A DNA stretch of 64,000 nt from Candidatus Nanoarchaeia archaeon (GTDB taxonomy: Archaea > Nanobdellota > Nanobdellia > Woesearchaeales > UBA10216): assembly GCA_028279045.1 (NCBI GenBank), contig JANQSZ010000023.1, positions 248 through 64,247 on the forward strand, written 5' to 3'. Position numbers and translations under genes: made by a program. The notes beneath the pieces are model-generated. The model had not been told where the DNA came from and made no database searches. It saw nothing but the letters and a program-made list of their open reading frames with translations. Shown here piece after piece: positions 1 to 64,000 of this stretch (the stretch's first letter is position 1; each line of letters opens with the position of its first letter).

Positions 1-459
1 ACCTGGGATACTGGTCACGCAAACTTATGGCGAAAGTATTTCTCTGGCAGCGACGACGAATTCAAGAAATGGTACGTCAAGCAAGCAGAGGATTGGAAGA
101 ACAACAACATCATGGGTCACGTGCATGTTTCCGACAACTTCGGGTTTGAAGATGAGCACGTTGTTCCTGGCGAAGGTAACGTTCCCCTCAAAGAATTCAT
201 GTCGAAAATCCAAAGAGAAGTTGCAGAAGGTAAAATCGACCTCATCGCAGAGCCAAACCATCAAGACATCCGCGCGCTAAGAGGTGGTTGGCAACTATTC
301 GGAAGTTCGGTGTACGGTTTGCATGCCGGCGGAGGAGATAACTGGTCTGACATTCAATATTCTTATTTTGGAAGATCTTCTGCTCCAAATTTCTTGTACG
401 GAGAATCAGCTCCTGATCCGGAAGCATGGCAGTTCTGGTCTGGAACCAGATTAGAATAA
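1..459 (+). CDS. sugar phosphate isomerase/epimerase (xylose isomerase-like TIM barrel), 5' end cut by window edge
   Basis: Frame 1 is open from nt 1 (TWDTGHANLW...). HVHVSDNFGFEDEHVVPGEGNV matches the conserved metal-binding segment of xylose-isomerase-like TIM-barrel enzymes. Stop at 457-459. Confidence 0.5.
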   Translation, partial: TWDTGHANLWRKYFSGSDDEFKKWYVKQAEDWKNNNIMGHVHVSDNFGFEDEHVVPGEGNVPLKEFMSKIQREVAEGKIDLIAEPNHQDIRALRGGWQLFGSSVYGLHAGGGDNWSDIQYSYFGRSSAPNFLYGESAPDPEAWQFWSGTRLE

Positions 460-2013
460 TCACACTTGTTTTAGCAAATTTGTAGCCCGTTCTCCCAACA
501 GAAGTAAAAATCCAGCGAGTCGTGGCCCTTTCTCTTTGTTCAGCAGCACTTTGTACGATGCTGCAAAGAATTCTTTCGACGACAAGTCGTGTTTTTTAGC
601 AAGTTCATACAATTCTTGTGCAAGGTCGTCTTCCTTCCATATTTGTTGCGTCAGCAGCAAGTGCAAATCCCGCATTGCTTTCTTTTCTTGATCGCTCAAG
701 CTAGCAACCAGTTCTTTCTGCACGCTAAATCGGAAATCTTCAGGAGAGTAATTTTGTATCCAGTTCCATGCAACGTGTGCACGTTCAAGTAAGTGTTTTT
801 TGTCGTAATCCGACGACAGTTCTTTATCATAATACTTCAACAACCCTGCTTCATCATTCTCAACCATTTGCAATATCGTTGTCAAGTGTCGGTATGCCGC
901 TTGGTACGGTTGCTTACCCGGCTTCTCAGGATTTGAAAGTTCGTAAATTCTTTTTTTGTTATGAATTTCTTTTTGATTCTGACTTTCTTCTGTACCGTAA
1001 TACAATCGTTCAACCTGATCAAAGTATTCATACACTTGCAACACATCAAGATCAAAACTGATTGAAAATTCTGTTTCTGGTCGAGAACCTGCAAATAAAT
1101 AACGCAGCACAGCGGGTTGGTACACTTCAAGTACCTCTCCTAGAGAAAGCACATTTCCTTTGCTGCCGCTCATCTTCCCGCCTGTTCCTTTCAAGCCAAT
1201 GAACTCGTATTTTTTCTCGACAGGTGGTTCTTCTTTCCAAACAGCACGCATAATTTCGTTACCCGTGCTTCTGCTTCCGCCTTTTGTCATGTGTTCCTTG
1301 CCAGCAGCTTCAAAATCTACAGAATCATGATGCCAGCGCATTGGCCAGTCAACTCTCCAGGGCAATTTCACAATATGTTTCTCTTTGAAATTAATCGTAT
1401 CTGAATGTCCGCACTTGCACGTGTAATCTATTGTGTATTCCTCGTCGTAATTGGAAACTTTCGTAAAATCTCTATTACATTTTTCACAGTATACTTGCAG
1501 CGGAAACCATTCTTCAGGAAGTGGTTCTGATCGGTGATTGTCGAAGATTCCTCTTAGCACAGTACGTTGTGAAAGTGCGAATTTGATATCTTCTGTATAC
1601 ACACCAGTTTCATACCGTTCGCTTTCTCTAATGATTTTCGGCACAACACCAACTTTGTTCATGTCAGCTTCAAACGGTTCTTCAAAGTGTGCCGCATAGC
1701 TTTTATGGCACTCCCACGGGTCTGGCACTTTAGAAACAGGCATGCCAATATATTGCTCCCATTCTTCAGGAACGTTTGCAGGCACTTTCCGAAATCGATC
1801 GTAGTCATCCCATGAGTGATAGTGTACAACTTGCCGCCCCATTTTTTTCAAAGCGCACAGCAATAAGTGCGCTGTCATCGGCTCGCGGAAATTCCCAATG
1901 TGAATCGTTCCAGAAGGCGTGATTCGCGATGCTACTACGTATTCTTTCTTGTTACCGCGTAGTTCCAATACTTTCTGCGCAAGCTGATCAGTCCAAAATA
2001 CAGTATCGCTCAT
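460..2013 (-). CDS. lysS: lysyl-tRNA synthetase, class I (archaeal type)
   Basis: 517 aa with HIGH-type motif TIHIGNFRE and KMSKS-type motif GGKMSGSKGN. The Cys cluster CEKC...CKCGH is typical of class I LysRS. Confidence 0.85.
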   Translation of the reverse strand: MSDTVFWTDQLAQKVLELRGNKKEYVVASRITPSGTIHIGNFREPMTAHLLLCALKKMGRQVVHYHSWDDYDRFRKVPANVPEEWEQYIGMPVSKVPDPWECHKSYAAHFEEPFEADMNKVGVVPKIIRESERYETGVYTEDIKFALSQRTVLRGIFDNHRSEPLPEEWFPLQVYCEKCNRDFTKVSNYDEEYTIDYTCKCGHSDTINFKEKHIVKLPWRVDWPMRWHHDSVDFEAAGKEHMTKGGSRSTGNEIMRAVWKEEPPVEKKYEFIGLKGTGGKMSGSKGNVLSLGEVLEVYQPAVLRYLFAGSRPETEFSISFDLDVLQVYEYFDQVERLYYGTEESQNQKEIHNKKRIYELSNPEKPGKQPYQAAYRHLTTILQMVENDEAGLLKYYDKELSSDYDKKHLLERAHVAWNWIQNYSPEDFRFSVQKELVASLSDQEKKAMRDLHLLLTQQIWKEDDLAQELYELAKKHDLSSKEFFAASYKVLLNKEKGPRLAGFLLLLGERATNLLKQV

Positions 2014-2052
2014 AGACTAATGGGCTTCAGAATTGTATATAAAGGTTTGTGG

Positions 2053-2898
2053 CTATTCAGAGGGTATCTCAGTTTCTTGGAGAAAGTGCCAGCGTCCTCC
2101 AAGGCCTGTAAAATTTCCATCGGCGTCATAAAGAGATCTAGATCGAACCATTGTAGGGTCTGTCAGCCAATGTTGGTTTTCAAAAACAGTCTCTCCTCCC
2201 ATTTCAATGGATTGTGTGAACCCTCCAATACCAAAATGCCCATATTCAGTTGTGCGTACAGCGACTCTATCGCCAAGCAAGGATTCTACAAAATCAGTTT
2301 GTAGTGGACCAAAAACAGTAACGTATTCGCCACCAACAGCAAGGTCTGCATATGCACTTTCAGGTTCTTGTGCTGTAACGGAATAAGGAGCTACAAAGGT
2401 AACAAGGCCAGAGACTGTTTTCTCTCGTATAGGTTTTGCTGCTTCAAAAAACAGATGCAACCGTTTTGCAATTGCAAAAAGCGGGTTTCTCAGTCTCGGA
2501 TCAACAGTTTGTCTACTTTCAAAATATGATTCCCGTGTTCCGTCTTCGGAACGTGTTGCTTCCCATGTCGATTCGTAAAATTCATCAGGCAACCATCGAA
2601 AATCGCTTCTCGCACTGTGAACAACAACTGCGCGTTCGAAATCAGATTCAGGGGAGCTTACTTTGTACCGACTGATTTCTGTTTTGGGATCATAGTTGTG
2701 ATGAACAACAACATGCTTTCCAACCAAAGCTTCCAACTCTGATTCTTCAAAAAGTCCAGTCATTGGAAATCCGTTTGCAGGGTTTTCAAATTGTTCGTCA
2801 TAGGGAAAATCCAATCTGGCAGAAGGTGGTTCCGCCTCTGGATACAAAACATAATCTGTCAGAATTCCTTCATATACACTCATATCAATTAATTTCAT
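2053..2898 (-). CDS. hypothetical protein
   Basis: 281-aa ORF, tightly spaced after lysS. No family recognised from sequence. Confidence 0.45.
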   Translation of the reverse strand: MKLIDMSVYEGILTDYVLYPEAEPPSARLDFPYDEQFENPANGFPMTGLFEESELEALVGKHVVVHHNYDPKTEISRYKVSSPESDFERAVVVHSARSDFRWLPDEFYESTWEATRSEDGTRESYFESRQTVDPRLRNPLFAIAKRLHLFFEAAKPIREKTVSGLVTFVAPYSVTAQEPESAYADLAVGGEYVTVFGPLQTDFVESLLGDRVAVRTTEYGHFGIGGFTQSIEMGGETVFENQHWLTDPTMVRSRSLYDADGNFTGLGGRWHFLQETEIPSE

Positions 2899-2932
2899 TC
2901 AACAATCGAGAACTGCTTCAACTATAAAATTC

Positions 2933-3199
2933 TTATCCCCAGCGCCACCGCCAGTCCCCATCAGTCTTGATTTGGGACACCCAGACCAAGGAAATTGACA
3001 ACGCCAGGACACCAGCAGTGAAGTAGTCAGGTCGCTCTGCCAGCAAAGGAGTGAGCGATACGAGAAAAACACCAAACATCACTACAACAAACCATCCTTC
3101 CCAGGTTATGGGAACTGCTCCGTATCCGTAATGTTTCGGTCGAAACCAGTATTTGTTGCGAGCCATGTCACCTCTTACACCCTTCTGGGAACTACTCAA
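2933..3199 (-). CDS. small membrane protein (two predicted TM helices)
   Basis: 88 aa with two hydrophobic stretches and a basic N-terminus. Confidence 0.4.
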   Translation of the reverse strand: MSSSQKGVRGDMARNKYWFRPKHYGYGAVPITWEGWFVVVMFGVFLVSLTPLLAERPDYFTAGVLALSISLVWVSQIKTDGDWRWRWG

Positions 3200-3222
3200 A
3201 TAAGAATCTATCGAAAGAAAAG

Positions 3223-3297
3223 CGGGCCCAACGGGATTTGAACCCGCGACCTAAGGATTAAGAGTCCTCCACTCTGGCCAGGCTGAGCTATGGGCCC
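3223..3297 (-). tRNA. tRNA-Lys (anticodon CUU)
   Basis: Reverse complement folds as a cloverleaf: acceptor GGGCCCA/UGGGCCC, D-stem GCUC/GAGU, anticodon stem GAGGA/UCCUU, loop CUCUUAA, T-arm GCGGG-UUCAAAU-CCCGU, discriminator G. 75 nt, no intron. Confidence 0.8.
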
Positions 3298-3334
3298 ACA
3301 AGTAGTGTGCTTTAGGAGTGATTTAAAAAGATTT

Positions 3335-4675
3335 CTAGGAAATCAGGTCTACAACCTTATCTCTGATCTCTTCCATTTTCTCTTTGGAGCTGGATTCAAC
3401 GGTTAATCGCAATAATGGCTCGGTATTAGACGGCCGGAGATTCAACCACCAATCTGCAGCTTCAATACTCAACCCATCAAGGTGTAGTGTCTTCTCATCA
3501 GGAAATGCGCGCTCAACAATTTTCATTGCTTCTTCCTTGTCCTCAACGTCATAATTCAGCTCGCCGCTTCCGTGATACTTCTTGAGTGGCGCTACCAAAG
3601 CAGAAAGGTTCTTTCCTGTTTTTGTCATCAGCTCCAACAAATACAGCATGACAATCTCTGGAGATTCAATGTAGTAATTATCTTTCAAATAATAATGGCC
3701 AGACACTTCTCCAGCCAGCAACGCTCCTTCGTCTCGCATTTGCGCTTTGATGAATGAATGCCCGACACGTGTCATAATTGATCTCCCGCCGTTGTTCTCA
3801 ACAGTATCCCGCACAATTTTACTCTGCCGCAGATCGTACATCACCAAAGATCCAGGATGGTCGCTCAACACTTGTATTGCTAACAAACTCAGCACTTCTG
3901 CACTAGAAACATAGAATCCGTTCTCGTCAACAAACCCTACGCGATCAGCATCGCCGTCAAAAGCAATTCCAATGTCTGCTTTCTCTTCCCGCACTTTGTC
4001 CTGCAAGTCTTCCAGTGTTTCCAATTTCAACGGATTTGCTTCGTGGTTTGGAAACGTACTATCAAGTTCGAAATAGAGAGGAATCATGTCAGCTTCAACA
4101 TGTTTGAACAGTTCTGGCATTACCATGCCCGCCATGCCGTTGCCTGTGTCAATAACAATTTTAAACTTCTTCAGCGTCGAGACGTCAACGAATTTCAGAA
4201 TATGATTAACATAATCTTGCAGAATATCTTTCTGCGTAATTGTTCCGAGTTCTGTACTCGCAGGAAACTCATTCTTCTTAACTGCTTCTTCCATTGCATA
4301 GATACCAGTATCTCCGCTGATTGGAATTGCTTGTTCTCTTACAAACTTGAATCCGTTGTATTGCGCAGGGTTGTGTGATGCAGTTACGCTTGCACCGCCA
4401 GCGCAACCGTAGAATGCCGCTGCGAAATACAGCATTGGCGTAGTGACGAGTCCAATATCAATAATGTTTTTCCCGGATTCTAACAACGCCTTAGTAAATT
4501 CTCTGAATAGTGCAGGCGAAGACTCTCGCATATCTCTGCCGACGCAAATCGTTTTCCCTTCGATTTGTTGCGCAAACGCTTTCCCTATTTTGTATGCAAG
4601 TTCCTCGGTTATTTCGCTTCCCGCTATTCCGCGAATATCATATGCTTTGAATACACTCATATTAGATCCTTCCAT
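3335..4675 (-). CDS. phosphomannomutase/phosphoglucomutase (alpha-D-phosphohexomutase family)
   Basis: 446 aa. Active-site Ser loop TASHNP, metal-binding DGDADR and N-terminal AYDIRG are all present. Confidence 0.85.
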   Translation of the reverse strand: MEGSNMSVFKAYDIRGIAGSEITEELAYKIGKAFAQQIEGKTICVGRDMRESSPALFREFTKALLESGKNIIDIGLVTTPMLYFAAAFYGCAGGASVTASHNPAQYNGFKFVREQAIPISGDTGIYAMEEAVKKNEFPASTELGTITQKDILQDYVNHILKFVDVSTLKKFKIVIDTGNGMAGMVMPELFKHVEADMIPLYFELDSTFPNHEANPLKLETLEDLQDKVREEKADIGIAFDGDADRVGFVDENGFYVSSAEVLSLLAIQVLSDHPGSLVMYDLRQSKIVRDTVENNGGRSIMTRVGHSFIKAQMRDEGALLAGEVSGHYYLKDNYYIESPEIVMLYLLELMTKTGKNLSALVAPLKKYHGSGELNYDVEDKEEAMKIVERAFPDEKTLHLDGLSIEAADWWLNLRPSNTEPLLRLTVESSSKEKMEEIRDKVVDLIS

Positions 4676-5496
4676 TCCTGGATTGCTTGTTCGTACAATT
4701 CAAGTGTTCCTGTGTTGAGCCATTGACCACTAAAGGCGTATCCTGCAAGTTTTCCTTCCTGCGCCAATACCGGAAAGACATCTTTTTCCAGGTTGGTAAA
4801 TCCCTCTTTGATGTAGTCAAGGACTTCAGGCTCGAACATGTACAAGCCAGAATTAATAAGATTGCTCGGCGCTTCGTCCTTTGCAGGTTTCTCAACAAAA
4901 CGCAGAATGAAATTTCCTTTCATTTCCGCAACACCATACGCCGACGGGTCATCCACCGTCGTTAATGCAATAGTTGCAAGCGCACCTGATTCTTTGTGAT
5001 ACCGATACATATCAGTGAGATCAATATCTTTCAACTCATCCGAGTTAGTAACAATAAACGTTTCCTGTAGTTCCTCTTTCGCTAACCGTAGCGGACCTGC
5101 AGTTCCCAGTGGTTCTTTTTCCACAAGATAATCCACGTTAACACCAAATTTCTTACCATTTCCGATAACTTCTTTGATTTTGTCTGCTTTGTATCCTACA
5201 GAAAGCACAATATCCTTCACTCCATGCCTTTTGAACAAATCAAACAAGTGCTCAATTAACGTCCGGTCATGCACTGTAACGAGCGGCTTGGGAATTTCAA
5301 GCGTGAGTGGCTTGAGTCGCGTTCCTTTCCCGCCAGCCAGGATGACTGCTTTCTTGACCATGCCAGAGCCAAGCGCCTGTACAAGCAGCAATTCAACAGC
5401 ATGAGACCTATTCTTGATGTTATGACCATCAACTTTTGCATCAACTTCCTGGAGAAGACTTTGCTCGATCGTGAGCGTAACGCGTTCTTTCATCAC
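4657..5496 (-). CDS. sugar-1-phosphate nucleotidyltransferase with N-terminal ribbon-helix-helix (CopG-like) extension
   Basis: Residues ~45-279 carry the G-rich NTP-transferase loop AVILAGGKGTRLKPLT. Residues 1-45 (RVTLTIEQSLLQEVDAKV...) look like an RHH DNA-binding motif. Overlaps the upstream mutase gene by 19 nt, suggesting an operon. Confidence 0.7.
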   Translation of the reverse strand: MMKERVTLTIEQSLLQEVDAKVDGHNIKNRSHAVELLLVQALGSGMVKKAVILAGGKGTRLKPLTLEIPKPLVTVHDRTLIEHLFDLFKRHGVKDIVLSVGYKADKIKEVIGNGKKFGVNVDYLVEKEPLGTAGPLRLAKEELQETFIVTNSDELKDIDLTDMYRYHKESGALATIALTTVDDPSAYGVAEMKGNFILRFVEKPAKDEAPSNLINSGLYMFEPEVLDYIKEGFTNLEKDVFPVLAQEGKLAGYAFSGQWLNTGTLELYEQAIQEWKDLI

Positions 5497-5571
5497 ACTG
5501 TCAACAGTCGACGCCTATTTAAATATTTCGCAAAATAGTATGATAAAGTCATATAAAATCATGCAGAAATC

Positions 5572-5581
5572 TATTTAAACT
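5572..5581 (+). promoter_or_regulatory. TATA box (TTTAAA) about 26 nt upstream of the ATG at 5602; probable leaderless promoter
   Basis: AT-rich box CTATTTAAAC at the spacing typical of an archaeal TATA box relative to a transcription start at the start codon. Confidence 0.4.
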
Positions 5582-5601
5582 CACAAAAATTTGCAGTTTC
5601 T

Positions 5602-5910
5602 ATGGACAGCGAAGAACTAGGGGGGAACATTCAGCTTGTCGGTTTCCGCGAAACAGATGCAGCTGAGAAGATTGTTCTGAAGAAAATTGTCGGCAAGTGG
5701 TCAACCAGATTCTCTGAAATTTGCAGCAACTTCCAATTGCTCAAGCTAACCCTCAAAACAGTCCACAAGAAAGAGAAATCAGAACTGTATGAAGTTCACG
5801 CAATGGTCCAGGATAACGGCCAACCGCACGCTTCAGAAGTAACTGATCGCAATTTATTCTTAACTGTTGAATCTGCTCTACGCAAGATTGAGTCGAGTAT
5901 TCAGAAGTAG
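5602..5910 (+). CDS. ribosome hibernation factor-like protein (HPF/YfiA, sigma-54 modulation protein family)
   Basis: 102 aa. Pattern NIQLVG..ETDAAEKIV.KK...then ELYEVHAMV.DNGQ.HASE.TD.NLFL.V.SALRKIE parallels the HPF/RaiA beta-alpha-beta-beta-beta-alpha signature. Confidence 0.4.
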   Translation: MDSEELGGNIQLVGFRETDAAEKIVLKKIVGKWSTRFSEICSNFQLLKLTLKTVHKKEKSELYEVHAMVQDNGQPHASEVTDRNLFLTVESALRKIESSIQK

Positions 5911-5920
5911 CTTTATAAAG
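5909..5920 (+). promoter_or_regulatory. TATA box (gCTTTATAAAg) about 25 nt upstream of the SRP54 start
   Basis: TTTATAAA at 5912-5919 with ATG at 5942. The same motif recurs upstream of many genes in this window. Confidence 0.5.
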
Positions 5921-5941
5921 GAAAGCGTGTTTTGACGTACT

Positions 5942-7285
5942 ATGGTATTAGACAAGCTTGGAGATTCTTTGAAAGGAACACTGCAAAAGATTGCAGGTTC
6001 TGTGTTTGTAGATGAACGACTCATCAATGAACTTGTCCGCGACATCCAACGTGCACTCCTATCAGCCGATGTTAACGTCAAGCTTGTATTTACGCTAACA
6101 GATAACATCAAGAAAAGAATTACCAACGAACAAACTCCTGCATCCATTACAAAAAAGGAACACCTTATCAATATTGTGTACGAAGAATTAGTCAAGTTTC
6201 TCGGTGAAGAAGAATATAACATCGACACCAGCAAAAAACCATTCACCTTAATGCTCGTCGGCTTGTTCGGTTCAGGAAAAACAACAACCGCCGGCAAGTT
6301 AGGAAAACATTTTCAAAAACGCGGTTTGAAAGTTGCGATGATTTCAACAGATACATGGCGTCCTGCTGCATTCCAACAACTCAAACAAGTTGGTGATCAA
6401 GTGAATCTTCCTGTATTCGGCAACCCTGATGAAAAAGATCCTGTTGCCATCTACAATCAATTCAAAGATGAACTCGAACAATATGATATTGTGATTGTCG
6501 ACACAGCAGGTCGTGACGCACTTTCTGATGAACTGATTGAGGAAATCAAAAGTATCACTGAAGCAGTTCAACCAGATGAAAGCATGCTGGTTATTAGCGC
6601 AGACATTGGTCAGACTGCTGAAAAACAAGCAACAGCATTCCACGACACGTGTAATGTGAAAAGCGTTACAATCACAAAACTCGACGGTACTGCAAAAGGT
6701 GGAGGTGCGTTAAGCGCTTCTGCTGTTTCTGGTGCAAAAGTCGCATTCATCGGTGTCGGCGAACACGTTGATGATCTTGAAGCGTTCAACCCAAAACGTT
6801 TTGTTGGCCGTCTACTTGGCATGGGCGACATCGAAACACTTCTCGAAAAAGCAAAAGAAGCAATCGATGAAGATACTGCTGAAGATCTTGGTAAGAAATT
6901 TCTCAAAGGCGAGTTCAACATGCTTGATTTGTACGAGCAAATGGCTGCAATGAAAAAGATGGGGCCGTTAAGCAAAGTTGTTGACATGATTCCTGGCATG
7001 GGTAACATGGGTTTATCGAAAGATATGCTCGAGCAACAGCAAGGCAAAATTGAATCCTGGCGATACATCATGGATTCCATGACAAAAAGAGAATTAGAAG
7101 AACCCGATACCATTTCTGCCCAGCGCATCGACAGGATCGCAAAAGGATCTGGGCGTTCCATTAGCGACATTCGCGAATTAATGAAACAATACAAGCAAGC
7201 CAAGAAAATGGGAAAGATGATGAAGAATCCCAAGCAAATGGAAAAGATGATGAAGAAATTTGGCTCTGGTCAGTTTCAGGCGTAA
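5942..7285 (+). CDS. srp54: signal recognition particle protein SRP54
   Basis: 447 aa. GTPase motifs GLFGSGKTTTAGKLG, DTAGR and TKLDG, followed by a Met-rich C-terminal M domain (MGKMMKNPKQMEKMMKKF). Confidence 0.9.
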   Translation: MVLDKLGDSLKGTLQKIAGSVFVDERLINELVRDIQRALLSADVNVKLVFTLTDNIKKRITNEQTPASITKKEHLINIVYEELVKFLGEEEYNIDTSKKPFTLMLVGLFGSGKTTTAGKLGKHFQKRGLKVAMISTDTWRPAAFQQLKQVGDQVNLPVFGNPDEKDPVAIYNQFKDELEQYDIVIVDTAGRDALSDELIEEIKSITEAVQPDESMLVISADIGQTAEKQATAFHDTCNVKSVTITKLDGTAKGGGALSASAVSGAKVAFIGVGEHVDDLEAFNPKRFVGRLLGMGDIETLLEKAKEAIDEDTAEDLGKKFLKGEFNMLDLYEQMAAMKKMGPLSKVVDMIPGMGNMGLSKDMLEQQQGKIESWRYIMDSMTKRELEEPDTISAQRIDRIAKGSGRSISDIRELMKQYKQAKKMGKMMKNPKQMEKMMKKFGSGQFQA

Positions 7286-7341
7286 GACTTTCGATTATTT
7301 CTCACGAGTTCTTTTGAAGAATGAAACAAGAAAAGAAGTAT

Positions 7342-7468
7342 GCGCCCGCAATGGCGTATCTGGTCACGCCGCTAGATTCAGACTCTAGTGTCAGTAAGGA
7401 CTTCGGGGTTCAAATATCTTTCGGCTGCAGATATGGTTCGGAAGGTTGAAATTCCCCGTGCGGGCGCT
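7342..7468 (+). tRNA. tRNA-Leu (anticodon CAG) with a probable non-canonical intron of ~38 nt in the T-arm region; boundaries approximate
   Basis: Acceptor GCCCGCA/UGCGGGC, D-stem GGCG/CGCC, anticodon stem CUAGA/UCUAG with loop UUCAGAC, short variable hairpin GUC-AGUAAG-GAC. T-arm 5' half CGGGG-UUCAAAU is separated from its 3' half CCCCG by an insertion with an internal hairpin (ATATCT...AGATAT). Confidence 0.5.
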
Positions 7469-7477
7469 GTCTTCTAA

Positions 7478-7490
7478 ACATTTATAAAGC
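7478..7490 (+). promoter_or_regulatory. TATA box (TTTATAAA) 28-35 nt upstream of tRNA-Ser(GGA)
   Basis: CATTTATAAAGC at the correct distance from the tRNA 5' end. Confidence 0.5.
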
Positions 7491-7515
7491 AACTCCAGTT
7501 TTTTCAACGTATTTT

Positions 7516-7598
7516 GCCGGGATCGCGTAATCTGGTATCGCACAGGACTGGAACTCCTGGCCCTTCGGGGCGTCTGGGTTCAAATCCCAGTCCCGGCG
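7516..7598 (+). tRNA. tRNA-Ser (anticodon GGA)
   Basis: Acceptor GCCGGGA/UCCCGGC, 3-bp D-stem, anticodon stem CAGGA/UCCUG with loop CUGGAAC, long variable arm GCCCUUCGGGGCGU, T-arm CUGGG-UUCAAAU-CCCAG, discriminator G. Confidence 0.8.
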
Positions 7599-7658
7599 TC
7601 AGCAGGGAGTGGGGCTACGAAACGTAAGTTGAGTGTGTCCCAGTCCCGGCGTTTCAAA
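7599..7658 (+). repeat. conserved tRNA-Ser 3'-trailer module (copy 1): hairpin plus a 14-nt duplicate of the tRNA 3' end, abutting the downstream ATG
   Basis: TCAGCAGGGAGTGGGGCTACGAAAC...GTTGAGTGTGTCCCAGTCCCGGCGTT is about 85% identical to 21739-21794. CCCAGTCCCGGCG repeats tRNA positions 7586-7598, and GGGAGTGGG (7605-7613) can pair with CCCAGTCCC (7639-7647). Confidence 0.6.
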
Positions 7659-8252
7659 ATGACAAAAACACATATCATATTGGCGGTATTGGTTTTAACC
7701 CTCGCTGCATGCACGAGTCAGCAAAACCTAGAATCGCCGTACGTAGGAGAAGAAACGCGAGACATCAAGTATTTATCAGAAGCTGATGTTGAAGGTTTGC
7801 AAGCTGGCATCGGAACACCTCTTGGCGGTCTTGCTAAACCCGCTGAGTTGAATGGCTTGCCAGGCCCACGTCACGTATTGGACGCAGCAGATGCACTTGA
7901 CATAACACCGCAACAGGAAGAGTCAATCCAATTTATCTATGATGAAATGAACACCGATGCGAAGCTGTTGGGCGCTGATTTGATTGCAATTGAGCAGGAA
8001 ATCGATGACGGGTTGTCGAGCGGAATGATAACAGAAGAACAATTGGAAGTGTTGCTCAATGAAAGCGCAGAAATCTACGGTCAGCTACGATATGTTCATT
8101 TAGTTGCTCATCTCCAGACTGCAGACATTCTGTCCCAATCTCAGATTGATGCATACAATACTTTGCGAGGCTATGACAAAGCTGATCCTTGTGAGAACGT
8201 TCCAGAAGGCCACCCTCCTGAGATGTGGAAATTACACCACAATTGTCCTTAA
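7659..8252 (+). CDS. predicted lipoprotein, hypothetical (possible LTxxQ/Spy-like periplasmic fold)
   Basis: Start chosen at the second in-frame ATG (MTKTHIILAVLVLTLAAC..., lipobox LAAC). The upstream ATG at 7629 lies inside the conserved tRNA-trailer module. Confidence 0.55.
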   Translation: MTKTHIILAVLVLTLAACTSQQNLESPYVGEETRDIKYLSEADVEGLQAGIGTPLGGLAKPAELNGLPGPRHVLDAADALDITPQQEESIQFIYDEMNTDAKLLGADLIAIEQEIDDGLSSGMITEEQLEVLLNESAEIYGQLRYVHLVAHLQTADILSQSQIDAYNTLRGYDKADPCENVPEGHPPEMWKLHHNCP

Positions 8253-8259
8253 TATCACA

Positions 8260-8418
8260 ATGCTAAAATCACAACAAGCTAACTACGGCGCAGGAATCGC
8301 CATCGGAATAGGTATTGGTGTAGCATTCGGAGTTGCTCTGGACAATATTGGTTTAGGGATTGCAATTGGCTTGCCGATCGGTGTGGCAATGGGTTTTGCA
8401 ATGTCGAAGTTCAAATAG
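8260..8418 (+). CDS. small glycine-zipper membrane protein
   Basis: MLKSQQANYGAGIAIGIGIGVAFGVALDNIGLGIAIGLPIGVAMGFAMSKFK. The longer ORF-track version (from 8104) overlaps the preceding gene, so the internal ATG was chosen. Confidence 0.4.
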   Translation: MLKSQQANYGAGIAIGIGIGVAFGVALDNIGLGIAIGLPIGVAMGFAMSKFK

Positions 8419-8429
8419 ATTTTAACCCA

Positions 8430-8441
8430 TAATTTATAAAG
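8430..8441 (+). promoter_or_regulatory. TATA box (AATTTATAAAG) 23-30 nt upstream of the ATG at 8463
   Basis: Same cTTTATAAA-type box at leaderless spacing. Confidence 0.45.
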
Positions 8442-8462
8442 ACAAATTCTTTCCCACCTCCG

Positions 8463-9179
8463 ATGAAACTCGCATATCTACTACTTTTACTCACCCTTGC
8501 TACACTAGCATTTGGGTGTACGACCGACACCGTCAACGAACCAGCTCCTGTTGATCCTGATCCAGAACCTGAAGAAGAAACAGAAGTAGAAGTTGTTGAA
8601 GAGGAAGAAGCTGAAGTCGTTGATGAAGCAGAAACTCAAACTGTTGAACTTCCAATCGACATCACGCAAACAACTTCCTACACGCTCGATACTGCTGCAT
8701 CCACGCTCGGCTATTCCGCAACACGCTTGGCAGCAAATCCACATACAGGAACCGTAGACATTACTGAAGGAAGTTTGCTTGTCGAAAACAGCGTTGCTAC
8801 CGGCTCGTTCACAATTGATATGGATACGATCACTGATAACAGAGACAGTCAAATGTACTTAGCTCATGTCAAAGGAGATGACTTTTTTGCTGTCGATCAA
8901 TTCCCAACCTCAGCGTTAGAAATCACAAGCATTGCTCAGGACGGCGAAGGATTTGTTATCGTTGGCGATTTGACAATTCGAGATCAAACCCATGAAATTT
9001 CATTCCCTGCAACCGCTACGTTTAGCGATGAACGTGTTGAAGCGCACGCAGAGTTCGAGATTGACAGAACACGTTGGGGAATTGTATTTGATTCCGGTTC
9101 AATCTTTACCAATCTAGGAGATCGTGCAATCAAAGACGAGATCGAGTTTACTCTTGACGTTGTTTTTGTTCAAGAGTAA
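8463..9179 (+). CDS. YceI-like domain lipoprotein with acidic linker
   Basis: Signal peptide with Cys (LAFGC), Glu/Pro-rich linker, then YceI-like segments (GSFTIDMDTI..., VKGDDFFAVDQFPTSALEITSI, LTIRDQTHEISF). Confidence 0.65.
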   Translation: MKLAYLLLLLTLATLAFGCTTDTVNEPAPVDPDPEPEEETEVEVVEEEEAEVVDEAETQTVELPIDITQTTSYTLDTAASTLGYSATRLAANPHTGTVDITEGSLLVENSVATGSFTIDMDTITDNRDSQMYLAHVKGDDFFAVDQFPTSALEITSIAQDGEGFVIVGDLTIRDQTHEISFPATATFSDERVEAHAEFEIDRTRWGIVFDSGSIFTNLGDRAIKDEIEFTLDVVFVQE

Positions 9180-9192
9180 TTTATTTTTTTAA
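9180..9192 (+). terminator. oligo-T tract (TTTATTTTTTT) immediately after the stop of the 8463-9179 gene
   Basis: Archaeal terminators are oligo-T runs; this one lies between convergent genes. Confidence 0.35.
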
Positions 9193-10896
9193 TTCTTTGA
9201 CCAGCTGTTTGGTTGCCTTAACAGCTGCCTTTTCCTGTTTAGCTAGCGAAGCTTCTATACCTGTCAGCGATCTCCGACGTGGTTCGCCTTCAAGTCGGGC
9301 CATTTTCTTCTTCAAGTAGCTTGCGTCAAATCCTTCGCTCAGAGATTTGGTTTGGCGTTCAATTTTACGCAAAGCGACTTTAGAAAGCAGTTTGTCAGAC
9401 ACTGTTGCTTTCGAAACAGCAGAGATAGCCGCAGTTGTCTCCTTCTCCAATCGTTTGGCTTGTCGTTGCGTTGCGTATTCATGCAAGTCCAGCAACATGC
9501 GCTTTGATTGAAAGAGCGTAGCACGTTGTGCGTTCAACAATTGCTGTCGAGATGATTCTATTCTTCGATATCCAGTGTTGATTCCTTTCACTGTGTTACC
9601 CATCATCAATCTGGTTGGATCGACAGCAATCAGTTGCACAAACAGTTGTCGTGTATCATGCATGTCTTGTGGCGGTGTAACTTTCTTGATGTATCTCAAG
9701 AATCCCAATACAACAATCAATCGCAGTCCTGCAGAAAGCACAAACATGCTGAAATATATCGAGGATACGCCAGCGGGCGGTGTCCACGCCGGTAAAGTTG
9801 TAACAAGCAATCCGCCGAGTGTTGCTCCAACAAGCATTCCTATGCTCGTTACCACACTAATGTATGCAGTACTGTGTGCTCTCCTGTGTTTTGGAACCGC
9901 GTCAAATAAGTACGTCACGCTTCCTAGATTGAAGCCTGCCCAGATGAATCCGCCAAGCAGTTGAATAAATCCAAGATAGAACACGTTTGTTGATATCAGC
10001 CACAATAAAGGCAAAATAGGAGTGGCAAGTCCGGTGATGAGCACAATAGTCCGCGTTCCGAGTTTGTCTGCATGCCTCGACCAGTATAACGACATCAACG
10101 CATTCGCCAATACAGAGACGGCAATCAACAATGTATACGTCAGGTAACTCAGTCCTAAATCGCGAAGCATGTATACAGCAAAGAAAGGCGCCGATACGTA
10201 GATAGCGAGGTAAAAAAACAGCAAGAACAGCAAGAATTTACCAAACGCCGTTCCCAGAACGCCTTTTATCTCGGCACGTGCACTAACTTGCGGTACGTCT
10301 TCTTGTTTTGGATCATGAATTTGGGTAAAGAAATAGAAACTCGCTAATCGTGCTACAAAGGAAACAGTAAACAGACCAGCAAACATTTCAAAGAGGTATT
10401 CCTCTGGTGCGTACGACAACAAGAATCCTGCTGTGATAATAATGCCAAACGTAATGAACGAGTTCATCCGGGATGTTTTGCCAAAGAATCTATTCCGTTT
10501 CTCCAATGGTAGTAAATCTCCAACCCAGCTGTTCCAGAGCGGTGCCATTAATCCGTCAAATGCAGAAAACGCTATTCCTGTAATTACCACGAGCAGCGGA
10601 TTTCTCAGCCAGAGTGCTATAGCAATAAACACCAGCCACGTCAAGGATTGTAACGCAACCGCGATCAGGATAGTACGCTTTCTTGCTAGTTGTTTATGAA
10701 ATGCCAAAGAACTAGTCAGCTGTACCAGTGCATTCACTAGTTGTGGCAGAGAAGCAAGCAAACTAATGAGCAGAGGAGAAGCTCCTAACGCGATGATGAA
10801 CGGACTGAAGAACCGACCACGGATACCTGACGGTATGGTGTTTGATCGTGATTCATAACGAACATTCTTCAGACTCTTTCGCGTTAAATCATCCAT
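9181..10896 (-). CDS. MFS-type transporter with C-terminal cytoplasmic coiled-coil extension
   Basis: 571 aa with about 12 hydrophobic helices in the first ~430 aa, then a charged Lys/Ala/Glu-rich tail. Confidence 0.65.
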   Translation of the reverse strand: MDDLTRKSLKNVRYESRSNTIPSGIRGRFFSPFIIALGASPLLISLLASLPQLVNALVQLTSSLAFHKQLARKRTILIAVALQSLTWLVFIAIALWLRNPLLVVITGIAFSAFDGLMAPLWNSWVGDLLPLEKRNRFFGKTSRMNSFITFGIIITAGFLLSYAPEEYLFEMFAGLFTVSFVARLASFYFFTQIHDPKQEDVPQVSARAEIKGVLGTAFGKFLLFLLFFYLAIYVSAPFFAVYMLRDLGLSYLTYTLLIAVSVLANALMSLYWSRHADKLGTRTIVLITGLATPILPLLWLISTNVFYLGFIQLLGGFIWAGFNLGSVTYLFDAVPKHRRAHSTAYISVVTSIGMLVGATLGGLLVTTLPAWTPPAGVSSIYFSMFVLSAGLRLIVVLGFLRYIKKVTPPQDMHDTRQLFVQLIAVDPTRLMMGNTVKGINTGYRRIESSRQQLLNAQRATLFQSKRMLLDLHEYATQRQAKRLEKETTAAISAVSKATVSDKLLSKVALRKIERQTKSLSEGFDASYLKKKMARLEGEPRRRSLTGIEASLAKQEKAAVKATKQLVKELKK

Positions 10897-10929
10897 AGGC
10901 AGTTTTACAATTCACTAGCTTAAATAGTT

Positions 10930-11223
10930 TTAGACCGAGTGTATCAACACATCTGCAACAATAAAGATAATTGCCAGTCCGATGATTGGCGGAATTATGA
11001 ATCCGAATGTGAGTAGAATAACACTCCCTGCTCCAAGCGTGCCGAGCCAGCACTTCGGACAGGTAAATCCTTCTGAAGCCAGAAAAGAAAGCTCAAACAA
11101 GAATAAGCAGATTGCAGCAATCCGCCCAACCCACGTTGTTGAGACTAGCCCGATCACCACAGCAATAAACACTGCATAGTACATCATTGCTTTCGTACTA
11201 AATGCAAAAACTTTGAGGTCCAT
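10930..11223 (-). CDS. small integral membrane protein
   Basis: 97 aa, three hydrophobic helices. Confidence 0.4.
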   Translation of the reverse strand: MDLKVFAFSTKAMMYYAVFIAVVIGLVSTTWVGRIAAICLFLFELSFLASEGFTCPKCWLGTLGAGSVILLTFGFIIPPIIGLAIIFIVADVLIHSV

Positions 11224-11260
11224 TGATCAAGAAATAGGCCAGAGAGATTAAAATGTTACG

Positions 11261-11524
11261 CTAGTATTTCAGCAACACTCTACCAAAAACGTCTGACCGC
11301 TGCACTGGTCCAAGCGTAGCGCTGTGTCCTTCATTGTCTCCTTTCACAATGAATCCAGCTGGCGTGATATCAAGAATTCTTTTCAAGTACGTAATGCCGC
11401 GCTGCTTGAACACAATAACGTCATTTTTCTTCAGCATGCATTTCCCCCAGACAATAACTCTATCTCCTTCTTTGAATTTGGGTTCCATGCTATGCCCTGA
11501 AATTTTAAATCGAGAAAAAATCAT
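11261..11524 (-). CDS. sodX: NiSOD maturation endopeptidase (S26 signal-peptidase-like)
   Basis: 87 aa with the catalytic Ser motif GHSMEP and S26-like core GDRVIV...ILKR. Lies directly downstream of sodN with a 4-nt overlap. Confidence 0.65.
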   Translation of the reverse strand: MIFSRFKISGHSMEPKFKEGDRVIVWGKCMLKKNDVIVFKQRGITYLKRILDITPAGFIVKGDNEGHSATLGPVQRSDVFGRVLLKY

Positions 11525-11952
11525 TGTTTGGACTCAACAAATATCTTGCCAAGTTCATCAACCATTTGCTTCAGCTTCTCAGCTGCTTCAACGTTTATTT
11601 CTCTCTTGACGATAGAACATTGCTTTGCTGCCTTATGCACTTTCTCAGTCAAGTCAGGCCACTTTTCAAAATGCTCTGGCTTGAAGTAGTCTGTCCACAG
11701 CACAAGGATTTCATGCTTGCACTTTTGCGCAAACTCCTCTTTGACTGCAGTCATTCTCGCAATGGTGTGTTCTCTTTCAACAGTATCATCGCCAGACAAC
11801 TCCTTCAACTTGGTAGTCATCATATAGGCAGTTTGCGCAGCCCACTTCATGGAGTCTGGCTCGTAGACACCGCAAGGGATGTCACAGTGCGCATATGCCG
11901 TCTCTGGTTCGCTAAATTCAGTCTTTCGTAAAAATGAACTAATCATACTCAT
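11521..11952 (-). CDS. sodN: nickel-containing superoxide dismutase precursor
   Basis: 143 aa. Pro-peptide MSMISSFLRKTEFSEPETAYA is followed by HCDIPCGVYEP, matching the NiSOD nickel hook HCDLPCGVYDP. Remainder forms a four-helix bundle typical of NiSOD. Confidence 0.85.
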   Translation of the reverse strand: MSMISSFLRKTEFSEPETAYAHCDIPCGVYEPDSMKWAAQTAYMMTTKLKELSGDDTVEREHTIARMTAVKEEFAQKCKHEILVLWTDYFKPEHFEKWPDLTEKVHKAAKQCSIVKREINVEAAEKLKQMVDELGKIFVESKQ

Positions 11953-12036
11953 AATGAATCACCCAGCTGATGGGAAAGCGCTGCGCATAAAAAGATTTGC
12001 CCTGATTTATATACTAATCACGTGCCAGAATCAGCA

Positions 12037-12049
12037 ACCTTTAAAAAGC
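12037..12049 (+). promoter_or_regulatory. TATA box (CTTTAAAAAG) 24-33 nt upstream of tRNA-Glu
   Basis: AT-rich box at the correct spacing. Confidence 0.4.
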
Positions 12050-12071
12050 ACACCTATCTCCATTCTCTTGC

Positions 12072-12146
12072 GCCCCGTTGGTGTAGTCCGGCCAATCATC
12101 CGGCCCTTTCGAGGCTGGGACTCGGGTTCGAATCCCGAACGGGGCA
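12072..12146 (+). tRNA. tRNA-Glu (anticodon UUC)
   Basis: Acceptor GCCCCGU/ACGGGGC, anticodon stem CGGCC/GGCUG with loop CUUUCGA, T-arm UCGGG-UUCGAAU-CCCGA, discriminator A. Confidence 0.8.
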
Positions 12147-12181
12147 TATATCTTTTTAATTGAATTCTCATTACTCTTTTC

Positions 12182-13363
12182 ATGGAACCATTTGACAAGT
12201 CCACGGAACTATTGGATGAATTACGGTCTTCAAGTAGAGGCATGGAAATCCCAAATGGTGGCTTTTTTGCTTTGCGTCGTCCTGTAGTACAATTGGGCGG
12301 TACTGGTGCGCCATATCTTGACATGTTCAGTCTTGAGCTGCTTATGCAAGCTGTGACTCACGCAGTGCGTAATGAATTTGATGCTATTCCAAATCTTGTC
12401 ACTGCTGCATCTTTGAGAACGCAAAGGTACGATCCAGATATATTAGAGAAAGTAGTGGGTGATGGAGCCCGTTTTCATCGATGGACTTCTGCAGCTTTAC
12501 CAGATTTTTACTCGAAAGAGGATAAAGCACAATCAGAAGATGTACGATTTACCTCACAGAGTGAAGACTTTATGACTAAGACGCATGCATACGGTGCAAT
12601 TCTATATTCTCGTTGGAGTCCTGAAGGATCCGTTCTTCCAGATCCACGCGCGTCAAGAATTCTCAGCAGTATTGTCGAAATGGGGGCTAGCTTAAACCAT
12701 AATATGGAAAATGATAAATTTCACTGGACAGGCAAAAATTTAGTTTTCGAATATGCAGAAACCAACATACTGATTGGTCTTGCACTAGCTATGGAAGGAG
12801 ATATTGATACTGCCAGATATCGTTTAGATCAAGTAGACAAATTAATGGCTCCAGAGGGTATTATTGTACACAGACTGGAAAATGGTTTGGAATCAAATGA
12901 TTCATACCCTCAGACCAAGGATACTGCTCTGATGGGTCTTGCGCGTCTCACTGTTGGCGACGTAGAACGTGCGGTAGAAATTGCAGATTACATTGAACAC
13001 GTCAATCCTGAAAACGGAATTAGCATAGACCTTTTTACAGATCGTGAACAACGAGAACGAGTCAAAAATATCGGTGTTCCGATTCGAAACGGGTATCAAG
13101 CAACTGCTTGGCATGCTATGTTGTTGCACGGGTTAGGTCGTGACGAAGAAGCACGGGCTCGGTTGTCTTCAGTAAATCCTCTTGTTGAACATATTAATGG
13201 ATCAAGCCCTAGAGCTAGGTCAGCAACGTCGAGCATACTTCTTATGTCAATGGCGTACGCAGATTTGGCTCGCAATACAAGTTTCTTTACCGGCGTAATT
13301 GAAGGAGAATATGCTCAAAAATCTGAAATGCTTCCTCAGGCGCATTTACAAATCACAAATTAA
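12182..13363 (+). CDS. hypothetical protein
   Basis: 393-aa ORF with no confident family assignment. Confidence 0.45.
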   Translation: MEPFDKSTELLDELRSSSRGMEIPNGGFFALRRPVVQLGGTGAPYLDMFSLELLMQAVTHAVRNEFDAIPNLVTAASLRTQRYDPDILEKVVGDGARFHRWTSAALPDFYSKEDKAQSEDVRFTSQSEDFMTKTHAYGAILYSRWSPEGSVLPDPRASRILSSIVEMGASLNHNMENDKFHWTGKNLVFEYAETNILIGLALAMEGDIDTARYRLDQVDKLMAPEGIIVHRLENGLESNDSYPQTKDTALMGLARLTVGDVERAVEIADYIEHVNPENGISIDLFTDREQRERVKNIGVPIRNGYQATAWHAMLLHGLGRDEEARARLSSVNPLVEHINGSSPRARSATSSILLMSMAYADLARNTSFFTGVIEGEYAQKSEMLPQAHLQITN

Positions 13364-13625
13364 AATCATCAATAAATCCGCGAATAGTGTCATATCGCTG
13401 CAGGTACCGATATCCTCTATCAGTAAGCGCAATCACTTTCCGTCCTTTCTTGTCTTGTTCTTCTGTAACGAACTCCTTCGCAAGCAATTCTCCAAAGTAT
13501 TCTGCAAATCGTTGTGATGACAAATTAGAATACCGTAAAAGCGGTGTGGGCTTGATCGCATTATTGTGGTCAGCGATCACTTTGAGCATGTCGTGGATGA
13601 CTTCCAGACGGTCTCGTTTTCTCAT
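13353..13625 (-). CDS. winged-helix transcriptional regulator (small archaeal wHTH protein)
   Basis: 90 aa. Helix-turn-helix-like segment PTPLLRYSNLSSQRFAEYFGELLAKEFV and a basic wing (KKGRKVIALTDRGYRYL). Confidence 0.5.
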   Translation of the reverse strand: MRKRDRLEVIHDMLKVIADHNNAIKPTPLLRYSNLSSQRFAEYFGELLAKEFVTEEQDKKGRKVIALTDRGYRYLQRYDTIRGFIDDFNL

Positions 13626-14305
13626 TTACCCCCACCGGTTTTGTTCAACACACCATACAAAATTATCAAGAACAGCGTCGTTGACACTGCGTACACAATC
13701 AACTTGATATCTGGGAAGAATCGCGGCACCGCGAACCCTATAGTGTTTACAATCCAGAACACGAACAAAAGAATGTAAATGTAGTAGAATTGCGAGAATC
13801 CCTTTTTCTTCTTCGACGTATAGCGTAAATACACGCTCAGCACTGCCGCAGAAAGCAAGATTAATATCTGCGACAGGATAAACAATTCTGTGTAGCGGAA
13901 CACGACGCTAACTGTCGCTATCGCAAGTGCTGTTCCGTGAATAATCCATGTGTCTTGCGTCCTGCTTGTTCGCAATTTCTTCCAAATCAAACTAAACAGC
14001 AAATACAGTACTGCAGCACTGCTCACGTAAATGATTGCAAACGTCACTAAATTGAGATGCGGTCGCAAGTCAACATACCGACCGATTTGATTCACTATTC
14101 CAAAGAATCTGAAGAAGTATGAGAATGCAAAGAACAGAAACGTATAACGGAAATATTGAATACCTCGGTGTCCAGTTAATTGTGAAAGTTCTCGAGTCCG
14201 CCAGAAGATAAGAACACACGCAAGTATCACGACAGCAGCATATTCTGCTTCTATGAGCGGTGTCACCTTCAACAATACAGGATCAAACTGTGGTGGTAGT
14301 TCCAT
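13622..14305 (-). CDS. integral membrane protein (about 6 TM helices), hypothetical
   Basis: 227 aa, hydrophobic throughout. The 4-nt overlap with the wHTH gene suggests co-transcription. Confidence 0.5.
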   Translation of the reverse strand: MELPPQFDPVLLKVTPLIEAEYAAVVILACVLIFWRTRELSQLTGHRGIQYFRYTFLFFAFSYFFRFFGIVNQIGRYVDLRPHLNLVTFAIIYVSSAAVLYLLFSLIWKKLRTSRTQDTWIIHGTALAIATVSVVFRYTELFILSQILILLSAAVLSVYLRYTSKKKKGFSQFYYIYILLFVFWIVNTIGFAVPRFFPDIKLIVYAVSTTLFLIILYGVLNKTGGGK

Positions 14306-14440
14306 AATACATCACAATCGAGTCGAATATATAAACGTTAATAAAAGAAGTGGACCAGAGATGCACATTTCCCCTTCTTCCTGCTTATAAATGACTACCA
14401 CAATACACCTGTTGGACAAAGATGTCCGGAGGCGATTGAT

Positions 14441-14878
14441 ATGAGGAAAACAACAAGTGTGTTTGCAGTGATGCTCGTAGGTTTGTTATCAATTGGATTG
14501 GTATCAGCCTTTCATGGATTTGATAACTCTGAAACAAAGGAGGCAATTAAACAAGCAGTAGAGGACGACGACTACGATACATGGAAAGAACTGATGGCTA
14601 CCGCAGTACTATCAGAAGAGAGGTTTCAGAAAATGAAAGAACGACATGAAAAACATGAAGCAGTGCGAGAAGCAATCGAGGCAGAAGATTATGATGCCTG
14701 GGTTGCAGCGCACGGAGATCACCCTCTTGTAGACAAGGTTTCCGAGGAAGATTTTCCAAGGATAATCGAAATACATGAAGCAAAAGATGCAGGAGATTTC
14801 AAAACAGCTCGTATTTTACGCGGCGAGCTATTTGAGGAACTTGGCATTGAACCTCCCCCAACGCGTCGTGGGCATTAA
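14441..14878 (+). CDS. secreted hypothetical protein with repeated DYD(T/A)W motif
   Basis: 145 aa with an N-terminal signal peptide (MRKTTSVFAVMLVGLLSIGLVSA) and an acidic helical body. Confidence 0.5.
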   Translation: MRKTTSVFAVMLVGLLSIGLVSAFHGFDNSETKEAIKQAVEDDDYDTWKELMATAVLSEERFQKMKERHEKHEAVREAIEAEDYDAWVAAHGDHPLVDKVSEEDFPRIIEIHEAKDAGDFKTARILRGELFEELGIEPPPTRRGH

Positions 14879-14958
14879 TGCCCGCGATTTTTTCTTCACT
14901 AGCAAACCTGGGGAAGTGAAGGGCAACCTTCATATACTTCCCCAGTACCTTTTTTTCT

Positions 14959-15936
14959 ATGGATCTCGACAATATTGCATTGACATTTCCTGGACAGAAT
15001 TCTCATTTTCACGGTATGGGCTCTGATTTGTACATTTACGACGCTGCCCGAGTAGTTATTGACACCGCTACCGAAGTCATGGGCGACGTGCTAGGATTAA
15101 ATTTACGCGAAGTGATGTTTAGTGCAAATGATGAACGGTTAAGTCTCGGTCCTGTCGCACAAACTGCAATACACACAGGGAGCATGGCCACATACGCAGT
15201 GTTGAACGATATGTACGGCGACAAAATAAAAGCAGTTGCAGGGCACTCATTCGGTCAAGTAGCTGCAATGGTTTCTGCTGACGTGCTTTCTCCCCAAGAT
15301 GGATTAGTACTAGTTGAACGCCGGGCAACTTTCGCAGACAATTTGTTTCCTGCCACAGAAGAAGATCCTGTGTATATGATAACCATGCTCGGCACTGAGG
15401 CAAATACTGAATTTAAGGACCAGGTAGAACAAGAGTGTGAATATGTTTCTGCAGAGAAAGGGTATGTCGGGCTCGCAACAATAAATTCTCCCACAATGAT
15501 CGTTATTTCTGGAAATCCAGAGGCAGTGGAAACCGCAGCGAGTAATCTTCGTGCCCGGACAAAGAATCTTGATCGTGATCATCGGATACGATACATTCCA
15601 ACCGATATCAAAGGCCCATTCCACACACCCCTAATGGATGATGTGGAAACAGATTTAGCAGTCGTAATGCAAGACATGCAGTTTCACGAGCCGTCAAAAG
15701 TGGTAATTGTGAACGGCATTCCAATGACAACAGGATTAGATAGAGCATATTTGGAAAATACAACAACGGTTGTTGATTTCCGTGCATCACTTGAACATTT
15801 GTTTGCTAGTCCCAATTACCAACACATCATTCAATCAGCTCCCGGCGATGCACAAGGAAAGATTGCTCGTCGTGGTTATGACATGCGTGGCACAGAATTC
15901 CACCTTGCGGACGAACTTCTTAACTTAGCCCGTTAA
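14959..15936 (+). CDS. acyltransferase, malonyl-CoA:ACP transacylase (FabD)-like
   Basis: 325 aa. N-terminal FPGQNSHFHGMG matches the FabD FPGQGSQ motif, and GHSFGQ is the active-site Ser motif GHSxG. Confidence 0.65.
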   Translation: MDLDNIALTFPGQNSHFHGMGSDLYIYDAARVVIDTATEVMGDVLGLNLREVMFSANDERLSLGPVAQTAIHTGSMATYAVLNDMYGDKIKAVAGHSFGQVAAMVSADVLSPQDGLVLVERRATFADNLFPATEEDPVYMITMLGTEANTEFKDQVEQECEYVSAEKGYVGLATINSPTMIVISGNPEAVETAASNLRARTKNLDRDHRIRYIPTDIKGPFHTPLMDDVETDLAVVMQDMQFHEPSKVVIVNGIPMTTGLDRAYLENTTTVVDFRASLEHLFASPNYQHIIQSAPGDAQGKIARRGYDMRGTEFHLADELLNLAR

Positions 15937-18604
15937 TTTGTATGTACCAAGGTTCAGCATCTGTTGCAGAGCTAATTGTTTTTCGCATTGCCCCTCCAGG
16001 TCCGCTGCTTCCTTGTAGCCCAATTCTCCAGTAGTTCACTTGTCCTGATTTTTGATTATCTGATCCTCCAAAAGGATCTGTCTCAACTGTAAATACTACA
16101 TTCGCAGTATCACCACGTGTTGTTCGCCAGTGATTCAGCACATCAGTAATGTCAACACAATCATACCCATTGGAAGTCCAAGCGCTTGCAGTTGATTCGA
16201 CAGAGCCGCGGCCATACGCTTCAAGTGTAGCCATGTTGTCATTGGCAACGTCAATAAGAGAATCAATAGCAGTTACCGTTACCACATCTGACGGCGTTCC
16301 TTCAACGCTTTCTCGTGACGCACAGAATACTGCATCCGTAACTACAGCATTGACCGGTATTCCTGAGTATCCTATGCATTCAAAATATGTTCTGTAAGGG
16401 AAATACGTGTATCGTTGATCTGCCATGGCACAAGTAAGTTGTACTGGCGTTGTTCCTGAAATCGTAAAATCAACATAATCAGCGCGGCACCATGAGGAAG
16501 CAGTTCCACACGTTGCTCCAACGACAACAGGATCGTTCTCATCAATATTCACCGTTACCATCTCTGTTCTCCATCCCGTTACACCATTTGGTGTGGTTGT
16601 CCACGTATGTTCCTCAGTTCCATCAACAAGTAACCGGTAGACGTCTCCTGTTCCGTCATCATCTTCATCACAGTAGCGAACCGCAACATCATACGTTCCA
16701 CTGCCTTCAGGGAAATTAGCTAGAGTAGCAGTGGTTTCAGACGAGTGTGTTCCTTCGTGTCGTGCACATTCCCCGCCAGATGGGCTGCCACAAACACAGT
16801 TTGTTGTTGCCGTAAAGCCACCGGCATGCGTCAAATCTTCCATTTCAACAAAGTACGGTGCAGGTGCTGCTCCTGCTGAAACATCAAAGGAAATTAAGTA
16901 GTCAACAGTGTTCGCATTTGAGTCTGTATCTTCGCACCGGACATAGATAGTATACGCTTGTCCATCCGATAGTGGACCGTATGTATCCGAATGTGACGTT
17001 CCACCTGTAGTGCTAAATGTGTTCGCCATTACAGAAAAGTCTTCGCCGCCATCTGTATCCCATTTACATGTTGCTGCTTCATCAGTGTTAACAGAAATTG
17101 GTGTGCTTGTAGTTCCGCTAGCAAGCGTTCCCGACGGTGATCCGCCTGAGATAACTGGAGGTACGCCAGGTGCAACATCAAACGTTATGATAAAGTCTGC
17201 TGTGTTAGCGTTACCACTTGAGTCTTCGCAGCGTGCATAATAGGTGTATGCTTGTCCATCAACAAGGCCATTGAGTGATTCATTGTGTGTTATGCCGTCC
17301 GAAACAGTGAATGTGTTAGCCATCGAAGCATAATCTATTCCCGAGCTCGTGTCAAATTTACACGTAGCTGCTTCGTTGGTTGTAATGGTCAAATTTGTAT
17401 TAGTAGTTCCCGTCGGTAATGTTCCTGTTGGCAATCCATTGCTCAGAACAGGAGGAGTGACATCCGGCCCTATTTCAATTGTGAATGAGAGAACTGCATC
17501 AGTTGGGTTCTGGTTCAAGTTAATAGATTGGTCTTGACATCGCACATAATATATTTCCGTATCCCCGTCAGACAATCCAGATATGGAATCAGTATGTGTA
17601 ATCGAATTCGTTGTAACAAACAAGTTCGGCATGGAATCATATGCAGTTCCCGGTACAACATCATATCGGCAATCTGCAAGTTCATCTGTGCTCACAACTA
17701 AGTCCACGTTTGTAGTTCCCGACGGTAAAAATCCGCTTGGATCCAATTGAACGATCTGTGGTGGTGTTGTATCAGGTGGCCGAACCGTAAATTGAATGAC
17801 AAAATCGAGTGGGTTTTGATTTTGATTCGGAGATTGGTCTTCACATTTAGTGTAGTAGCGGTACGTTGTGTCCTCAACAAGGCCGCTGATTGTTTCACGA
17901 TGCTGTACACCGCCTGTTGTACTAAAATCACTGTCCATATCATCGTAATTTTCTCCAGGGTAAGGATGGAACTTACAATCTGCAGGTTCGTTTGTATCGA
18001 ATCCCATGATTACTTGAACAGTATCGCTTGGCAGTGAAGTATCAACAGGCAACGGATTGATCTGTACAGGAGGTGTCCAGTCTTCTGGGTCTGGTGCATC
18101 TTGTTCTTCTTGTTCAACATTTGCAATCAGTGTTCCTGACGCTGTGTGGGAATTAGCTGCGGAAGAGTCTTCGTGGTGCCACGACACTTCTATGTTGAAT
18201 TTAGCTTGTTCGAATGAAATGTCATTGATGTGCTCACAATCAGCTTCTGCAGATGCCCAATGATCGAGCGTGAACGCTTGCCTGTCACCTGTTCGCATTA
18301 ACACACCGCCAGGATCAATGAACACGCAACGTAATTCAAGCTCATCGCTGATTGCGGTTACATTCGTAACTCGTATCAAATCAGACCGATCATTCTCCAG
18401 TAAAATATACACTTCGTCTGCATTCGAGTCGATTCGTGCGTCCAGACATTCAATGTTCTGCGCAATAATGCATGATTCAGGTAAAACTTTGTCAACATCA
18501 ACTAATCCATAATAGTACACTACAGAGACTGTAGCCATGACTATCAAAATCGCCCAGCCGTAGGTGAGCATAAACTCCATCGCTGCTTGTGCTTTCATGG
18601 ACAT
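15920..18604 (-). CDS. giant pilin-fused surface protein (class III signal peptide + pilin domain + four ~70-aa Cys-containing repeats + C-terminal domain shared with the next gene)
   Basis: 894 aa. N-terminus MSMKAQAAMEFMLTYGWAILIV matches the EppA-type prepilin motif QxAMEF. Residues 30-150 align with the major pilin at 55327-55860 (LPE.C...C.D....ADEVYILLEN). Four internal repeats TxxC(K/R)(F/W/Y)D...MAN.F....G..H......L.DG..Y.YY.RC.D are present. Confidence 0.7.
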   Translation of the reverse strand: MSMKAQAAMEFMLTYGWAILIVMATVSVVYYYGLVDVDKVLPESCIIAQNIECLDARIDSNADEVYILLENDRSDLIRVTNVTAISDELELRCVFIDPGGVLMRTGDRQAFTLDHWASAEADCEHINDISFEQAKFNIEVSWHHEDSSAANSHTASGTLIANVEQEEQDAPDPEDWTPPVQINPLPVDTSLPSDTVQVIMGFDTNEPADCKFHPYPGENYDDMDSDFSTTGGVQHRETISGLVEDTTYRYYTKCEDQSPNQNQNPLDFVIQFTVRPPDTTPPQIVQLDPSGFLPSGTTNVDLVVSTDELADCRYDVVPGTAYDSMPNLFVTTNSITHTDSISGLSDGDTEIYYVRCQDQSINLNQNPTDAVLSFTIEIGPDVTPPVLSNGLPTGTLPTGTTNTNLTITTNEAATCKFDTSSGIDYASMANTFTVSDGITHNESLNGLVDGQAYTYYARCEDSSGNANTADFIITFDVAPGVPPVISGGSPSGTLASGTTSTPISVNTDEAATCKWDTDGGEDFSVMANTFSTTGGTSHSDTYGPLSDGQAYTIYVRCEDTDSNANTVDYLISFDVSAGAAPAPYFVEMEDLTHAGGFTATTNCVCGSPSGGECARHEGTHSSETTATLANFPEGSGTYDVAVRYCDEDDDGTGDVYRLLVDGTEEHTWTTTPNGVTGWRTEMVTVNIDENDPVVVGATCGTASSWCRADYVDFTISGTTPVQLTCAMADQRYTYFPYRTYFECIGYSGIPVNAVVTDAVFCASRESVEGTPSDVVTVTAIDSLIDVANDNMATLEAYGRGSVESTASAWTSNGYDCVDITDVLNHWRTTRGDTANVVFTVETDPFGGSDNQKSGQVNYWRIGLQGSSGPGGAMRKTISSATDAEPWYIQINGLS
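16880..17101. repeat. near-identical intragenic repeat shared by the two giant pilin-fused genes (copy 1)
   Basis: Encodes PISVNTDEAATCKWDTDGGEDFSVMANTFSTTGGTSHSDTYGPLSDGQAYTIYVRCEDTDSNANTVDYLISFDV. The counterpart at 20146-20370 is over 80% identical, and the antisense frames also match (…SPPSVSHLHVAAS…). Confidence 0.6.
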
Positions 18605-21600
18605 GTTGTTTTTGTTATGTATCCTGATGATCTTGTTGCGCCGACGATCGATCCATCAATGCCGTTTCCTGAGTAGTCTACTACTGTGCTGCCTGTTCCG
18701 TCAAGATGATATCCGGCTACAAGATCTGTTGTGTCACATCCAAAATCATTGACACCTGCTGCATGATTTGCTGCAAGTTCTGGTTGTGATAGTGCGCGAT
18801 CGTAAACTCTTACTTCGTCTATAAAGCCAGTGAAGTCGCTATCCAGTCCACCGCCCCATCCAGATCCTGTGTCTGCCCTTCCTATGGCAGCCCATTGAGC
18901 AGCGCCTGTTCCAGGTGTTGTTCCCGGTGCATTGCTGTTCACTTCATTCCCATTAATGTACACGCGCAGTGTCGTGCCATCCCAGGTTCCAGCAACGTGC
19001 TGCCAAATTCCTTGTGTGATCGTTCCGCCTTTGACTGTTCTTGCGCTTGATCGCCAGAAACCTAATTCAAGTTGATTTCCTTCAACATACATTGCGCGGT
19101 CTCCGGTGTTGATTCTTTCTTCGATAATGTTTCCATCGGCTGCGCTCGGGTTGATCCATGCTTCGTATGTAAACGATGCTGGTGTGGCGAGTGAACTAAT
19201 GTCAAGATAATCGCCTGATCCATCAAACTGAAATGCTTTACTTGTTGACGTGCTAATTACGTTCAACGTAACCTGTTGCGGTACACCTGCATTTCCTCCC
19301 GCACCATCTAGGTCGAAAGGTGTTGCTACAATATTGTATGTTCCAACTGCAGGTGTCCATACATGGTAGTTTCCGCTTGCATCGCCAGCGTACGCGTACG
19401 GTGCACTATCTTCGATTCTTGTGAGAACGTGCTGAGTCTCGAATACAACGCTTTCTACACTGCCGGAGGTAACTGCTTGTATATTCAAATTTGGATACAT
19501 TGCTAAGTCCACCGTTTCTGTTGCACTCATCGGATCATAACCAGAAATTGGCAAGTCTGTATCCGCATTAATCAAATACAATTCTGTTACAGCTGTTGTT
19601 TGTGCTTCCGACGCGTCGTTGATTTGAATGTACCAAGGATTATCTACAGTGGTTGAATTAATTGTTTTTCGAACTCGAGGGGATGAAGACGATTGTTCCC
19701 CGATTCTCCACCTGTGCGTACTGCCAGCAACTGCGTTGCTTGATCCTCCGAAAGGAGTTGCTTCGATGGAAAAGTACACGTTGGAGCTATCTCCCTTGGT
19801 AACTCTCCAATGATTCAACACATTCGTAATGTCAACACATTCGTAACCAGGCGTTGACCATCCACTCGTCGATATAACAGGACCTTTTGCTGTTCCTTCT
19901 AGCGTAGCCATGTTATCACTATCAACATTAATCACTTCATCGATAGCTGTAATTGTAATGGTGTCTGTTGGCGATCCTTCTGTTACATTCAATGCTGCAC
20001 AGAATACTGCGTCGTTAACCGTGTTTGATGCTGCTAAGCCAACGTAGCCGCGACATTCAAAATAAGTTCTGTATGGATAGTATGTGTATCGCTGATCTGC
20101 TTCTGTGTTGCAATACAGTCTGTGTGTTGTAAAAGTCGATACATCTACATCAAAACTAATCAACGCATCAGCAGGGTTTGCGTTACCAGAGCCATCTTCA
20201 CATCGTACATAGATAGTGTATGCTTGTCCGTTTTGCAATGGCGGATTGTACGTATCCGAGTGTGACGTTCCTCCAGTCGTACTAAACGTATTCGCCATTG
20301 CAGCGAATGCTTCTCCACCATCGGTATCCCATTTACATGTCGCAGCTTCGTTTGTCGTAACCGATATAGGTGTGCTTGTTGTTCCTGCAGCGAGTGTACC
20401 TGTAGGTAAGAGATCGCCGAGCACTGGTGGTGTGCTATCTGAGAGTTCAATTTCAACAGTGATTGTAAAGTCATCAGGATTAGAATTACCAGCCCCATCT
20501 TCACATCGTACATGATGGTCAATCATATCCCCGTCGTTAAATCCAGAGACAAGTGTGCTATGTGCTGTTCCGCCTGTGGTGTCAAAGTTGTTGGCCATCA
20601 AGACAAAACTAATTCCTGGGACAGGGTCCCATTTGCAAATAGCATTTTCATCAGTAGTCAATGCAATGTTCACATCTGTTGTACCGGGTGGTTGTGGTAC
20701 TGATGGGAGTCCATCGCTTCGTACTGGAGGATCAGTATCTGGAGGCAGTGCAACATCGAACGTAATGAGCTCCCCAGTTGGATTCATATTGTTGCTTGCA
20801 TCTCTGCAACGAACGTAGTAATTGTAAGTAACACCGTCAGAAACAGCAACGTCGAACTCAAACACATTACCTCCCATGTGAATAAATGTGTTTAACATCG
20901 ATGGGTATGGAATATCTGAGTCTTGGTTGAATCGACATGTCGCTAATTCATCCGTACTCACAGAAAGTGTTGCCGTCGTTGTGCCTGCTCCAAGTGTTCC
21001 CATCGGACCAATGACAGTGATAACTGGCGGATCCGGGTCAGGCGGAGGTGCAACGCCAACTGGTCGCACGTTGGCGAGCATTGTTCCTGTCGCAACATGC
21101 ACAAAGTCATCAGGCACCGAAGCACCCAGTGATGTTTCTGATCTCCAGTCTACTTTCAAATCAAACAGAACACGTTGTTCTCCGTAGTTTGCAAGCGATC
21201 CGCAATTGTCAAGGTGAAACAATTCTGTTTCTCCGTTTTCAACAAGCGTAGAGGTTGGTGTAAGAATATTACAAACCAATTCTCCATCTCTGGTTGTCGC
21301 GGTAATCTGATCGATGAGTACATTATGTCCTTTCAAATTGGTAATATCTAGAAAAACATCATTGCTTGCTTCATCAACAACAAAGTCCTTGCAATAGAGG
21401 TTTCCTCCAAGATCACATTCTTCTGGGAGTGCCTCTGAAGCGTCAATATCAGCGAAATATGCAATTCCCGCTATCACACCAACCGCGATCAAGATAGCCC
21501 ACCCATAGGTGATCAAGAATTCCATAGCATACTGTGCTCTAGCGATACTCTTCAACCTCTTTTTGCGCTTGCGCTTACTCCTTTTCTGGTATGTTTCATT

Positions 21601-21621
21601 TAAAAAGCTTTGCCGTCGCAA
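18595..21621 (-). CDS. giant pilin-fused surface protein paralog with C-terminal LamG/concanavalin-like domain
   Basis: 1008 aa. The ORF begins with TTG at 21619-21621. The QxAMEF prepilin motif (ARAQYAMEFLITYGWAILIAVGVIAG) sits about 30 aa in, so the true start is uncertain. It has a pilin-like domain, three Cys-containing ~70-aa repeats, a middle region homologous to the C-terminus of the 894-aa protein, and a C-terminal LamG-like segment (FDGSGDYLDIS...AWINPS...IDEVRVYDRALS). Overlaps the upstream paralog by 10 nt. Confidence 0.7.
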   Translation of the reverse strand: MRRQSFLNETYQKRSKRKRKKRLKSIARAQYAMEFLITYGWAILIAVGVIAGIAYFADIDASEALPEECDLGGNLYCKDFVVDEASNDVFLDITNLKGHNVLIDQITATTRDGELVCNILTPTSTLVENGETELFHLDNCGSLANYGEQRVLFDLKVDWRSETSLGASVPDDFVHVATGTMLANVRPVGVAPPPDPDPPVITVIGPMGTLGAGTTTATLSVSTDELATCRFNQDSDIPYPSMLNTFIHMGGNVFEFDVAVSDGVTYNYYVRCRDASNNMNPTGELITFDVALPPDTDPPVRSDGLPSVPQPPGTTDVNIALTTDENAICKWDPVPGISFVLMANNFDTTGGTAHSTLVSGFNDGDMIDHHVRCEDGAGNSNPDDFTITVEIELSDSTPPVLGDLLPTGTLAAGTTSTPISVTTNEAATCKWDTDGGEAFAAMANTFSTTGGTSHSDTYNPPLQNGQAYTIYVRCEDGSGNANPADALISFDVDVSTFTTHRLYCNTEADQRYTYYPYRTYFECRGYVGLAASNTVNDAVFCAALNVTEGSPTDTITITAIDEVINVDSDNMATLEGTAKGPVISTSGWSTPGYECVDITNVLNHWRVTKGDSSNVYFSIEATPFGGSSNAVAGSTHRWRIGEQSSSSPRVRKTINSTTVDNPWYIQINDASEAQTTAVTELYLINADTDLPISGYDPMSATETVDLAMYPNLNIQAVTSGSVESVVFETQHVLTRIEDSAPYAYAGDASGNYHVWTPAVGTYNIVATPFDLDGAGGNAGVPQQVTLNVISTSTSKAFQFDGSGDYLDISSLATPASFTYEAWINPSAADGNIIEERINTGDRAMYVEGNQLELGFWRSSARTVKGGTITQGIWQHVAGTWDGTTLRVYINGNEVNSNAPGTTPGTGAAQWAAIGRADTGSGWGGGLDSDFTGFIDEVRVYDRALSQPELAANHAAGVNDFGCDTTDLVAGYHLDGTGSTVVDYSGNGIDGSIVGATRSSGYITKTTCP
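20146..20370. repeat. near-identical intragenic repeat shared by the two giant pilin-fused genes (copy 2)
   Basis: Encodes PISVTTNEAATCKWDTDGGEAFAAMANTFSTTGGTSHSDTYNPPLQNGQAYTIYVRCEDGSGNANPADALISFDV, matching 16880-17101. Confidence 0.6.
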
Positions 21622-21655
21622 CGCTTAAAAACACGTTACTTACTCTAAACAGCAT

Positions 21656-21738
21656 GCCGGGAGTGGACGATCCGGTACGTCCAGTCGCCTCGAAAGCGAC
21701 CTCCGCAAGGTATCTGGGTTCAAATCCCAGTCCCGGCG
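21656..21738 (+). tRNA. tRNA-Ser (anticodon CGA)
   Basis: Acceptor and T-arm are identical to tRNA-Ser(GGA) at 7516 (GCCGGGA...CUGGG-UUCAAAU-CCCAG-UCCCGGC-G). Anticodon stem GUCGC/GCGAC with loop CUCGAAA, long variable arm. Confidence 0.8.
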
Positions 21739-21794
21739 TCAGGGGACTGGGGCTACGAAACACAGTTGAGTCTGTCCCAGTCCCGGCGTTACAC
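21739..21794 (+). repeat. conserved tRNA-Ser 3'-trailer module (copy 2)
   Basis: TCAGGGGACTGGGGCTACGAAACACAGTTGAGTCTGTCCCAGTCCCGGCGTT. GGGACTGGG (21743-21751) pairs perfectly with CCCAGTCCC (21776-21784), and the 14-nt tRNA 3' end is duplicated. An ATG follows 5 nt later. Confidence 0.6.
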
Positions 21795-22040
21795 ATGACA
21801 CAAAAAATCGAAACAGGTGTTGTCCATAAGCTACCTGCAGATTTGAAGAAAGCAGTAGCGGTCAAAGGCACGCTAGAACTCTGGAACGATATCACGCCCC
21901 TAGCTAGAAATGAATTCATCTGCTGGGTTGAAGATGCAAAGAAACCAGAGACCCGAGCTAAAAGAATCAAAAGAACCTGCGAAGAACTACACGAAGGAAT
22001 GCGCCGCCCTTGCTGTTGGCCTGGGTGCAAGCATCGTTAG
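21795..22040 (+). CDS. YdeI/OmpD-associated family protein (DUF1801-like)
   Basis: Start taken at the ATG after the trailer module (MTQKIETGVVHKLPADLKKAV...LARNEFICWVEDAKKPETRAKRIKRT). The upstream ORF-track start would run through the tRNA. Confidence 0.55.
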   Translation: MTQKIETGVVHKLPADLKKAVAVKGTLELWNDITPLARNEFICWVEDAKKPETRAKRIKRTCEELHEGMRRPCCWPGCKHR

Positions 22041-22200
22041 CTTTCTACCGAACAAAGAAAAGATAGTAACAACCAACAATAATCCCGAGCGCAAGCAGCA
22101 CTCGAATTGGTTTAGGGATGAAGGTAAGGTATGAAAACGCACTTCGTTCCCGAACGTTGAAATAGAATCTCATACAAGAGTAATTGTACTGCCCCTTAAT

Positions 22201-22219
22201 AAAATAATTGAAAAAAAAA
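22201..22219 (-). terminator. oligo-T tract (T9 on the minus strand) immediately after the stop of the DoxX-like gene
   Basis: Plus-strand GAAAAAAAAAT at 22210-22220 abuts the stop codon at 22220-22222. Confidence 0.45.
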
Positions 22220-22657
22220 TTAACGTTTCAGTGTAAACAACACAAAACTCATTGCTAACACCAAGTGCACGAGCATCTGTACTGGGTTACCAAAATGCAT
22301 CGTGAACGTCGCTACCAACAAAATTCCTGCCGGCACAAAACCAATTGGTTTCACTTTGTAATTCAGCAACAACGCCAGTCCTGTTCCGATCTCTGCTGCA
22401 ATCAATCCCCATGCAAGCAGTCCTGGCATAACAAATCCAAGGTTTGTCAGCATGCCAGTTACCATTCCATGGTTCATTGCAAACGGCTCTCCCAAAAACC
22501 CAAGTGCACCGAGTTTCATCAAGCCAGGAATAAGCATAACCATCGCAAGACCAACACGTTCAACCAAATCAATGTTCAGTTTTATAGAAACCGTCTCTGA
22601 AGTATTTACGTATTCTTCATCCATGTGTATTCCCCCATAATTGAATATGCATAGCAA
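22220..22657 (-). CDS. DoxX-family membrane protein
   Basis: 145 aa, four hydrophobic helices, DoxX-like. The true start may be the internal Met (MDEEY...) at 22624. Confidence 0.6.
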   Translation of the reverse strand: MLCIFNYGGIHMDEEYVNTSETVSIKLNIDLVERVGLAMVMLIPGLMKLGALGFLGEPFAMNHGMVTGMLTNLGFVMPGLLAWGLIAAEIGTGLALLLNYKVKPIGFVPAGILLVATFTMHFGNPVQMLVHLVLAMSFVLFTLKR

Positions 22658-22709
22658 GCTAACACCAGCTTTAAAAAGTACTCTCTAGGGGTTAAAGAAG
22701 AAATTAAAG

Positions 22710-22828
22710 TGCCGCTGCGGGGATCTGAACCCCGGACCTCGTGATGTCCCAGTTAGCTAGTCATCGGCAAAAGCCTCAGCACTCATTATTATGAGTCACG
22801 CGCTCTAACCAGGCTGAGCTACAGCGGC
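22710..22828 (-). tRNA. tRNA-Met (elongator) or tRNA-Ile2, anticodon CAU, with a ~44-nt intron at the canonical 37/38 position
   Basis: Reverse complement has acceptor GCCGCUG/CAGCGGC, D-stem GCUC/GAGC, anticodon stem CGUGA...UCACG and loop CUCAUAA. The loop is interrupted by TAATGAGTGCTGAGGCTTTTGCCGATGACTAGCTAACTGGGACA. T-arm CGGGG-UUCAGAU-CCCCG. Not an initiator (G1-C72, AU-containing anticodon stem). Confidence 0.7.
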
Positions 22829-22863
22829 ATTACACTAGAGTGCTTCTAGGGCGTTTATAAAGC

Positions 22864-23027
22864 TAGCGCTTCCACGTAACAAAGAGAAAGTATGCCATGT
22901 ACACTAGAACGAATGCTCCCCAGAGCCGAGATCCTTCAAGTTTCACCATAAATTGTAGCGCAAACAACAGCAATGCAGCAACCACAATGCTCATCGCCAT
23001 GACGTCTTTGCTCAACACGAATGTCAT
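22864..23027 (-). CDS. possible small membrane protein (54 aa)
   Basis: Unlisted short ORF MTFVLSKDVMAMSIVVAALLLFALQFMVKLEGSRLWGAFVLVYMAYFLFVTWKR directly downstream of the HIT gene. Hydrophobic; support is weak. Confidence 0.25.
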
Positions 23028-23431
23028 AGATGTTTCTTGATGGATTCAACGATTTTATCCATCTCCCCTTCTTCGTATTCTTTTTGCGGCCAGTGTTGCA
23101 GACCATCTCCCTTAAAGCGAGGGATGATGTGAAAGTGCGCATGATGCACTGTCTGTCCAGCTGCTGATCCAACATTTGTTGTGATGTTGACGCCTTGTGC
23201 TCCCATTGATTCCATGATTGCAGGACTCAACACCTTAATCACGTGCGCGTAGTCTTTCGCCAAGTCATCCGGCATATCTAGAAAAGTAGCGTGATGATCT
23301 TTCGGAATTACAAGCGTATGTCCTTGATGCACCGGCCCAATATCGAGCATCGCTACAAAGAAATCATCTTCGTAGATGAGCGCTGCCGGTACTTCTTTTG
23401 CTATGATTTTACAAAAAATACATCCTTCCAT
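23024..23431 (-). CDS. HIT-family nucleotide hydrolase (histidine triad protein)
   Basis: 135 aa with Zn-finger-like CIFCKI at the N-terminus and the histidine triad VHHAHFHIIPR. Confidence 0.85.
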   Translation of the reverse strand: MEGCIFCKIIAKEVPAALIYEDDFFVAMLDIGPVHQGHTLVIPKDHHATFLDMPDDLAKDYAHVIKVLSPAIMESMGAQGVNITTNVGSAAGQTVHHAHFHIIPRFKGDGLQHWPQKEYEEGEMDKIVESIKKHL

Positions 23432-23464
23432 ACACTAGTGAGAAGAATCCACCTTATTAAACTT

Positions 23465-24388
23465 TTAGATCCAGGAGCGGAGTTTCCAGATTTGCTTCAA
23501 CTGGTTACTCACACGGTGATGCGCCACAGAAATCAATACACCGATCACAATCATGAATCCGCCAACTACATCTTTCTCTGTCGGTAGTTCTCGAAAGATG
23601 AAAAACACGTACAAGATAACAATAAATGGATCAATAGTTCGAATGACAGCGGTTTTCGACACGTCAAGATGTTCATATGCTTTGAAGAACAAATAGAATG
23701 ACACGATAGCCGTCAATATTCCAGTAAAAAAGATAAGCGGAAGTAAATGCAGCGGCAACCAAATAAATTCAACAGAGTCGAACAGCGTCGTGACAAGTCC
23801 AACTCCTAAAGAGATGGAAAGCAGTGAGAAGATCACACGCATCTGAACTAAAACAAGTGGATGTGTATCCTTCACAAACATTTTCGATGCAAAATGATGT
23901 AATGCAGCAGCCAATGCTCCCATTACCGGAAGTAAAATCCACAGCCCAGATCCGTTTCCATTGGTATAACTCAGTACAACAGTTCCCGCAACCGCAAGGC
24001 CAGCTCCTAATATTTCCACTTTACTTAATCGTTCCTTCAAGAAAAGAACTCCCAGCAAGATAATGAACAACGTCCCCAGTCGCCAGATAAACGCAAGCAA
24101 GTTTGGGCCAATCAAGAACATTCCAGAGCTCCAACCAAGTGCAGCAAGCGCATTTGTTACTCCTAAAATCAATCCGTGCTTCCAATGTTTCTTCAGCACG
24201 CTATGAAAGTCCAAATCTTTTCGAACAAATACCAATATTGTTGCAGCGATTGCTCCGCCGATAAACCACTGCAGCATCATACTCCACGGGTTGGTATGTT
24301 CCAAAAATATTTTACCGAAAATAAACCCAGTGCTAATTATTAAAGAGCCTGCAATGACGTACAATATTCCAATGTGTTCTTTTTTCAT
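23465..24388 (-). CDS. EamA/DMT-family transporter
   Basis: Ten hydrophobic helices in two EamA-like halves. Start set at MKKEHIGIL (24388) because the longer ORF would overlap tRNA-Ala. Confidence 0.65.
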   Translation of the reverse strand: MKKEHIGILYVIAGSLIISTGFIFGKIFLEHTNPWSMMLQWFIGGAIAATILVFVRKDLDFHSVLKKHWKHGLILGVTNALAALGWSSGMFLIGPNLLAFIWRLGTLFIILLGVLFLKERLSKVEILGAGLAVAGTVVLSYTNGNGSGLWILLPVMGALAAALHHFASKMFVKDTHPLVLVQMRVIFSLLSISLGVGLVTTLFDSVEFIWLPLHLLPLIFFTGILTAIVSFYLFFKAYEHLDVSKTAVIRTIDPFIVILYVFFIFRELPTEKDVVGGFMIVIGVLISVAHHRVSNQLKQIWKLRSWI

Positions 24389-24393
24389 GAGAA

Positions 24394-24467
24394 TGGACCG
24401 AGCGGGATTCGAACCCGCAGTCTCCCCCAAGCCAAGGGGGCACGATACCGGATTTCGCCATCGGCCC
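24394..24467 (-). tRNA. tRNA-Ala (anticodon GGC)
   Basis: Reverse complement has acceptor GGGCCGA/UCGGUCC with the diagnostic G3:U70 wobble, anticodon stem CCCCC/GGGGG with loop UUGGCUU, T-arm GCGGG-UUCGAAU-CCCGC, discriminator A. Confidence 0.85.
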
Positions 24468-24491
24468 GCTAATTAAGAAATGTTAAGAAGT

Positions 24492-24504
24492 TGTTTATAA
24501 AGCT
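24492..24504 (-). promoter_or_regulatory. TATA box (GCTTTATAAACAA on the minus strand) 27-36 nt upstream of tRNA-Ala
   Basis: Same cTTTATAAA motif at the correct spacing. Confidence 0.45.
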
Positions 24505-24536
24505 ATGCTGTGCAAGCGTGTGCGGTTGCTCTTTGC

Positions 24537-25112
24537 TCACCAGCGATTCAGTTCGCGTGCTGCTTGAAGGCCGTTGTCCGCGAGTCGTCTGATCTCATCC
24601 GAAGTAACTTTTTCAAGCCGACCTTCAGTTCTTCGTAGAAAATAATCTCCTTCTAATCTACCCTCGTCTGTTGTGAGGTCATTAGGAAGTGTAACAACAG
24701 GGTCATCAGGTCTAACAGCGTTAGGATAACGGCTTATGGAAGCCACCACATAGTTGATGCCACCATGATATCCAGGTTTGAATCCACCAGAAACTTCTCT
24801 TCCCTGAAAAGAGTAAGCAACAGTGCGTGTAGTCTTGGGCATGAGATCAACAGCCTCTGGCGGAACATACTTCTTTAAGTCTCGTGGTGATTCACCAATC
24901 TCCAGTCCTGTTTTTGCAGTCCAGCGATCCATTTCATCTTGCGTAAAAACACGGCGAGAGCTTGATCTGGAGCCTCTGTAATTTTTCCGTCGATCTCTTT
25001 CAGCTTGTTCTGCCCAATATTTCTCTCGCTCTTTCGGCGTCATCCTTGCTTCCGGCGTTCCACGCCAAAGTCCGCCTTTAATTTTTCTTTTTTTACCCAT
25101 GTGCAACACCAA
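24537..25112 (-). CDS. hypothetical basic protein
   Basis: 191 aa with a Lys/Arg-rich N-terminus and a GGFKPGYHGGINYV segment. No family recognised. Confidence 0.45.
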   Translation of the reverse strand: MVLHMGKKRKIKGGLWRGTPEARMTPKEREKYWAEQAERDRRKNYRGSRSSSRRVFTQDEMDRWTAKTGLEIGESPRDLKKYVPPEAVDLMPKTTRTVAYSFQGREVSGGFKPGYHGGINYVVASISRYPNAVRPDDPVVTLPNDLTTDEGRLEGDYFLRRTEGRLEKVTSDEIRRLADNGLQAARELNRW

Positions 25113-25119
25113 TTAGCAT

Positions 25120-25521
25120 CTAAGATATCATTCGTTTAACCAATCCAGCGCCTATGCCAACACCATAATATATCGTTGATATTTTGTTGACGACCTGGAT
25201 AGAGCCTTCATAGGCTTCAACATTCTCTCCGATTGCCTCATGAAAGCGATCTCGTGATTTCGGTTCAGAAGTATAGTAATGACCATCTAGTCTGGATTGT
25301 TCTCCTCTCGGTGCGAGCAAAGAATCAAGTGTGCCTGCTGCGGAACGAGCTAGCATCAGTGCGGTGTTTATACTGGCAATTTTTCGTTCTGTGAAGAATC
25401 CTTCATTCCCTCTTCCGCGGTTATAACCAGCCAAAAAAGAGCCCACAACTGCATTCGTAATGGCAGCGTTTGGCAATGTCGAATCGACAACGTCCATTAT
25501 TGTCTCTCTACGGTTTGAGAT
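25120..25521 (-). CDS. hypothetical protein
   Basis: Start moved to an internal Met (MISNRRETIMDVV...) because the longer ORF overlaps the histone gene. Confidence 0.35.
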   Translation of the reverse strand: MSNRRETIMDVVDSTLPNAAITNAVVGSFLAGYNRGRGNEGFFTERKIASINTALMLARSAAGTLDSLLAPRGEQSRLDGHYYTSEPKSRDRFHEAIGENVEAYEGSIQVVNKISTIYYGVGIGAGLVKRMIS

Positions 25522-25552
25522 CATAGAATAGGCGAACCAACTCAGCTTTAAA

Positions 25553-25765
25553 TTACTTATGTGCAATGCGAATATCTGCGTCGTGAATGGTCTTTCTTCC
25601 CGCATGTCGAGCAACATCAGCTGCTCGCTTTGCAAGTTCTTCTCCACGGTCCGTTAACACAGAAACAAACGCTTCTACAGCCTCGGCACTCACGCGTTTC
25701 GCCCCTGCATTCATCAGAATTCGTGCTGCAGGTGCGTTCGGAATTGCGTTTGATCGCTTTGGCAT
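25553..25765 (-). CDS. archaeal histone (HMf-like histone fold)
   Basis: 70 aa: MPKRSNAIPNAPAARILMNAGAKRVSAEAVEAFVSVLTDRGEELAKRAADVARHAGRKTIHDADIRIAHK matches the archaeal histone consensus (LP.API.RI...AGA.RVS..A......E.....A...A.HAGRKTV...DI.LA). Confidence 0.8.
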   Translation of the reverse strand: MPKRSNAIPNAPAARILMNAGAKRVSAEAVEAFVSVLTDRGEELAKRAADVARHAGRKTIHDADIRIAHK

Positions 25766-25807
25766 AGATCGAAATCTACATCAATCCCTTATAAACGTTG
25801 TGGTACA

Positions 25808-25820
25808 AACCTTTAAATGC
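25808..25820 (+). promoter_or_regulatory. TATA box (CTTTAAATG) 24-30 nt upstream of the GluRS start
   Basis: AT-rich box at leaderless spacing. Confidence 0.4.
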
Positions 25821-25841
25821 TCGAATTCTTCCACTTCAGGG

Positions 25842-27497
25842 ATGGAACAGACAATTCGCAAATACGCTCTGCAAAATGCCCTTTTTCACGGCGGCAAAGC
25901 TCAGCAAGGTGCAGTCATCGGAAAAGTGCTGCAAGAGCATCCTGAGCAGAAAGCAAACGTGAAAGAGCTTGCTCCGCAAGTTGGCAAGATTGTTGCAGAA
26001 GTAAACGCACTTTCTTTAGAAGATCAAAAAGCAGAACTCGCTGGCCTAGCTCCAGAACTCATGGAAAAAAAGAAAGGAGAAAAGAAATCACTTCCCGAAT
26101 TAAGAAATGTCGATGGAAAAGTTACAACGCGTATTCCACCAGAACCAAGCAAGTATCTCCACTTAGGTCATGCGCTAAGTTTTCTTATCAATCAAATGTA
26201 TGCTGAAAAGTACGACGGTACAGCAATCGTTCGTTTAGAAGATACCAATCCTGAAAAAAGTACACAAGAGTATGTGGAAGAAGTCATAAAAGATTTGACA
26301 TATCTTGGCATCACACAAAAACCAACATACGTAAGCGATGACATGCCAAACATGTTGAAGTACGCAGATCAACTAATCGATCAACACGACGCATACATTT
26401 GCAGTTGCGATAGAGAAACGTCCAGCAAGTTAAGAAAAGCAGGACAAGCATGCGAGCACAGAAACCGCACCGTCGAGCAGAACACGAAAGAGTGGAAGGA
26501 TATGCAGTCTGGAAACGTCCCCGAAGGTGCAATGGTACTTCGGTTCAAAGGAAACATGGAATCCAACAATCATGCGATGCGCGATCCTGCTATTTGGCGA
26601 ATTACGAAAACAAAACATTACAAACAAGGAAACAAATACAACGTCTGGCCGCTCTATGATTTTGAAAATGCTGTTGAAGATGCATCAACCGGCGTCACTC
26701 ACGTGTTGAGAAGCATCGAATTTGGAGAGATGCGTGTTGAATTACAAAACGCAATCAAAAAAGCTCTCGATCTTCCTCTACAAGAGTTCACGCAATACGG
26801 CAGGTTCATGGTAAAGGATGCACTAACAAAAGGTCGTGAAATCCGCGAACTCATTCAATCAGGAGAAATTCAGAGTTGGGATGATCCGCGCTTGATGACA
26901 ATTCGAGCATTACAGCGTCGAGGCATTCAACCAGAAGCGTTTCGCGAATTGGCAGTAGAAGTTGGCTTGTCAAAAACACCAACAACGCTAGATTTTAGTT
27001 TGATCGCTGCAGTCAACAGAAAAATTGTTGACGCCACAGCAAATAGGTACTTCTTTGTGAAGGATCCAGAAGAAGTCATCATCACAGGAGCACCAAAACA
27101 ATCTCTGCTCCTCAAAGAACATCCAGGAAAAGAAACACGTTCGCGAAGTTTTGATACTGATAACGAATATCTTGTTGAAAAGGACGCAATTACCGATGAA
27201 TTGATTCGTTTGATGGATTGCATCAACGTCAAAAAAGAAAGTGAAGTGATTCGCTTCGACAGTATTGAGCACGAAAAGTTCAAAGATGCAGGAAGCAAAA
27301 CAATTGTGTGGCTTCCAAAGAATGCAAAAAATATTCCTGTAGAAATCTTGATGCCCGACGCAACGAAAATAAAAGGGTTTGCTGAAGAACACATCCGCAA
27401 CGAAGATATTGGAAATGTTGTTCAGTTTGTCAAGTTTGGTTTCTGCAAGTTAGAGGAAAAAGCAGACATATACAGATTCATATTCAGCCACGAGTGA
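25842..27497 (+). CDS. gltX: glutamyl-tRNA synthetase, archaeal type
   Basis: Start at MEQTIRKY. The ORF-track start at 25587 lies inside the opposite-strand histone gene. HIGH motif as HLGH (KYLHLGHALSF). Class I Glx-RS catalytic and anticodon-binding architecture, about 550 aa. Confidence 0.85.
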   Translation: MEQTIRKYALQNALFHGGKAQQGAVIGKVLQEHPEQKANVKELAPQVGKIVAEVNALSLEDQKAELAGLAPELMEKKKGEKKSLPELRNVDGKVTTRIPPEPSKYLHLGHALSFLINQMYAEKYDGTAIVRLEDTNPEKSTQEYVEEVIKDLTYLGITQKPTYVSDDMPNMLKYADQLIDQHDAYICSCDRETSSKLRKAGQACEHRNRTVEQNTKEWKDMQSGNVPEGAMVLRFKGNMESNNHAMRDPAIWRITKTKHYKQGNKYNVWPLYDFENAVEDASTGVTHVLRSIEFGEMRVELQNAIKKALDLPLQEFTQYGRFMVKDALTKGREIRELIQSGEIQSWDDPRLMTIRALQRRGIQPEAFRELAVEVGLSKTPTTLDFSLIAAVNRKIVDATANRYFFVKDPEEVIITGAPKQSLLLKEHPGKETRSRSFDTDNEYLVEKDAITDELIRLMDCINVKKESEVIRFDSIEHEKFKDAGSKTIVWLPKNAKNIPVEILMPDATKIKGFAEEHIRNEDIGNVVQFVKFGFCKLEEKADIYRFIFSHE

Positions 27498-27506
27498 GGT
27501 GATCAT

Positions 27507-27701
27507 ATGCCATTAGTTGTAGTGAAATCCCAAATTGCAGGAATCGTTAAGAAGATTAACGACGAGAAAGGGTATCGTGTAGACAACGTCACGACAGACT
27601 TCGCACCAGAACTGGATAGAAAAGTGCGCCAGTTAATCGAGACTGCTGTTGAGCGTGCTCATGCAAACAACCGTAGAACATTAATGGGAAGAGATGTTTA
27701 G
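27507..27701 (+). CDS. histone-fold protein (archaeal histone-like, extended N-terminus)
   Basis: 64 aa: ...IAGIVKKINDEKGYRVDNVTTDFAPELDRKVRQLIETAVERAHANNRRTLMGRDV follows the histone-fold spacing. SD-like GAGGTGA lies 7 nt upstream, so it is probably co-transcribed with gltX. Confidence 0.5.
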   Translation: MPLVVVKSQIAGIVKKINDEKGYRVDNVTTDFAPELDRKVRQLIETAVERAHANNRRTLMGRDV

Positions 27702-27858
27702 GAGACGTTAAGCAATTCTTGGATTCTTCCGAGGAGTTTTGCTTTGTCTTCCTCCTTCATCTCTGAATCCATAACTTTTTTCTTGTAGGCTTCAAGCTGT
27801 TCACGGATCTCTTCTTTCTTCGCAGCTTTGTTCAACGCTTTCAGAACTCGTAAATCAT

Positions 27859-28209
27859 TCATTTGATTGGCGGCGGAGCCTTCGCACCAAGGTCTGGCAT
27901 CGGATTCCGTCCTGTCCGTGCAGCAAGTTTTGGTAAGTGTTCATGGTGCAACTCGAGCAGCTTCAAGATTGCTTTTGCAATATCTTCATTCTGCCCGATC
28001 AGCGTATCAAGTTTCGCAGACAAGTTAATTTTGGAGTCAGATTCCAAATCAACGTTGGCTTGCTTAACAATTTTTAGTAGTTTCTGTATAGAATCGTTCA
28101 ATTCGTTGATTGATTGCTTCAAATCAGGTGATGCAGCGTCAACTTTATCGTCACGTAATGCATTCAGCTTAGAACGAACTGCATCTAATTGCTCTTTTGT
28201 TTCATCCAA
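27859..28209 (-). CDS. coiled-coil protein, hypothetical
   Basis: 116 aa, heptad-like pattern throughout. Confidence 0.4.
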   Translation of the reverse strand: MDETKEQLDAVRSKLNALRDDKVDAASPDLKQSINELNDSIQKLLKIVKQANVDLESDSKINLSAKLDTLIGQNEDIAKAILKLLELHHEHLPKLAARTGRNPMPDLGAKAPPPIK

Positions 28210-28256
28210 GGTATCACACTCTTTTCTCTAACTAGTGCAACCTCGGTTTATATAAC

Positions 28257-28835
28257 TTACGCAACTTTATCAGAATCAAATCGATCAATAGTTCGAAGCT
28301 TAGCGCGAATGTCATCAACTGTTGCAGGGTCCTTTCCATCAAACCCCTTAATAGCCTGATGATAGTGTATACGTGCTGTCTCAAGCTGTCCTTCTCTGAT
28401 CAGCAAATTTCCAAGAAGTTCATGAGCTCGAGGGTTGTAGGCATCGTCGATTACAGCATCTTCCAAGAAAGTCATAGCTGATGCGTCATCACCAAGTTCC
28501 ATGGATATTTCTGCTCGCATTCTCAAGATTGTCGATCGTTGAATTGGGTCAGTTTCATAGTAGTAGGAATCTTCAAGTGCTTCCTCAGCCCGCTCCCAAT
28601 CTCCAAATTGCATGGAGATATCAGCCCGTTGAGTGTACTTAGCAGTGCCTTTTGGGTCAATGTTGAAGGCAAAATCAAAGAGTACACGAGCACTTTTTAG
28701 GTATCGCTCATAGATATCAAAATCAGAAGCAAGGTAGTGATCTGCTAGTGCGTGGATCTGCAAAGCTCTACTTCTCACAGCCTCCAGCGTACCTTCTGCG
28801 TCCTTGAATGCCTCTTCATAGCTAATATCTGCCAT
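28257..28835 (-). CDS. tetratricopeptide (TPR) repeat protein
   Basis: 192 aa with four or five 34-residue units of the W-LG-Y-A-F-P signature (AEEALEDSYYYET..., AMTFLEDAVIDDAYNPRAHELLGNLLIREGQLETARIHYHQAIK). Confidence 0.7.
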   Translation of the reverse strand: MADISYEEAFKDAEGTLEAVRSRALQIHALADHYLASDFDIYERYLKSARVLFDFAFNIDPKGTAKYTQRADISMQFGDWERAEEALEDSYYYETDPIQRSTILRMRAEISMELGDDASAMTFLEDAVIDDAYNPRAHELLGNLLIREGQLETARIHYHQAIKGFDGKDPATVDDIRAKLRTIDRFDSDKVA

Positions 28836-28855
28836 AGAAGGAGCGCACTAATCAG

Positions 28856-28869
28856 CCCTTTATAAAGCT
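28856..28869 (-). promoter_or_regulatory. TATA box (GCTTTATAAAGGG on the minus strand) 24-33 nt upstream of the TPR gene
   Basis: Same motif at the correct spacing. Confidence 0.45.
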
Positions 28870-28914
28870 TACGGTTAGTAGTCACTATTGAGTGGTAATT
28901 GTAGGGAAGCTACC

Positions 28915-30558
28915 CTACATCATACCTGGCATGCCTGGTGGCATTCCACCCATTCCACCCATATCAGGAGCAGGCGCACCAGATCCGCTTGATGCAATAA
29001 CATCATCAATACGCAAGATCATAGTTGCTACTTCCGAACTTGAGCTTACAGCTTGTGTCTTCACCTTGAGTGGTTCCAACACGCCAAGCTGCCATGAGTC
29101 AACTACCTTACCAGTAAACACATCGATACCTGCCCATTTCTGACCACCGTCATGCGCTGATTTCAATTCTGTCAACACATCAATTGGGTCAAGGCCAGCA
29201 TTTTCTGCGAGTGTAATTGGAATGACTTCAATTGCATCTGCAAAGGAAAGTACTGCCAATTGCTCGCGTCCAGAAAGTGATTGTGCATATTGTCGAAGTC
29301 CTTTTGCAAGTGCAACTTCAGGTGCACCTCCGCCAGCAACAACTTTGCCGCTCAAAATTGCAGCACGCAAGTCACCAATTGCATCTTCAACAGCGCGCTT
29401 AACTTCATCAACAATGTGATTCGTTCCGCCGCGAATAAGCATAGTAACTGCTTTTGCGTTAGGACAATCTTGTACAAACGTCATGTCTTCATCGCCAACA
29501 TGCTTTGAATCAACACTGCCTGCACTACCAAGGTCTGTTCCACTCAATTCTTTCAAGTTTGAAACAACTTTGCCGCCAGTAGCACGTGCAAGTTTTTCCA
29601 TGTCTGACTTGCTAACTCTTCGTACAGCGTAAATTCCTTTCTTTGCAAGGAAGTGTTGTGCAATGTCATCAATACCTTTCTGACAGAATAACACATTTGC
29701 TCCTGATGCTGCAATCTTCTCAACTTTTTCTTGCAACATTTTTTCTTCCATATCAAGGAATGCTTGAAGCTGTGCAGGATCATTGATCTGCACTTTTGTA
29801 TCTGTTTCAGGACTCTTAACTTCAATTGCCACATCAACAAGTGCAACTTTTGCATTTGCAACATGATCTGGCATGTTTGGATGAACTTTCTCCTTGTCCA
29901 GAATAATACCTTGGACAAGTGAGCTCTCCTCGACGCTGCCGCCGACTTTCTTTTCAATCTTGATGTTTTCTTTATCGATAGCAGTTTCACTGCCAGTTTT
30001 ATCAATAACGCCAACAACTGCTTTAACAGCCATTTCTGAAAGGTGTGAACGTACGTGTTCTGCACTCTTCCCTGTCATTGCTGTAGCTGCAATCTTGTTC
30101 AGAATATCAGTATCCGTCTCCAAGACCGGTTCTGCCATGCCATTAAGGATTTCAATTGCCTTTTCAGAAGCAAGTTTGTAACCTCTTGCGATTACAGTTG
30201 GATGAATTTGCTTGTCAATAAGTGATTCTGCGTTTGTTAGCAAATCACCAGCAAGAATAACTGCAGTTGTCGTACCATCGCCAACTTCTTCTTCTTGTGT
30301 TTTTGCAATTTCTACAATCATTTTTGCAGAAGGGTGGTCAATGTTCATTTCTTCGAGAATAGTGACGCCGTCATTACTGATGACAACATCTCCCAAACTG
30401 TCTACCAACATCTTGTCCATTCCTTTTGGACCCAGAGTTGTGCGAACTGCATCAGCAACTGCCTTTGCAGCTTGAATATTCATGCGTTGTGCATTTCTTC
30501 CTGTTGTTTTTTGAGCTCCTTCACTCAAAACGAAAATTGGTTGTATTTGTTGTGTCAT
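28915..30558 (-). CDS. ths: thermosome subunit (group II chaperonin)
   Basis: 547 aa with [15 protein letters not shown], the ATP-binding motifs of the Cpn60/TCP-1 family and a Gly-Met tail ([13 protein letters not shown]). Confidence 0.9.
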
Positions 30559-30567
30559 TATTCCTCC

Positions 30568-30906
30568 TTAGCCAAAGTAGTCTTGCTTGGCTTTTGTGCT
30601 GTTCTTTTTGTGATGATGATGGTCTTTCTCTGCTGCCTTAAGCGCAGCTGGTTTCTCAATCGGTCCGAACTTTTCTTCGAACTTCTTGACATTTTCAGAA
30701 AGTACAGAAATCAGTTCCTTCATCAAATAGGGCTCTACCTTTATGATAGAGTGGCTCGCAACTAAGCGAGGCTGTTGATTGTTCATGTCTACCCGCGGAG
30801 TAATACTCTTAAAGTCGATCACAAATCGCAATGGACTATGAGAAATACTCACTTCGTCAGCAGCAAATTCGCTGCCATTTTCTACATCTACTCGTGTTTC
30901 TGCCAT
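30568..30906 (-). CDS. hypothetical protein with His-rich C-terminus
   Basis: 112 aa. The 9-nt gap to the thermosome gene suggests co-transcription. Confidence 0.45.
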   Translation of the reverse strand: MAETRVDVENGSEFAADEVSISHSPLRFVIDFKSITPRVDMNNQQPRLVASHSIIKVEPYLMKELISVLSENVKKFEEKFGPIEKPAALKAAEKDHHHHKKNSTKAKQDYFG

Positions 30907-30977
30907 TAAAATCCCCTAGTTTCGCTGTCAACTGGTACTATATAAAGGTTGTGTTTATTCCAATACGATAAACAACA

Positions 30978-30990
30978 TCCTTTATAAACC
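30978..30990 (+). promoter_or_regulatory. TATA box (CCTTTATAAACC) 24-31 nt upstream of the ATG at 31012
   Basis: Same motif at the correct spacing. Confidence 0.45.
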
Positions 30991-31011
30991 CGTTCCCGCC
31001 TCTGAACCGCT

Positions 31012-31806
31012 ATGAATACCCAAGTTGCAGCCTACTCTGAAAGGAAGAGCACTTCAGTAATAGCAGGTTCTCACATGGTTCACATTGGTGCAACAATTGA
31101 CTACTTGTCAGATTCATCGGGTTTAAGCAATGCAGCAGTGAAGTACGTTCCTGATTTTGTAAATCGCGCAGTGAGAGAAACTGTAGAAGTGCGTCGTTCC
31201 ATCACAGATCTTGCAGCGTTTGTTGCCCCTCAAGAAGTAGAGTTTGTGATTAATGATCTTGCTGATGCGTTCAGAGGGTTAGATAATGGTCAAGCTTCCT
31301 CAGCACTAGGAGAAAGTATGGGGGGTGCATCGTTAATTGATGTGATCACATATGTCAAACCAAAACCCATCGCAACGCGATTCATGTTGGCAGTAACAGA
31401 CTATACGCGCCAAGGCGATCAGAGTGATAAAGAGGAAGCTCAAGTGTACATTTACGGAGTGGGCGATGTATTTGGATATCTTGTTGAAGGAGGTAAGCAG
31501 CAGAGAGTTCCTGTGAATCAGAACGTTTTGACTTCCCAGGGTGAGCTGCCAAGTTTATTCACCAGAGATACGCCAGCTCCCGTACCTACACCAGTTACGA
31601 TACGCTCAGGTAGTGCACTGGGGTTGTTTTCTCGAGAGTTTGGTTTACTAGATGAAGAACAAATCGTCAGTGTCCTAACAAGTGCGGAAACTGCAGAAAC
31701 TGCGGTCAACTATTTGAGAGATGAATTGGAAGGGAAAGTTCGCACAGGAGAAGATCCTAAATTGTATCCAGAAGATAACGCATTGCTTGTTCGTTTCTAT
31801 GACTAA
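31012..31806 (+). CDS. hypothetical protein
   Basis: 264-aa soluble protein; no family recognised. Confidence 0.45.
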   Translation: MNTQVAAYSERKSTSVIAGSHMVHIGATIDYLSDSSGLSNAAVKYVPDFVNRAVRETVEVRRSITDLAAFVAPQEVEFVINDLADAFRGLDNGQASSALGESMGGASLIDVITYVKPKPIATRFMLAVTDYTRQGDQSDKEEAQVYIYGVGDVFGYLVEGGKQQRVPVNQNVLTSQGELPSLFTRDTPAPVPTPVTIRSGSALGLFSREFGLLDEEQIVSVLTSAETAETAVNYLRDELEGKVRTGEDPKLYPEDNALLVRFYD

Positions 31807-32207
31807 TTCTTTCCCCGGTACCAACCAATGACAACCGGAGTTGCAATGATAGCACCTACTGCAATCCAGAAAAACGGATCGATATAGTATGCAAGAATAT
31901 CTACTGGTGCGCCTGCAATAAGTATCGTCGGCAAAATCAGTGCTGAATCAAGTAGCAAACCAACGCCAAAGAACACTAATCCCAAATACAGTCCATTCTG
32001 CAGGGTTGGTTTTTCTTTGTTGAAGAACCACCACGATATTGCACCGATAATGACGATACCAACCAGAATGTTAACTATCCACAGCGTTGCACCGACTTCC
32101 TCCCCGCCAAACACGTCAATTCCAAGTAAGCCTGCAACAGCAACGCCTGCTACAAAAGATACAATGTATGTTGCAATTCCAACAAGTATGGCAAGTTTCC
32201 AGTTCAA
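31803..32207 (-). CDS. integral membrane protein (4 TM helices)
   Basis: 134 aa. The 4-nt overlap with the upstream giant gene suggests an operon. Confidence 0.5.
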   Translation of the reverse strand: MNWKLAILVGIATYIVSFVAGVAVAGLLGIDVFGGEEVGATLWIVNILVGIVIIGAISWWFFNKEKPTLQNGLYLGLVFFGVGLLLDSALILPTILIAGAPVDILAYYIDPFFWIAVGAIIATPVVIGWYRGKN

Positions 32208-35200
32208 TCTTTTTTCCTCCCGTGGAATATGGCAAAGACAACAATTGCGATTATCAAGAGCGCAATGCCAATGAAAATTTCGAATGGGAATCGTGCTGGT
32301 TCATCAGGTATTGGTTCTGGAGGTTCAGGTTCAGGCTCTTCTTCTGCAATTTCTGGCGGTGCTGATGGCACATCAACGACTTCAACTTCTTCTTCAACTT
32401 CAACACCGATTGCAAATGTACTGAATCCTGGTGAGCGTGCTTCAAACACGTGGTTGAGCGAATCAGAGCTCACGAATTCTGTAGGGAGTGATTGCCATGC
32501 TCCTGTTGAGTATCGATACAAGATAACGTCTGCTACCGCTGCTCCTCGTTCACTTAGCCAGGTACGGTCAACGCTGAACGTAAGTACAACGTCATCGATT
32601 GCAGAACTTGGTATCTGCACGCTAATGTCAATAAACTCGTACACTTCTGCATCTAAGCTTCCGCCTTCGTCCGGTGCAGTATTTAATGTTGTAATGGCAA
32701 AGTCTGCGTTTTGCGCGATTGCTTTCATGTCAATGTCAATGTTGCGCAGTGCAATCTTTTCATTCGGAATAGCAAATGAGGTTGTTCCAACAGGCAGTTC
32801 TGTGTAGAACCGTGAGTACGTTACTCCTTTTGGTATGACCGCTGCGCCGCCACCGCCTCCTCCGCCAGAACTACCGCCGCCTCCACCGCCGCCGCTGCTT
32901 GAACTGCTCGGTGAAGTGCTTGCGAGGTATGATGAGAATCCTAGTCCGACGGCATCTGGTACAACACATGTTGTCGTTGTTGTACCTTCAACACAATCCA
33001 GGTTGTCCGTTACTGTTTGACAGTTTTCTCCAGAATCATCACAGTGTTGGATAACGTCGCCTGCTTCTGGAATAACAACAGTTACTTCCTCAACACCAGT
33101 CTTTTGTTTCAAGTTTTGGTATTGATTAGCATCAAAGCCAACGTAGTCATCTGCATTGACAAATTCAGATACATTGAGTGTTTGTTTTTCAAAGATATCC
33201 AGACCACTAAAGGTAATTTGTGATGAGTTATCTGGTTGTGAGATCGTGATGTTCAGATCACTCAGGTGTTCTGTGGATGCTTTCAATGCATACTGCCCGC
33301 TGTAGTTTGTCAAGTTAAGTTGCGGCATGTGTATGACCCATCCGTCTGGAATGTCAAGTTTGAACGTAACGTTTGAATGGCCTGTTGACGTGGTAACATT
33401 ACTACATCTACTGATTGCACAGTTTCCAGCAACATCACAGGATTGAAACTTATAGAAATAAGTAGTATTCGCACTCAATCCGTTAATATCTGCAACGTGG
33501 TGCGGTCTGTAATCAGTTAAGCTCTCATCATCAAGCAAGCCACCGTCCAAGATAGTTGTGTTGATGTTCTGACAGCTGCTGTTCTGGTTATAGAACAGAA
33601 CACTACCGTTTGCTGGTTCGTTAGTGTTGAAAATGAACGAGAGTTGTGTTGGTACTTTATTGTTGATCTTGGTCGATACAAAACTTGGCGAACTGCTGTC
33701 ATCCTCTGCGCTTGAGAAGCTTCCATCACAGAAGAATGGATCGTACGCGCAATCCAAGTCGTCGCAATCAGTCAGTCCGTCACCGTCGTTATCCACCGAG
33801 TCAACGCATGCTGGTCCGAATTCTCCTGGGAAGAATCCAAACTGTTTGAACTTAGTACATTGTGGGTCATCACGATCTTCAGGGTTTGCACAATCCACGA
33901 GTTCCGCGTCAATTCCTTTGAAGTCTGCTGTGTTTGGCCCGACAGTATCATTTACGTTTGTCGTACTTCCACCTGCATCAGCTGCAGTAGCATAGGTGCG
34001 CCATCCTTCTTCAGTGTTTACGTTTGATTTTGCCACAAAGGTATCCTTATCAATTCCAAACATTGCGATGCCGATTTCTCCACACGCAACTTGTCTATCG
34101 GTCTTGAACGGTACGTTACTTGCAACCCATGATCCGCTGCTACATTGTTGCGTTAGCGTTGTTACAGTAACATCTCCTGTTTGGTCTATTTGGGATACGA
34201 GTTTGAACAAGTACTCAAATCCTGCAAGACTAGTGTCGTCATCTGCTGTACATCCTCCCGTTTCAGTTCCGTCGGTGTCAAGATAAATATAGTATCGTGA
34301 TGTGTTTTCTCCTTGTCCTGTCCCTCCTGATGAGAGCGGTTGGTTCTTACAGTAAGATGATCCTGAAAGATCTGCAAGTTGGATACCGTAAATATATGCG
34401 TTTTCTGTCTTGAGCACACCCATTCCGTTGATGTCCACGAATTCTGAGCTAACATCGCCTGGTGGATCGATTGCTAGGATTACTGGCGGTCCTGATTCCA
34501 GGTCGCTAAAGAATTGTTGTTGGAATTGATCATCGCAGAATCCAGGTGCAGTGAGCACGCGAGTTGCGTTTGTACCGTCACCTGCAGTTGCTGATTCATT
34601 AGCATGTTCTCCAAGATTACCGTCGATAGCGACAGTTGCGACTTGACTCGTTGTCGAAACAATGGTGTTACCCAAAGTTCCATCAAGGTTGAGTTGATCA
34701 GTTGACACTTCCCAAAGCGCTTCAAGTTCTCCTGTTGTTGTGTTCAAGAAATAATGAACAGTGCTGCTATCACAAACACTCGTTCCGTACTGATCACAAA
34801 CACCTGCTTCACAACTAGCATTCGTGTAGTTGTATTGCATCAGTCGCGTTCCTTCGCAGTAGAGATAACTCACATTCTGATCAAAGGTTTGTGCGCTTTC
34901 GTTAGATTGAATCATGTATAAGTATGACGACGCTGAACTCAAGTTGTACGTCGAGACACCGGTTCCTTCAATAGGTTTCTGCAATCCAAATGCAATCCAT
35001 TGTGTTCCTGGTTGATGGAAATCTTCTGGGCTCGTTGATCCGTTCAATGCTTTGAGTGGTCCGAAAGGTTGTGTTTCCCAGACGCAATTGCTGTTAGCTT
35101 GACAAGACGCAATGTCTCCATCATCATCTGGGCATCCTCCGATGAAATTGGCTGGTGCACACAAACCGGCTTGCCAGACACAGCTTCCTGCAGCAAGTGT

Positions 35201-37447
35201 TGTTGCGTTTCCTAAACAGGTATCTTCTGCCATGTGATTTTGGAAGCAAGGGCTAACACAGCTTTCAAAGAAGTGTCCTTCAAAGTCGCCGCCAATATCA
35301 TCACCTTGCCAGTAACATCCGATTGCTTCGCACGCGCCTTGGCTTGCTTGTGCAGTGCTGTTATCTTCACATCGCACAAAATGTATTCCGTCACAGAATG
35401 ATTGGTCGCTGTTCCACGCACATCCTGGTGCAGTATTACAATCGCCTTCGTTTCCTTGACTGAAGCAGCTGCTCATTTGTGTTTGATTGAACACACAGAA
35501 TGTATCTGTTTCATACACACAAACATCTCCACCACCAGTAGCTTCACAAGCAGCTTGGTCGCTTTGTAGTGAGAAGTTCAAGAAACATTGTTCGCTAACA
35601 GGTCCGCAGTAGTTGAATCCTGTATCATCAGTGAGCCATGAACAAGCCGCAACTGCTGTACAGTTTCCTTGTGCTGCATCTTCTGCACCGTACGTAAATG
35701 GATCGTACTGGAAGCAATTACTCGTGTCAAAGGAAGATCCTGCGCAGAATGCATCTGAATTACATTTTGAGTCTGCGCAATCTGTTTTATCATTACCGTC
35801 GTTATCAATTCCATCGTAGCAAATTTCAAAGACACCATTTTCTGGTTTACAGAAAAATCCGTCGCTATCCCATGTACATCCGCCGTTTGCCGGCGAGGCA
35901 CCACAAGAGTTTGTATCAGGACACTGTGTGCAGTCTTGCAGACATCCTTTCTGTCCTTGGTCAATACAATGACTCGTTACGTTATCCCACTTACAGTCAG
36001 CAGGAGAGTTTGTACATGCTGATTCAGCGTCCTGGTGGAGGTTGCAATCACCACAGAAGCTTTCACAACTAGCTCCTGTAAAGCCACCGATTGGTTCGCA
36101 CCATCCGAAGCCATTGAAGGCGTTGGTGTCGTTTCTCATAGTACAACCAGCTTGAGAACCGGTACAGGCGTTGTTAGCCGCGTCTTGATCTGCCCATGCA
36201 CTACCATTTGATTGGTATTCACAAGCAAAGCACTCATGGCTACAGTCTACAAGAGATATGACCGTTAGATCTACTCCGCCGCTCCCAATTGCGTCAAAGT
36301 CCAGTACTTTAATTCCGAATTCACACCAGCTTTCACTGGTAAATTCGTTCAAGATTGGATTATATGTTGTTTCTGTCTGCCACGTTCCTCCGACGAGCTT
36401 ACAGCTGTTTTCATTGCTGATGTCATCGAAGTGTTCGAATTCTGATCCATCAAAGAAAAGATCAGTACATTTGTCTGTGGTGTTATCCCATCCACATGGC
36501 ATGAACCAGGTTTCTGCAAGGTCTAGACAAGCGGTTTGATTTGAAACATAGTCGCCTGAACTGCAGCTAAAGGTTGGTGGATCAGTAAGTTCTTCAAAAC
36601 TTCGGGATTTGTTGATCATGCACGTATTATTGTTTGGGTGCCAGCTACACAATCCTGTTCCTTCAGTATATGGTTGGTTTTCACAAAAGGATTGATTGAG
36701 AATAGATGTACAATTAAATCCAGCGCCAGGGACAAAGTCTGCTTGCGGCGTACATTTACCAAAGGATCCGATGTCTGCGTCCCATAAACAAACAGTATCT
36801 GAGACATTTGCACATGCTTGCTCTGGGAGGATTCCACATTCTGCTGGCGGTATGTCTTGGAAATCATCGAGGTCGCAGAACCCTTGTTGGTCCAACCAAT
36901 CACAGGAAGGATTCATTTGAGCTAAGCACGTGTCAATGATGCCATGCTGTCCACATTCAAGACCGACGCGGAAGGATGAGTTTCCAGATGCGTTGTTGAA
37001 CTGCCAATACAGCGTTGCATTGACATCTAAATTAGACGAGTTGATGTACAATGCACCGTATTGATCAGTATCTCCTAAGTAGATAGCGATCAGGTCAAGG
37101 CCTGTTGTAGTAATTGTACCGCCGTTAACATATGATTGTCCTCCGAAGGAAGTATAGTTGACATACGGGTTCCGGAACCATTCGTCGAGGAAATCTTGGT
37201 GGCTTTCTGCCCAATATCCTAGATAGTAAATAGACGCGTTGCTTGTCGCGGTAAATGTGAGCTGTCCAGAAACATTATCCATCTGCACATGGCCGTTCTC
37301 CATGACAGTCATGCTGGTGAAGTTGAAGTATGAGGAAGAATTTGCTGTTACGTCTTCAAGCACTGCATTCCCTGTGAAGGTAGCGCCAGTAACAACTGTA
37401 GTTAACAGAACGAATACACCTATAGCAATAACGCTAAACTTTTTCAA
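32204..37447 (-). CDS. giant Cys-rich cell-surface protein with signal peptide, Gly/Ser linker and C-terminal TM anchor
   Basis: 1747 aa. Signal peptide MKKFSVIAIGVFVLLTTVVTGATFTGNA, about 100 Cys in EGF/laminin-like spacing, and repeated CxD...DGxDxxDCxDxxC modules. Linker SSSSGGGGGGGSSGGGGGGG, acidic Pro/Glu stretch, then C-terminal helix FEIFIGIALLIIAIVVFAIFHGRKKD. Confidence 0.7.
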   Translation of the reverse strand: MKKFSVIAIGVFVLLTTVVTGATFTGNAVLEDVTANSSSYFNFTSMTVMENGHVQMDNVSGQLTFTATSNASIYYLGYWAESHQDFLDEWFRNPYVNYTSFGGQSYVNGGTITTTGLDLIAIYLGDTDQYGALYINSSNLDVNATLYWQFNNASGNSSFRVGLECGQHGIIDTCLAQMNPSCDWLDQQGFCDLDDFQDIPPAECGILPEQACANVSDTVCLWDADIGSFGKCTPQADFVPGAGFNCTSILNQSFCENQPYTEGTGLCSWHPNNNTCMINKSRSFEELTDPPTFSCSSGDYVSNQTACLDLAETWFMPCGWDNTTDKCTDLFFDGSEFEHFDDISNENSCKLVGGTWQTETTYNPILNEFTSESWCEFGIKVLDFDAIGSGGVDLTVISLVDCSHECFACEYQSNGSAWADQDAANNACTGSQAGCTMRNDTNAFNGFGWCEPIGGFTGASCESFCGDCNLHQDAESACTNSPADCKWDNVTSHCIDQGQKGCLQDCTQCPDTNSCGASPANGGCTWDSDGFFCKPENGVFEICYDGIDNDGNDKTDCADSKCNSDAFCAGSSFDTSNCFQYDPFTYGAEDAAQGNCTAVAACSWLTDDTGFNYCGPVSEQCFLNFSLQSDQAACEATGGGDVCVYETDTFCVFNQTQMSSCFSQGNEGDCNTAPGCAWNSDQSFCDGIHFVRCEDNSTAQASQGACEAIGCYWQGDDIGGDFEGHFFESCVSPCFQNHMAEDTCLGNATTLAAGSCVWQAGLCAPANFIGGCPDDDGDIASCQANSNCVWETQPFGPLKALNGSTSPEDFHQPGTQWIAFGLQKPIEGTGVSTYNLSSASSYLYMIQSNESAQTFDQNVSYLYCEGTRLMQYNYTNASCEAGVCDQYGTSVCDSSTVHYFLNTTTGELEALWEVSTDQLNLDGTLGNTIVSTTSQVATVAIDGNLGEHANESATAGDGTNATRVLTAPGFCDDQFQQQFFSDLESGPPVILAIDPPGDVSSEFVDINGMGVLKTENAYIYGIQLADLSGSSYCKNQPLSSGGTGQGENTSRYYIYLDTDGTETGGCTADDDTSLAGFEYLFKLVSQIDQTGDVTVTTLTQQCSSGSWVASNVPFKTDRQVACGEIGIAMFGIDKDTFVAKSNVNTEEGWRTYATAADAGGSTTNVNDTVGPNTADFKGIDAELVDCANPEDRDDPQCTKFKQFGFFPGEFGPACVDSVDNDGDGLTDCDDLDCAYDPFFCDGSFSSAEDDSSSPSFVSTKINNKVPTQLSFIFNTNEPANGSVLFYNQNSSCQNINTTILDGGLLDDESLTDYRPHHVADINGLSANTTYFYKFQSCDVAGNCAISRCSNVTTSTGHSNVTFKLDIPDGWVIHMPQLNLTNYSGQYALKASTEHLSDLNITISQPDNSSQITFSGLDIFEKQTLNVSEFVNADDYVGFDANQYQNLKQKTGVEEVTVVIPEAGDVIQHCDDSGENCQTVTDNLDCVEGTTTTTCVVPDAVGLGFSSYLASTSPSSSSSGGGGGGGSSGGGGGGGAAVIPKGVTYSRFYTELPVGTTSFAIPNEKIALRNIDIDMKAIAQNADFAITTLNTAPDEGGSLDAEVYEFIDISVQIPSSAIDDVVLTFSVDRTWLSERGAAVADVILYRYSTGAWQSLPTEFVSSDSLNHVFEARSPGFSTFAIGVEVEEEVEVVDVPSAPPEIAEEEPEPEPPEPIPDEPARFPFEIFIGIALLIIAIVVFAIFHGRKKD

Positions 37448-37509
37448 TACATCAACCCCTTTTACCCAACTATGGTTTCAATCAGAGTTTAAATAGTATA
37501 AAAACGTTT

Positions 37510-38820
37510 CTATCTGTTACTGCGAAAGTTAGGATTTCTGTTCCACTTATGTACTCGGGTGGATTCAGAGCGAGCTCCTTCGCGGTCATCACGCCGTCTT
37601 CCTCTACCAGTACGAGGTCCTCTGTTGTTTCCGCGTCCAGGTCCACGTCGTGCGTAATTGTTGCGAGGTCCTGCAGCATTCCGTGCAAAGTTTTTGTTCA
37701 CTTTGAACGCTACTTTTGGAAACTGAACCTTGTCTGCCTTCTTGACATCCATGTGGTATCGGTGTAGAATTTCATTGAACGCTTCATAATCTCGTGGTTC
37801 AAGGAGTGTGATTGCAGTTCCTGATGCTCCTGCTCGTGCTGTTCGTCCGACTCTATGCACGTATTCTTGCGGATCATTTGAGAGTCCATAGTTGAATACA
37901 TGTGAGACATACTTGATGTCCAGTCCCCGTGCAGCAACTGCCGATGCTACCAAGATTTCTGGCTTTCCTTTGTTGAAGTTCTCAACAATTCTCAACCGTT
38001 TAGCTTGTGGTAGTTTACCATGCAGTGCTTCTGCTCGAATTCCTTGATCTTTCAAGTTCCGAGTCAGTGATTCTACATTTCCTCTCGTTGCGCAAAAGAT
38101 AATCACGCGGTCAGTGTCTTCTTTCTTCAGCAAATGCACCAGTAGAGAAAATTTCTCATGCGGTTGCACGTCGTAATATTTTTGTTCAAGAAAGTCTTCT
38201 TTGACATGAGCAGCTGCTTTTGCTGTCTCAGGATTGTTCATGTGTTTCCGCTTCAGGTGGTTAATCTCGTCGGAAATAGTAGCTCCAAACAACAATACCT
38301 GCTTGTTCTTCGGTGCTTGTGACATGATTCTCTCAATATCATTGATGAATCCCATGTCAACCATTTTGTCAGCTTCATCCAACACTACACAAGTAATGTC
38401 TTTCAATCCAACATTTCCTTGTTGCATGTGATCTAAGAATCGTCCTGTTGTCGAAACAACAATCTCTGCTTTTCGCATGTCACGAATTTGTGGTTCATAT
38501 CCAACGCCGCCGTACACAGTAGCAATGTTACAATGTACATGCTTTGCAAACTTGGCAAGTTCTGCACTAATTTGCACTGCCAGTTCTCGTGTTGGTGCAA
38601 GAATCAATACCTGCAATCCTTTGTTTGGCTGAATTTTCTCAATAACAGGAATCCCAAACGCTGCTGTTTTACCAGATCCAGTGTTGGAAATAGCTACCAA
38701 GTCTTTTCCCGATAACACAATAGGAATTGCTAATTTCTGAATTTTTGTTGGCGATGTGATGCCATGATCTTTTAATGCTCTAATAACTTCAGGTCTAATA
38801 TTTAGTAGTTCAAATGTCAT
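37510..38820 (-). CDS. DEAD-box ATP-dependent RNA helicase with C-terminal Arg/Gly/Asn-rich tail
   Basis: Q-motif region, GSGKTAAF, PTRELA, DEAD, SAT and HRVGRTARAG motifs, plus an RGG/RNR-rich tail. Confidence 0.85.
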   Translation of the reverse strand: MTFELLNIRPEVIRALKDHGITSPTKIQKLAIPIVLSGKDLVAISNTGSGKTAAFGIPVIEKIQPNKGLQVLILAPTRELAVQISAELAKFAKHVHCNIATVYGGVGYEPQIRDMRKAEIVVSTTGRFLDHMQQGNVGLKDITCVVLDEADKMVDMGFINDIERIMSQAPKNKQVLLFGATISDEINHLKRKHMNNPETAKAAAHVKEDFLEQKYYDVQPHEKFSLLVHLLKKEDTDRVIIFCATRGNVESLTRNLKDQGIRAEALHGKLPQAKRLRIVENFNKGKPEILVASAVAARGLDIKYVSHVFNYGLSNDPQEYVHRVGRTARAGASGTAITLLEPRDYEAFNEILHRYHMDVKKADKVQFPKVAFKVNKNFARNAAGPRNNYARRGPGRGNNRGPRTGRGRRRDDREGARSESTRVHKWNRNPNFRSNR

Positions 38821-38833
38821 ATTTTTTCTCCGT

Positions 38834-38880
38834 AATGTAGGGTTTTTTGGTGAAACAGAATGAGCTTAATCCAAAAACCC
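38834..38880 (-). promoter_or_regulatory. 10-bp inverted repeat/hairpin (GGGTTTTTGG...CCAAAAACCC) between the Kazal-protein stop and the helicase start; possible terminator or 5'-UTR structure
   Basis: Perfect stem with a 20-nt loop, T-rich on both arms. Confidence 0.3.
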
Positions 38881-38940
38881 TCTGTCTCTTCTACGTTATA
38901 AGAGTATGAGGTCAGCGTCCCTTTATAAGGCTTCCGGTAG

Positions 38941-39675
38941 TCACTTCTTCTTGCGTTTTCGTGGCTTCTTCGCTGCCGAAGCAGGAATCGCAGTCTTCAC
39001 TGGCTTCTTTTTGTCTTTTCCTGCGAGTAAGAAAGCTCCTCCAATAGCGAGAAGGATGATAAGCAATACAATTGAAACAGCTCCTGAAGAAAGCTCTCCT
39101 TCACTTGGTACCTGTGGTTCAGGTTCCTCAACTTCTTCTGGCTGTTCTGGTTCCGTATCCTCTACAACAACTTCAAATGCAGGTGGTGTTGGTGGCAAAT
39201 CTGCTGTTCTACAAGGACATTCCCCTGCACATTCAACACCCACGTTGTCCAGTTCACTAAAGCATTCGTTGCTGTACGTCTGTCCATTTTCTCCACAGAC
39301 CGGCTGATAGTTTTCAGGACAGAAGTCATTATCTTCTTGGATGTCCTGCGGCGCTTCAATGTTTGGTTCTGCTGTTTCTTGCACATTCACATACCCAACG
39401 CCATTAAACACAACGTCAACGAGTTGATATCGTCCTGGTTCATCAAAGGTAACTTCTGTACTTTCTCCTGGTTCAAATCGCTCAGAAGTAAAGTACATTG
39501 TGCGGATGCGCAATACAGAATACGAAGGGTTGTCGTTTACAAATGTAACCGTTTCGCCTTGATTGATTATGATTTCTTCGGGTTCAACAGTACCAGGTGT
39601 TAATGTCATGGTTTGAGCAGCGACAAATGAGCTCAGTAACAGAAACAGTACACTTACGATAATCGCTTTCCCCAT
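38941..39675 (-). CDS. secreted membrane-anchored protein with Kazal-type protease-inhibitor domain
   Basis: Signal peptide MGKAIIVSVLFLLLSSFVAAQ. Kazal signature CPENYQPVCGENGQTYSNECFSELDNVGVECAGECPC (C-x7-C-x6-Y-x3-C). C-terminal TM helix plus KKPRKRKKK tail. Confidence 0.6.
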   Translation of the reverse strand: MGKAIIVSVLFLLLSSFVAAQTMTLTPGTVEPEEIIINQGETVTFVNDNPSYSVLRIRTMYFTSERFEPGESTEVTFDEPGRYQLVDVVFNGVGYVNVQETAEPNIEAPQDIQEDNDFCPENYQPVCGENGQTYSNECFSELDNVGVECAGECPCRTADLPPTPPAFEVVVEDTEPEQPEEVEEPEPQVPSEGELSSGAVSIVLLIILLAIGGAFLLAGKDKKKPVKTAIPASAAKKPRKRKKK

Positions 39676-39712
39676 ACAGCTCTTCGAGCTGAGTAGCTAT
39701 ATAAAGGTTACG

Positions 39713-40519
39713 CTAGAATAAATTCGCAAACCAGTCAAGAATACTACCAAAAAATCCTTTTGGTGGCTCAGGTTCTTCGATGAGCTCTGGAATAGGTTCC
39801 TCGATAAGTTCCGGCTCAGGTTCTGGCTCTGCAACCGTACACCGATGATTTTCAGCAACAGTTCCTTCTGGACAATCAAGCGCTTCACATCCAATAGTGA
39901 TACTACATTTTTCATTGTCAGCACAATCATCATGCGTGTTACAACTTGGCACGACAAGTTTCTGTTCTTCTTCAGCTTCAGGAAACAATCCTCGCAATCC
40001 TGGTTCGGTGATTTCCGGTTCGTCGAGATCGCCAACAACTTCAACTTCGTCGCTTTCTATTTCGTTTTCAGTGTGCTGCGCAAGTGCAACTGCTGCTTTC
40101 CTCGTGTCAGCACCCGAGTGCCCAGCAACAACAATAATGACGTTGCCGTCTTCTTCAAATGTCTTGATCACAGAAAGTCCTTCATTCAATCCAAGCATGC
40201 AATCATCGTCTTCCATGTACTCCATGACTAACGGATTGTTACACCCATTTCCGACAAGAATCAGATTTGAATCAAGTGTTGCTTCTGAAAGTAATGTCGC
40301 TTTAATGTCTGCGTACGGTGCGTTCACTTTCAAGTTGGTAGCAATTTCCAATGCTGCAAGCGTATCCGAACTTGGTGATTCATCACCAACAACAATTTCT
40401 CCATCGAAATCTTCGCCAACAATGAACGGCGAAGGGTATTCAGAAAGGTCATACGCTGCTACAGAAGTAGCCATAACCAACAACACGAACACAAAAATGA
40501 ATTTCATACGTATTCTCAA
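39713..40519 (-). CDS. secreted hypothetical protein with C-terminal Cys-rich module and acidic Pro/Glu tail
   Basis: Signal peptide MKFIFVFVLLVMATSVAA. Cys-rich module CNTHDDCADNEKCSITIGCEALDCPEGT...HRCT followed by EPEPEPELIEEPIPELIEEPEPP. Confidence 0.5.
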   Translation of the reverse strand: MRIRMKFIFVFVLLVMATSVAAYDLSEYPSPFIVGEDFDGEIVVGDESPSSDTLAALEIATNLKVNAPYADIKATLLSEATLDSNLILVGNGCNNPLVMEYMEDDDCMLGLNEGLSVIKTFEEDGNVIIVVAGHSGADTRKAAVALAQHTENEIESDEVEVVGDLDEPEITEPGLRGLFPEAEEEQKLVVPSCNTHDDCADNEKCSITIGCEALDCPEGTVAENHRCTVAEPEPEPELIEEPIPELIEEPEPPKGFFGSILDWFANLF

Positions 40520-40531
40520 GATTCAACCTAT

Positions 40532-41215
40532 TTAAGATTTTTGTACTTTCTCTACGACTTTCAGCAAATCAGTGATGTTTCTCAACTCATAGTCTGCTTT
40601 TGAATCTTTTGCAGGTCGCAAAGCGCCATATCGCGCAAACACAGATGTGATGCCAAGCTTGTTCGCTCCTCGGATGTCGCGTTCTGCCCAGTCCCCCACC
40701 ATCATGCATTCATCAGGAGTTACTTTCAGCATCTTCATTGCTTTTTCAAACGGTTCTGGATTTGGCTTGTATTTCTTAGTATCCTCAAACGTTACCACAA
40801 CGTCAAAGAAGTCATGCAATTTCAATTCTACAAGTCGTATCCATGCTTTCAAGCGCGGCGCGTCAGTTACAATTGCGAGTTTCAATCCTTGTTCTCGTAA
40901 TTTGATCAGCGTCGGCATAACCGTTCCGTAAGGCTCCATGATGCCTGCTTGTTGTTTCCGGTATGCAACAATGCCGCTCGCTAGAATTTTATACTCAACT
41001 TTCTTGTCAACTTTCTGTAAAAACTTCTGAAAGATTTCGTGATGTTCAATTCCGTATTTGTCATACAATTCATACAATGTTCTGCGAGCTTTAATTTGGT
41101 CCATCGGCAGTCCTGCTGCAATCATTGCATTCAGTGCAGCGTCAACAGAACTCTTTTTCACGTGCATAAAGTCAATAAGTGTGTTGTCAAGATCGAATAG
41201 AACTGCTTTCAACAT
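40532..41215 (-). CDS. HAD-superfamily hydrolase (subfamily IA, phosphatase-like)
   Basis: Motif I LFDLDNTL at the N-terminus, motif II TD (IVTDA), motif III K, and motif IV GDWAERD. Confidence 0.8.
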   Translation of the reverse strand: MLKAVLFDLDNTLIDFMHVKKSSVDAALNAMIAAGLPMDQIKARRTLYELYDKYGIEHHEIFQKFLQKVDKKVEYKILASGIVAYRKQQAGIMEPYGTVMPTLIKLREQGLKLAIVTDAPRLKAWIRLVELKLHDFFDVVVTFEDTKKYKPNPEPFEKAMKMLKVTPDECMMVGDWAERDIRGANKLGITSVFARYGALRPAKDSKADYELRNITDLLKVVEKVQKS

Positions 41216-41302
41216 GCTATTTCCAAATCTTCCTTCTTAATAAGGTTTATTGTCTTTTAATCGGATAACAAGTTTTTTATATCCTCCTAGAATAGTGGAC
41301 GT

Positions 41303-41977
41303 ATGTCATTCATGGACAACCTGGCAGATTCGTTTCGAATGCTTATCCTGCGTGAAGATGCGGTAAAACGCATCGCAAATACAGGGGGTCTAGGTGGCGG
41401 AATTTTGTTCTACGCGCTTATGGCAACGGTAGCCTATGTTTTTTCTTTACTTATCCAGTTTGGATTCCTCGGCGCATTTGCTGGGTTTTTGTCTCCAGAA
41501 GAAGTTGCAATGTCCATGGCCGACATGGTGTTCTCGCTTATACTAGCACCATTCCAAATTATTGGAAGTGTCATTGGGCTATTCATCGGCGTCGGTATTA
41601 CCTTCCTCTTTGCTAAACTGCTTGGCGGCAACGGGCTCTACACAAACCTTGTCAAGTTATACGCATTTCTAGGCGGTGCACAATCCGTCGTTTCCTTGGT
41701 TGTCACGCCAGTGGCCTTGCTTTTCGTATTCCTAATAATGGCGGCTCTGGCAGAACCAGCACTTCTCGTGCTCGTCATCATCCTGGCGATTGTTGCTATC
41801 GTCGCACTCATTGTTTGGCAATTCGCCTTGCAAATCATGGTAGTGAGCGTGATCATGCGCATGTCAAAGGGCCGCGCATTCCTCGCAATCATTTTACCAG
41901 CAATTATCATTGTCTTCATCATGCTGATCGTTGTGCTGTTCATTGTAGCAGTTATTGGTTCTTTAGCAACCCTTTAA
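41303..41977 (+). CDS. Yip1-like multi-pass membrane protein
   Basis: 224 aa with about five hydrophobic helices after a soluble N-terminal segment. Confidence 0.45.
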   Translation: MSFMDNLADSFRMLILREDAVKRIANTGGLGGGILFYALMATVAYVFSLLIQFGFLGAFAGFLSPEEVAMSMADMVFSLILAPFQIIGSVIGLFIGVGITFLFAKLLGGNGLYTNLVKLYAFLGGAQSVVSLVVTPVALLFVFLIMAALAEPALLVLVIILAIVAIVALIVWQFALQIMVVSVIMRMSKGRAFLAIILPAIIIVFIMLIVVLFIVAVIGSLATL

Positions 41978-41983
41978 CCTCAA

Positions 41984-41996
41984 AAGCTTTATATAC
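41984..41996 (+). promoter_or_regulatory. TATA box (GCTTTATATAC) with downstream Shine-Dalgarno-like AGGTG 5-9 nt before the ATG at 42031
   Basis: TATA lies 36-44 nt upstream of the ATG, and AGGTG sits at 42022-42026. This gene appears to have a short leader rather than being leaderless. Confidence 0.4.
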
Positions 41997-42030
41997 CAAG
42001 TTCTCTGTTAGTAGTTAAAAAGAGGTGTAA

Positions 42031-42840
42031 ATGGAGTTTCCGGTAAAGAAACCTGGTCCACAGAACTTAGGCAAGTACCCTAAGGAAGAGCTGGATCTTG
42101 CATACAAATTCGCAAAGCAAGCGTATGATGAATTTGGCGATATTGTCAAAGCCATCGTGCTCTTCGGCTCTGCAGCCAGAAATGCAGCAAAGCCAACCGG
42201 AGATATTGATATTCTCATTATTGTTGATGACGTTACTATTGATTTTTCCCGCGATATTGTAGAAACATATCGCATCATTACACAGAAACTTGTTGCAGAT
42301 ATCAGTCCGCGCCTCCACGTCACAACATTAAGAATCACTTCGTTCTGGGAGTATGTACGCGCTGGTGATCCTGTCGCAATTAACGTATTGCGGGATGGTA
42401 TCGCACTCCTCGACACCGGTTTCTACGACCCACTCCGCTCATTGTTAGCACGAGGCCGTATCAGGCCAACTAACGAAGCGATCTGGACATATTTTAGCCG
42501 TGCTCCGAAGACATTAAACAATTCTCGTTGGCACATTATGCAAGCTACACTTGATTTGTACTGGGCTGTCATAGATTCTGCCCATGCAGCGTTAATGGCA
42601 CAGGGCGAGACACCACCAAGTCCGGAACACGTAGCAGATATGCTCGAGGAAAAACTTGCAAAGAAGAAACTCATCGGCAAGAAAGAAGCAGATATCATGC
42701 GAAAGTTCTACAAGCTCCAAAAAGACATTATGTATCGTAATGTCAAGATCATTACCGGTCAAGAGTACGAAGATTATCTGAAAGATGCAGAGGCATTTGT
42801 AAAGGCAGTCGAAGCATTCATTAATGATAAGAAAAAGTAG
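42031..42840 (+). CDS. nucleotidyltransferase-domain protein (minimal NTase fused to C-terminal helical HEPN/KNTase-like domain)
   Basis: Polymerase-beta-like motif GSAARNAAKPTGDIDILII and a second acidic residue (DD) at the N-terminus. The C-terminal alpha-helical domain carries an R-x-H segment (NSRWHIMQATL). Confidence 0.6.
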   Translation: MEFPVKKPGPQNLGKYPKEELDLAYKFAKQAYDEFGDIVKAIVLFGSAARNAAKPTGDIDILIIVDDVTIDFSRDIVETYRIITQKLVADISPRLHVTTLRITSFWEYVRAGDPVAINVLRDGIALLDTGFYDPLRSLLARGRIRPTNEAIWTYFSRAPKTLNNSRWHIMQATLDLYWAVIDSAHAALMAQGETPPSPEHVADMLEEKLAKKKLIGKKEADIMRKFYKLQKDIMYRNVKIITGQEYEDYLKDAEAFVKAVEAFINDKKK

Positions 42841-42846
42841 AGTTCT

Positions 42847-43425
42847 ATGTTCGATCTGGACAAAAAATCACAACTAGCAAAGAAGGATCGCTCTAAAAAA
42901 GGCAGCGTTGACGCTCAGATCAAGCCTCTTATTACTGCGATAAACAAACATCCTGATTACTATACCACAAGCAGTTGCGCAGGCAGAATCGTTCTTTTCT
43001 CCCCCGATAGAAAGGATCGCTTCAACATGTTGCTTGTTTCTCATTCCCGAATATCCTTAAAGCGGCTCAACGAAGCGCTAGAAAACATTCCGAAAAGCGA
43101 TGTTTATCTCCGTCAGGAGTCGTTCATCTTGCACGTTGCATGCCGCAATATGGATGCAGCAGAGAAGCTTCTCAAGCTTGCTCAATCACATGGATTAAAA
43201 CGTGCAGGAATTATTAGTACTAAGAGAATTATCGTCGAGTTAGTCAGTACAGAACACTTCGATTCGATTATAGCTGAAAATGGACATGTGCTCATTGATC
43301 AAATATATCTAAAAGTTCTTTTATCGAGAGCACATGAGAAAATGAAAAAAAATAAAATAAAAACAAGTTACTTCTGTAGAAGTTTTATTGCCAAGATGAT
43401 TGCCAAGACAATCACGACTAGGTAA
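42847..43425 (+). CDS. taw3: tRNA wybutosine-synthesizing protein 3 homolog (Taw3/TYW3-like methyltransferase)
   Basis: 192 aa. The SSCAGRI motif and surrounding pattern (YYTTSSCAGRIVLF...FILHVAC) match TYW3. Confidence 0.65.
   Translation: MFDLDKKSQLAKKDRSKKGSVDAQIKPLITAINKHPDYYTTSSCAGRIVLFSPDRKDRFNMLLVSHSRISLKRLNEALENIPKSDVYLRQESFILHVACRNMDAAEKLLKLAQSHGLKRAGIISTKRIIVELVSTEHFDSIIAENGHVLIDQIYLKVLLSRAHEKMKKNKIKTSYFCRSFIAKMIAKTITTR
43340..43367 (-). terminator. oligo-T run (on the minus strand) immediately after the stop of the 43368-45074 gene
   Basis: The plus-strand A-rich tract AAATGAAAAAAAATAAAATAAAAACAAG is T-rich on the minus strand, directly 3' of the stop at 43368-43370. Confidence 0.4.
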
Positions 43426-45074
43426 AGCAAGCCGATCAAAGCAAGGTACAATCCACTTGATGTGAATGAACCTGTTTCTTCTGGCTCAGCAACAACATTG
43501 CCTGTAGGCGTTGTTACTTCGTTACCATCGCTTGGAATCACAACTACTTCAACATCTTCTGGCTCCTCTGTTTCTTCAGGGGTTGTTGGAGTCGTAGGAG
43601 TTGTTGGTGTTGTAGTTCCAGTTGTACATTCTGCCTTTGTTAGGAAGATTGCGTCTTGGTTACTCTCTTCGTTGACATCGTAGAACGTTTCTACAAAGAT
43701 TCTGTATGTTCCAACAGGTAAGTCGGATGGAATCGGTACAACAAAACGTACTGTTTCATCGTCGTCTTCATCAAAGTTATCGATTTCTCGACTTACTTCG
43801 TTAAAGGTTGAAAGTTCTCTTTCACCTTGAACGTGAACAAATACTTCATCTTCGTCACGGCTTCCGATGTTCTTGATTCGAACTGTCAATTCTGAAGTTG
43901 ATTGACAAGTGACAACTTCTGGGCTTAGTGACAAGCTTCGGATGTCGATTTCGTGCGTTTGTCGGTCAACTTCGATGGTAAATTCAATCAATTCACCGTG
44001 AGCTGCGCCGAATTCATCGTCTGCAGTCAATCGCATTTCTCCGTCGTAGTCATCGCCATCAGCATCATCTTCAACATCAGCGTCAACCATGTCTTCTTCT
44101 TCGTCTTCTGCTTTAAGATCGCCAAAGTCAAGGTCTTCGTCAATGTCAAGGTCGTCTACTTCGATAACAACTTCAACATCTTCAAGTTCAACATCTTCGT
44201 CGTCGCCGAATTCATTTTCAACTTCAACAGTGAATTGCAAAATGTCGCCTGGCTTAACATCTTTAACAGTGTCGCCATCGTCAACATCTTCGTTTTCATC
44301 GCCAAAGTCTACTTCGACATTCTTGTAGGAAAGTCTGTTTTCAGCTTGCATGTTAACTTGAGTTGATGCACTTGTTGGGTTTCCGTCTACAGTTCCGCTC
44401 CATGAGATTGTTGCTACATGGAATGCAGTTTCAATCAAATTAGCGTCAACAGCGTCCAGGTTTTCTGGAATACGGAAGAGAACAGTTGCAGTTGCACTGT
44501 CGCCAGGAGCAACAGTAGTAACGTCAAATTCGATGGTAGGTTTCAAAAGAGTTTCAGTGTACTTACCAATAGTTGAAACAGAAGCATCAAGGTTTGTTAG
44601 CGTATCAGCAGCGTTGTTTGTAATAGTAACAGTCTGCGTCAAGTTAACTTCTCGATCATCTCTGTCATCATGGTTAGGGTTTGAACGTCTTTGGTTTGAC
44701 CCACCGTAGTTGATTGTGTCGTCAACAGTGATTGCAGGGCCTGTTACTGTAATAGTAAATTCAGCTGCAGTAGAACTGTCATCGTCACTTGCGTTGATCT
44801 TAACATCATATGTTCCAGCATCGCCAGTGGAAGGTGTCCACGTAAGTGAAGCTGTGGTTTCGCCAGTCACATGAGCAAATGCTGCATTTGTTGGCTTAGT
44901 TTCAGCGACCATAACTAGGTCTCCGTTGTCCGCTGCTGAACTTGAAAAGTCAACAACAAGTTCCTGACCTTCTTCAACAGTTTGATCTAAAACTGCGTCA
45001 ATGGTAGGATCTGCTGCTACAAAACTCGCAAGAAATACAGCTAGGACAATACTTAATATTGTAAATCGTTTCAT
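43368..45074 (-). CDS. acidic repeat-rich cell-surface protein with signal peptide and C-terminal TM anchor
   Basis: 568 aa. Signal peptide MKRFTILSIVLAVFLASFVAA, Ig-like beta-rich N-terminal half, long Asp/Glu repeat stretch, TPTTPTTPTTPEETEEPEDVE linker, and C-terminal helix LYLALIGLLYLVVIVLAIILAIKLLQK. Confidence 0.6.
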   Translation of the reverse strand: MKRFTILSIVLAVFLASFVAADPTIDAVLDQTVEEGQELVVDFSSSAADNGDLVMVAETKPTNAAFAHVTGETTASLTWTPSTGDAGTYDVKINASDDDSSTAAEFTITVTGPAITVDDTINYGGSNQRRSNPNHDDRDDREVNLTQTVTITNNAADTLTNLDASVSTIGKYTETLLKPTIEFDVTTVAPGDSATATVLFRIPENLDAVDANLIETAFHVATISWSGTVDGNPTSASTQVNMQAENRLSYKNVEVDFGDENEDVDDGDTVKDVKPGDILQFTVEVENEFGDDEDVELEDVEVVIEVDDLDIDEDLDFGDLKAEDEEEDMVDADVEDDADGDDYDGEMRLTADDEFGAAHGELIEFTIEVDRQTHEIDIRSLSLSPEVVTCQSTSELTVRIKNIGSRDEDEVFVHVQGERELSTFNEVSREIDNFDEDDDETVRFVVPIPSDLPVGTYRIFVETFYDVNEESNQDAIFLTKAECTTGTTTPTTPTTPTTPEETEEPEDVEVVVIPSDGNEVTTPTGNVVAEPEETGSFTSSGLYLALIGLLYLVVIVLAIILAIKLLQK

Positions 45075-45211
45075 TGTATTGTACCCCCGAATTGGTAATT
45101 TGTAATCATTTACCAGTGGTATTTTGAGATCAGTATATAAACCTTTCGGTTATATTCATACTTCTCATTAGAATAGGAGTATCCTCGAGTAGTATAAAAA
45201 TGTTATGCGGC

Positions 45212-45691
45212 CTATTTATTGCCGCAATAGAAAATGCTTTCCACAGAGGGGTCGAATCCGGGTTCTTCAGGTTCCGCAGCTGGTTGCTGAGGTTCCTCCT
45301 TTGGCTCATGAAGGGTCTGCTGTTGCTCAGGAACGGGCTCGGGTTTCGGGGGAGCCGGCTCGGGTGGGCGAGAAGTGTGGGCAGCAACAGCAGCCCGTAC
45401 TGCGTCTTGCAGTTGTTGATTAAATGAGGCCATCTGTATATTCAGCTTCTGGATCTCCTTTCGGGATGTCTCCTGAAGCTCGGCCATCTCTTGTCTCATA
45501 CTATTGACTTGATTGTAGAGTGCTTGTACTTCTCGCTCACTCTGAGTTAGTTCTGATTCTTGAGTCAACTTTTCTCCAAGCACCATAGATTGGGCCTGGT
45601 CATATGCTTGATCATTAGGTAATCCAAGATTGTGTTCTTTCAACACAGAAATCATGTTGTTTACGCGAGTTATGTCTTGTACGCCTTCCAT
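45212..45691 (-). CDS. coiled-coil protein with Pro-rich C-terminus, hypothetical
   Basis: 159 aa with heptad pattern for ~100 aa followed by a PEPAPPKPEPVPEQQ...PAAEPEEP tail. Confidence 0.4.
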   Translation of the reverse strand: MEGVQDITRVNNMISVLKEHNLGLPNDQAYDQAQSMVLGEKLTQESELTQSEREVQALYNQVNSMRQEMAELQETSRKEIQKLNIQMASFNQQLQDAVRAAVAAHTSRPPEPAPPKPEPVPEQQQTLHEPKEEPQQPAAEPEEPGFDPSVESIFYCGNK

Positions 45692-45734
45692 ATACCAGTA
45701 TACTAAATAGGTACTTTATATACTTTTCGGTATA

Positions 45735-45854
45735 CTACAGTGCATCCATTTCTTTTTTCAACTTAACCAGACAGTCTGGGCAGATCTTCTTGGGATCTGT
45801 AGAATCAGCTTCCTTCTTGCAACGAATGCAGAGATGCATACCCCTACTAGCCAT
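45735..45854 (-). CDS. possible small zinc-ribbon protein (39 aa)
   Basis: Unlisted ORF MASRGMHLCIRCKKEADSTDPKKICPDCLVKLKKEMDAL with CxxC...CxxC spacing. Support is weak. Confidence 0.3.
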   Translation of the reverse strand: MASRGMHLCIRCKKEADSTDPKKICPDCLVKLKKEMDAL

Positions 45855-45921
45855 CTCCCCTATTTAAACAATCTGCAAACCTTTATAGGTAACCCCAGAA
45901 GTCCAAAGAACGGTGTTGTGA

Positions 45922-46209
45922 ATGAGTGTAATAGAACCGCAAAGGATACCTTTAACAGAAGTAATAAGAGAAATCGAACGCGATCAAATACCAATGACTG
46001 AACCAGCAGAACAGTTTCTCAGCAGCGTTAACCCAGATGACTATACCTTAGATGCCTACAATGCATCATCTACCAGCATCCGGGATGTCAAGATAGCAAG
46101 GCTAAACAACAATAGTGTCAGACCAGTAGGATCACTCATCTACTGGAGAGGACGCGTAAGCTACATGCCAAGACAATGCGACCAGAAATATACAACCAAG
46201 GGCAGCTAA
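45922..46209 (+). CDS. hypothetical protein (N-terminal part of a possibly frameshifted gene)
   Basis: 95-aa ORF whose 3' end overlaps the next ORF by 34 nt in a different frame. Confidence 0.35.
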   Translation: MSVIEPQRIPLTEVIREIERDQIPMTEPAEQFLSSVNPDDYTLDAYNASSTSIRDVKIARLNNNSVRPVGSLIYWRGRVSYMPRQCDQKYTTKGS

Positions 46210-46568
46210 TCGCAATTGACCCATACATTAGTACACATCTGCAAGCACTTCATCACGACCTCCAGCAGCCAGATCCAGAAAAACATCTGCTGAGAGGTGC
46301 GTGCAAAGAATTTTCAGTTGACCCAGATAGTTTGGATATCTTACTAGGCTTGAACAATATTAAAGACTGGCAAATACTGACAAAAAGAAAGCCAGGACGT
46401 GAATACACAGGAGTTCTACCCGGGTCCGATCTTTGTGTCGGAGGCAACATTAAGGAAGCGATTGTTATGGATTATGATGGCGAAGATATTGGATTCGTTA
46501 CTCACAAAGACGGAGCATTGCATTTCACACGAATTACAGAACCGTTAACGTACGGCAACGAATACTAA
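46176..46568 (+). CDS. hypothetical protein (C-terminal part of a possibly frameshifted gene)
   Basis: 130-aa ORF. See the previous entry. Confidence 0.35.
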   Translation: MRPEIYNQGQLIAIDPYISTHLQALHHDLQQPDPEKHLLRGACKEFSVDPDSLDILLGLNNIKDWQILTKRKPGREYTGVLPGSDLCVGGNIKEAIVMDYDGEDIGFVTHKDGALHFTRITEPLTYGNEY

Positions 46569-47006
46569 ATCCACACCAACATCAATTTCTTTTTGCACAG
46601 TTAAATTCTTCCGAATCAATTCCACATGTTTCTCAAATTCATTTGCTTTCTTCAACAAACTCACAATAACATACTTCCGAGAAACCCGTTTCATTTCCAG
46701 CAACGCATTCGGAAAGTGATGAAACGCCGTAACGCAAATAACACAATCAAAACTCTTGTCAGCAAACGGCAACGCATCTGCAGTCCCTTCCACGACGGGA
46801 AAAGATGCCTGCTTCAATAATTCCCGTGCAGGATCAATACCAATAACATCCCAGCCCAGCACATCGGAAAGCCCGGTTCCGCATCCAACATCCAGAACTT
46901 TTCCAGGATCAGCAACATTCTGCTTGATCACGTCAAACTTCTTCAGCTGTTCTTCGCCATGCAACTCATTGTAATTCGCTGCCGTTGCATCATAATAGTT
47001 TTCCAT
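46545..47006 (-). CDS. class I SAM-dependent methyltransferase
   Basis: Motif I VLDVGCGTG and post-I acidic D (GIDPAREL). Start set at MENYYDATAANY; the longer ORF-track N-terminus is not supported. Confidence 0.65.
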   Translation of the reverse strand: MENYYDATAANYNELHGEEQLKKFDVIKQNVADPGKVLDVGCGTGLSDVLGWDVIGIDPARELLKQASFPVVEGTADALPFADKSFDCVICVTAFHHFPNALLEMKRVSRKYVIVSLLKKANEFEKHVELIRKNLTVQKEIDVGVDLVFVAVR

Positions 47007-47037
47007 CTCAGAAAGAAACAATTGTGCATTCAAGAAG

Positions 47038-47457
47038 TTATCGACAAATTGCAGGATCGCCAACGCATGGCTTGCCGTAAATCGGAATAACACTGCCTTC
47101 ATCATCCCGTAACGAAATAACGAAGTCTTCGTCCACACCAAGCTGTTGCTTGAGCGAATTGTAATCAGATTGCGCAAATTTTTCTAATCGCAGCGGATCA
47201 ATTTGATTATTTATCACAAATCCAATGCTATTCTCCGTCGGACTAGAGAGTGCAATCATATTGATGATACTTTCATCTTGTTGACGTGATTGCTCCGATG
47301 ATGCGAGGTCAAACAAAAATAACAACACCAAAATGACACCGAATGCAATCACAACATTGTATTTGTCAGAGTGCTTGTTGTAATGCTCAACATGCGCAGC
47401 GCGCTTTGTTGTTTTCTTTGCTGTTCTCTTCGCTGTCCGTTTCTTAGCTCGTGCCAT
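47038..47457 (-). CDS. hypothetical single-pass membrane protein with basic N-terminus
   Basis: 139 aa. N-terminus MARAKKRTAKRTAKKTTKRAAH, then one TM helix. Confidence 0.4.
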   Translation of the reverse strand: MARAKKRTAKRTAKKTTKRAAHVEHYNKHSDKYNVVIAFGVILVLLFLFDLASSEQSRQQDESIINMIALSSPTENSIGFVINNQIDPLRLEKFAQSDYNSLKQQLGVDEDFVISLRDDEGSVIPIYGKPCVGDPAICR

Positions 47458-50400
47458 TAGTCAAACACATCAATTACTAATTTGATCAGTTCTCCTTCGT
47501 ACCAAACATCACGCGTTACTCGCACGGAGTTCGCAGCGTCAATTTCTGCTTCTGCTGGAACTTCTTGCGGCGTATATGGTACACCTGTACAACATTGTAC
47601 TTCTTCTCCGCCAGGGTAATCAAATCTGAAGTCTTTTTGTTGATCATTACACAATTGCATCACCGTCGTGTCAAAGAAGTTACAATTGTTTACTCCTTGA
47701 CATACTGGATGACAGGTATTGTCTGACGCAAACGTACAGTCTGATTCACATTCAGACGGTCCGACGCCCATAGTGTCATCGTGTTGCACATTCTCGAATG
47801 GTCCAACTAAAATTGCTCCCGATACAGTGTTAGTGTACGGTGATCGTGAAAAGACTAAGTTATATGTCGAGTCATCGTCAACAACCAGCACATAATCTCC
47901 ATTCGAATCAGTAAACGTAATGAATCCTGTTGATTCTGCTTGCACACGCACATTAGCAATTGGCAAGCCTGAGTTGAAATCAGTTATTTGTCCGTAAATA
48001 CTTCCGACAGTTCCGCCCCAAACTCCTGGACTTGCTGATCGACATACTTCTTGTCTGCCGCTATCGCCAGTTAACACATCTTGGTATGATGCTTGATAAT
48101 TAGTCTGGATAACACCGTCAGTTCGTGAGTTCTTTAGTGCTTCCTTGATGCATGTTTCTGATGCTGATCCGCCACCGCATGCTTCTCGAGCAATGTCATC
48201 AACACTTCGGTAACATTGTCCGCCGAACACACAATCTGAAACACGTAAACAACATGCTTCGTCATCACTGTCTTCACAAATTTCGTTTGTTGGTGGCGTT
48301 GCACCGCCGAGGTCTCCATCAAATGGTCCGTCAAGAGGTTGAGTGTTATGTGCAGGTGTTTCACATGCAGATTCGTCTACAGGCTTAAGCCATTGGAATC
48401 TATGAACGTTTTCATCCTGGTCGTCTCCACAACAGAGTCCAGGACTTCCGTCGTGATCAGGAATACCGTACTTCAATTCAATACCGCCAAGTCCTGCACT
48501 TGCCGCAGCACAGGTGTTACACGCTTGCGCATTACCCGTCGAGTCAGGATCGTGTACTGAGGAAGTACAACTTTCAAGTATACCGTTTCCGTTGAGATCT
48601 GTAAGATGATACTCAATATAATCACAGCCACCAGCAGTTCCACAATCAGCAGCGTTTTGACAAGCGTCAGTACCTCCGCCACCAGCTGCAACAGCACCAC
48701 AGGCACCTGCACCGCACGAGCCAATCAGACCTGGTGTACACGTACTGTCTGGTTGCGAAGGATCGTTACCTGGTGAACCGTCAGGATCTGTTCCAGCCAC
48801 ATCCTGATATTCACAATCAACATTTGATGTTGCACAGTTAAGGCCAGATGCAAATGTTTCTGTTACCGTATCACCGTCTAAACAACTGTCAGCAACTGCT
48901 ACGGAAACACAGTTTCCAGCAACGCAAGCTCCTGTGTAATCTTGACAAGTTCCGTAGGTTCCTGGGGCATTTCCACTGTCTGGGTTATTATCGTATGAAT
49001 TGTAAATAGGATCTGTTGCGCAGTTTTCTGCAGCGAGTACTATAACATCACACTGGCCAGATCCGACATTACAATAGTTGTCATGATTTTCTCTATCAGA
49101 GCCAATACAGGTCCAGCCGTCGCCAATATCACAATTGGTTGATACGGCTATTTGCGTATCACAAAAACCTGTTTGACCACCGTTGCAAAAGTATTCATAT
49201 TCTTCAGAGGTCTGTCCATTGCATTGAAAGAAGTTTGCTTGATTAGTACATGATGAATCACAGGTTACACAATCAGGTGCACACGAGCCAACGGTCTCCG
49301 GTCCTTCACAAACACCGTCACCGCAGTTCGTTTCATCATCATCGTATGGGTCTCCTGCACAGCCAACGTCAGCAAGATCATCATCAAAGTCTCCGTCGTT
49401 GTCAATACCATCATTACATTCTGTCTCACACGATGCTGCATTAATACATCTGTTCTCATCGCCGCCGCCACAATCAGGATCAGCACAAGATCTCGTTTGA
49501 TGTCGGTCATCTACATTACATGTCCAGGCACCACACGCTTGGTTACTCCAACCGCTGCAGGAAGCAGTATTACAAGATCCACCGTCACAATCATTAGGAC
49601 AGGATCCAGCTGTCTCACCAGCCTCACAAATATAGTCATTATCACAACTAGGAGGTGGAGGAGCACATGCTGCATCATTCACACATCTGTTTTCATCACC
49701 GCTTCCACAATCAGGATCTGAACAACTTCTTGATTGATGCCGTTGATCTACACAAGACCAGCCGTCACACGCTTGATTGTTCCAACCGCTACAGGATGCT
49801 GTATTACACGATCCGCCGTCACAATCGCTTGGACAGGAACCAGCTGTCTCACCAGCCTCACAAACATAATCTCCGTCGCAACCAGGAGGACATGCTCCAC
49901 AGTCAGCAGAACACGTTGAACAGGATTCACCACCATTACACGAACCATCACCACACCATGGTGGAGGAGGCGGACAAACACCACAATCAGCAGAACACGT
50001 TGAACATGTCTCACCACCATTACACGAACCATCACCACATCCTGGCGGCGGAGGCGGACAAACACCACAATCAGCAGAACATGATGAGCACGTTTCACCG
50101 CCATTACACGAACCATCAGGACACGACGGCGGAGGAGGTGGTGAATTACAACCAACAGCGCCACCAGGTACTCCCCAACAGCCGTTTCCGTTACAACTCA
50201 AAGCAAAAGATTCTGAACAATCTTGATTTCTCCAGTACAGATCGCCACTACCGTGACAAACAAAACCTTGGGTGGAGGCGCAAGCCCACTCGCAAGATGG
50301 AGTGCAGGCTGATGATCCCGCAAATCCATGATCACAGTCTTCACCAGGGTCCACATCAAAGTCACCACAAATACCTCCACCTACAGGAGGACATCCAGCA

Positions 50401-50744
50401 CAACTCGGCATCATGCTACAATCATGAGGCACTGTATTAACGGCGATACTTCCAAGAGCACATGCACCCCACGGTTCGCAGACTTCCCATACTTCATTGT
50501 TACAAACACGTTCAGGTAGTGCACAGCAGAAATTAGGGGTAAAATAGTGATTACAGATAACTCCTGTGTTTCCTGGCAAGGTACAATCTATACCACCGCT
50601 TATGTGATCAGCTTGAGCTTGTTCAGCGTTAATTGTAAAAAGTATGATAAATAATAGAGAAATACCTATAATACTAACTTGTTTGGTGTGTTGATGCATA
50701 AACTGGAATAACATTATACAATTCCTTTTACGGTAATACTCCAA
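47457..50744 (-). CDS. giant Cys-rich secreted protein with CPPPPP-CGDGSCNGGE-CS-CSADCG repeats and C-terminal carboxypeptidase-regulatory-like domain
   Basis: 1095 aa. N-terminal signal/TM VSIIGISLLFIILFTINAEQAQA. Three tandem copies of CPPPPPxCGDGSCNGGE(T/S)CS(T/S)CSADCG(V/A)CPP and two copies of SCSGW(N/S)NQAC..W.C.(D/V)..RHQ.RSC.DPDCG. C-terminal ...GQITDFNSGLPIANVRVQAESTGFITFTDSNGDYVLVV. Confidence 0.7.
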   Translation of the reverse strand: MEYYRKRNCIMLFQFMHQHTKQVSIIGISLLFIILFTINAEQAQADHISGGIDCTLPGNTGVICNHYFTPNFCCALPERVCNNEVWEVCEPWGACALGSIAVNTVPHDCSMMPSCAGCPPVGGGICGDFDVDPGEDCDHGFAGSSACTPSCEWACASTQGFVCHGSGDLYWRNQDCSESFALSCNGNGCWGVPGGAVGCNSPPPPPSCPDGSCNGGETCSSCSADCGVCPPPPPGCGDGSCNGGETCSTCSADCGVCPPPPPWCGDGSCNGGESCSTCSADCGACPPGCDGDYVCEAGETAGSCPSDCDGGSCNTASCSGWNNQACDGWSCVDQRHQSRSCSDPDCGSGDENRCVNDAACAPPPPSCDNDYICEAGETAGSCPNDCDGGSCNTASCSGWSNQACGAWTCNVDDRHQTRSCADPDCGGGDENRCINAASCETECNDGIDNDGDFDDDLADVGCAGDPYDDDETNCGDGVCEGPETVGSCAPDCVTCDSSCTNQANFFQCNGQTSEEYEYFCNGGQTGFCDTQIAVSTNCDIGDGWTCIGSDRENHDNYCNVGSGQCDVIVLAAENCATDPIYNSYDNNPDSGNAPGTYGTCQDYTGACVAGNCVSVAVADSCLDGDTVTETFASGLNCATSNVDCEYQDVAGTDPDGSPGNDPSQPDSTCTPGLIGSCGAGACGAVAAGGGGTDACQNAADCGTAGGCDYIEYHLTDLNGNGILESCTSSVHDPDSTGNAQACNTCAAASAGLGGIELKYGIPDHDGSPGLCCGDDQDENVHRFQWLKPVDESACETPAHNTQPLDGPFDGDLGGATPPTNEICEDSDDEACCLRVSDCVFGGQCYRSVDDIAREACGGGSASETCIKEALKNSRTDGVIQTNYQASYQDVLTGDSGRQEVCRSASPGVWGGTVGSIYGQITDFNSGLPIANVRVQAESTGFITFTDSNGDYVLVVDDDSTYNLVFSRSPYTNTVSGAILVGPFENVQHDDTMGVGPSECESDCTFASDNTCHPVCQGVNNCNFFDTTVMQLCNDQQKDFRFDYPGGEEVQCCTGVPYTPQEVPAEAEIDAANSVRVTRDVWYEGELIKLVIDVFD

Positions 50745-51180
50745 ATGAGCTTGCTACATATTGCTGATTTCCAATTGGGCCAGCGATGAAAAAGTCACCT
50801 TGAAGTCTCATACCCGGCGTGACGTCTTGGATGAGTACGCGCGCCGTGCCCGTTGCTGCTTGTTGATCAAGATTGTAGATAGGTGCTCCACCAGGACGTT
50901 CAGGTTGTTCGATTCGAATAGTAGCTCCATTATTCTCTAAGACTATAAACTCATTGTTTGCTTCAACAACACTTCCTTCCACAGCAGCACGCCATTGCGT
51001 AATAATAGGATTCAATAGCAAGTCTCGTTCAAGCGGTAAAGTATCTTGAGCTTGAATCTCCTGAACAGGTTGTTCAGATTGCATTCCTTGACCGATTGCA
51101 ATACCAATAACAAACGCAACAATACCTATGGCTACAGCCATAAGTAAGGATTTAGAATTACCTAGTTTAGATGAAATCAT
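50728..51180 (-). CDS. secreted hypothetical protein
   Basis: 150 aa with an N-terminal TM/signal (LLMAVAIGIVAFVIGIAIG). Confidence 0.45.
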   Translation of the reverse strand: MISSKLGNSKSLLMAVAIGIVAFVIGIAIGQGMQSEQPVQEIQAQDTLPLERDLLLNPIITQWRAAVEGSVVEANNEFIVLENNGATIRIEQPERPGGAPIYNLDQQAATGTARVLIQDVTPGMRLQGDFFIAGPIGNQQYVASSFGVLP

Positions 51181-51329
51181 GTGTACATCTCCCCTTTTCT
51201 ATGATAAACACCAATAGAAACAGTGTAATCCCAGAAATATATAAAGTCTTATAACTACTGAGAAGTGAATTTTGTTGGGGTAGGCACCACGATTTTAGCG
51301 AAACTCATCTGATCGGTTTTAAAAATCCA

Positions 51330-52202
51330 TCACTCATGAAACAAAGCAGGATTCACGAAGAACAATGGGACAGGATCAACTTTGGTTCCCCCGATGCTGT
51401 TCGTCACATGAAGGTGCGGGCCGGTGGAGCACGGATCTGTGGTAGCATCTGCTACTCTGGCCACAAGCATCCCTTGCTGAATATTATCACCAGCATTTAC
51501 TTCCCAAAGGTCCACATGAGCGTAATTTTCTATACGTCCATCATTTGTACGTACAGTCAGTAAGCCTGTTGAGCCACCCGGAATACCACAGTAATTATTT
51601 GAGTCAGCATATCCTGCTTGAAGGACACTTCCACCACTCATGGCATGAACCTTCGCACCTTTATTCCCCCTAAGGTCTGCGGCACAAGCCAGCCCGGCAT
51701 TTATGTGCCCCGTACAACCTCTGTCCACGGTGATCTGGCCGGTGAGCGGATACAACAACCCATTCTGTGGTGGTGGAGTCGCAGTAGCGGTTGGCGTAGG
51801 AGTAGGACTTGGTGTAGGCATAGGAGTCGGAGTTGCTGTCGGTCTCGGCGTAGGAGTTGCCGTCGGAGGTTGTGTTGGAGTCGGTGTTGGAGGAATAGAA
51901 GTTGGCGTTGGTGTAGGAACATACGTTGGTGTAGGTTCCGGAGTGTTTGTAGGATCAGGAGTAGGAGAGTATGCTGGTTCAGCCGTAGCTGAAGGTGTTG
52001 CAGATGCAGTGACTGTTGCTTCAAGTGTTGGACTTGCCGTTGGATCAACTGTTGCAGAAGCAGTAGGTTCAGGAACGGGAGTGTCAGTAGGAGTCGCTGT
52101 CGGAGTGGCATTGCTACCAGGCGAGCAAGCTGCAGCAAGATACAGCGCCGTACCAAAAGCCAAGACCTTCATTCTGTGAGGAATAAGATGTTCGAGTCCC
52201 AT
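51330..52202 (-). CDS. M23-family (LytM/lysostaphin-like) metallopeptidase with Thr/Pro-rich linker
   Basis: Signal peptide, about 90 aa of (P/T/A) linker, then an M23 core with HxxxD-like segment (YAHVDLW) and HxH (GPHLHV). Confidence 0.7.
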   Translation of the reverse strand: MGLEHLIPHRMKVLAFGTALYLAAACSPGSNATPTATPTDTPVPEPTASATVDPTASPTLEATVTASATPSATAEPAYSPTPDPTNTPEPTPTYVPTPTPTSIPPTPTPTQPPTATPTPRPTATPTPMPTPSPTPTPTATATPPPQNGLLYPLTGQITVDRGCTGHINAGLACAADLRGNKGAKVHAMSGGSVLQAGYADSNNYCGIPGGSTGLLTVRTNDGRIENYAHVDLWEVNAGDNIQQGMLVARVADATTDPCSTGPHLHVTNSIGGTKVDPVPLFFVNPALFHE

Positions 52203-52221
52203 ACCAGTTTCAACTCAAATC

Positions 52222-52234
52222 TCCTATATAAGCT
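52222..52234 (-). promoter_or_regulatory. TATA box (GCTTATATAGGAG on the minus strand) 23-30 nt upstream of the M23 peptidase ATG
   Basis: AT-rich box at leaderless spacing. Confidence 0.4.
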
Positions 52235-52276
52235 TTTCGGTACTTGATAGTGGTGACATGGATTGTCTATAAAGCA

Positions 52277-53365
52277 CTAAGGAGTCCCAACTTGCTCGTT
52301 CAGTCCAGCATCAGTCAAGTTGTAGTCAGACAGGTGTTGAGCATCAATCTTCAGTCCGTACGCAAACGTGTCTGGCGTTCCCGGCATTCCTCCACCGCCA
52401 GCATCTGTAATACCCACTAAGTAGAACAAGTCGAATGGATCACTCTGGCAGGTATTTGGATGGAAGAAACAATAGTCAACATAACTTTGCATCTCTTCAG
52501 AATTACCATGCTCAAACGGAACCGGATTTACTAAACTCGTAATTCCACAACAAACCGATCCAGTTGTATCATCATAGAATCGCTCAAGATAACTTGGCCC
52601 TTCTTCATCGTAACGATATGCTTGCGTATCAACAAACTCTGCAGTTGCAGACGTATTCCACGTTTCAATATTTGATTCATTAATCTTATTTGTCAAGTCT
52701 TCGCCAAATAAAGTATTCTCTCCGATCATGTACATCGGATCGTCTAATTCTTCAATGTTGAAATGCAACGTCAAGTTAAACGACGTGTTCCAGTACGCAA
52801 CATCTGACGCAACCATAACATGGAACGTCGCATTCACACCAACAGCAAACGGTCCGGTGTCGTTATCTTGAAATAGAATAATATTGAAATCATTATAGTC
52901 GTTAAAGAATGTCGTGTTGATGAACAGGATGTCGGTTGATGCATTTTCAATCTGACGCAACCGGTAAGTCAAGTTATTATCCCTCATGATTGGCGTATCT
53001 TTCAATCCAGCTCCGGTACGTCCAATCAACGCATCAGATTCAACCCCACCAATAGTACCATTCAGCAACACTTCTTCAAAAATATCGTTTAGTTCTTGTC
53101 GATTATTCAAGTAGTTTCCCGTCGAGTTAACATACAACGCAGTTGTTTTCAACGCTGCAATACTGCTATGAATTAATGACCGTTCCAAGTACGCAAACTT
53201 CAAATTTTTCAAGTAATCGTCTGCAGTTTGCACTCTACTTTTAGTAATCGGCACTTTATCTTTTAACGTAACAAATGTCTGCGAACTAAATGCGACAATG
53301 ATGAATCCAACAAGCATGATTGCGATAAACGTAAAGAAAATACCGCGTTTGTTCATTGTTGCCAC
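52277..53365 (-). CDS. pilin-like protein with class III-type N-terminus (minor pilin/pilus-associated), gene 5 of 5
   Basis: 362 aa. N-terminus MATMNKRGIFFTFIAIMLVGFIIVAF (basic, then hydrophobic) and an Asn/Thr-rich extracellular body. Overlaps the upstream gene by 13 nt. Confidence 0.5.
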   Translation of the reverse strand: MATMNKRGIFFTFIAIMLVGFIIVAFSSQTFVTLKDKVPITKSRVQTADDYLKNLKFAYLERSLIHSSIAALKTTALYVNSTGNYLNNRQELNDIFEEVLLNGTIGGVESDALIGRTGAGLKDTPIMRDNNLTYRLRQIENASTDILFINTTFFNDYNDFNIILFQDNDTGPFAVGVNATFHVMVASDVAYWNTSFNLTLHFNIEELDDPMYMIGENTLFGEDLTNKINESNIETWNTSATAEFVDTQAYRYDEEGPSYLERFYDDTTGSVCCGITSLVNPVPFEHGNSEEMQSYVDYCFFHPNTCQSDPFDLFYLVGITDAGGGGMPGTPDTFAYGLKIDAQHLSDYNLTDAGLNEQVGTP

Positions 53366-53847
53366 ACGCGCACCTCCCCGACGAATGGACCCCAGAACAT
53401 TGATTTGTTCGGCGTACCAGAAAGAATAACTTTTGATGAGATCAATAAACCAGAACTGTTTCGCTCAACACCGGTTTCGTACATGATGGCATCATCAACC
53501 CGAACAGAATACCCGTACTGCGGCGGTATTCTTCCAATAGTGATACTTTCAGTAAACGTCTCTGCCAGCGTAAATTCCTCCCGGATGTAAAACTCACCAA
53601 TTTGTTCAAACAATGAATTTTCCAAATTGCGTATGTCACCATCCCGTCGCATTTGTTGAATCTCTGGCGTATTCGTATTCCGTACTGTCTGCGTTGCCAT
53701 TCCCTTAGCAAGGTCATCTGCAAAGAACACCGCTTGTTCCTGTTCCGGTCTATAGGATGTGAGAAATAACAGAAGTAGCAGACCTGCCGCTATGATCACC
53801 GTCGCTATAAACGCGTCCAGTGTCAAAAAATATCCTTTCTTTTTCAT
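53353..53847 (-). CDS. pilin-like protein with class III signal peptide, gene 4 of 5
   Basis: N-terminus MKKKGYFLTLDAFIATVIIAAGLLLLLF. Overlaps neighbours at both ends. Confidence 0.55.
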   Translation of the reverse strand: MKKKGYFLTLDAFIATVIIAAGLLLLLFLTSYRPEQEQAVFFADDLAKGMATQTVRNTNTPEIQQMRRDGDIRNLENSLFEQIGEFYIREEFTLAETFTESITIGRIPPQYGYSVRVDDAIMYETGVERNSSGLLISSKVILSGTPNKSMFWGPFVGEVRVWQQ

Positions 53848-54251
53848 GAACAGGCAAAGTTTCCGATTCGTGCTTTTCCGCTACCAATAGCAGCACGATC
53901 AGGTGAAATATTAATCAGATTACCATCTTCGTCTTGCAGATGGATACAAAAGTCTCCTTTAATTCCGAGTTGTTTCCGTATTTCGTCATACGGCAGATCT
54001 GCAAATTCTTGCAGTCGATCTTTATCGATTTGTTTTCCTTCAATAAATCCAAACGGATCGTCTCCTTCTAACACTTCTGGAATCGTCTCTCCTTCTGCTT
54101 TCAGTTCTTCAACGCGGTTGTTTTGTACTGCAAACGTCAAGAACCACAGTGCTACAATAATTAAAACGACGAAGATGATGATTGCAACGATTGCATCCAG
54201 CGACCACCCTTGTCCGAGCTTGTTCATGGACATTCGCCCCGATTCAAACAA
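53844..54251 (-). CDS. pilin-like protein with class III signal peptide, gene 3 of 5
   Basis: N-terminus MSMNKLGQGWSLDAIVAIIIFVVLIIVALW. Confidence 0.55.
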   Translation of the reverse strand: MFESGRMSMNKLGQGWSLDAIVAIIIFVVLIIVALWFLTFAVQNNRVEELKAEGETIPEVLEGDDPFGFIEGKQIDKDRLQEFADLPYDEIRKQLGIKGDFCIHLQDEDGNLINISPDRAAIGSGKARIGNFACS

Positions 54252-54655
54252 ATGAAGTGTCCACGTTTCTCAATATGATTCATTCCTTTATTCAACACAC
54301 CAGATACGTTCCTTCGCACTGCTTGCACGTACGTCAGTTTGGGCTCTTCAAAATATTCTATTTTAATCTCACTAAAATTACCCGTCCCAATATCACTCGC
54401 GTTAATGAGCGTAAGATTGTAATCCCGACCTCGCAGGGATTTAACCAACGAGAAGTCTCGTGTATACCCATCTTCTGCGCGCATCGCAAGTTCAATTTCT
54501 GAAAATGCGATGAAAGAAACATCTTGCAACAATTCAGCACTTCGACGTTCATGCGTAGCGGCAAGTCTATTGCTCAATGTAAGAAAGAACAGTACTAAAA
54601 TGATAAACATCATCGAGATGATGATGGCGCTTTCGATTGTCGCTTGCCCTTTCAT
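54224..54655 (-). CDS. pilin-like protein with class III signal peptide, gene 2 of 5
   Basis: N-terminus MKGQATIESAIIISMMFIILVLFF (KG-Q-x-T-x-E). Confidence 0.6.
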   Translation of the reverse strand: MKGQATIESAIIISMMFIILVLFFLTLSNRLAATHERRSAELLQDVSFIAFSEIELAMRAEDGYTRDFSLVKSLRGRDYNLTLINASDIGTGNFSEIKIEYFEEPKLTYVQAVRRNVSGVLNKGMNHIEKRGHFICLNRGECP

Positions 54656-55293
54656 CGTCCTTCAAGTGATTGTATAATCTCGACATCTTTTTGTGTAATT
54701 TGACAATCACCGTTGTAGTCGCATTCATTGCAGTTGTCGTAGTCTCCTTGACAACCAGGACCACCACAGTGATTCGTATCTGTGCTATCAATATCAGCTC
54801 CGTTTCCCGACGGATCTAAATTTGTAGAGATAACACATTCATCGTTCATTGATATGATTACAAATGGAAACCGGTTCGGCGTCACCATTGCTTGGATGCG
54901 CGCATTTTTCACACCAGGAGTAACATCTGCTGCATCAAAAGACCCAACCATGTTGATTTGCGATGGAAACGCGTGATCGTTAACAACTTCTCCAACCCGA
55001 TGCGCAATGACAAATTCATTAATGCGCGGGTCTGTAGTCCAGTCAGTAAGTATTTCCATACTCTCAACATTGTCTGGAAGTGATTGTGTTAACGTTATTC
55101 TGGACGGCGAACCTTGATAGTACACTAATTCGCCGGTATTAACAACTTCTCTACCGAAGGAGAAGATCTGATCGCTCGATATTCTCTCATTCTGATTATC
55201 AGCAAAACGATAGAACGTATAAATTGTTGGTACGAGCACAAGAAGTATGATAGACGCTACCATTAAGTATTCAAGTGAGGATTGAGCTTTCAT
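54652..55293 (-). CDS. archaeal pilin, EppA-substrate type (QxSxEYL motif), gene 1 of 5
   Basis: N-terminus MKAQSSLEYLMVASIILLVLVP is a textbook DUF361-type class III signal peptide. Confidence 0.65.
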   Translation of the reverse strand: MKAQSSLEYLMVASIILLVLVPTIYTFYRFADNQNERISSDQIFSFGREVVNTGELVYYQGSPSRITLTQSLPDNVESMEILTDWTTDPRINEFVIAHRVGEVVNDHAFPSQINMVGSFDAADVTPGVKNARIQAMVTPNRFPFVIISMNDECVISTNLDPSGNGADIDSTDTNHCGGPGCQGDYDNCNECDYNGDCQITQKDVEIIQSLEGR

Positions 55294-55297
55294 CGTT

Positions 55298-55324
55298 CTA
55301 AAAAAAAGAAAAGGAAAAAAAAGA
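55298..55324 (-). terminator. oligo-T tracts (on the minus strand) between the major pilin gene and the minor pilin operon
   Basis: Plus-strand A-rich run CTAAAAAAAAGAAAAGGAAAAAAAAG is T-rich on the minus strand directly after the major pilin stop. This could attenuate read-through into the minor pilins. Confidence 0.4.
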
Positions 55325-55326
55325 AA

Positions 55327-55860
55327 TTACTGTTCGATGTCTCCGAGGATCTGACCATTCATTGTGTGTGTGAATGAGTCAGTCGAGTCAGATGCATACC
55401 AGCCAATGGTAATGTCGAACTTCTGCTTACCAGTTCCAACCAAAGTAGCGGTTAGACCACAAGTGTCTAGTGTAAGGTCTGCGGTACCTCCGTTAGGAAT
55501 GTACTTACCCCATTTAGCACCGAAGTCTTGGGTTGCATTAGCTTCTCCGTTACCGAAGTCGTTGTTACATGTTACTCCAACTTCTGCATCTTGGCTTGTT
55601 ACTGTAACAGTATCAAGGATGATTCCTTCACCCATACCGTTTTGTAATAACAAGTATATCTCGTCTGCACTTGCATCAAGTTTGTAGTCATTACAAGCTA
55701 CTCCTTGTTGTAGTTCACAACGATCTGGTAAAAGCGTCTCCGGACTTAGTACACCAAAGTAAGCCAAAGCTCCAATGACAACTAAAACCACGAGAATAGC
55801 CCAACCATAGGTCATTAAGAACTCCATAGCTGCCTGACCACGTTTTAGTCCTTTTAGCAT
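55327..55860 (-). CDS. archaeal type IV major pilin candidate (class III signal peptide, QAAMEF motif)
   Basis: 177 aa. N-terminus MLKGLKRGQAAMEFLMTYGWAILVVLVVIGALAYFGV. The mature domain is homologous to the N-terminal domains of the giant proteins at 15920-21621. Confidence 0.75.
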   Translation of the reverse strand: MLKGLKRGQAAMEFLMTYGWAILVVLVVIGALAYFGVLSPETLLPDRCELQQGVACNDYKLDASADEIYLLLQNGMGEGIILDTVTVTSQDAEVGVTCNNDFGNGEANATQDFGAKWGKYIPNGGTADLTLDTCGLTATLVGTGKQKFDITIGWYASDSTDSFTHTMNGQILGDIEQ

Positions 55861-55989
55861 TATATCACCTTCTTTTTTATAGTAATGAATATACTAATTC
55901 GTATACCTATCGTGCTTTTCCTATTTAAACCTTGTGGTTTTTAAACAGAAGTAGAACTAGAAGCCAACTTAAAAACGCAAAAGAACGAT

Positions 55990-56100
55990 TTACAGTGCCA
56001 TCCAGCGCCGTGCAATTTCTCGAGCTTCATCAACACTTGTTGCTGGGCTCGTCTCTAAAATTCTATCAGTAAGCTCAGTTAACCTATCCATCTTGTCCAT
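55990..56100 (-). CDS. possible small protein (36 aa)
   Basis: Unlisted ORF MDKMDRLTELTDRILETSPATSVDEAREIARRWMAL in the 320-nt divergent intergenic region. Support is weak. Confidence 0.2.
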   Translation of the reverse strand: MDKMDRLTELTDRILETSPATSVDEAREIARRWMAL

Positions 56101-56181
56101 TTTACCACCCCTGGTATCTGCATTTTAATGCAACATTCAATATTTAAACCTTCCTGTCCCATATAAACGAAAACCTTATAT

Positions 56182-57498
56182 ATGACACCATTGGAAAGTG
56201 ACGTTATGTCTAAGAATGCAGAACGCTGGGCACGTATGGACGCACGCAGAGAAGAAGCGACAGCTACTCATGGCAGTATCGAATACATGGATCTTGAGAA
56301 GCAGTGGCAATATACCAAAGGACACATTGGAGATTTCAGCCACATTGCAAAAAACAAACTAGAGAGTGCAGGATTGATTACCGCTGCTTACGGAACACTT
56401 GGCGTTGCACGATTAAAGCGCGTGAAGCCAAAAGACGTTGTAAAGGTACTAGGACTGGGCGGCATAGGTCTTGCAGCAGCAATATGGGTATCGTCAACAG
56501 GGCCAGACCGGGAGCCATCATCGTCACTCATCCAGGCAATTGCAACAGAAACACCTCAACCTAATTATGCTTCTGAAGTCGTTGAAACACCTACCCCGCC
56601 AAATGAAGGTCCAACATTAGAAAGCATTGCATCACAATCACTCAACGAACAATTCAGAAATCCTGGTTCCTTCTTACAATATATTGGTAACGATCTTGCA
56701 GAAGCAAATGGTATTGACGATGTCTTGTTTGGACAGAACGTTGAAAACACATCACGTTTCTTCGGTCTCGAAATCAGTTCAGAAAATGTGCGGACCGGTG
56801 ACATTCTCTATTTATTTGATCCTAACCGAGCGCCGCGTGTTGCAAGTGTTGCAAACACGTTTGCAGTTGTTGACAACGACCACGGCTACATTCTTGATGA
56901 CAACAACACTGTTCAACTACTTCCTTTAGAAGACATCACACAAGAAAACACAATTCTCAGAGTGCGTCGTCCAAATATCGGCGCAGTGAATGCAGTTACT
57001 ATTCCAGATTCTGTAATTAGTGATAAAGCATTTTATGATAACGGATTTGAAGAAGCAGATATTATTGATTACACTTCAAGCGGACACCCCATTCTAAAAA
57101 TTCCGTTCATGTACGTGCAAGACATCGAAGAGGTTGCAGGTATCACCGGAATTGATTGGGAATACATCGCAGCAATCTGGAATGTTGAATCAAGATTTGA
57201 TAGGAACGCGCATAACGCAGCAACAAATGATTGGGGATTGCCACAAGGGAATATCAGCACATTACGATTCTTCCTGGAAACAGGAATTTACACAGGTCCC
57301 GATGGTGCAACCAGCGTCGCTGATTCGCTAAGAGAGTCTCGGCCAGCAGCTGGGTTTACTGCAGTGCACATTCTGAATGCTTTAGGCAGACAGCCAGAAA
57401 ACGGAGATGCAGCGCAAGTGTTTACAAATTACAATGGTGCTGACACCCATATTGATCGTTATCTCGATGCCATGGATAAATACCTTGAAGCTCAGTAA
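56182..57498 (+). CDS. membrane-anchored protein with C-terminal lytic transglycosylase (SLT/GH23 lysozyme-like) domain
   Basis: 438 aa. N-terminal TM VVKVLGLGGIGLAAAIWVSS, Pro/Thr linker, and C-terminal AAIWNVESRFDRNAHNAATNDWGLPQGN matching the SLT signature (ES.F...A.S..GA.GLMQ). The true start may be the second Met at 56206, given the TATA at 56177-56184. Confidence 0.55.
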   Translation: MTPLESDVMSKNAERWARMDARREEATATHGSIEYMDLEKQWQYTKGHIGDFSHIAKNKLESAGLITAAYGTLGVARLKRVKPKDVVKVLGLGGIGLAAAIWVSSTGPDREPSSSLIQAIATETPQPNYASEVVETPTPPNEGPTLESIASQSLNEQFRNPGSFLQYIGNDLAEANGIDDVLFGQNVENTSRFFGLEISSENVRTGDILYLFDPNRAPRVASVANTFAVVDNDHGYILDDNNTVQLLPLEDITQENTILRVRRPNIGAVNAVTIPDSVISDKAFYDNGFEEADIIDYTSSGHPILKIPFMYVQDIEEVAGITGIDWEYIAAIWNVESRFDRNAHNAATNDWGLPQGNISTLRFFLETGIYTGPDGATSVADSLRESRPAAGFTAVHILNALGRQPENGDAAQVFTNYNGADTHIDRYLDAMDKYLEAQ

Positions 57499-58970
57499 GC
57501 TTTTGCAAAATAGGTTTGCGGTCCTTTCTTTCCACAATTCAAACAACTTCCAGAATCAGCATTAAACGGAACAACACGTGTTGTTATTCCGCCAGTTTTT
57601 TCTTTAATATCTTCTTCGCAATCTTCTTTACCGCAAAAGAATGCAGAGCTCCATTTTTCTTCTTCTGCATTTTTTTTCAAATCTTCAATTGTCGTCGCAT
57701 CCCGAATATTGCTGTCAAGGAATTTTTTCTGCACATCAAAAAGAGATTTCTGCATTTCTTCAAGTGCAGAACGAACTTGTTGAGCAACATCGTCCATGGC
57801 AACCGTTTGTTTCTCGCCAGTGTCACGTCGTGCAACCACAACTTGATTGTTATCAACATCTCGTGGCCCGATTTCGATCCGAATCGGCACTCCTTTCATT
57901 TCCCAGTCGTTAAATTTCCATCCTGGTTTGTGATCGCGTAAATCAAGTTCAACACTATACTCGTTCAAACTCGTTTTCAATTTTTCAGCTGCAGCAATTA
58001 CTTTCTCTCGCGTATCCTCAAACAATATTGGAACAATAGCAACGTGTAGCGGTGCTACGTTCGGCGGCAAAACAAGTCCTTTGTCATCGCCGTGCGCCAT
58101 AATAATAGCTCCAATCAAACGCGTAGAAACTCCCCAGCTAGTCTGCCATGGAATTTGTTCTTTGCCATCTCGTCCTTGAAACCGCAGCCCAAATGGTTTT
58201 GCAAAGTTCTGCGCCAAGTGATGCGATGTTCCCATCTGCAATGCTTTGCCGTCAGGCATCATCGCTTCCAAAGTAGTCGTAAAATCAGCACCTGCAAATT
58301 TTTCTTTTTCTGTTTTCTTTCCAATGATAACAGGAATTGCAAACTCTTGTTCAATCGTATCACGATACAAATGCAATATTTGCATCACTTCCTCTACCGC
58401 ATCTTTCTGCGTTTCATGCACCGTATGTCCTTCCTGCCACAAGAATTCCCGTGTTCGCAAGAATGGACGCGGATACTTGAACTCCCATCGCACAACAGAA
58501 CACCATTGATTGTACAAAAATGGCAGATCTCTCCAGCTGCGCAACCATTTCGAGTACGAATCGTACATGATTGTTTCAGACGTCGGTCTGATTGCAAGTC
58601 TTTCATTTAGCGGGCTATCACCTGCATGCGTTACCCATGCTACCTCTGGCGAGAATCCTTCAACGTGATCAGATTCTTTAGTCAATAAGGATTCTGGAAT
58701 AAAGAGTGGGAAGTACACATTCTTGTGACCGGTTTCCTTGAACTTGCCATCTAAATGACTCTGGATTTTTTCCCAAATTGCAAAACTACCTGGCCGAAGC
58801 ACCATACAGCCAGAAACCAGACTATAGTCAGCCAACTCTGCTTTGGTAACTACTTGTGTATACCATTCCGAGAAGTCTTCTTTCTTCCCAACCGTAATGC
58901 CAAGCGTATCTTCTGCCATAGGAGAAAGCGCTTGTGGAACGTATTTAAAGGTTTTTATAGGTAGCCGCAA
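57492..58970 (-). CDS. proS: prolyl-tRNA synthetase, archaeal/eukaryotic type
   Basis: 492 aa. Class II motifs, anticodon-binding domain and the C-terminal Zn-binding extension ending CLNCGKKGPQTYFAKAY, which is characteristic of archaeal-type ProRS. Confidence 0.85.
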   Translation of the reverse strand: MRLPIKTFKYVPQALSPMAEDTLGITVGKKEDFSEWYTQVVTKAELADYSLVSGCMVLRPGSFAIWEKIQSHLDGKFKETGHKNVYFPLFIPESLLTKESDHVEGFSPEVAWVTHAGDSPLNERLAIRPTSETIMYDSYSKWLRSWRDLPFLYNQWCSVVRWEFKYPRPFLRTREFLWQEGHTVHETQKDAVEEVMQILHLYRDTIEQEFAIPVIIGKKTEKEKFAGADFTTTLEAMMPDGKALQMGTSHHLAQNFAKPFGLRFQGRDGKEQIPWQTSWGVSTRLIGAIIMAHGDDKGLVLPPNVAPLHVAIVPILFEDTREKVIAAAEKLKTSLNEYSVELDLRDHKPGWKFNDWEMKGVPIRIEIGPRDVDNNQVVVARRDTGEKQTVAMDDVAQQVRSALEEMQKSLFDVQKKFLDSNIRDATTIEDLKKNAEEEKWSSAFFCGKEDCEEDIKEKTGGITTRVVPFNADSGSCLNCGKKGPQTYFAKAY

Positions 58971-59004
58971 TACATATAAATCACCATAGATAGAATATAC
59001 TCAT

Positions 59005-59604
59005 ATGAGAAAACACATCCAGAAAGCAGGCCAGAATGAAATGCTGCTGGGATTGTTTGATCTCTGTGTTGAGAAGAAGTGGTATCTCTTCACTCTTCTT
59101 GTTGTGATGATTGCGTTGGTGTTTTTCACTTCTCAGACAGCGAAGTTTATCATGTTAATTTTGATGGGAGCGCTTGCAAGCGTCTCAACAATGTACAAGA
59201 AGTTCATTCGTATCCCGCCATTCTTGGAGTTCATGACGGTAACAACAGTATTCGTTGGTATAGCCTATGGCCCAGTCGTTGGCGCGATCTACGGAGCAAC
59301 GGTATCGGTGCTCAGCGAGGTTATCAACACCTGTATTGATGCGTTCATCATCGGTTACGTACCGGCACGCGCAGTTGTTGGCGCAACATCAGGATTAGTC
59401 TACGCTACATTCCCAGATCTCGGCGTGGTCTGGCTCGGTATTATCATGACGATCATCTACAACGGTGTTGGTCAGCCGCTCTACTTATTACAAAGTGACA
59501 TCGAACTCAGAATTAAAGCATGGACGTTCATCATTGGAAATTTCTTTGCAAACATTATTGTGTTTGCTACGCTAGGATTGTTCTTAGAAAGTGTGTTGCT
59601 TTAA
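59005..59604 (+). CDS. integral membrane protein, paralog A
   Basis: 199 aa with about six TM helices. Paralogous to 60174-60791 (shared pattern ...YGP(V/I)(V/P)G(A/I)I(Y/V)G...). Confidence 0.5.
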   Translation: MRKHIQKAGQNEMLLGLFDLCVEKKWYLFTLLVVMIALVFFTSQTAKFIMLILMGALASVSTMYKKFIRIPPFLEFMTVTTVFVGIAYGPVVGAIYGATVSVLSEVINTCIDAFIIGYVPARAVVGATSGLVYATFPDLGVVWLGIIMTIIYNGVGQPLYLLQSDIELRIKAWTFIIGNFFANIIVFATLGLFLESVLL

Positions 59605-59855
59605 CCAATATAGTCAATCTTCACTTTACATCCATGCTCAGCGTGTTTCTCACAATAAAATTTGGAACATTTCTCACAAGTAAGTGCGGTAATGTGCTTG
59701 CATTGCTCACATCGTCCGCCCGGCATCGCAACCATATGCTCCTCACTTTTCGGAAAATAGTGGTACACGGTCTTTCTATCATTTCGCGCTGTTGTAAACC
59801 GTGATTTGAGTTTTTTCTTGCGAGATGGCATGCTACACACTGATGTTTGACACAA
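59601..59855 (-). CDS. small zinc-finger protein (AN1/HIT-like Cys/His cluster)
   Basis: 84 aa with CEQCKHITALTCEKCSKFYCEKHAEHGC. Confidence 0.5.
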   Translation of the reverse strand: MCQTSVCSMPSRKKKLKSRFTTARNDRKTVYHYFPKSEEHMVAMPGGRCEQCKHITALTCEKCSKFYCEKHAEHGCKVKIDYIG

Positions 59856-60056
59856 ATCCAGAGATAAAAAACAGTATGACGACTACACCAAACGCCATCA
59901 GTAAGCGAAGCCAGAATCGTCGTGATTGAAAGAGTTGGATTTTCATAGTCTTGTGATACCTTGCTGCGTTATAAAACCTTGCACAAAAAATTTGTCGCTT
60001 TAGCCGTGGAGCTTTACGCTCCACTTGCGTCAGCGTCAACCGATGTCCGGTTGATA

Positions 60057-60130
60057 TGAGCCCGCGAGGATTCGAACCCCGGTCAATCGGTCCGAAGCCG
60101 ACCGCACTATCCAGACTATGCTACGGGCCC
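60057..60130 (-). tRNA. tRNA-Arg (anticodon UCG)
   Basis: Reverse complement has acceptor GGGCCCG/CGGGCUC, D-stem GCAU/GUGC, anticodon stem GUCGG/CCGAU with loop CUUCGGA, T-arm CGGGG-UUCGAAU-CCUCG, discriminator A. Confidence 0.8.
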
Positions 60131-60173
60131 ATATCCAGCAAAAAGAACAAACTATTTAAAAAGCTTTAGCCGA

Positions 60174-60791
60174 ATGAGACAAATGTCAAGCCTTCTCAAG
60201 CAGTGGAAAGAGCACGCTGCATCTCGTTATCCAGCAGGGCGAAAAGTACTTCAGTTTTATCAGGATCACACATTCTCAGCTTCTGCTTCAATTATCATTT
60301 TGCTCGGTTTGATTTTCTTTTCCGGGCTCGTAAAGATGCTCATCATCGGTGCATTCTTTATTGTGCTCGGTGCGTTTTCAATGATTTACAATCGCTGGCT
60401 CAAATTGTCAATCGGTATCGAATTAATCATGCTTGGGTTTATCATGATGACGGTTCTCTACGGTCCCATCCCCGGTATTATTGTCGGTATGATTGCGCTG
60501 TTCTGGGCAGAAGTAATGACAGGTCGTTTTACATACTCGACTGTCGTAAGTTTTATCGGTATTGGTATTGTTGGTTTTCTGATTCCGCTTTTACCATTCC
60601 AAGACAACATCACAATGCTCGGTATTTTAGCAACAATCATCTATGACGCGATCATTGTACCCGGCTATATTCTTCTCGGTAGCGAACCATGGCGGTCGTT
60701 CTTGTTCGGCGTAGGCCACATCATTTTCAACATCTGGGTGTTCTTTGGTATCGCGCCCTGGCTGCTAACAATTTTAGAAGTTATTGTGTAG
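60174..60791 (+). CDS. integral membrane protein, paralog B
   Basis: 205 aa with about six TM helices. See 59005-59604. Confidence 0.5.
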   Translation: MRQMSSLLKQWKEHAASRYPAGRKVLQFYQDHTFSASASIIILLGLIFFSGLVKMLIIGAFFIVLGAFSMIYNRWLKLSIGIELIMLGFIMMTVLYGPIPGIIVGMIALFWAEVMTGRFTYSTVVSFIGIGIVGFLIPLLPFQDNITMLGILATIIYDAIIVPGYILLGSEPWRSFLFGVGHIIFNIWVFFGIAPWLLTILEVIV

Positions 60792-61059
60792 AAATAAGCG
60801 TAATCTCTAACGTCGAAACCCGTACTCGTCTTCCTTCGTTGCTTGTAAATTCTTCAGAATCAGTTTTCATACTTTCAATCTTAACAAGTTCAGGAAGAAA
60901 TCGCTTTTCAACTGCCTCTGCTACATCAACACAGCGAGAAATGAATTTGCCTCGTGCCTTAAGGATCACTGTTTTCTCATCCTTCGACACAAATTGCATC
61001 ACCACCGCAGTTACATAATTCATGAACGGCTTAGTGCCAATGAGGATGGATTCCGTCAT
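60781..61059 (-). CDS. albA: DNA/RNA-binding protein Alba
   Basis: 92 aa. ILIGTKPFMNYVTAVVMQF...VILKARGKFISRCVDVAE matches the Alba consensus (...liG.KpvmnYV.a....f......v.lkARG.aIs.AVdvaE). Confidence 0.8.
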   Translation of the reverse strand: MTESILIGTKPFMNYVTAVVMQFVSKDEKTVILKARGKFISRCVDVAEAVEKRFLPELVKIESMKTDSEEFTSNEGRRVRVSTLEITLISTQ

Positions 61060-61292
61060 CGTTTGCGGACTCTAGAGAGATAACCGGCAATCATATTGCG
61101 CATCTTAGGAGGCATCTCTTCAGATTCCATGGGGTTCTTACGAAAGGTCTCCCTGTTCTCTTCAAACAGTTCAGCAGCCATTTGTTTAATTAGTGCTTGT
61201 TTTCGCAAATGTATAACCCCAACAATCTCTGTTTACCTGCAAATTATTTAAAGCTTTGCAGTAATCCATCATAGTACTCAAGGTGAGGGACA

Positions 61293-61631
61293 ATGAAACA
61301 AGTCATCCTAGCACGGCAAGATCTGAAGCTTCCAAAGGGCAAATTAGCTGTCCAGGTAGCGCATGCAGCGGTTATCGCTGTAGAAAAGTGCTCCCAGGCT
61401 GATTACAATGCCTGGAGTAATGAAGGCAGCAAGAAAGTTGTTCTCAAAGTAGCTGACGAAAAAGAACTTCTGGAATACAAGCGAAAAGCAGGGCAAAAGA
61501 AACTCCCTCTTGCACTGATCACAGATGCCGGCAAAACAGTCATAGCTCCTGGCACGAAAACAGTACTTGCCATCGGCCCTGCAGAAGATGACGTTATTGA
61601 TTCTTTAACTGGCCATCTCAAGATGGTTTAG
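61293..61631 (+). CDS. pth2: peptidyl-tRNA hydrolase, archaeal/eukaryotic Pth2 type
   Basis: 112 aa with LKLPKGKLAVQVAHAAV, PGTKTVLAIGP and TGHLKMV matching PTH2. Confidence 0.8.
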   Translation: MKQVILARQDLKLPKGKLAVQVAHAAVIAVEKCSQADYNAWSNEGSKKVVLKVADEKELLEYKRKAGQKKLPLALITDAGKTVIAPGTKTVLAIGPAEDDVIDSLTGHLKMV

Positions 61632-62665
61632 AACAGGAAGAATCCTGAAAAGAAGATTCCTGCCACAGATACCATTCCTAGATAAACAACCTGTGAAGAA
61701 ATCAAAAAGATAGGGAAGTATTTCATTCCTCCTCGTACAGATCCTGTGCTGATGATAGACACAATAGCAGCCGAGAAAAACGACATCGTTGCTAATGATA
61801 AATGTGAAAATTGTTGAAATACCCCAATATCAATTTCAAAATCTGAAAAATTTATAGGGAGCAAGTCTGCTGCCGATGCACCAGTTCCGATTTTATCCGC
61901 AAATCCTTGTACAATTTGCACAAAGAAGTACGAAAGCGTAAACAGTAGTGGCGCTACAACCACGACAATTGCAAACAAAAAGATAACGTACGTCAGATTT
62001 GTGGCTCGCATGTCTTCTTTGAGCTCTCTCGTCTCTTCCAGGTTCTCAACAACACGATCAATCAGATCAGCGACTTTCCCGCCACTTCGAATTCCTTCGA
62101 TAATCAAGTCAAATGATCGCCGCATAAGAGGTGAATTGTACTTCATAGTAAACTCTCGCAGCGCTTCATCCACATCCTGGCCAGTCATAACTCTTTTCGC
62201 CGCAAGCCGAACTTCATTCGCCAGCACGCCAAACTCGGGTTTAATCGCGCTCCACAATGCTTTCTCGAAAGGCATTCCACCTTTCAAGTTTTCCGATACA
62301 TAACGAAGAAAATCAGGCAGCACAACTTCCATTTGCTTTGTTCTCTGGAAAATAATCAGTTCAAAGTAGAAGTACAATGTTCCTGTAAAGAGTGATATGG
62401 CTCCGAGCGTTACAAATGTGAAGCTCAGCAACGTTACAACAAAAACTGTAAGTGGGCCTGCCTCCCCTGACGAGATATAGCGAGGATAAACCCATAAAAG
62501 GAAAAACAAGACTGCTGTAAACAAACCACCATAGAAAATCGATCCAAACAAAGAGTACGGAACTTCTGTCATTCCGGTCTTTAGAAAGTACCCACGGAGA
62601 TGCCGTCTGATCAGCTTCGGTACAAACGCTTTTCCGAATTCCTCAGGATACAGTATTTGCCACAT
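61628..62665 (-). CDS. type II secretion system F-domain membrane protein (TadC/FlaJ-like) of the pilus assembly machinery
   Basis: 345 aa. TM helices flank a cytoplasmic T2SSF-like domain (…RLAAKRVMTGQDVDEALREF…IIEGIRSGGKVADLIDRV…). Confidence 0.65.
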   Translation of the reverse strand: MWQILYPEEFGKAFVPKLIRRHLRGYFLKTGMTEVPYSLFGSIFYGGLFTAVLFFLLWVYPRYISSGEAGPLTVFVVTLLSFTFVTLGAISLFTGTLYFYFELIIFQRTKQMEVVLPDFLRYVSENLKGGMPFEKALWSAIKPEFGVLANEVRLAAKRVMTGQDVDEALREFTMKYNSPLMRRSFDLIIEGIRSGGKVADLIDRVVENLEETRELKEDMRATNLTYVIFLFAIVVVVAPLLFTLSYFFVQIVQGFADKIGTGASAADLLPINFSDFEIDIGVFQQFSHLSLATMSFFSAAIVSIISTGSVRGGMKYFPIFLISSQVVYLGMVSVAGIFFSGFFLF

Positions 62666-63525
62666 CAGAGATCCACCGTCGGTCGAATTGATTTAATGAT
62701 AAACACAAAGCTCATTTGAAATACGCCGAGTGCAAACAACACAATATACACCATAGGTGTTGTGATCGTGATACCGACAATACTTGCTAGAATAAACATC
62801 ATCGCTAGTCCTAAGGAAGGCATAACAACTGCGAGGACCATGTAGAACAACAAGACGCTGCTCAGTTTCTTTCCATACGCCTTGATTTCAATTTGCTGTT
62901 CCACAGTAATTGCATGCAACGTATTCCGGAGCGCTTTAGAAACTTCAGTTCCTGTCTTCAGCGCCAACAAAATTTGCCAAATGATTTTCTTGAATCGTTC
63001 TGAACTAGAGTATGTTCTCGCGTTGGAAAGTGCAATTTCCATCGGCGTCCCGGTATTAATCTCGTCAACAATCTCTTTGAAGTATTTACCTGCAACTCCA
63101 TAGCTGTGGGATGCATCGATAAGCGTGTTAAACATCGGTGTTCCTGATTCTAGTTTCACAAGAATGTATCGTCCTGCAAACAGCACATCTTTGTCGATTT
63201 CACGCTGTCTTTTCTTGATGTATCCCGACGGGGTGTTCATCAAAAAGAAGAACGATCCCAAAAAAGAAAAAACACCAACGAGGACAAGCATCACGAGTAC
63301 ATCAAGCGGATGGCGGTCTCGCGAAAACAGAAAGAATGCAATGGCAACCAGTCCGATAGAAAGGAATCCTGCGAGCTGCAGCGATCTCTTCACGAATTGT
63401 TCTGGCGTGTACCGAAGGTGGGCAATACGAATTTTCTTTCGTAACCCAGGGAACTTCAGTGCAATGATGTGTACAATGTCCATTTTACAGCTTGAGTCGT
63501 CCTGTGTAGTACTTTGACATGACAA
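62665..63525 (-). CDS. type II secretion system F-domain membrane protein (TadB/FlaJ-like), separate gene
   Basis: 286 aa with a T2SSF-like domain (…YFKEIVDEINTGTPMEIALSNA…LKTGTEVSKALRNT…). Its start overlaps the stop of the previous gene by 1 nt, so the two single-domain genes resemble a split FlaJ or a TadB/TadC pair. Confidence 0.65.
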   Translation of the reverse strand: MSCQSTTQDDSSCKMDIVHIIALKFPGLRKKIRIAHLRYTPEQFVKRSLQLAGFLSIGLVAIAFFLFSRDRHPLDVLVMLVLVGVFSFLGSFFFLMNTPSGYIKKRQREIDKDVLFAGRYILVKLESGTPMFNTLIDASHSYGVAGKYFKEIVDEINTGTPMEIALSNARTYSSSERFKKIIWQILLALKTGTEVSKALRNTLHAITVEQQIEIKAYGKKLSSVLLFYMVLAVVMPSLGLAMMFILASIVGITITTPMVYIVLFALGVFQMSFVFIIKSIRPTVDL

Positions 63526-64000
63526 GTCCGATCTCGTTCACGTCGTTCATATTTCTGTTCACGAGCCATTTCAGGATGTTTTTCTTCTCTGCCAGGTTTT
63601 TTTCAATGGCAGCTACATCCATTCCCGTGTAGAGTTGTAAAATTTCATACAGTCGCGTTGGTTTAGCAACTTCAACAAACTGGTCCTTCACAGGATTATG
63701 CTGAATAAACACGTGCGGCGAGCTATCTGGCATGATCTCTGCGATTTGCAGTGATCGGCGCTTACCTGTTCGTCGGTTTCTGCTCTGTACTAATATCAAT
63801 CCAATCGACGTCAGCAACGGTTTAGGAATGTCAATTGGTGGATTCGTCAAACGCACAACAGTTTCTTCGGCATTGTTTGCGTGCAGCGTAGCATATACCG
63901 AGTGACCAGTGTGCATCGCTTCAAACAGTACTTCTGCCTCTCGTTTACGACGGACCTCTCCCATAATAATTCGGTCAGGACGCATACGTAATGCGTTAAC
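63485..64000 (-). CDS. type IV pilus/archaellum-family secretion ATPase (FlaI/CpaF/VirB11-like), C-terminal part only; gene continues beyond the window
   Basis: Frame is open to the window edge. RPDRIIMGEVRRKREAEVLFEAMHTGHSVYATLHA is the conserved His-box/C-terminal region of this ATPase family. Confidence 0.8.
   Translation of the reverse strand, partial: VNALRMRPDRIIMGEVRRKREAEVLFEAMHTGHSVYATLHANNAEETVVRLTNPPIDIPKPLLTSIGLILVQSRNRRTGKRRSLQIAEIMPDSSPHVFIQHNPVKDQFVEVAKPTRLYEILQLYTGMDVAAIEKNLAEKKNILKWLVNRNMNDVNEIGLVMSKYYTGRLKL

What the first reader, a model, noticed from the sequence alone, without database searches (positions are those of the whole stretch)
51330..57498. Archaeal type IV pilus gene cluster flanked by two peptidoglycan-hydrolase-like genes (M23 peptidase and GH23/SLT)
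Archaea do not make murein. Yet a secreted M23 endopeptidase (HxxxD-like and HxH motifs) and a membrane-anchored protein with a lysozyme-like SLT motif (ESRFDRNAHNAATNDWGLPQGN) sit on either side of the major and minor pilin genes. Together with the pili and giant adhesins, this suggests a contact-dependent toolkit aimed at a bacterial partner, prey or competitor. Alternatively these are horizontally acquired enzymes that remodel pseudomurein-like or host envelopes. Both genes have their own TATA boxes.
Basis: partly seen in the sequence, partly recalled or inferred. Interest (0 to 1): 0.65.

Follow-up and report, generated by a model that had tools for sequence, protein, structure and literature searches.

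The report
Two murein-hydrolase-like genes beside archaeal pilins
A small Woesearchaeota-like archaeon, which builds no bacterial-type cell wall itself, carries two very divergent surface-anchored homologues of bacterial cell-wall-cutting enzymes next to a pilus gene cluster; this fits the already published idea that such archaea attack or attach to bacteria, and the link to the pili is only circumstantial.

Summary
ORF 51330-52202(-) matches Pfam Peptidase_M23 well above threshold. The C-terminal 143 aa of ORF 56182-57498(+) is an SLT/GH23-like domain: it passes Pfam's cut-off when scanned alone, scores 96% in hhalign against 120 SLT proteins, and has the catalytic Glu-Ser, GLxQ and YNG motifs. 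Six genes with class III (pilin) signal peptides lie between the two. The pilus ATPase and platform genes are 4-8 kb away. Housekeeping genes are archaeal, and the nearest ProRS relatives are Woesearchaeota MAGs.

- The M23 domain has no canonical HxxxD. Ala sits at the His position. Only an H-x9-D arrangement is possible, so catalytic competence is open.
- The nearest syntenic relative has ProRS directly followed by the same pilins, with no SLT gene. The SLT gene is therefore lineage-specific, not a conserved pilus component.

Both genes have no close homologue anywhere searched, and neither has a recognisable wall-binding domain. Each carries the same perfect archaeal BRE/TATA 15-mer 23-24 nt upstream of an ATG, so they look natively expressed.

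Lytic-transglycosylase and M23 homologues in Woesearchaeota/Nanoarchaeota are already published (2015-2025). Verdict: real, moderately interesting, a new member of a known kind.

The parts
51330..52202 (-). 290-aa M23-like surface protein: lipobox-type signal peptide (MKVLAFGTALYLAAA|C), a roughly 120-aa Pro/Thr-rich linker, and a C-terminal M23 domain
   Evidence: ORF; Pfam PF01551 49.4 bits against a cut-off of 28.7; linker is 82% P+T+S+A
51333..51767 (-). M23 domain (residues 146-290). Asp176, His229 (YAHV) and His263-Leu-His265 are present. Ala172 sits at the canonical HxxxD His position. His166 gives H-x9-D. Four Cys.
   Evidence: Pfam 51.8 bits; lysostaphin E 2e-7 with alignment; MAFFT with phage M23 domains; GC 0.50 and codon score -2.9 SD
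52225..52239 (-). BRE/TATA element CGAAAAGCTTATATA, ending 23 nt before the M23 ATG (leaderless-type spacing)
52277..53365 (-). pilin-like protein, 362 aa (MATMNKRG|IFFTFIAIML...)
53353..53847 (-). pilin-like protein, 164 aa
53844..54251 (-). pilin-like protein, 135 aa; orthologue present in L010
54224..54655 (-). pilin-like protein, 143 aa
54652..55293 (-). pilin-like protein, 213 aa; orthologue present in L010
55327..55860 (-). probable major pilin, 177 aa (KRGQAAMEFLMTYGWAILVVLVVIGALAYF); N-terminus nearly identical in L010
55990..56100 (-). unannotated 36-aa ORF with a Shine-Dalgarno-like GGGGTGGT run upstream, between the pilin and the SLT gene; relevance unknown
56168..56182 (+). BRE/TATA element CGAAAACCTTATATA, ending 24 nt before ATG 56206 (Met9 of the ORF). 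The real start is therefore probably 56206.
56182..57498 (+). 438-aa (or 430-aa) type II membrane protein: cytoplasmic N-terminus, one TM helix (residues 85-104), an acidic ectodomain with an unassigned middle domain, and a C-terminal SLT domain. Its 3' end overlaps the convergent ProRS gene by 7 nt.
   Evidence: no homologue in 1.84 billion representative proteins
57067..57495 (+). SLT/GH23-like domain: catalytic Glu336-Ser337, G352-L-P-Q355, N-Y-N-G-A near residue 412
61628..64000 (-). pilus assembly genes: two T2SSF (PilC/FlaJ-like) genes and the C-terminal part of a T2SSE ATPase running off the window

Best explanation
A Woesearchaeota-like DPANN archaeon expresses two lineage-specific, cell-surface-tethered homologues of bacterial peptidoglycan hydrolases from its own archaeal promoters. 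One is a GH23/SLT-type lytic-transglycosylase domain on a single-pass membrane anchor. The other is an M23-type endopeptidase domain held on a long Pro/Thr stalk behind a lipoprotein-type signal peptide. The archaeon is not expected to make murein, so the most likely substrate is the sacculus of a bacterium it touches. The SLT domain would cut glycan strands using Glu336. The M23 domain would cut or bind peptide cross-links. The neighbouring adhesive pili and the giant surface proteins in the window would provide the contact. Shown here: domain identities, motifs, membrane topology, promoters, archaeal context, and absence of the SLT gene from the syntenic relative. Inferred: substrate, activity, and any cooperation with the pili.
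Against: No activity data exist. The M23 domain lacks the canonical zinc-binding His. No wall-binding domain (LysM, SH3, PG_binding) is detectable in either protein. The SLT whole-protein Pfam score is just under threshold. The structure model is poor (pLDDT 57) and was driven by an SLT alignment. Foldseek found nothing at E<=0.001. Only 64 kb of the genome was seen, so the absence of murein or pseudomurein synthesis genes is assumed from what is known of DPANN, not shown. The pilus link rests on adjacency only, and the SLT gene is missing from the syntenic relative.
Confidence: 0.55

Rival explanations
1. One or both domains are non-catalytic derivatives, in particular a degenerate LytM-type M23 domain. 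They would serve as binding or adhesion modules for a partner's wall or for another protein, as EnvC, NlpD and Csd2 do in bacteria.
For: Ala172 replaces the first zinc ligand in gap-free, high-confidence alignments. The residue aligned with the oxyanion Tyr270 of lysostaphin is Cys (with the residue role from PMC9662197). Weak NCBIfam matches include the amidase activators ActS and NlpD and SpoIIQ. The review states that M23 folds lacking catalytic residues act in protein-protein interaction.
Against: Four of the five conserved active-site residues are retained, unlike EnvC/NlpD-type domains. Active M23 enzymes with other His-Asp spacings exist: LasA has H(x)12D and phi29 gp13 has H(x)7D (PMC9662197). 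His166 lies in loop 1 next to the active site in the lysostaphin alignment. The SLT domain keeps every invariant residue.
Confidence: 0.2
2. The enzymes act on the archaeon's own envelope or proteins, not on bacteria. The M23 domain would be a Gly-Gly type protease for surface proteins. The SLT-like domain would act on an endogenous glycan, or help pili pass the S-layer.
Against: GH23 enzymes need a MurNAc-type substrate, and none is known in DPANN. The orthologous pilus locus in L010 works without the SLT gene. Both genes have separate promoters.
Confidence: 0.15
3. The hydrolase genes are bacterial or phage DNA wrongly joined to an archaeal contig, or are chance motif matches.
For: The M23 domain has raised GC (0.50 against 0.437 +/- 0.017) and the second-lowest codon-usage score in the window. 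The best database matches are phage and bacterial proteins at about 30% identity.
Against: Both genes are embedded between archaeal genes, and the SLT gene overlaps ProRS by 7 nt. Both carry the window's archaeal BRE/TATA consensus at leaderless spacing. SLT composition is ordinary, and GC3 of the M23 domain is within 1 SD. An independent Logan assembly contains the same pilin-SLT-ProRS junction. Profile statistics are far beyond chance for M23.
Confidence: 0.03

Closest known systems
Lytic-transglycosylase (GH23/SLT) domain proteins of Woesearchaeota and Pacearchaeota (Castelle 2015/2021 fam00969; Vigneron 2022; the 'LysM+SLT' entries for Woesearchaeales in Strock 2025, Table S2)
   Same: Same host lineage, same catalytic domain family, extracellular location, and the same proposed role in binding or degrading bacterial walls.
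   Different: This protein is small (438 aa, not up to 3,000 aa), membrane-anchored by an N-terminal TM helix, and has no detectable LysM. It has no sequence relative at all by phmmer over 1.84 billion representatives, so it is not a member of those protein families.
Archaeal M23 peptidoglycan hydrolases (zoocin A homologues such as Woldo of Halogranum salarium; four Nanoarchaeia genomes) in Strock et al. 2025
   Same: An M23 domain in an archaeon, exported, interpreted as anti-bacterial.
   Different: Those are modular, with PG_binding_1 or other wall-binding domains. This one has only a lipobox signal and a Pro/Thr stalk, lacks canonical HxxxD, and would not be picked up by their 'catalytic plus binding domain' screen.
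phi29 gp13 tail-tip wall-degrading protein (PDB 3CSQ) and similar phage or secretion-system penetration enzymes (T7 gp16, EtgA)
   Same: A lysozyme-like/LT activity is combined with an M23 endopeptidase to breach murein locally from outside. gp13's M23 domain also has a non-canonical His-Asp spacing.
   Different: Here the two activities are on two separate membrane-tethered proteins of a cell, not on one virion protein. Sequence similarity to gp13 is insignificant.
Degenerate LytM factors (EnvC, NlpD, DipM, Csd2)
   Same: M23 fold with an incomplete metal site.
   Different: Those have lost most ligands and act on bacterial amidases. This domain keeps Asp, HxH and the third His, and an archaeon has no known amidase partner.
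Episymbiotic or predatory ultrasmall bacteria (Saccharibacteria type IV pili; Vampirococcus lytic transglycosylase)
   Same: A reduced-genome epibiont using type IV pili for host contact together with wall-degrading enzymes (papers listed; Vampirococcus comparison in PMC9723730).
   Different: Different domain of life, with an archaeal pilus system. This is analogy only.

Membership tests
Peptidase family M23 (Pfam PF01551 / MEROPS M23) | Profile match above the curated threshold | tested here: met
   49.4 bits (whole protein) and 51.8 bits (domain) against a cut-off of 28.7; lysostaphin E 2e-7
Peptidase family M23 (Pfam PF01551 / MEROPS M23) | HxH motif (catalytic His plus zinc ligand) | tested here: met
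   His263-Leu-His265 aligns with PHLH of lysostaphin and the phage enzymes
Peptidase family M23 (Pfam PF01551 / MEROPS M23) | Conserved His about 30 residues before HxH | tested here: met
   His229 in NYAHVD is invariant in alignment A5
Peptidase family M23 (Pfam PF01551 / MEROPS M23) | H(x)nD motif supplying the first His and the Asp zinc ligands (n=3 in most; 7 in gp13; 12 in LasA) | tested here: inconclusive
   Asp176 is present. The canonical His position is Ala172. His166 gives n=9. Alignment of the N-terminal segment to M23A enzymes puts His166 on LasA His23 but is no better than 21-38% of shuffles. hhalign aligns only the C-terminal half.
Peptidase family M23 (Pfam PF01551 / MEROPS M23) | Zinc-dependent endopeptidase activity on peptidoglycan peptides | not testable with these tools
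   Needs biochemistry
SLT / GH23 family 1 lytic transglycosylases (Pfam PF01464) | Profile match above the curated threshold | tested here: met
   Domain alone scores 23.8 bits against 21.3. In the whole protein it scores 20.2, just below. Independent profile of 120 SLT proteins: hhalign 96.3%, E 1.8e-9; hmmsearch 34.5 bits.
SLT / GH23 family 1 lytic transglycosylases (Pfam PF01464) | Catalytic Glu in an E-S motif at the end of the first long helix | tested here: met
   Glu336-Ser337 aligns with the invariant E and near-invariant S of A4
SLT / GH23 family 1 lytic transglycosylases (Pfam PF01464) | G-L-x-Q and (A)YNxG motifs | tested here: met
   G352-L-P-Q355 lies on the invariant G and Q. N-Y-N-G-A aligns with SYNGG of the Vibrio phage SLT protein; the remaining 119 proteins of A4 were not examined for this motif.
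SLT / GH23 family 1 lytic transglycosylases (Pfam PF01464) | Lysozyme-like fold | tested here: inconclusive
Archaeal type IV pilus locus | Pilins with a class III signal peptide (short basic N-terminus, G/A at -1, then a hydrophobic helix) | tested here: met
   Six consecutive ORFs show it. The major pilin N-terminus is conserved in L010. No Pfam or PDB sequence match.
Archaeal type IV pilus locus | PilB-type ATPase and PilC-type platform protein | tested here: met
   T2SSE at 63485-end and two T2SSF at 61628-63525
Archaeal type IV pilus locus | Prepilin peptidase (PibD/EppA) | tested here: not met
   No such domain appeared among the window ORFs submitted to Pfam (most ORFs of 120 aa or more outside the cluster; ORFs at 11521-11952, 23024-23431 and 46176-46568 were not scanned). 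It may be encoded elsewhere in the genome.
Modular archaeal peptidoglycan hydrolases as defined by Strock et al. 2025 | Catalytic domain plus a recognised cell-wall-binding domain in one protein | tested here: not met
   No LysM, SH3, PG_binding or similar hit in either protein, even at E<=1 and on isolated segments
fam00969 giant LT-domain proteins of Woese-/Pacearchaeota (Castelle et al. 2021) | Sequence membership in that protein family (large proteins, up to 3,000 aa) | tested here: not met
   438 aa. phmmer over 1.84 billion representatives and the word-index search return only the protein itself. This is an indirect test, because family sequences were not compared directly.

The most novel reading that the evidence does not exclude
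The two orphan enzymes and the pilus would form one contact-dependent wall-breaching apparatus of an archaeal epibiont of bacteria. Pili pull the bacterium onto a surface armed with a stalked M23 peptidase that uses a previously undescribed H-x9-D zinc site, and with a membrane-anchored lytic transglycosylase. Both would have evolved beyond recognisable homology to any other sequenced protein.
Probability: 0.12. Interest if true: 0.6.

Novelty: new member of a known kind. Interest (0 to 1): 0.32.

Why it matters
No DPANN-bacterium physical interaction has been demonstrated mechanistically. Surface-tethered murein hydrolases are the most concrete genomic hint that some Woesearchaeota live on or prey on bacteria. 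These two proteins add examples that published screens would miss, because they have no wall-binding domain and no homologues. The true frequency of such enzymes in archaea may therefore be underestimated. If the H-x9-D M23 domain proved active, it would extend the known metal-site variants of that family. The phenomenon itself is already in the literature, and the pilus link is unproven.

Tried and rejected
- Word-index homologue searches with the M23 domain and with the whole SLT protein returned nothing or only the protein itself. The M23 search did not even return the query's own protein, so that index is incomplete.
- An exhaustive phmmer search of the SLT protein returned only itself.
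- Pattern searches of metagenome contigs (M23 domain) and viral contigs (SLT) gave one 29% hit and none, respectively.
- A PDB sequence search with the SLT protein gave only spurious LptB hits.
- Single-sequence AlphaFold of the SLT domain gave pLDDT 35, which is unusable.
- I tested whether the M23 domain belongs to the LasA/beta-lytic (M23A) subfamily. That would make His166 the zinc ligand and Cys258 the conserved disulfide partner.
  - BLASTP aligns Cys-x-STGPHLH with LasA.
  - hhalign and HMM alignments cover only the C-terminal half.
  - The N-terminal match is not better than shuffles.
  - The claim is rejected as unsupported, but not disproved.
- Alignment with phi29 gp13 was uninformative.
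- A LysM-like stretch (GSFLQYIGNDLAEANGID) in the middle domain was suspected by eye, but there is no profile support.
- I looked for mobile-element repeats flanking the SLT insertion and found none of note.
- I scanned the ORFs of the 1.25 Mb of session sequence (the window, Logan contig L001 and the 88 fetched loci) for other SLT or M23 genes. None was found apart from the alignment seed sequences and Logan contig L001, which is a copy of the window's own SLT gene.
- The organism name could not be obtained. The genome is not a GTDB species representative in the collection, and the NCBI record is not retrievable.
Full report
**What is in the sequence.** The interval holds eight ORFs.
- On the minus strand, running from 55860 down to 51330, there are six short ORFs followed by a 290-aa ORF (51330-52202).
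- On the plus strand, divergent from the first of these, is a 438-aa ORF (56182-57498). Its last 7 nt overlap the convergent archaeal-type prolyl-tRNA synthetase gene (TIGR00408, 605 bits).
- The window as a whole is archaeal: class I LysRS, thermosome, SRP54 and an S_layer_C protein.
- The best ProRS relatives, at 50-61% identity, are overwhelmingly Woesearchaeota/Nanoarchaeia MAGs. The genome itself is not among the species representatives searched, so the organism is a fairly isolated Woesearchaeota-like DPANN archaeon.
- GC is even across the window (0.40-0.48).

**The pilus cluster.**
- All six small ORFs begin with a short basic stretch ending in G (often G-Q), followed by a 25-35 residue hydrophobic helix. 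An example is MLKGLKRGQAAMEFLMTYGWAILVVLVVIGALAYF. This is the class III signal-peptide pattern of archaeal type IV pilins.
- No Pfam, NCBIfam or PDB sequence match exists for their globular parts, which is usual for pilins.
- Two T2SSF genes and the start of a T2SSE ATPase lie at 61628-64000. No prepilin peptidase was found among the window ORFs scanned.
- The reading of this as an archaeal type IV pilus cluster is sound.

**The M23 gene.**
- Pfam Peptidase_M23 scores 49.4 bits against a cut-off of 28.7 (E 5e-13), or 51.8 bits for the isolated domain.
- PDB relatives are lysostaphin (E 2e-7), LytM, zoocin A and others. PHROGs gives phage metallo-endopeptidases (E 1.6e-11).
- The protein starts with a lipobox-type signal (MKVLAFGTALYLAAA-C). 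A roughly 120-residue linker that is 82% Pro/Thr/Ser/Ala follows, and then the domain.
- Active-site check:
  - In the gap-free, high-posterior alignment to lysostaphin, INAGLACAADL pairs with INGGMHYGVDF.
  - In a MAFFT alignment with three phage M23 domains, the zinc-binding His of HxxxD is Ala172.
  - Asp176, His229 and His263-x-His265 are conserved.
- The M23 review states that the family motif is H(x)nD, with n=12 in LasA and n=7 in phi29 gp13 (PMC9662197). The query has His166-x9-Asp176.
- In the lysostaphin alignment, His166 falls in loop 1, three residues after the position of the oxyanion Tyr270. It could therefore lie at the active site; this is an inference.
- I tried to tie the N-terminal segment to the LasA subfamily:
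  - LasA, pseudoalterin and 8AF1 sequences were recovered from the PDB.
  - The best ungapped diagonal does put His166 on LasA His23 (shared H-x-N-x-G), but 21-38% of shuffles score as well.
  - Profile alignments cover only the C-terminal half.
- Catalytic competence of this domain is therefore open.

**The SLT gene.**
- In the whole protein, Pfam SLT scores 20.2 bits, just under the 21.3 cut-off. On the isolated C-terminal 143 residues it scores 23.8 bits (E 3.4e-5).
- Three other lysozyme-superfamily models hit the same 30 residues weakly: SLT_2, the Apf C-terminal domain, and a PHROG transglycosylase.
- The only weak tblastn neighbours are proteins of a Vibrio phage and two Streptomyces phages, and all are Pfam SLT proteins.
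- A profile seeded with these retrieved 466 SLT proteins.
- An alignment of 120 of them without the query matches the query at 96.3% probability (E 1.8e-9) in hhalign and at 34.5 bits in hmmsearch. No other ORF hit among the ORFs of the 1.25 Mb of session sequence, apart from the seed phage proteins and Logan contig L001, a copy of the same gene.
- All five invariant residues of that family are present, including the catalytic Glu336 followed by Ser. G-L-P-Q and N-Y-N-G-A correspond to the GLxQ and AYNxG motifs.
- Structure:
  - Prediction without an alignment failed (pLDDT 35).
  - With the SLT alignment it reached pLDDT 57, and above 80 around the catalytic helix and hairpin.
  - Foldseek found nothing at E<=0.001, though nearly all its best hits are lytic transglycosylases.
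  - That model is biased by its alignment, so it counts only as consistency.
- Topology: one TM helix (residues 85-104) preceded by Lys/Arg, which places the SLT domain outside the cell.
- The middle domain (about residues 150-295) and the cytoplasmic N-terminus match nothing.

**Both proteins have no close homologue.**
- The SLT protein has no homologue at E<=0.001 among 1.84 billion representative proteins or in the word-indexed 5.8 billion.
- The M23 domain found nothing in the word index, one 29% hit in metagenome contigs, and roughly 30% hits in phages.
- Origin therefore cannot be traced.
- Composition:
  - The M23 domain has GC 0.50 against 0.437 +/- 0.017, and a codon score 2.9 SD below the mean, but its GC3 is normal.
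  - The SLT gene is ordinary in composition.

**Expression signals.**
- The 8-mer CTTATATA occurs exactly twice in 64 kb, in front of these two genes.
- Extended, the two sites read CGAAAA(G/C)CTTATATA. They end 23 nt before ATG 52202 and 24 nt before ATG 56206 (Met9 of the SLT ORF).
- Looser matches precede other genes (Kazal-domain protein, g159, g568 and g269) and, where the annotated ATG fits, at the same 23-24 nt spacing.
- Both genes thus carry strong native archaeal BRE/TATA promoters for leaderless mRNAs.
- Together with the independent Logan contig that carries the same pilin-SLT-ProRS junction, this rules out contamination. It also suggests that the SLT protein starts at Met9.

**Is the pilus link real?**
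- Locus L010 (Woesearchaeota MAG, ProRS 60% identical) keeps the order ECF-like gene, ProRS, major pilin, second pilin, and further on a third pilin. Only about 85 nt separate ProRS from the pilin gene, and there is no SLT gene.
- In the window, 1.6 kb carrying the oppositely oriented SLT gene and a 36-aa ORF sits at that point, without flanking repeats.
- L010 ends before the position where the M23 gene would be.
- The SLT gene is therefore a lineage-specific insertion (or a loss in L010), not a conserved pilus component. Adjacency is the only evidence for cooperation.

**Comparison with what is known.**
- Murein-type lytic transglycosylase domains in Woese- and Pacearchaeota have been reported repeatedly and read as tools against bacterial hosts or prey (PMC8204110; PMC9723730).
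- Strock et al. 2025 found modular PGHs in about 5% of archaeal genomes, most prominently in Nanoarchaeota. These include M23 in four Nanoarchaeia and LysM+SLT in Woesearchaeales. They showed bacterial killing by a haloarchaeal M23 enzyme (PMC12352652).
- The present proteins are not members of those particular protein families: they have no wall-binding domain and no sequence relatives. They belong to the same kind of thing.
- A useful mechanistic analogue is phi29 gp13. It unites a lysozyme-like domain and a non-canonical M23 domain in one wall-penetrating tail protein.

**Verdict.**
- I rate it a new member of a known kind, with interest about 0.3.

Noticed in passing
window 55990-56100 (-): Uncalled 36-aa ORF (MDKMDRLTELTDRILETSPATSVDEAREIARRWMAL) with a GGGGTGGT Shine-Dalgarno-like run 4 nt upstream. 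It lies in the 321-nt gap between the major pilin and the SLT gene, inside the segment absent from the syntenic relative L010.
   Followed up: partly
window 56182 vs 56206 (+): The SLT ORF probably starts at its ninth codon (ATG 56206). The BRE/TATA ends at 56182, giving the same 24-nt leaderless spacing seen for other genes in the window.
   Followed up: partly
window 47457-50744 (-), repeats at 49439-50138: A 1095-aa Cys-rich surface protein with 84-nt x2.9 and 234-nt x1.8 tandem repeats (GDGSCNGGE-CS-CSADCG-CPPPPP modules) and a CarboxypepD_reg-like C-terminal domain. It overlaps the upstream 150-aa membrane protein gene (50728-51180).
   Followed up: no
window 22710-22828 (-) and 21655-21740 (+): Rfam finds a 119-nt tRNA that ARAGORN misses, probably an intron-containing archaeal tRNA. 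Conversely, ARAGORN's tRNA-Ser(cga) is not confirmed by Rfam at gathering score.
   Followed up: no
window 38941-39675 (-): A protein with a Kazal-type serine-protease-inhibitor domain plus a cupredoxin-like domain, next to an S_layer_C protein (39713-40519). This looked like an unusual domain for an archaeon (judged from memory, not checked).
   Followed up: no
window 14959-15936 (+): FabD-like acyl transferase (Acyl_transf_1), a bacterial-type fatty-acid synthesis gene, in line with reports for Woesearchaeota.
   Followed up: no
window 42031-42840 (+): A nucleotidyltransferase and HEPN domain fused in one ORF (an MNT/HEPN toxin-antitoxin-like module).
   Followed up: no
window 15920-21621 (-), 32204-37447 (-): Three further giant surface-type ORFs (894 aa, 1008 aa with Laminin_G_3, and 1747 aa). 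The window is unusually rich in large extracellular proteins. None contains an SLT or M23 domain by my HMM scan.
   Followed up: partly
tool behaviour: The word-index homologue search with the M23 domain did not return the query's own full-length protein, although that protein is a cluster representative in the same collection. 'No hit' from that tool is therefore weak evidence.
   Followed up: no
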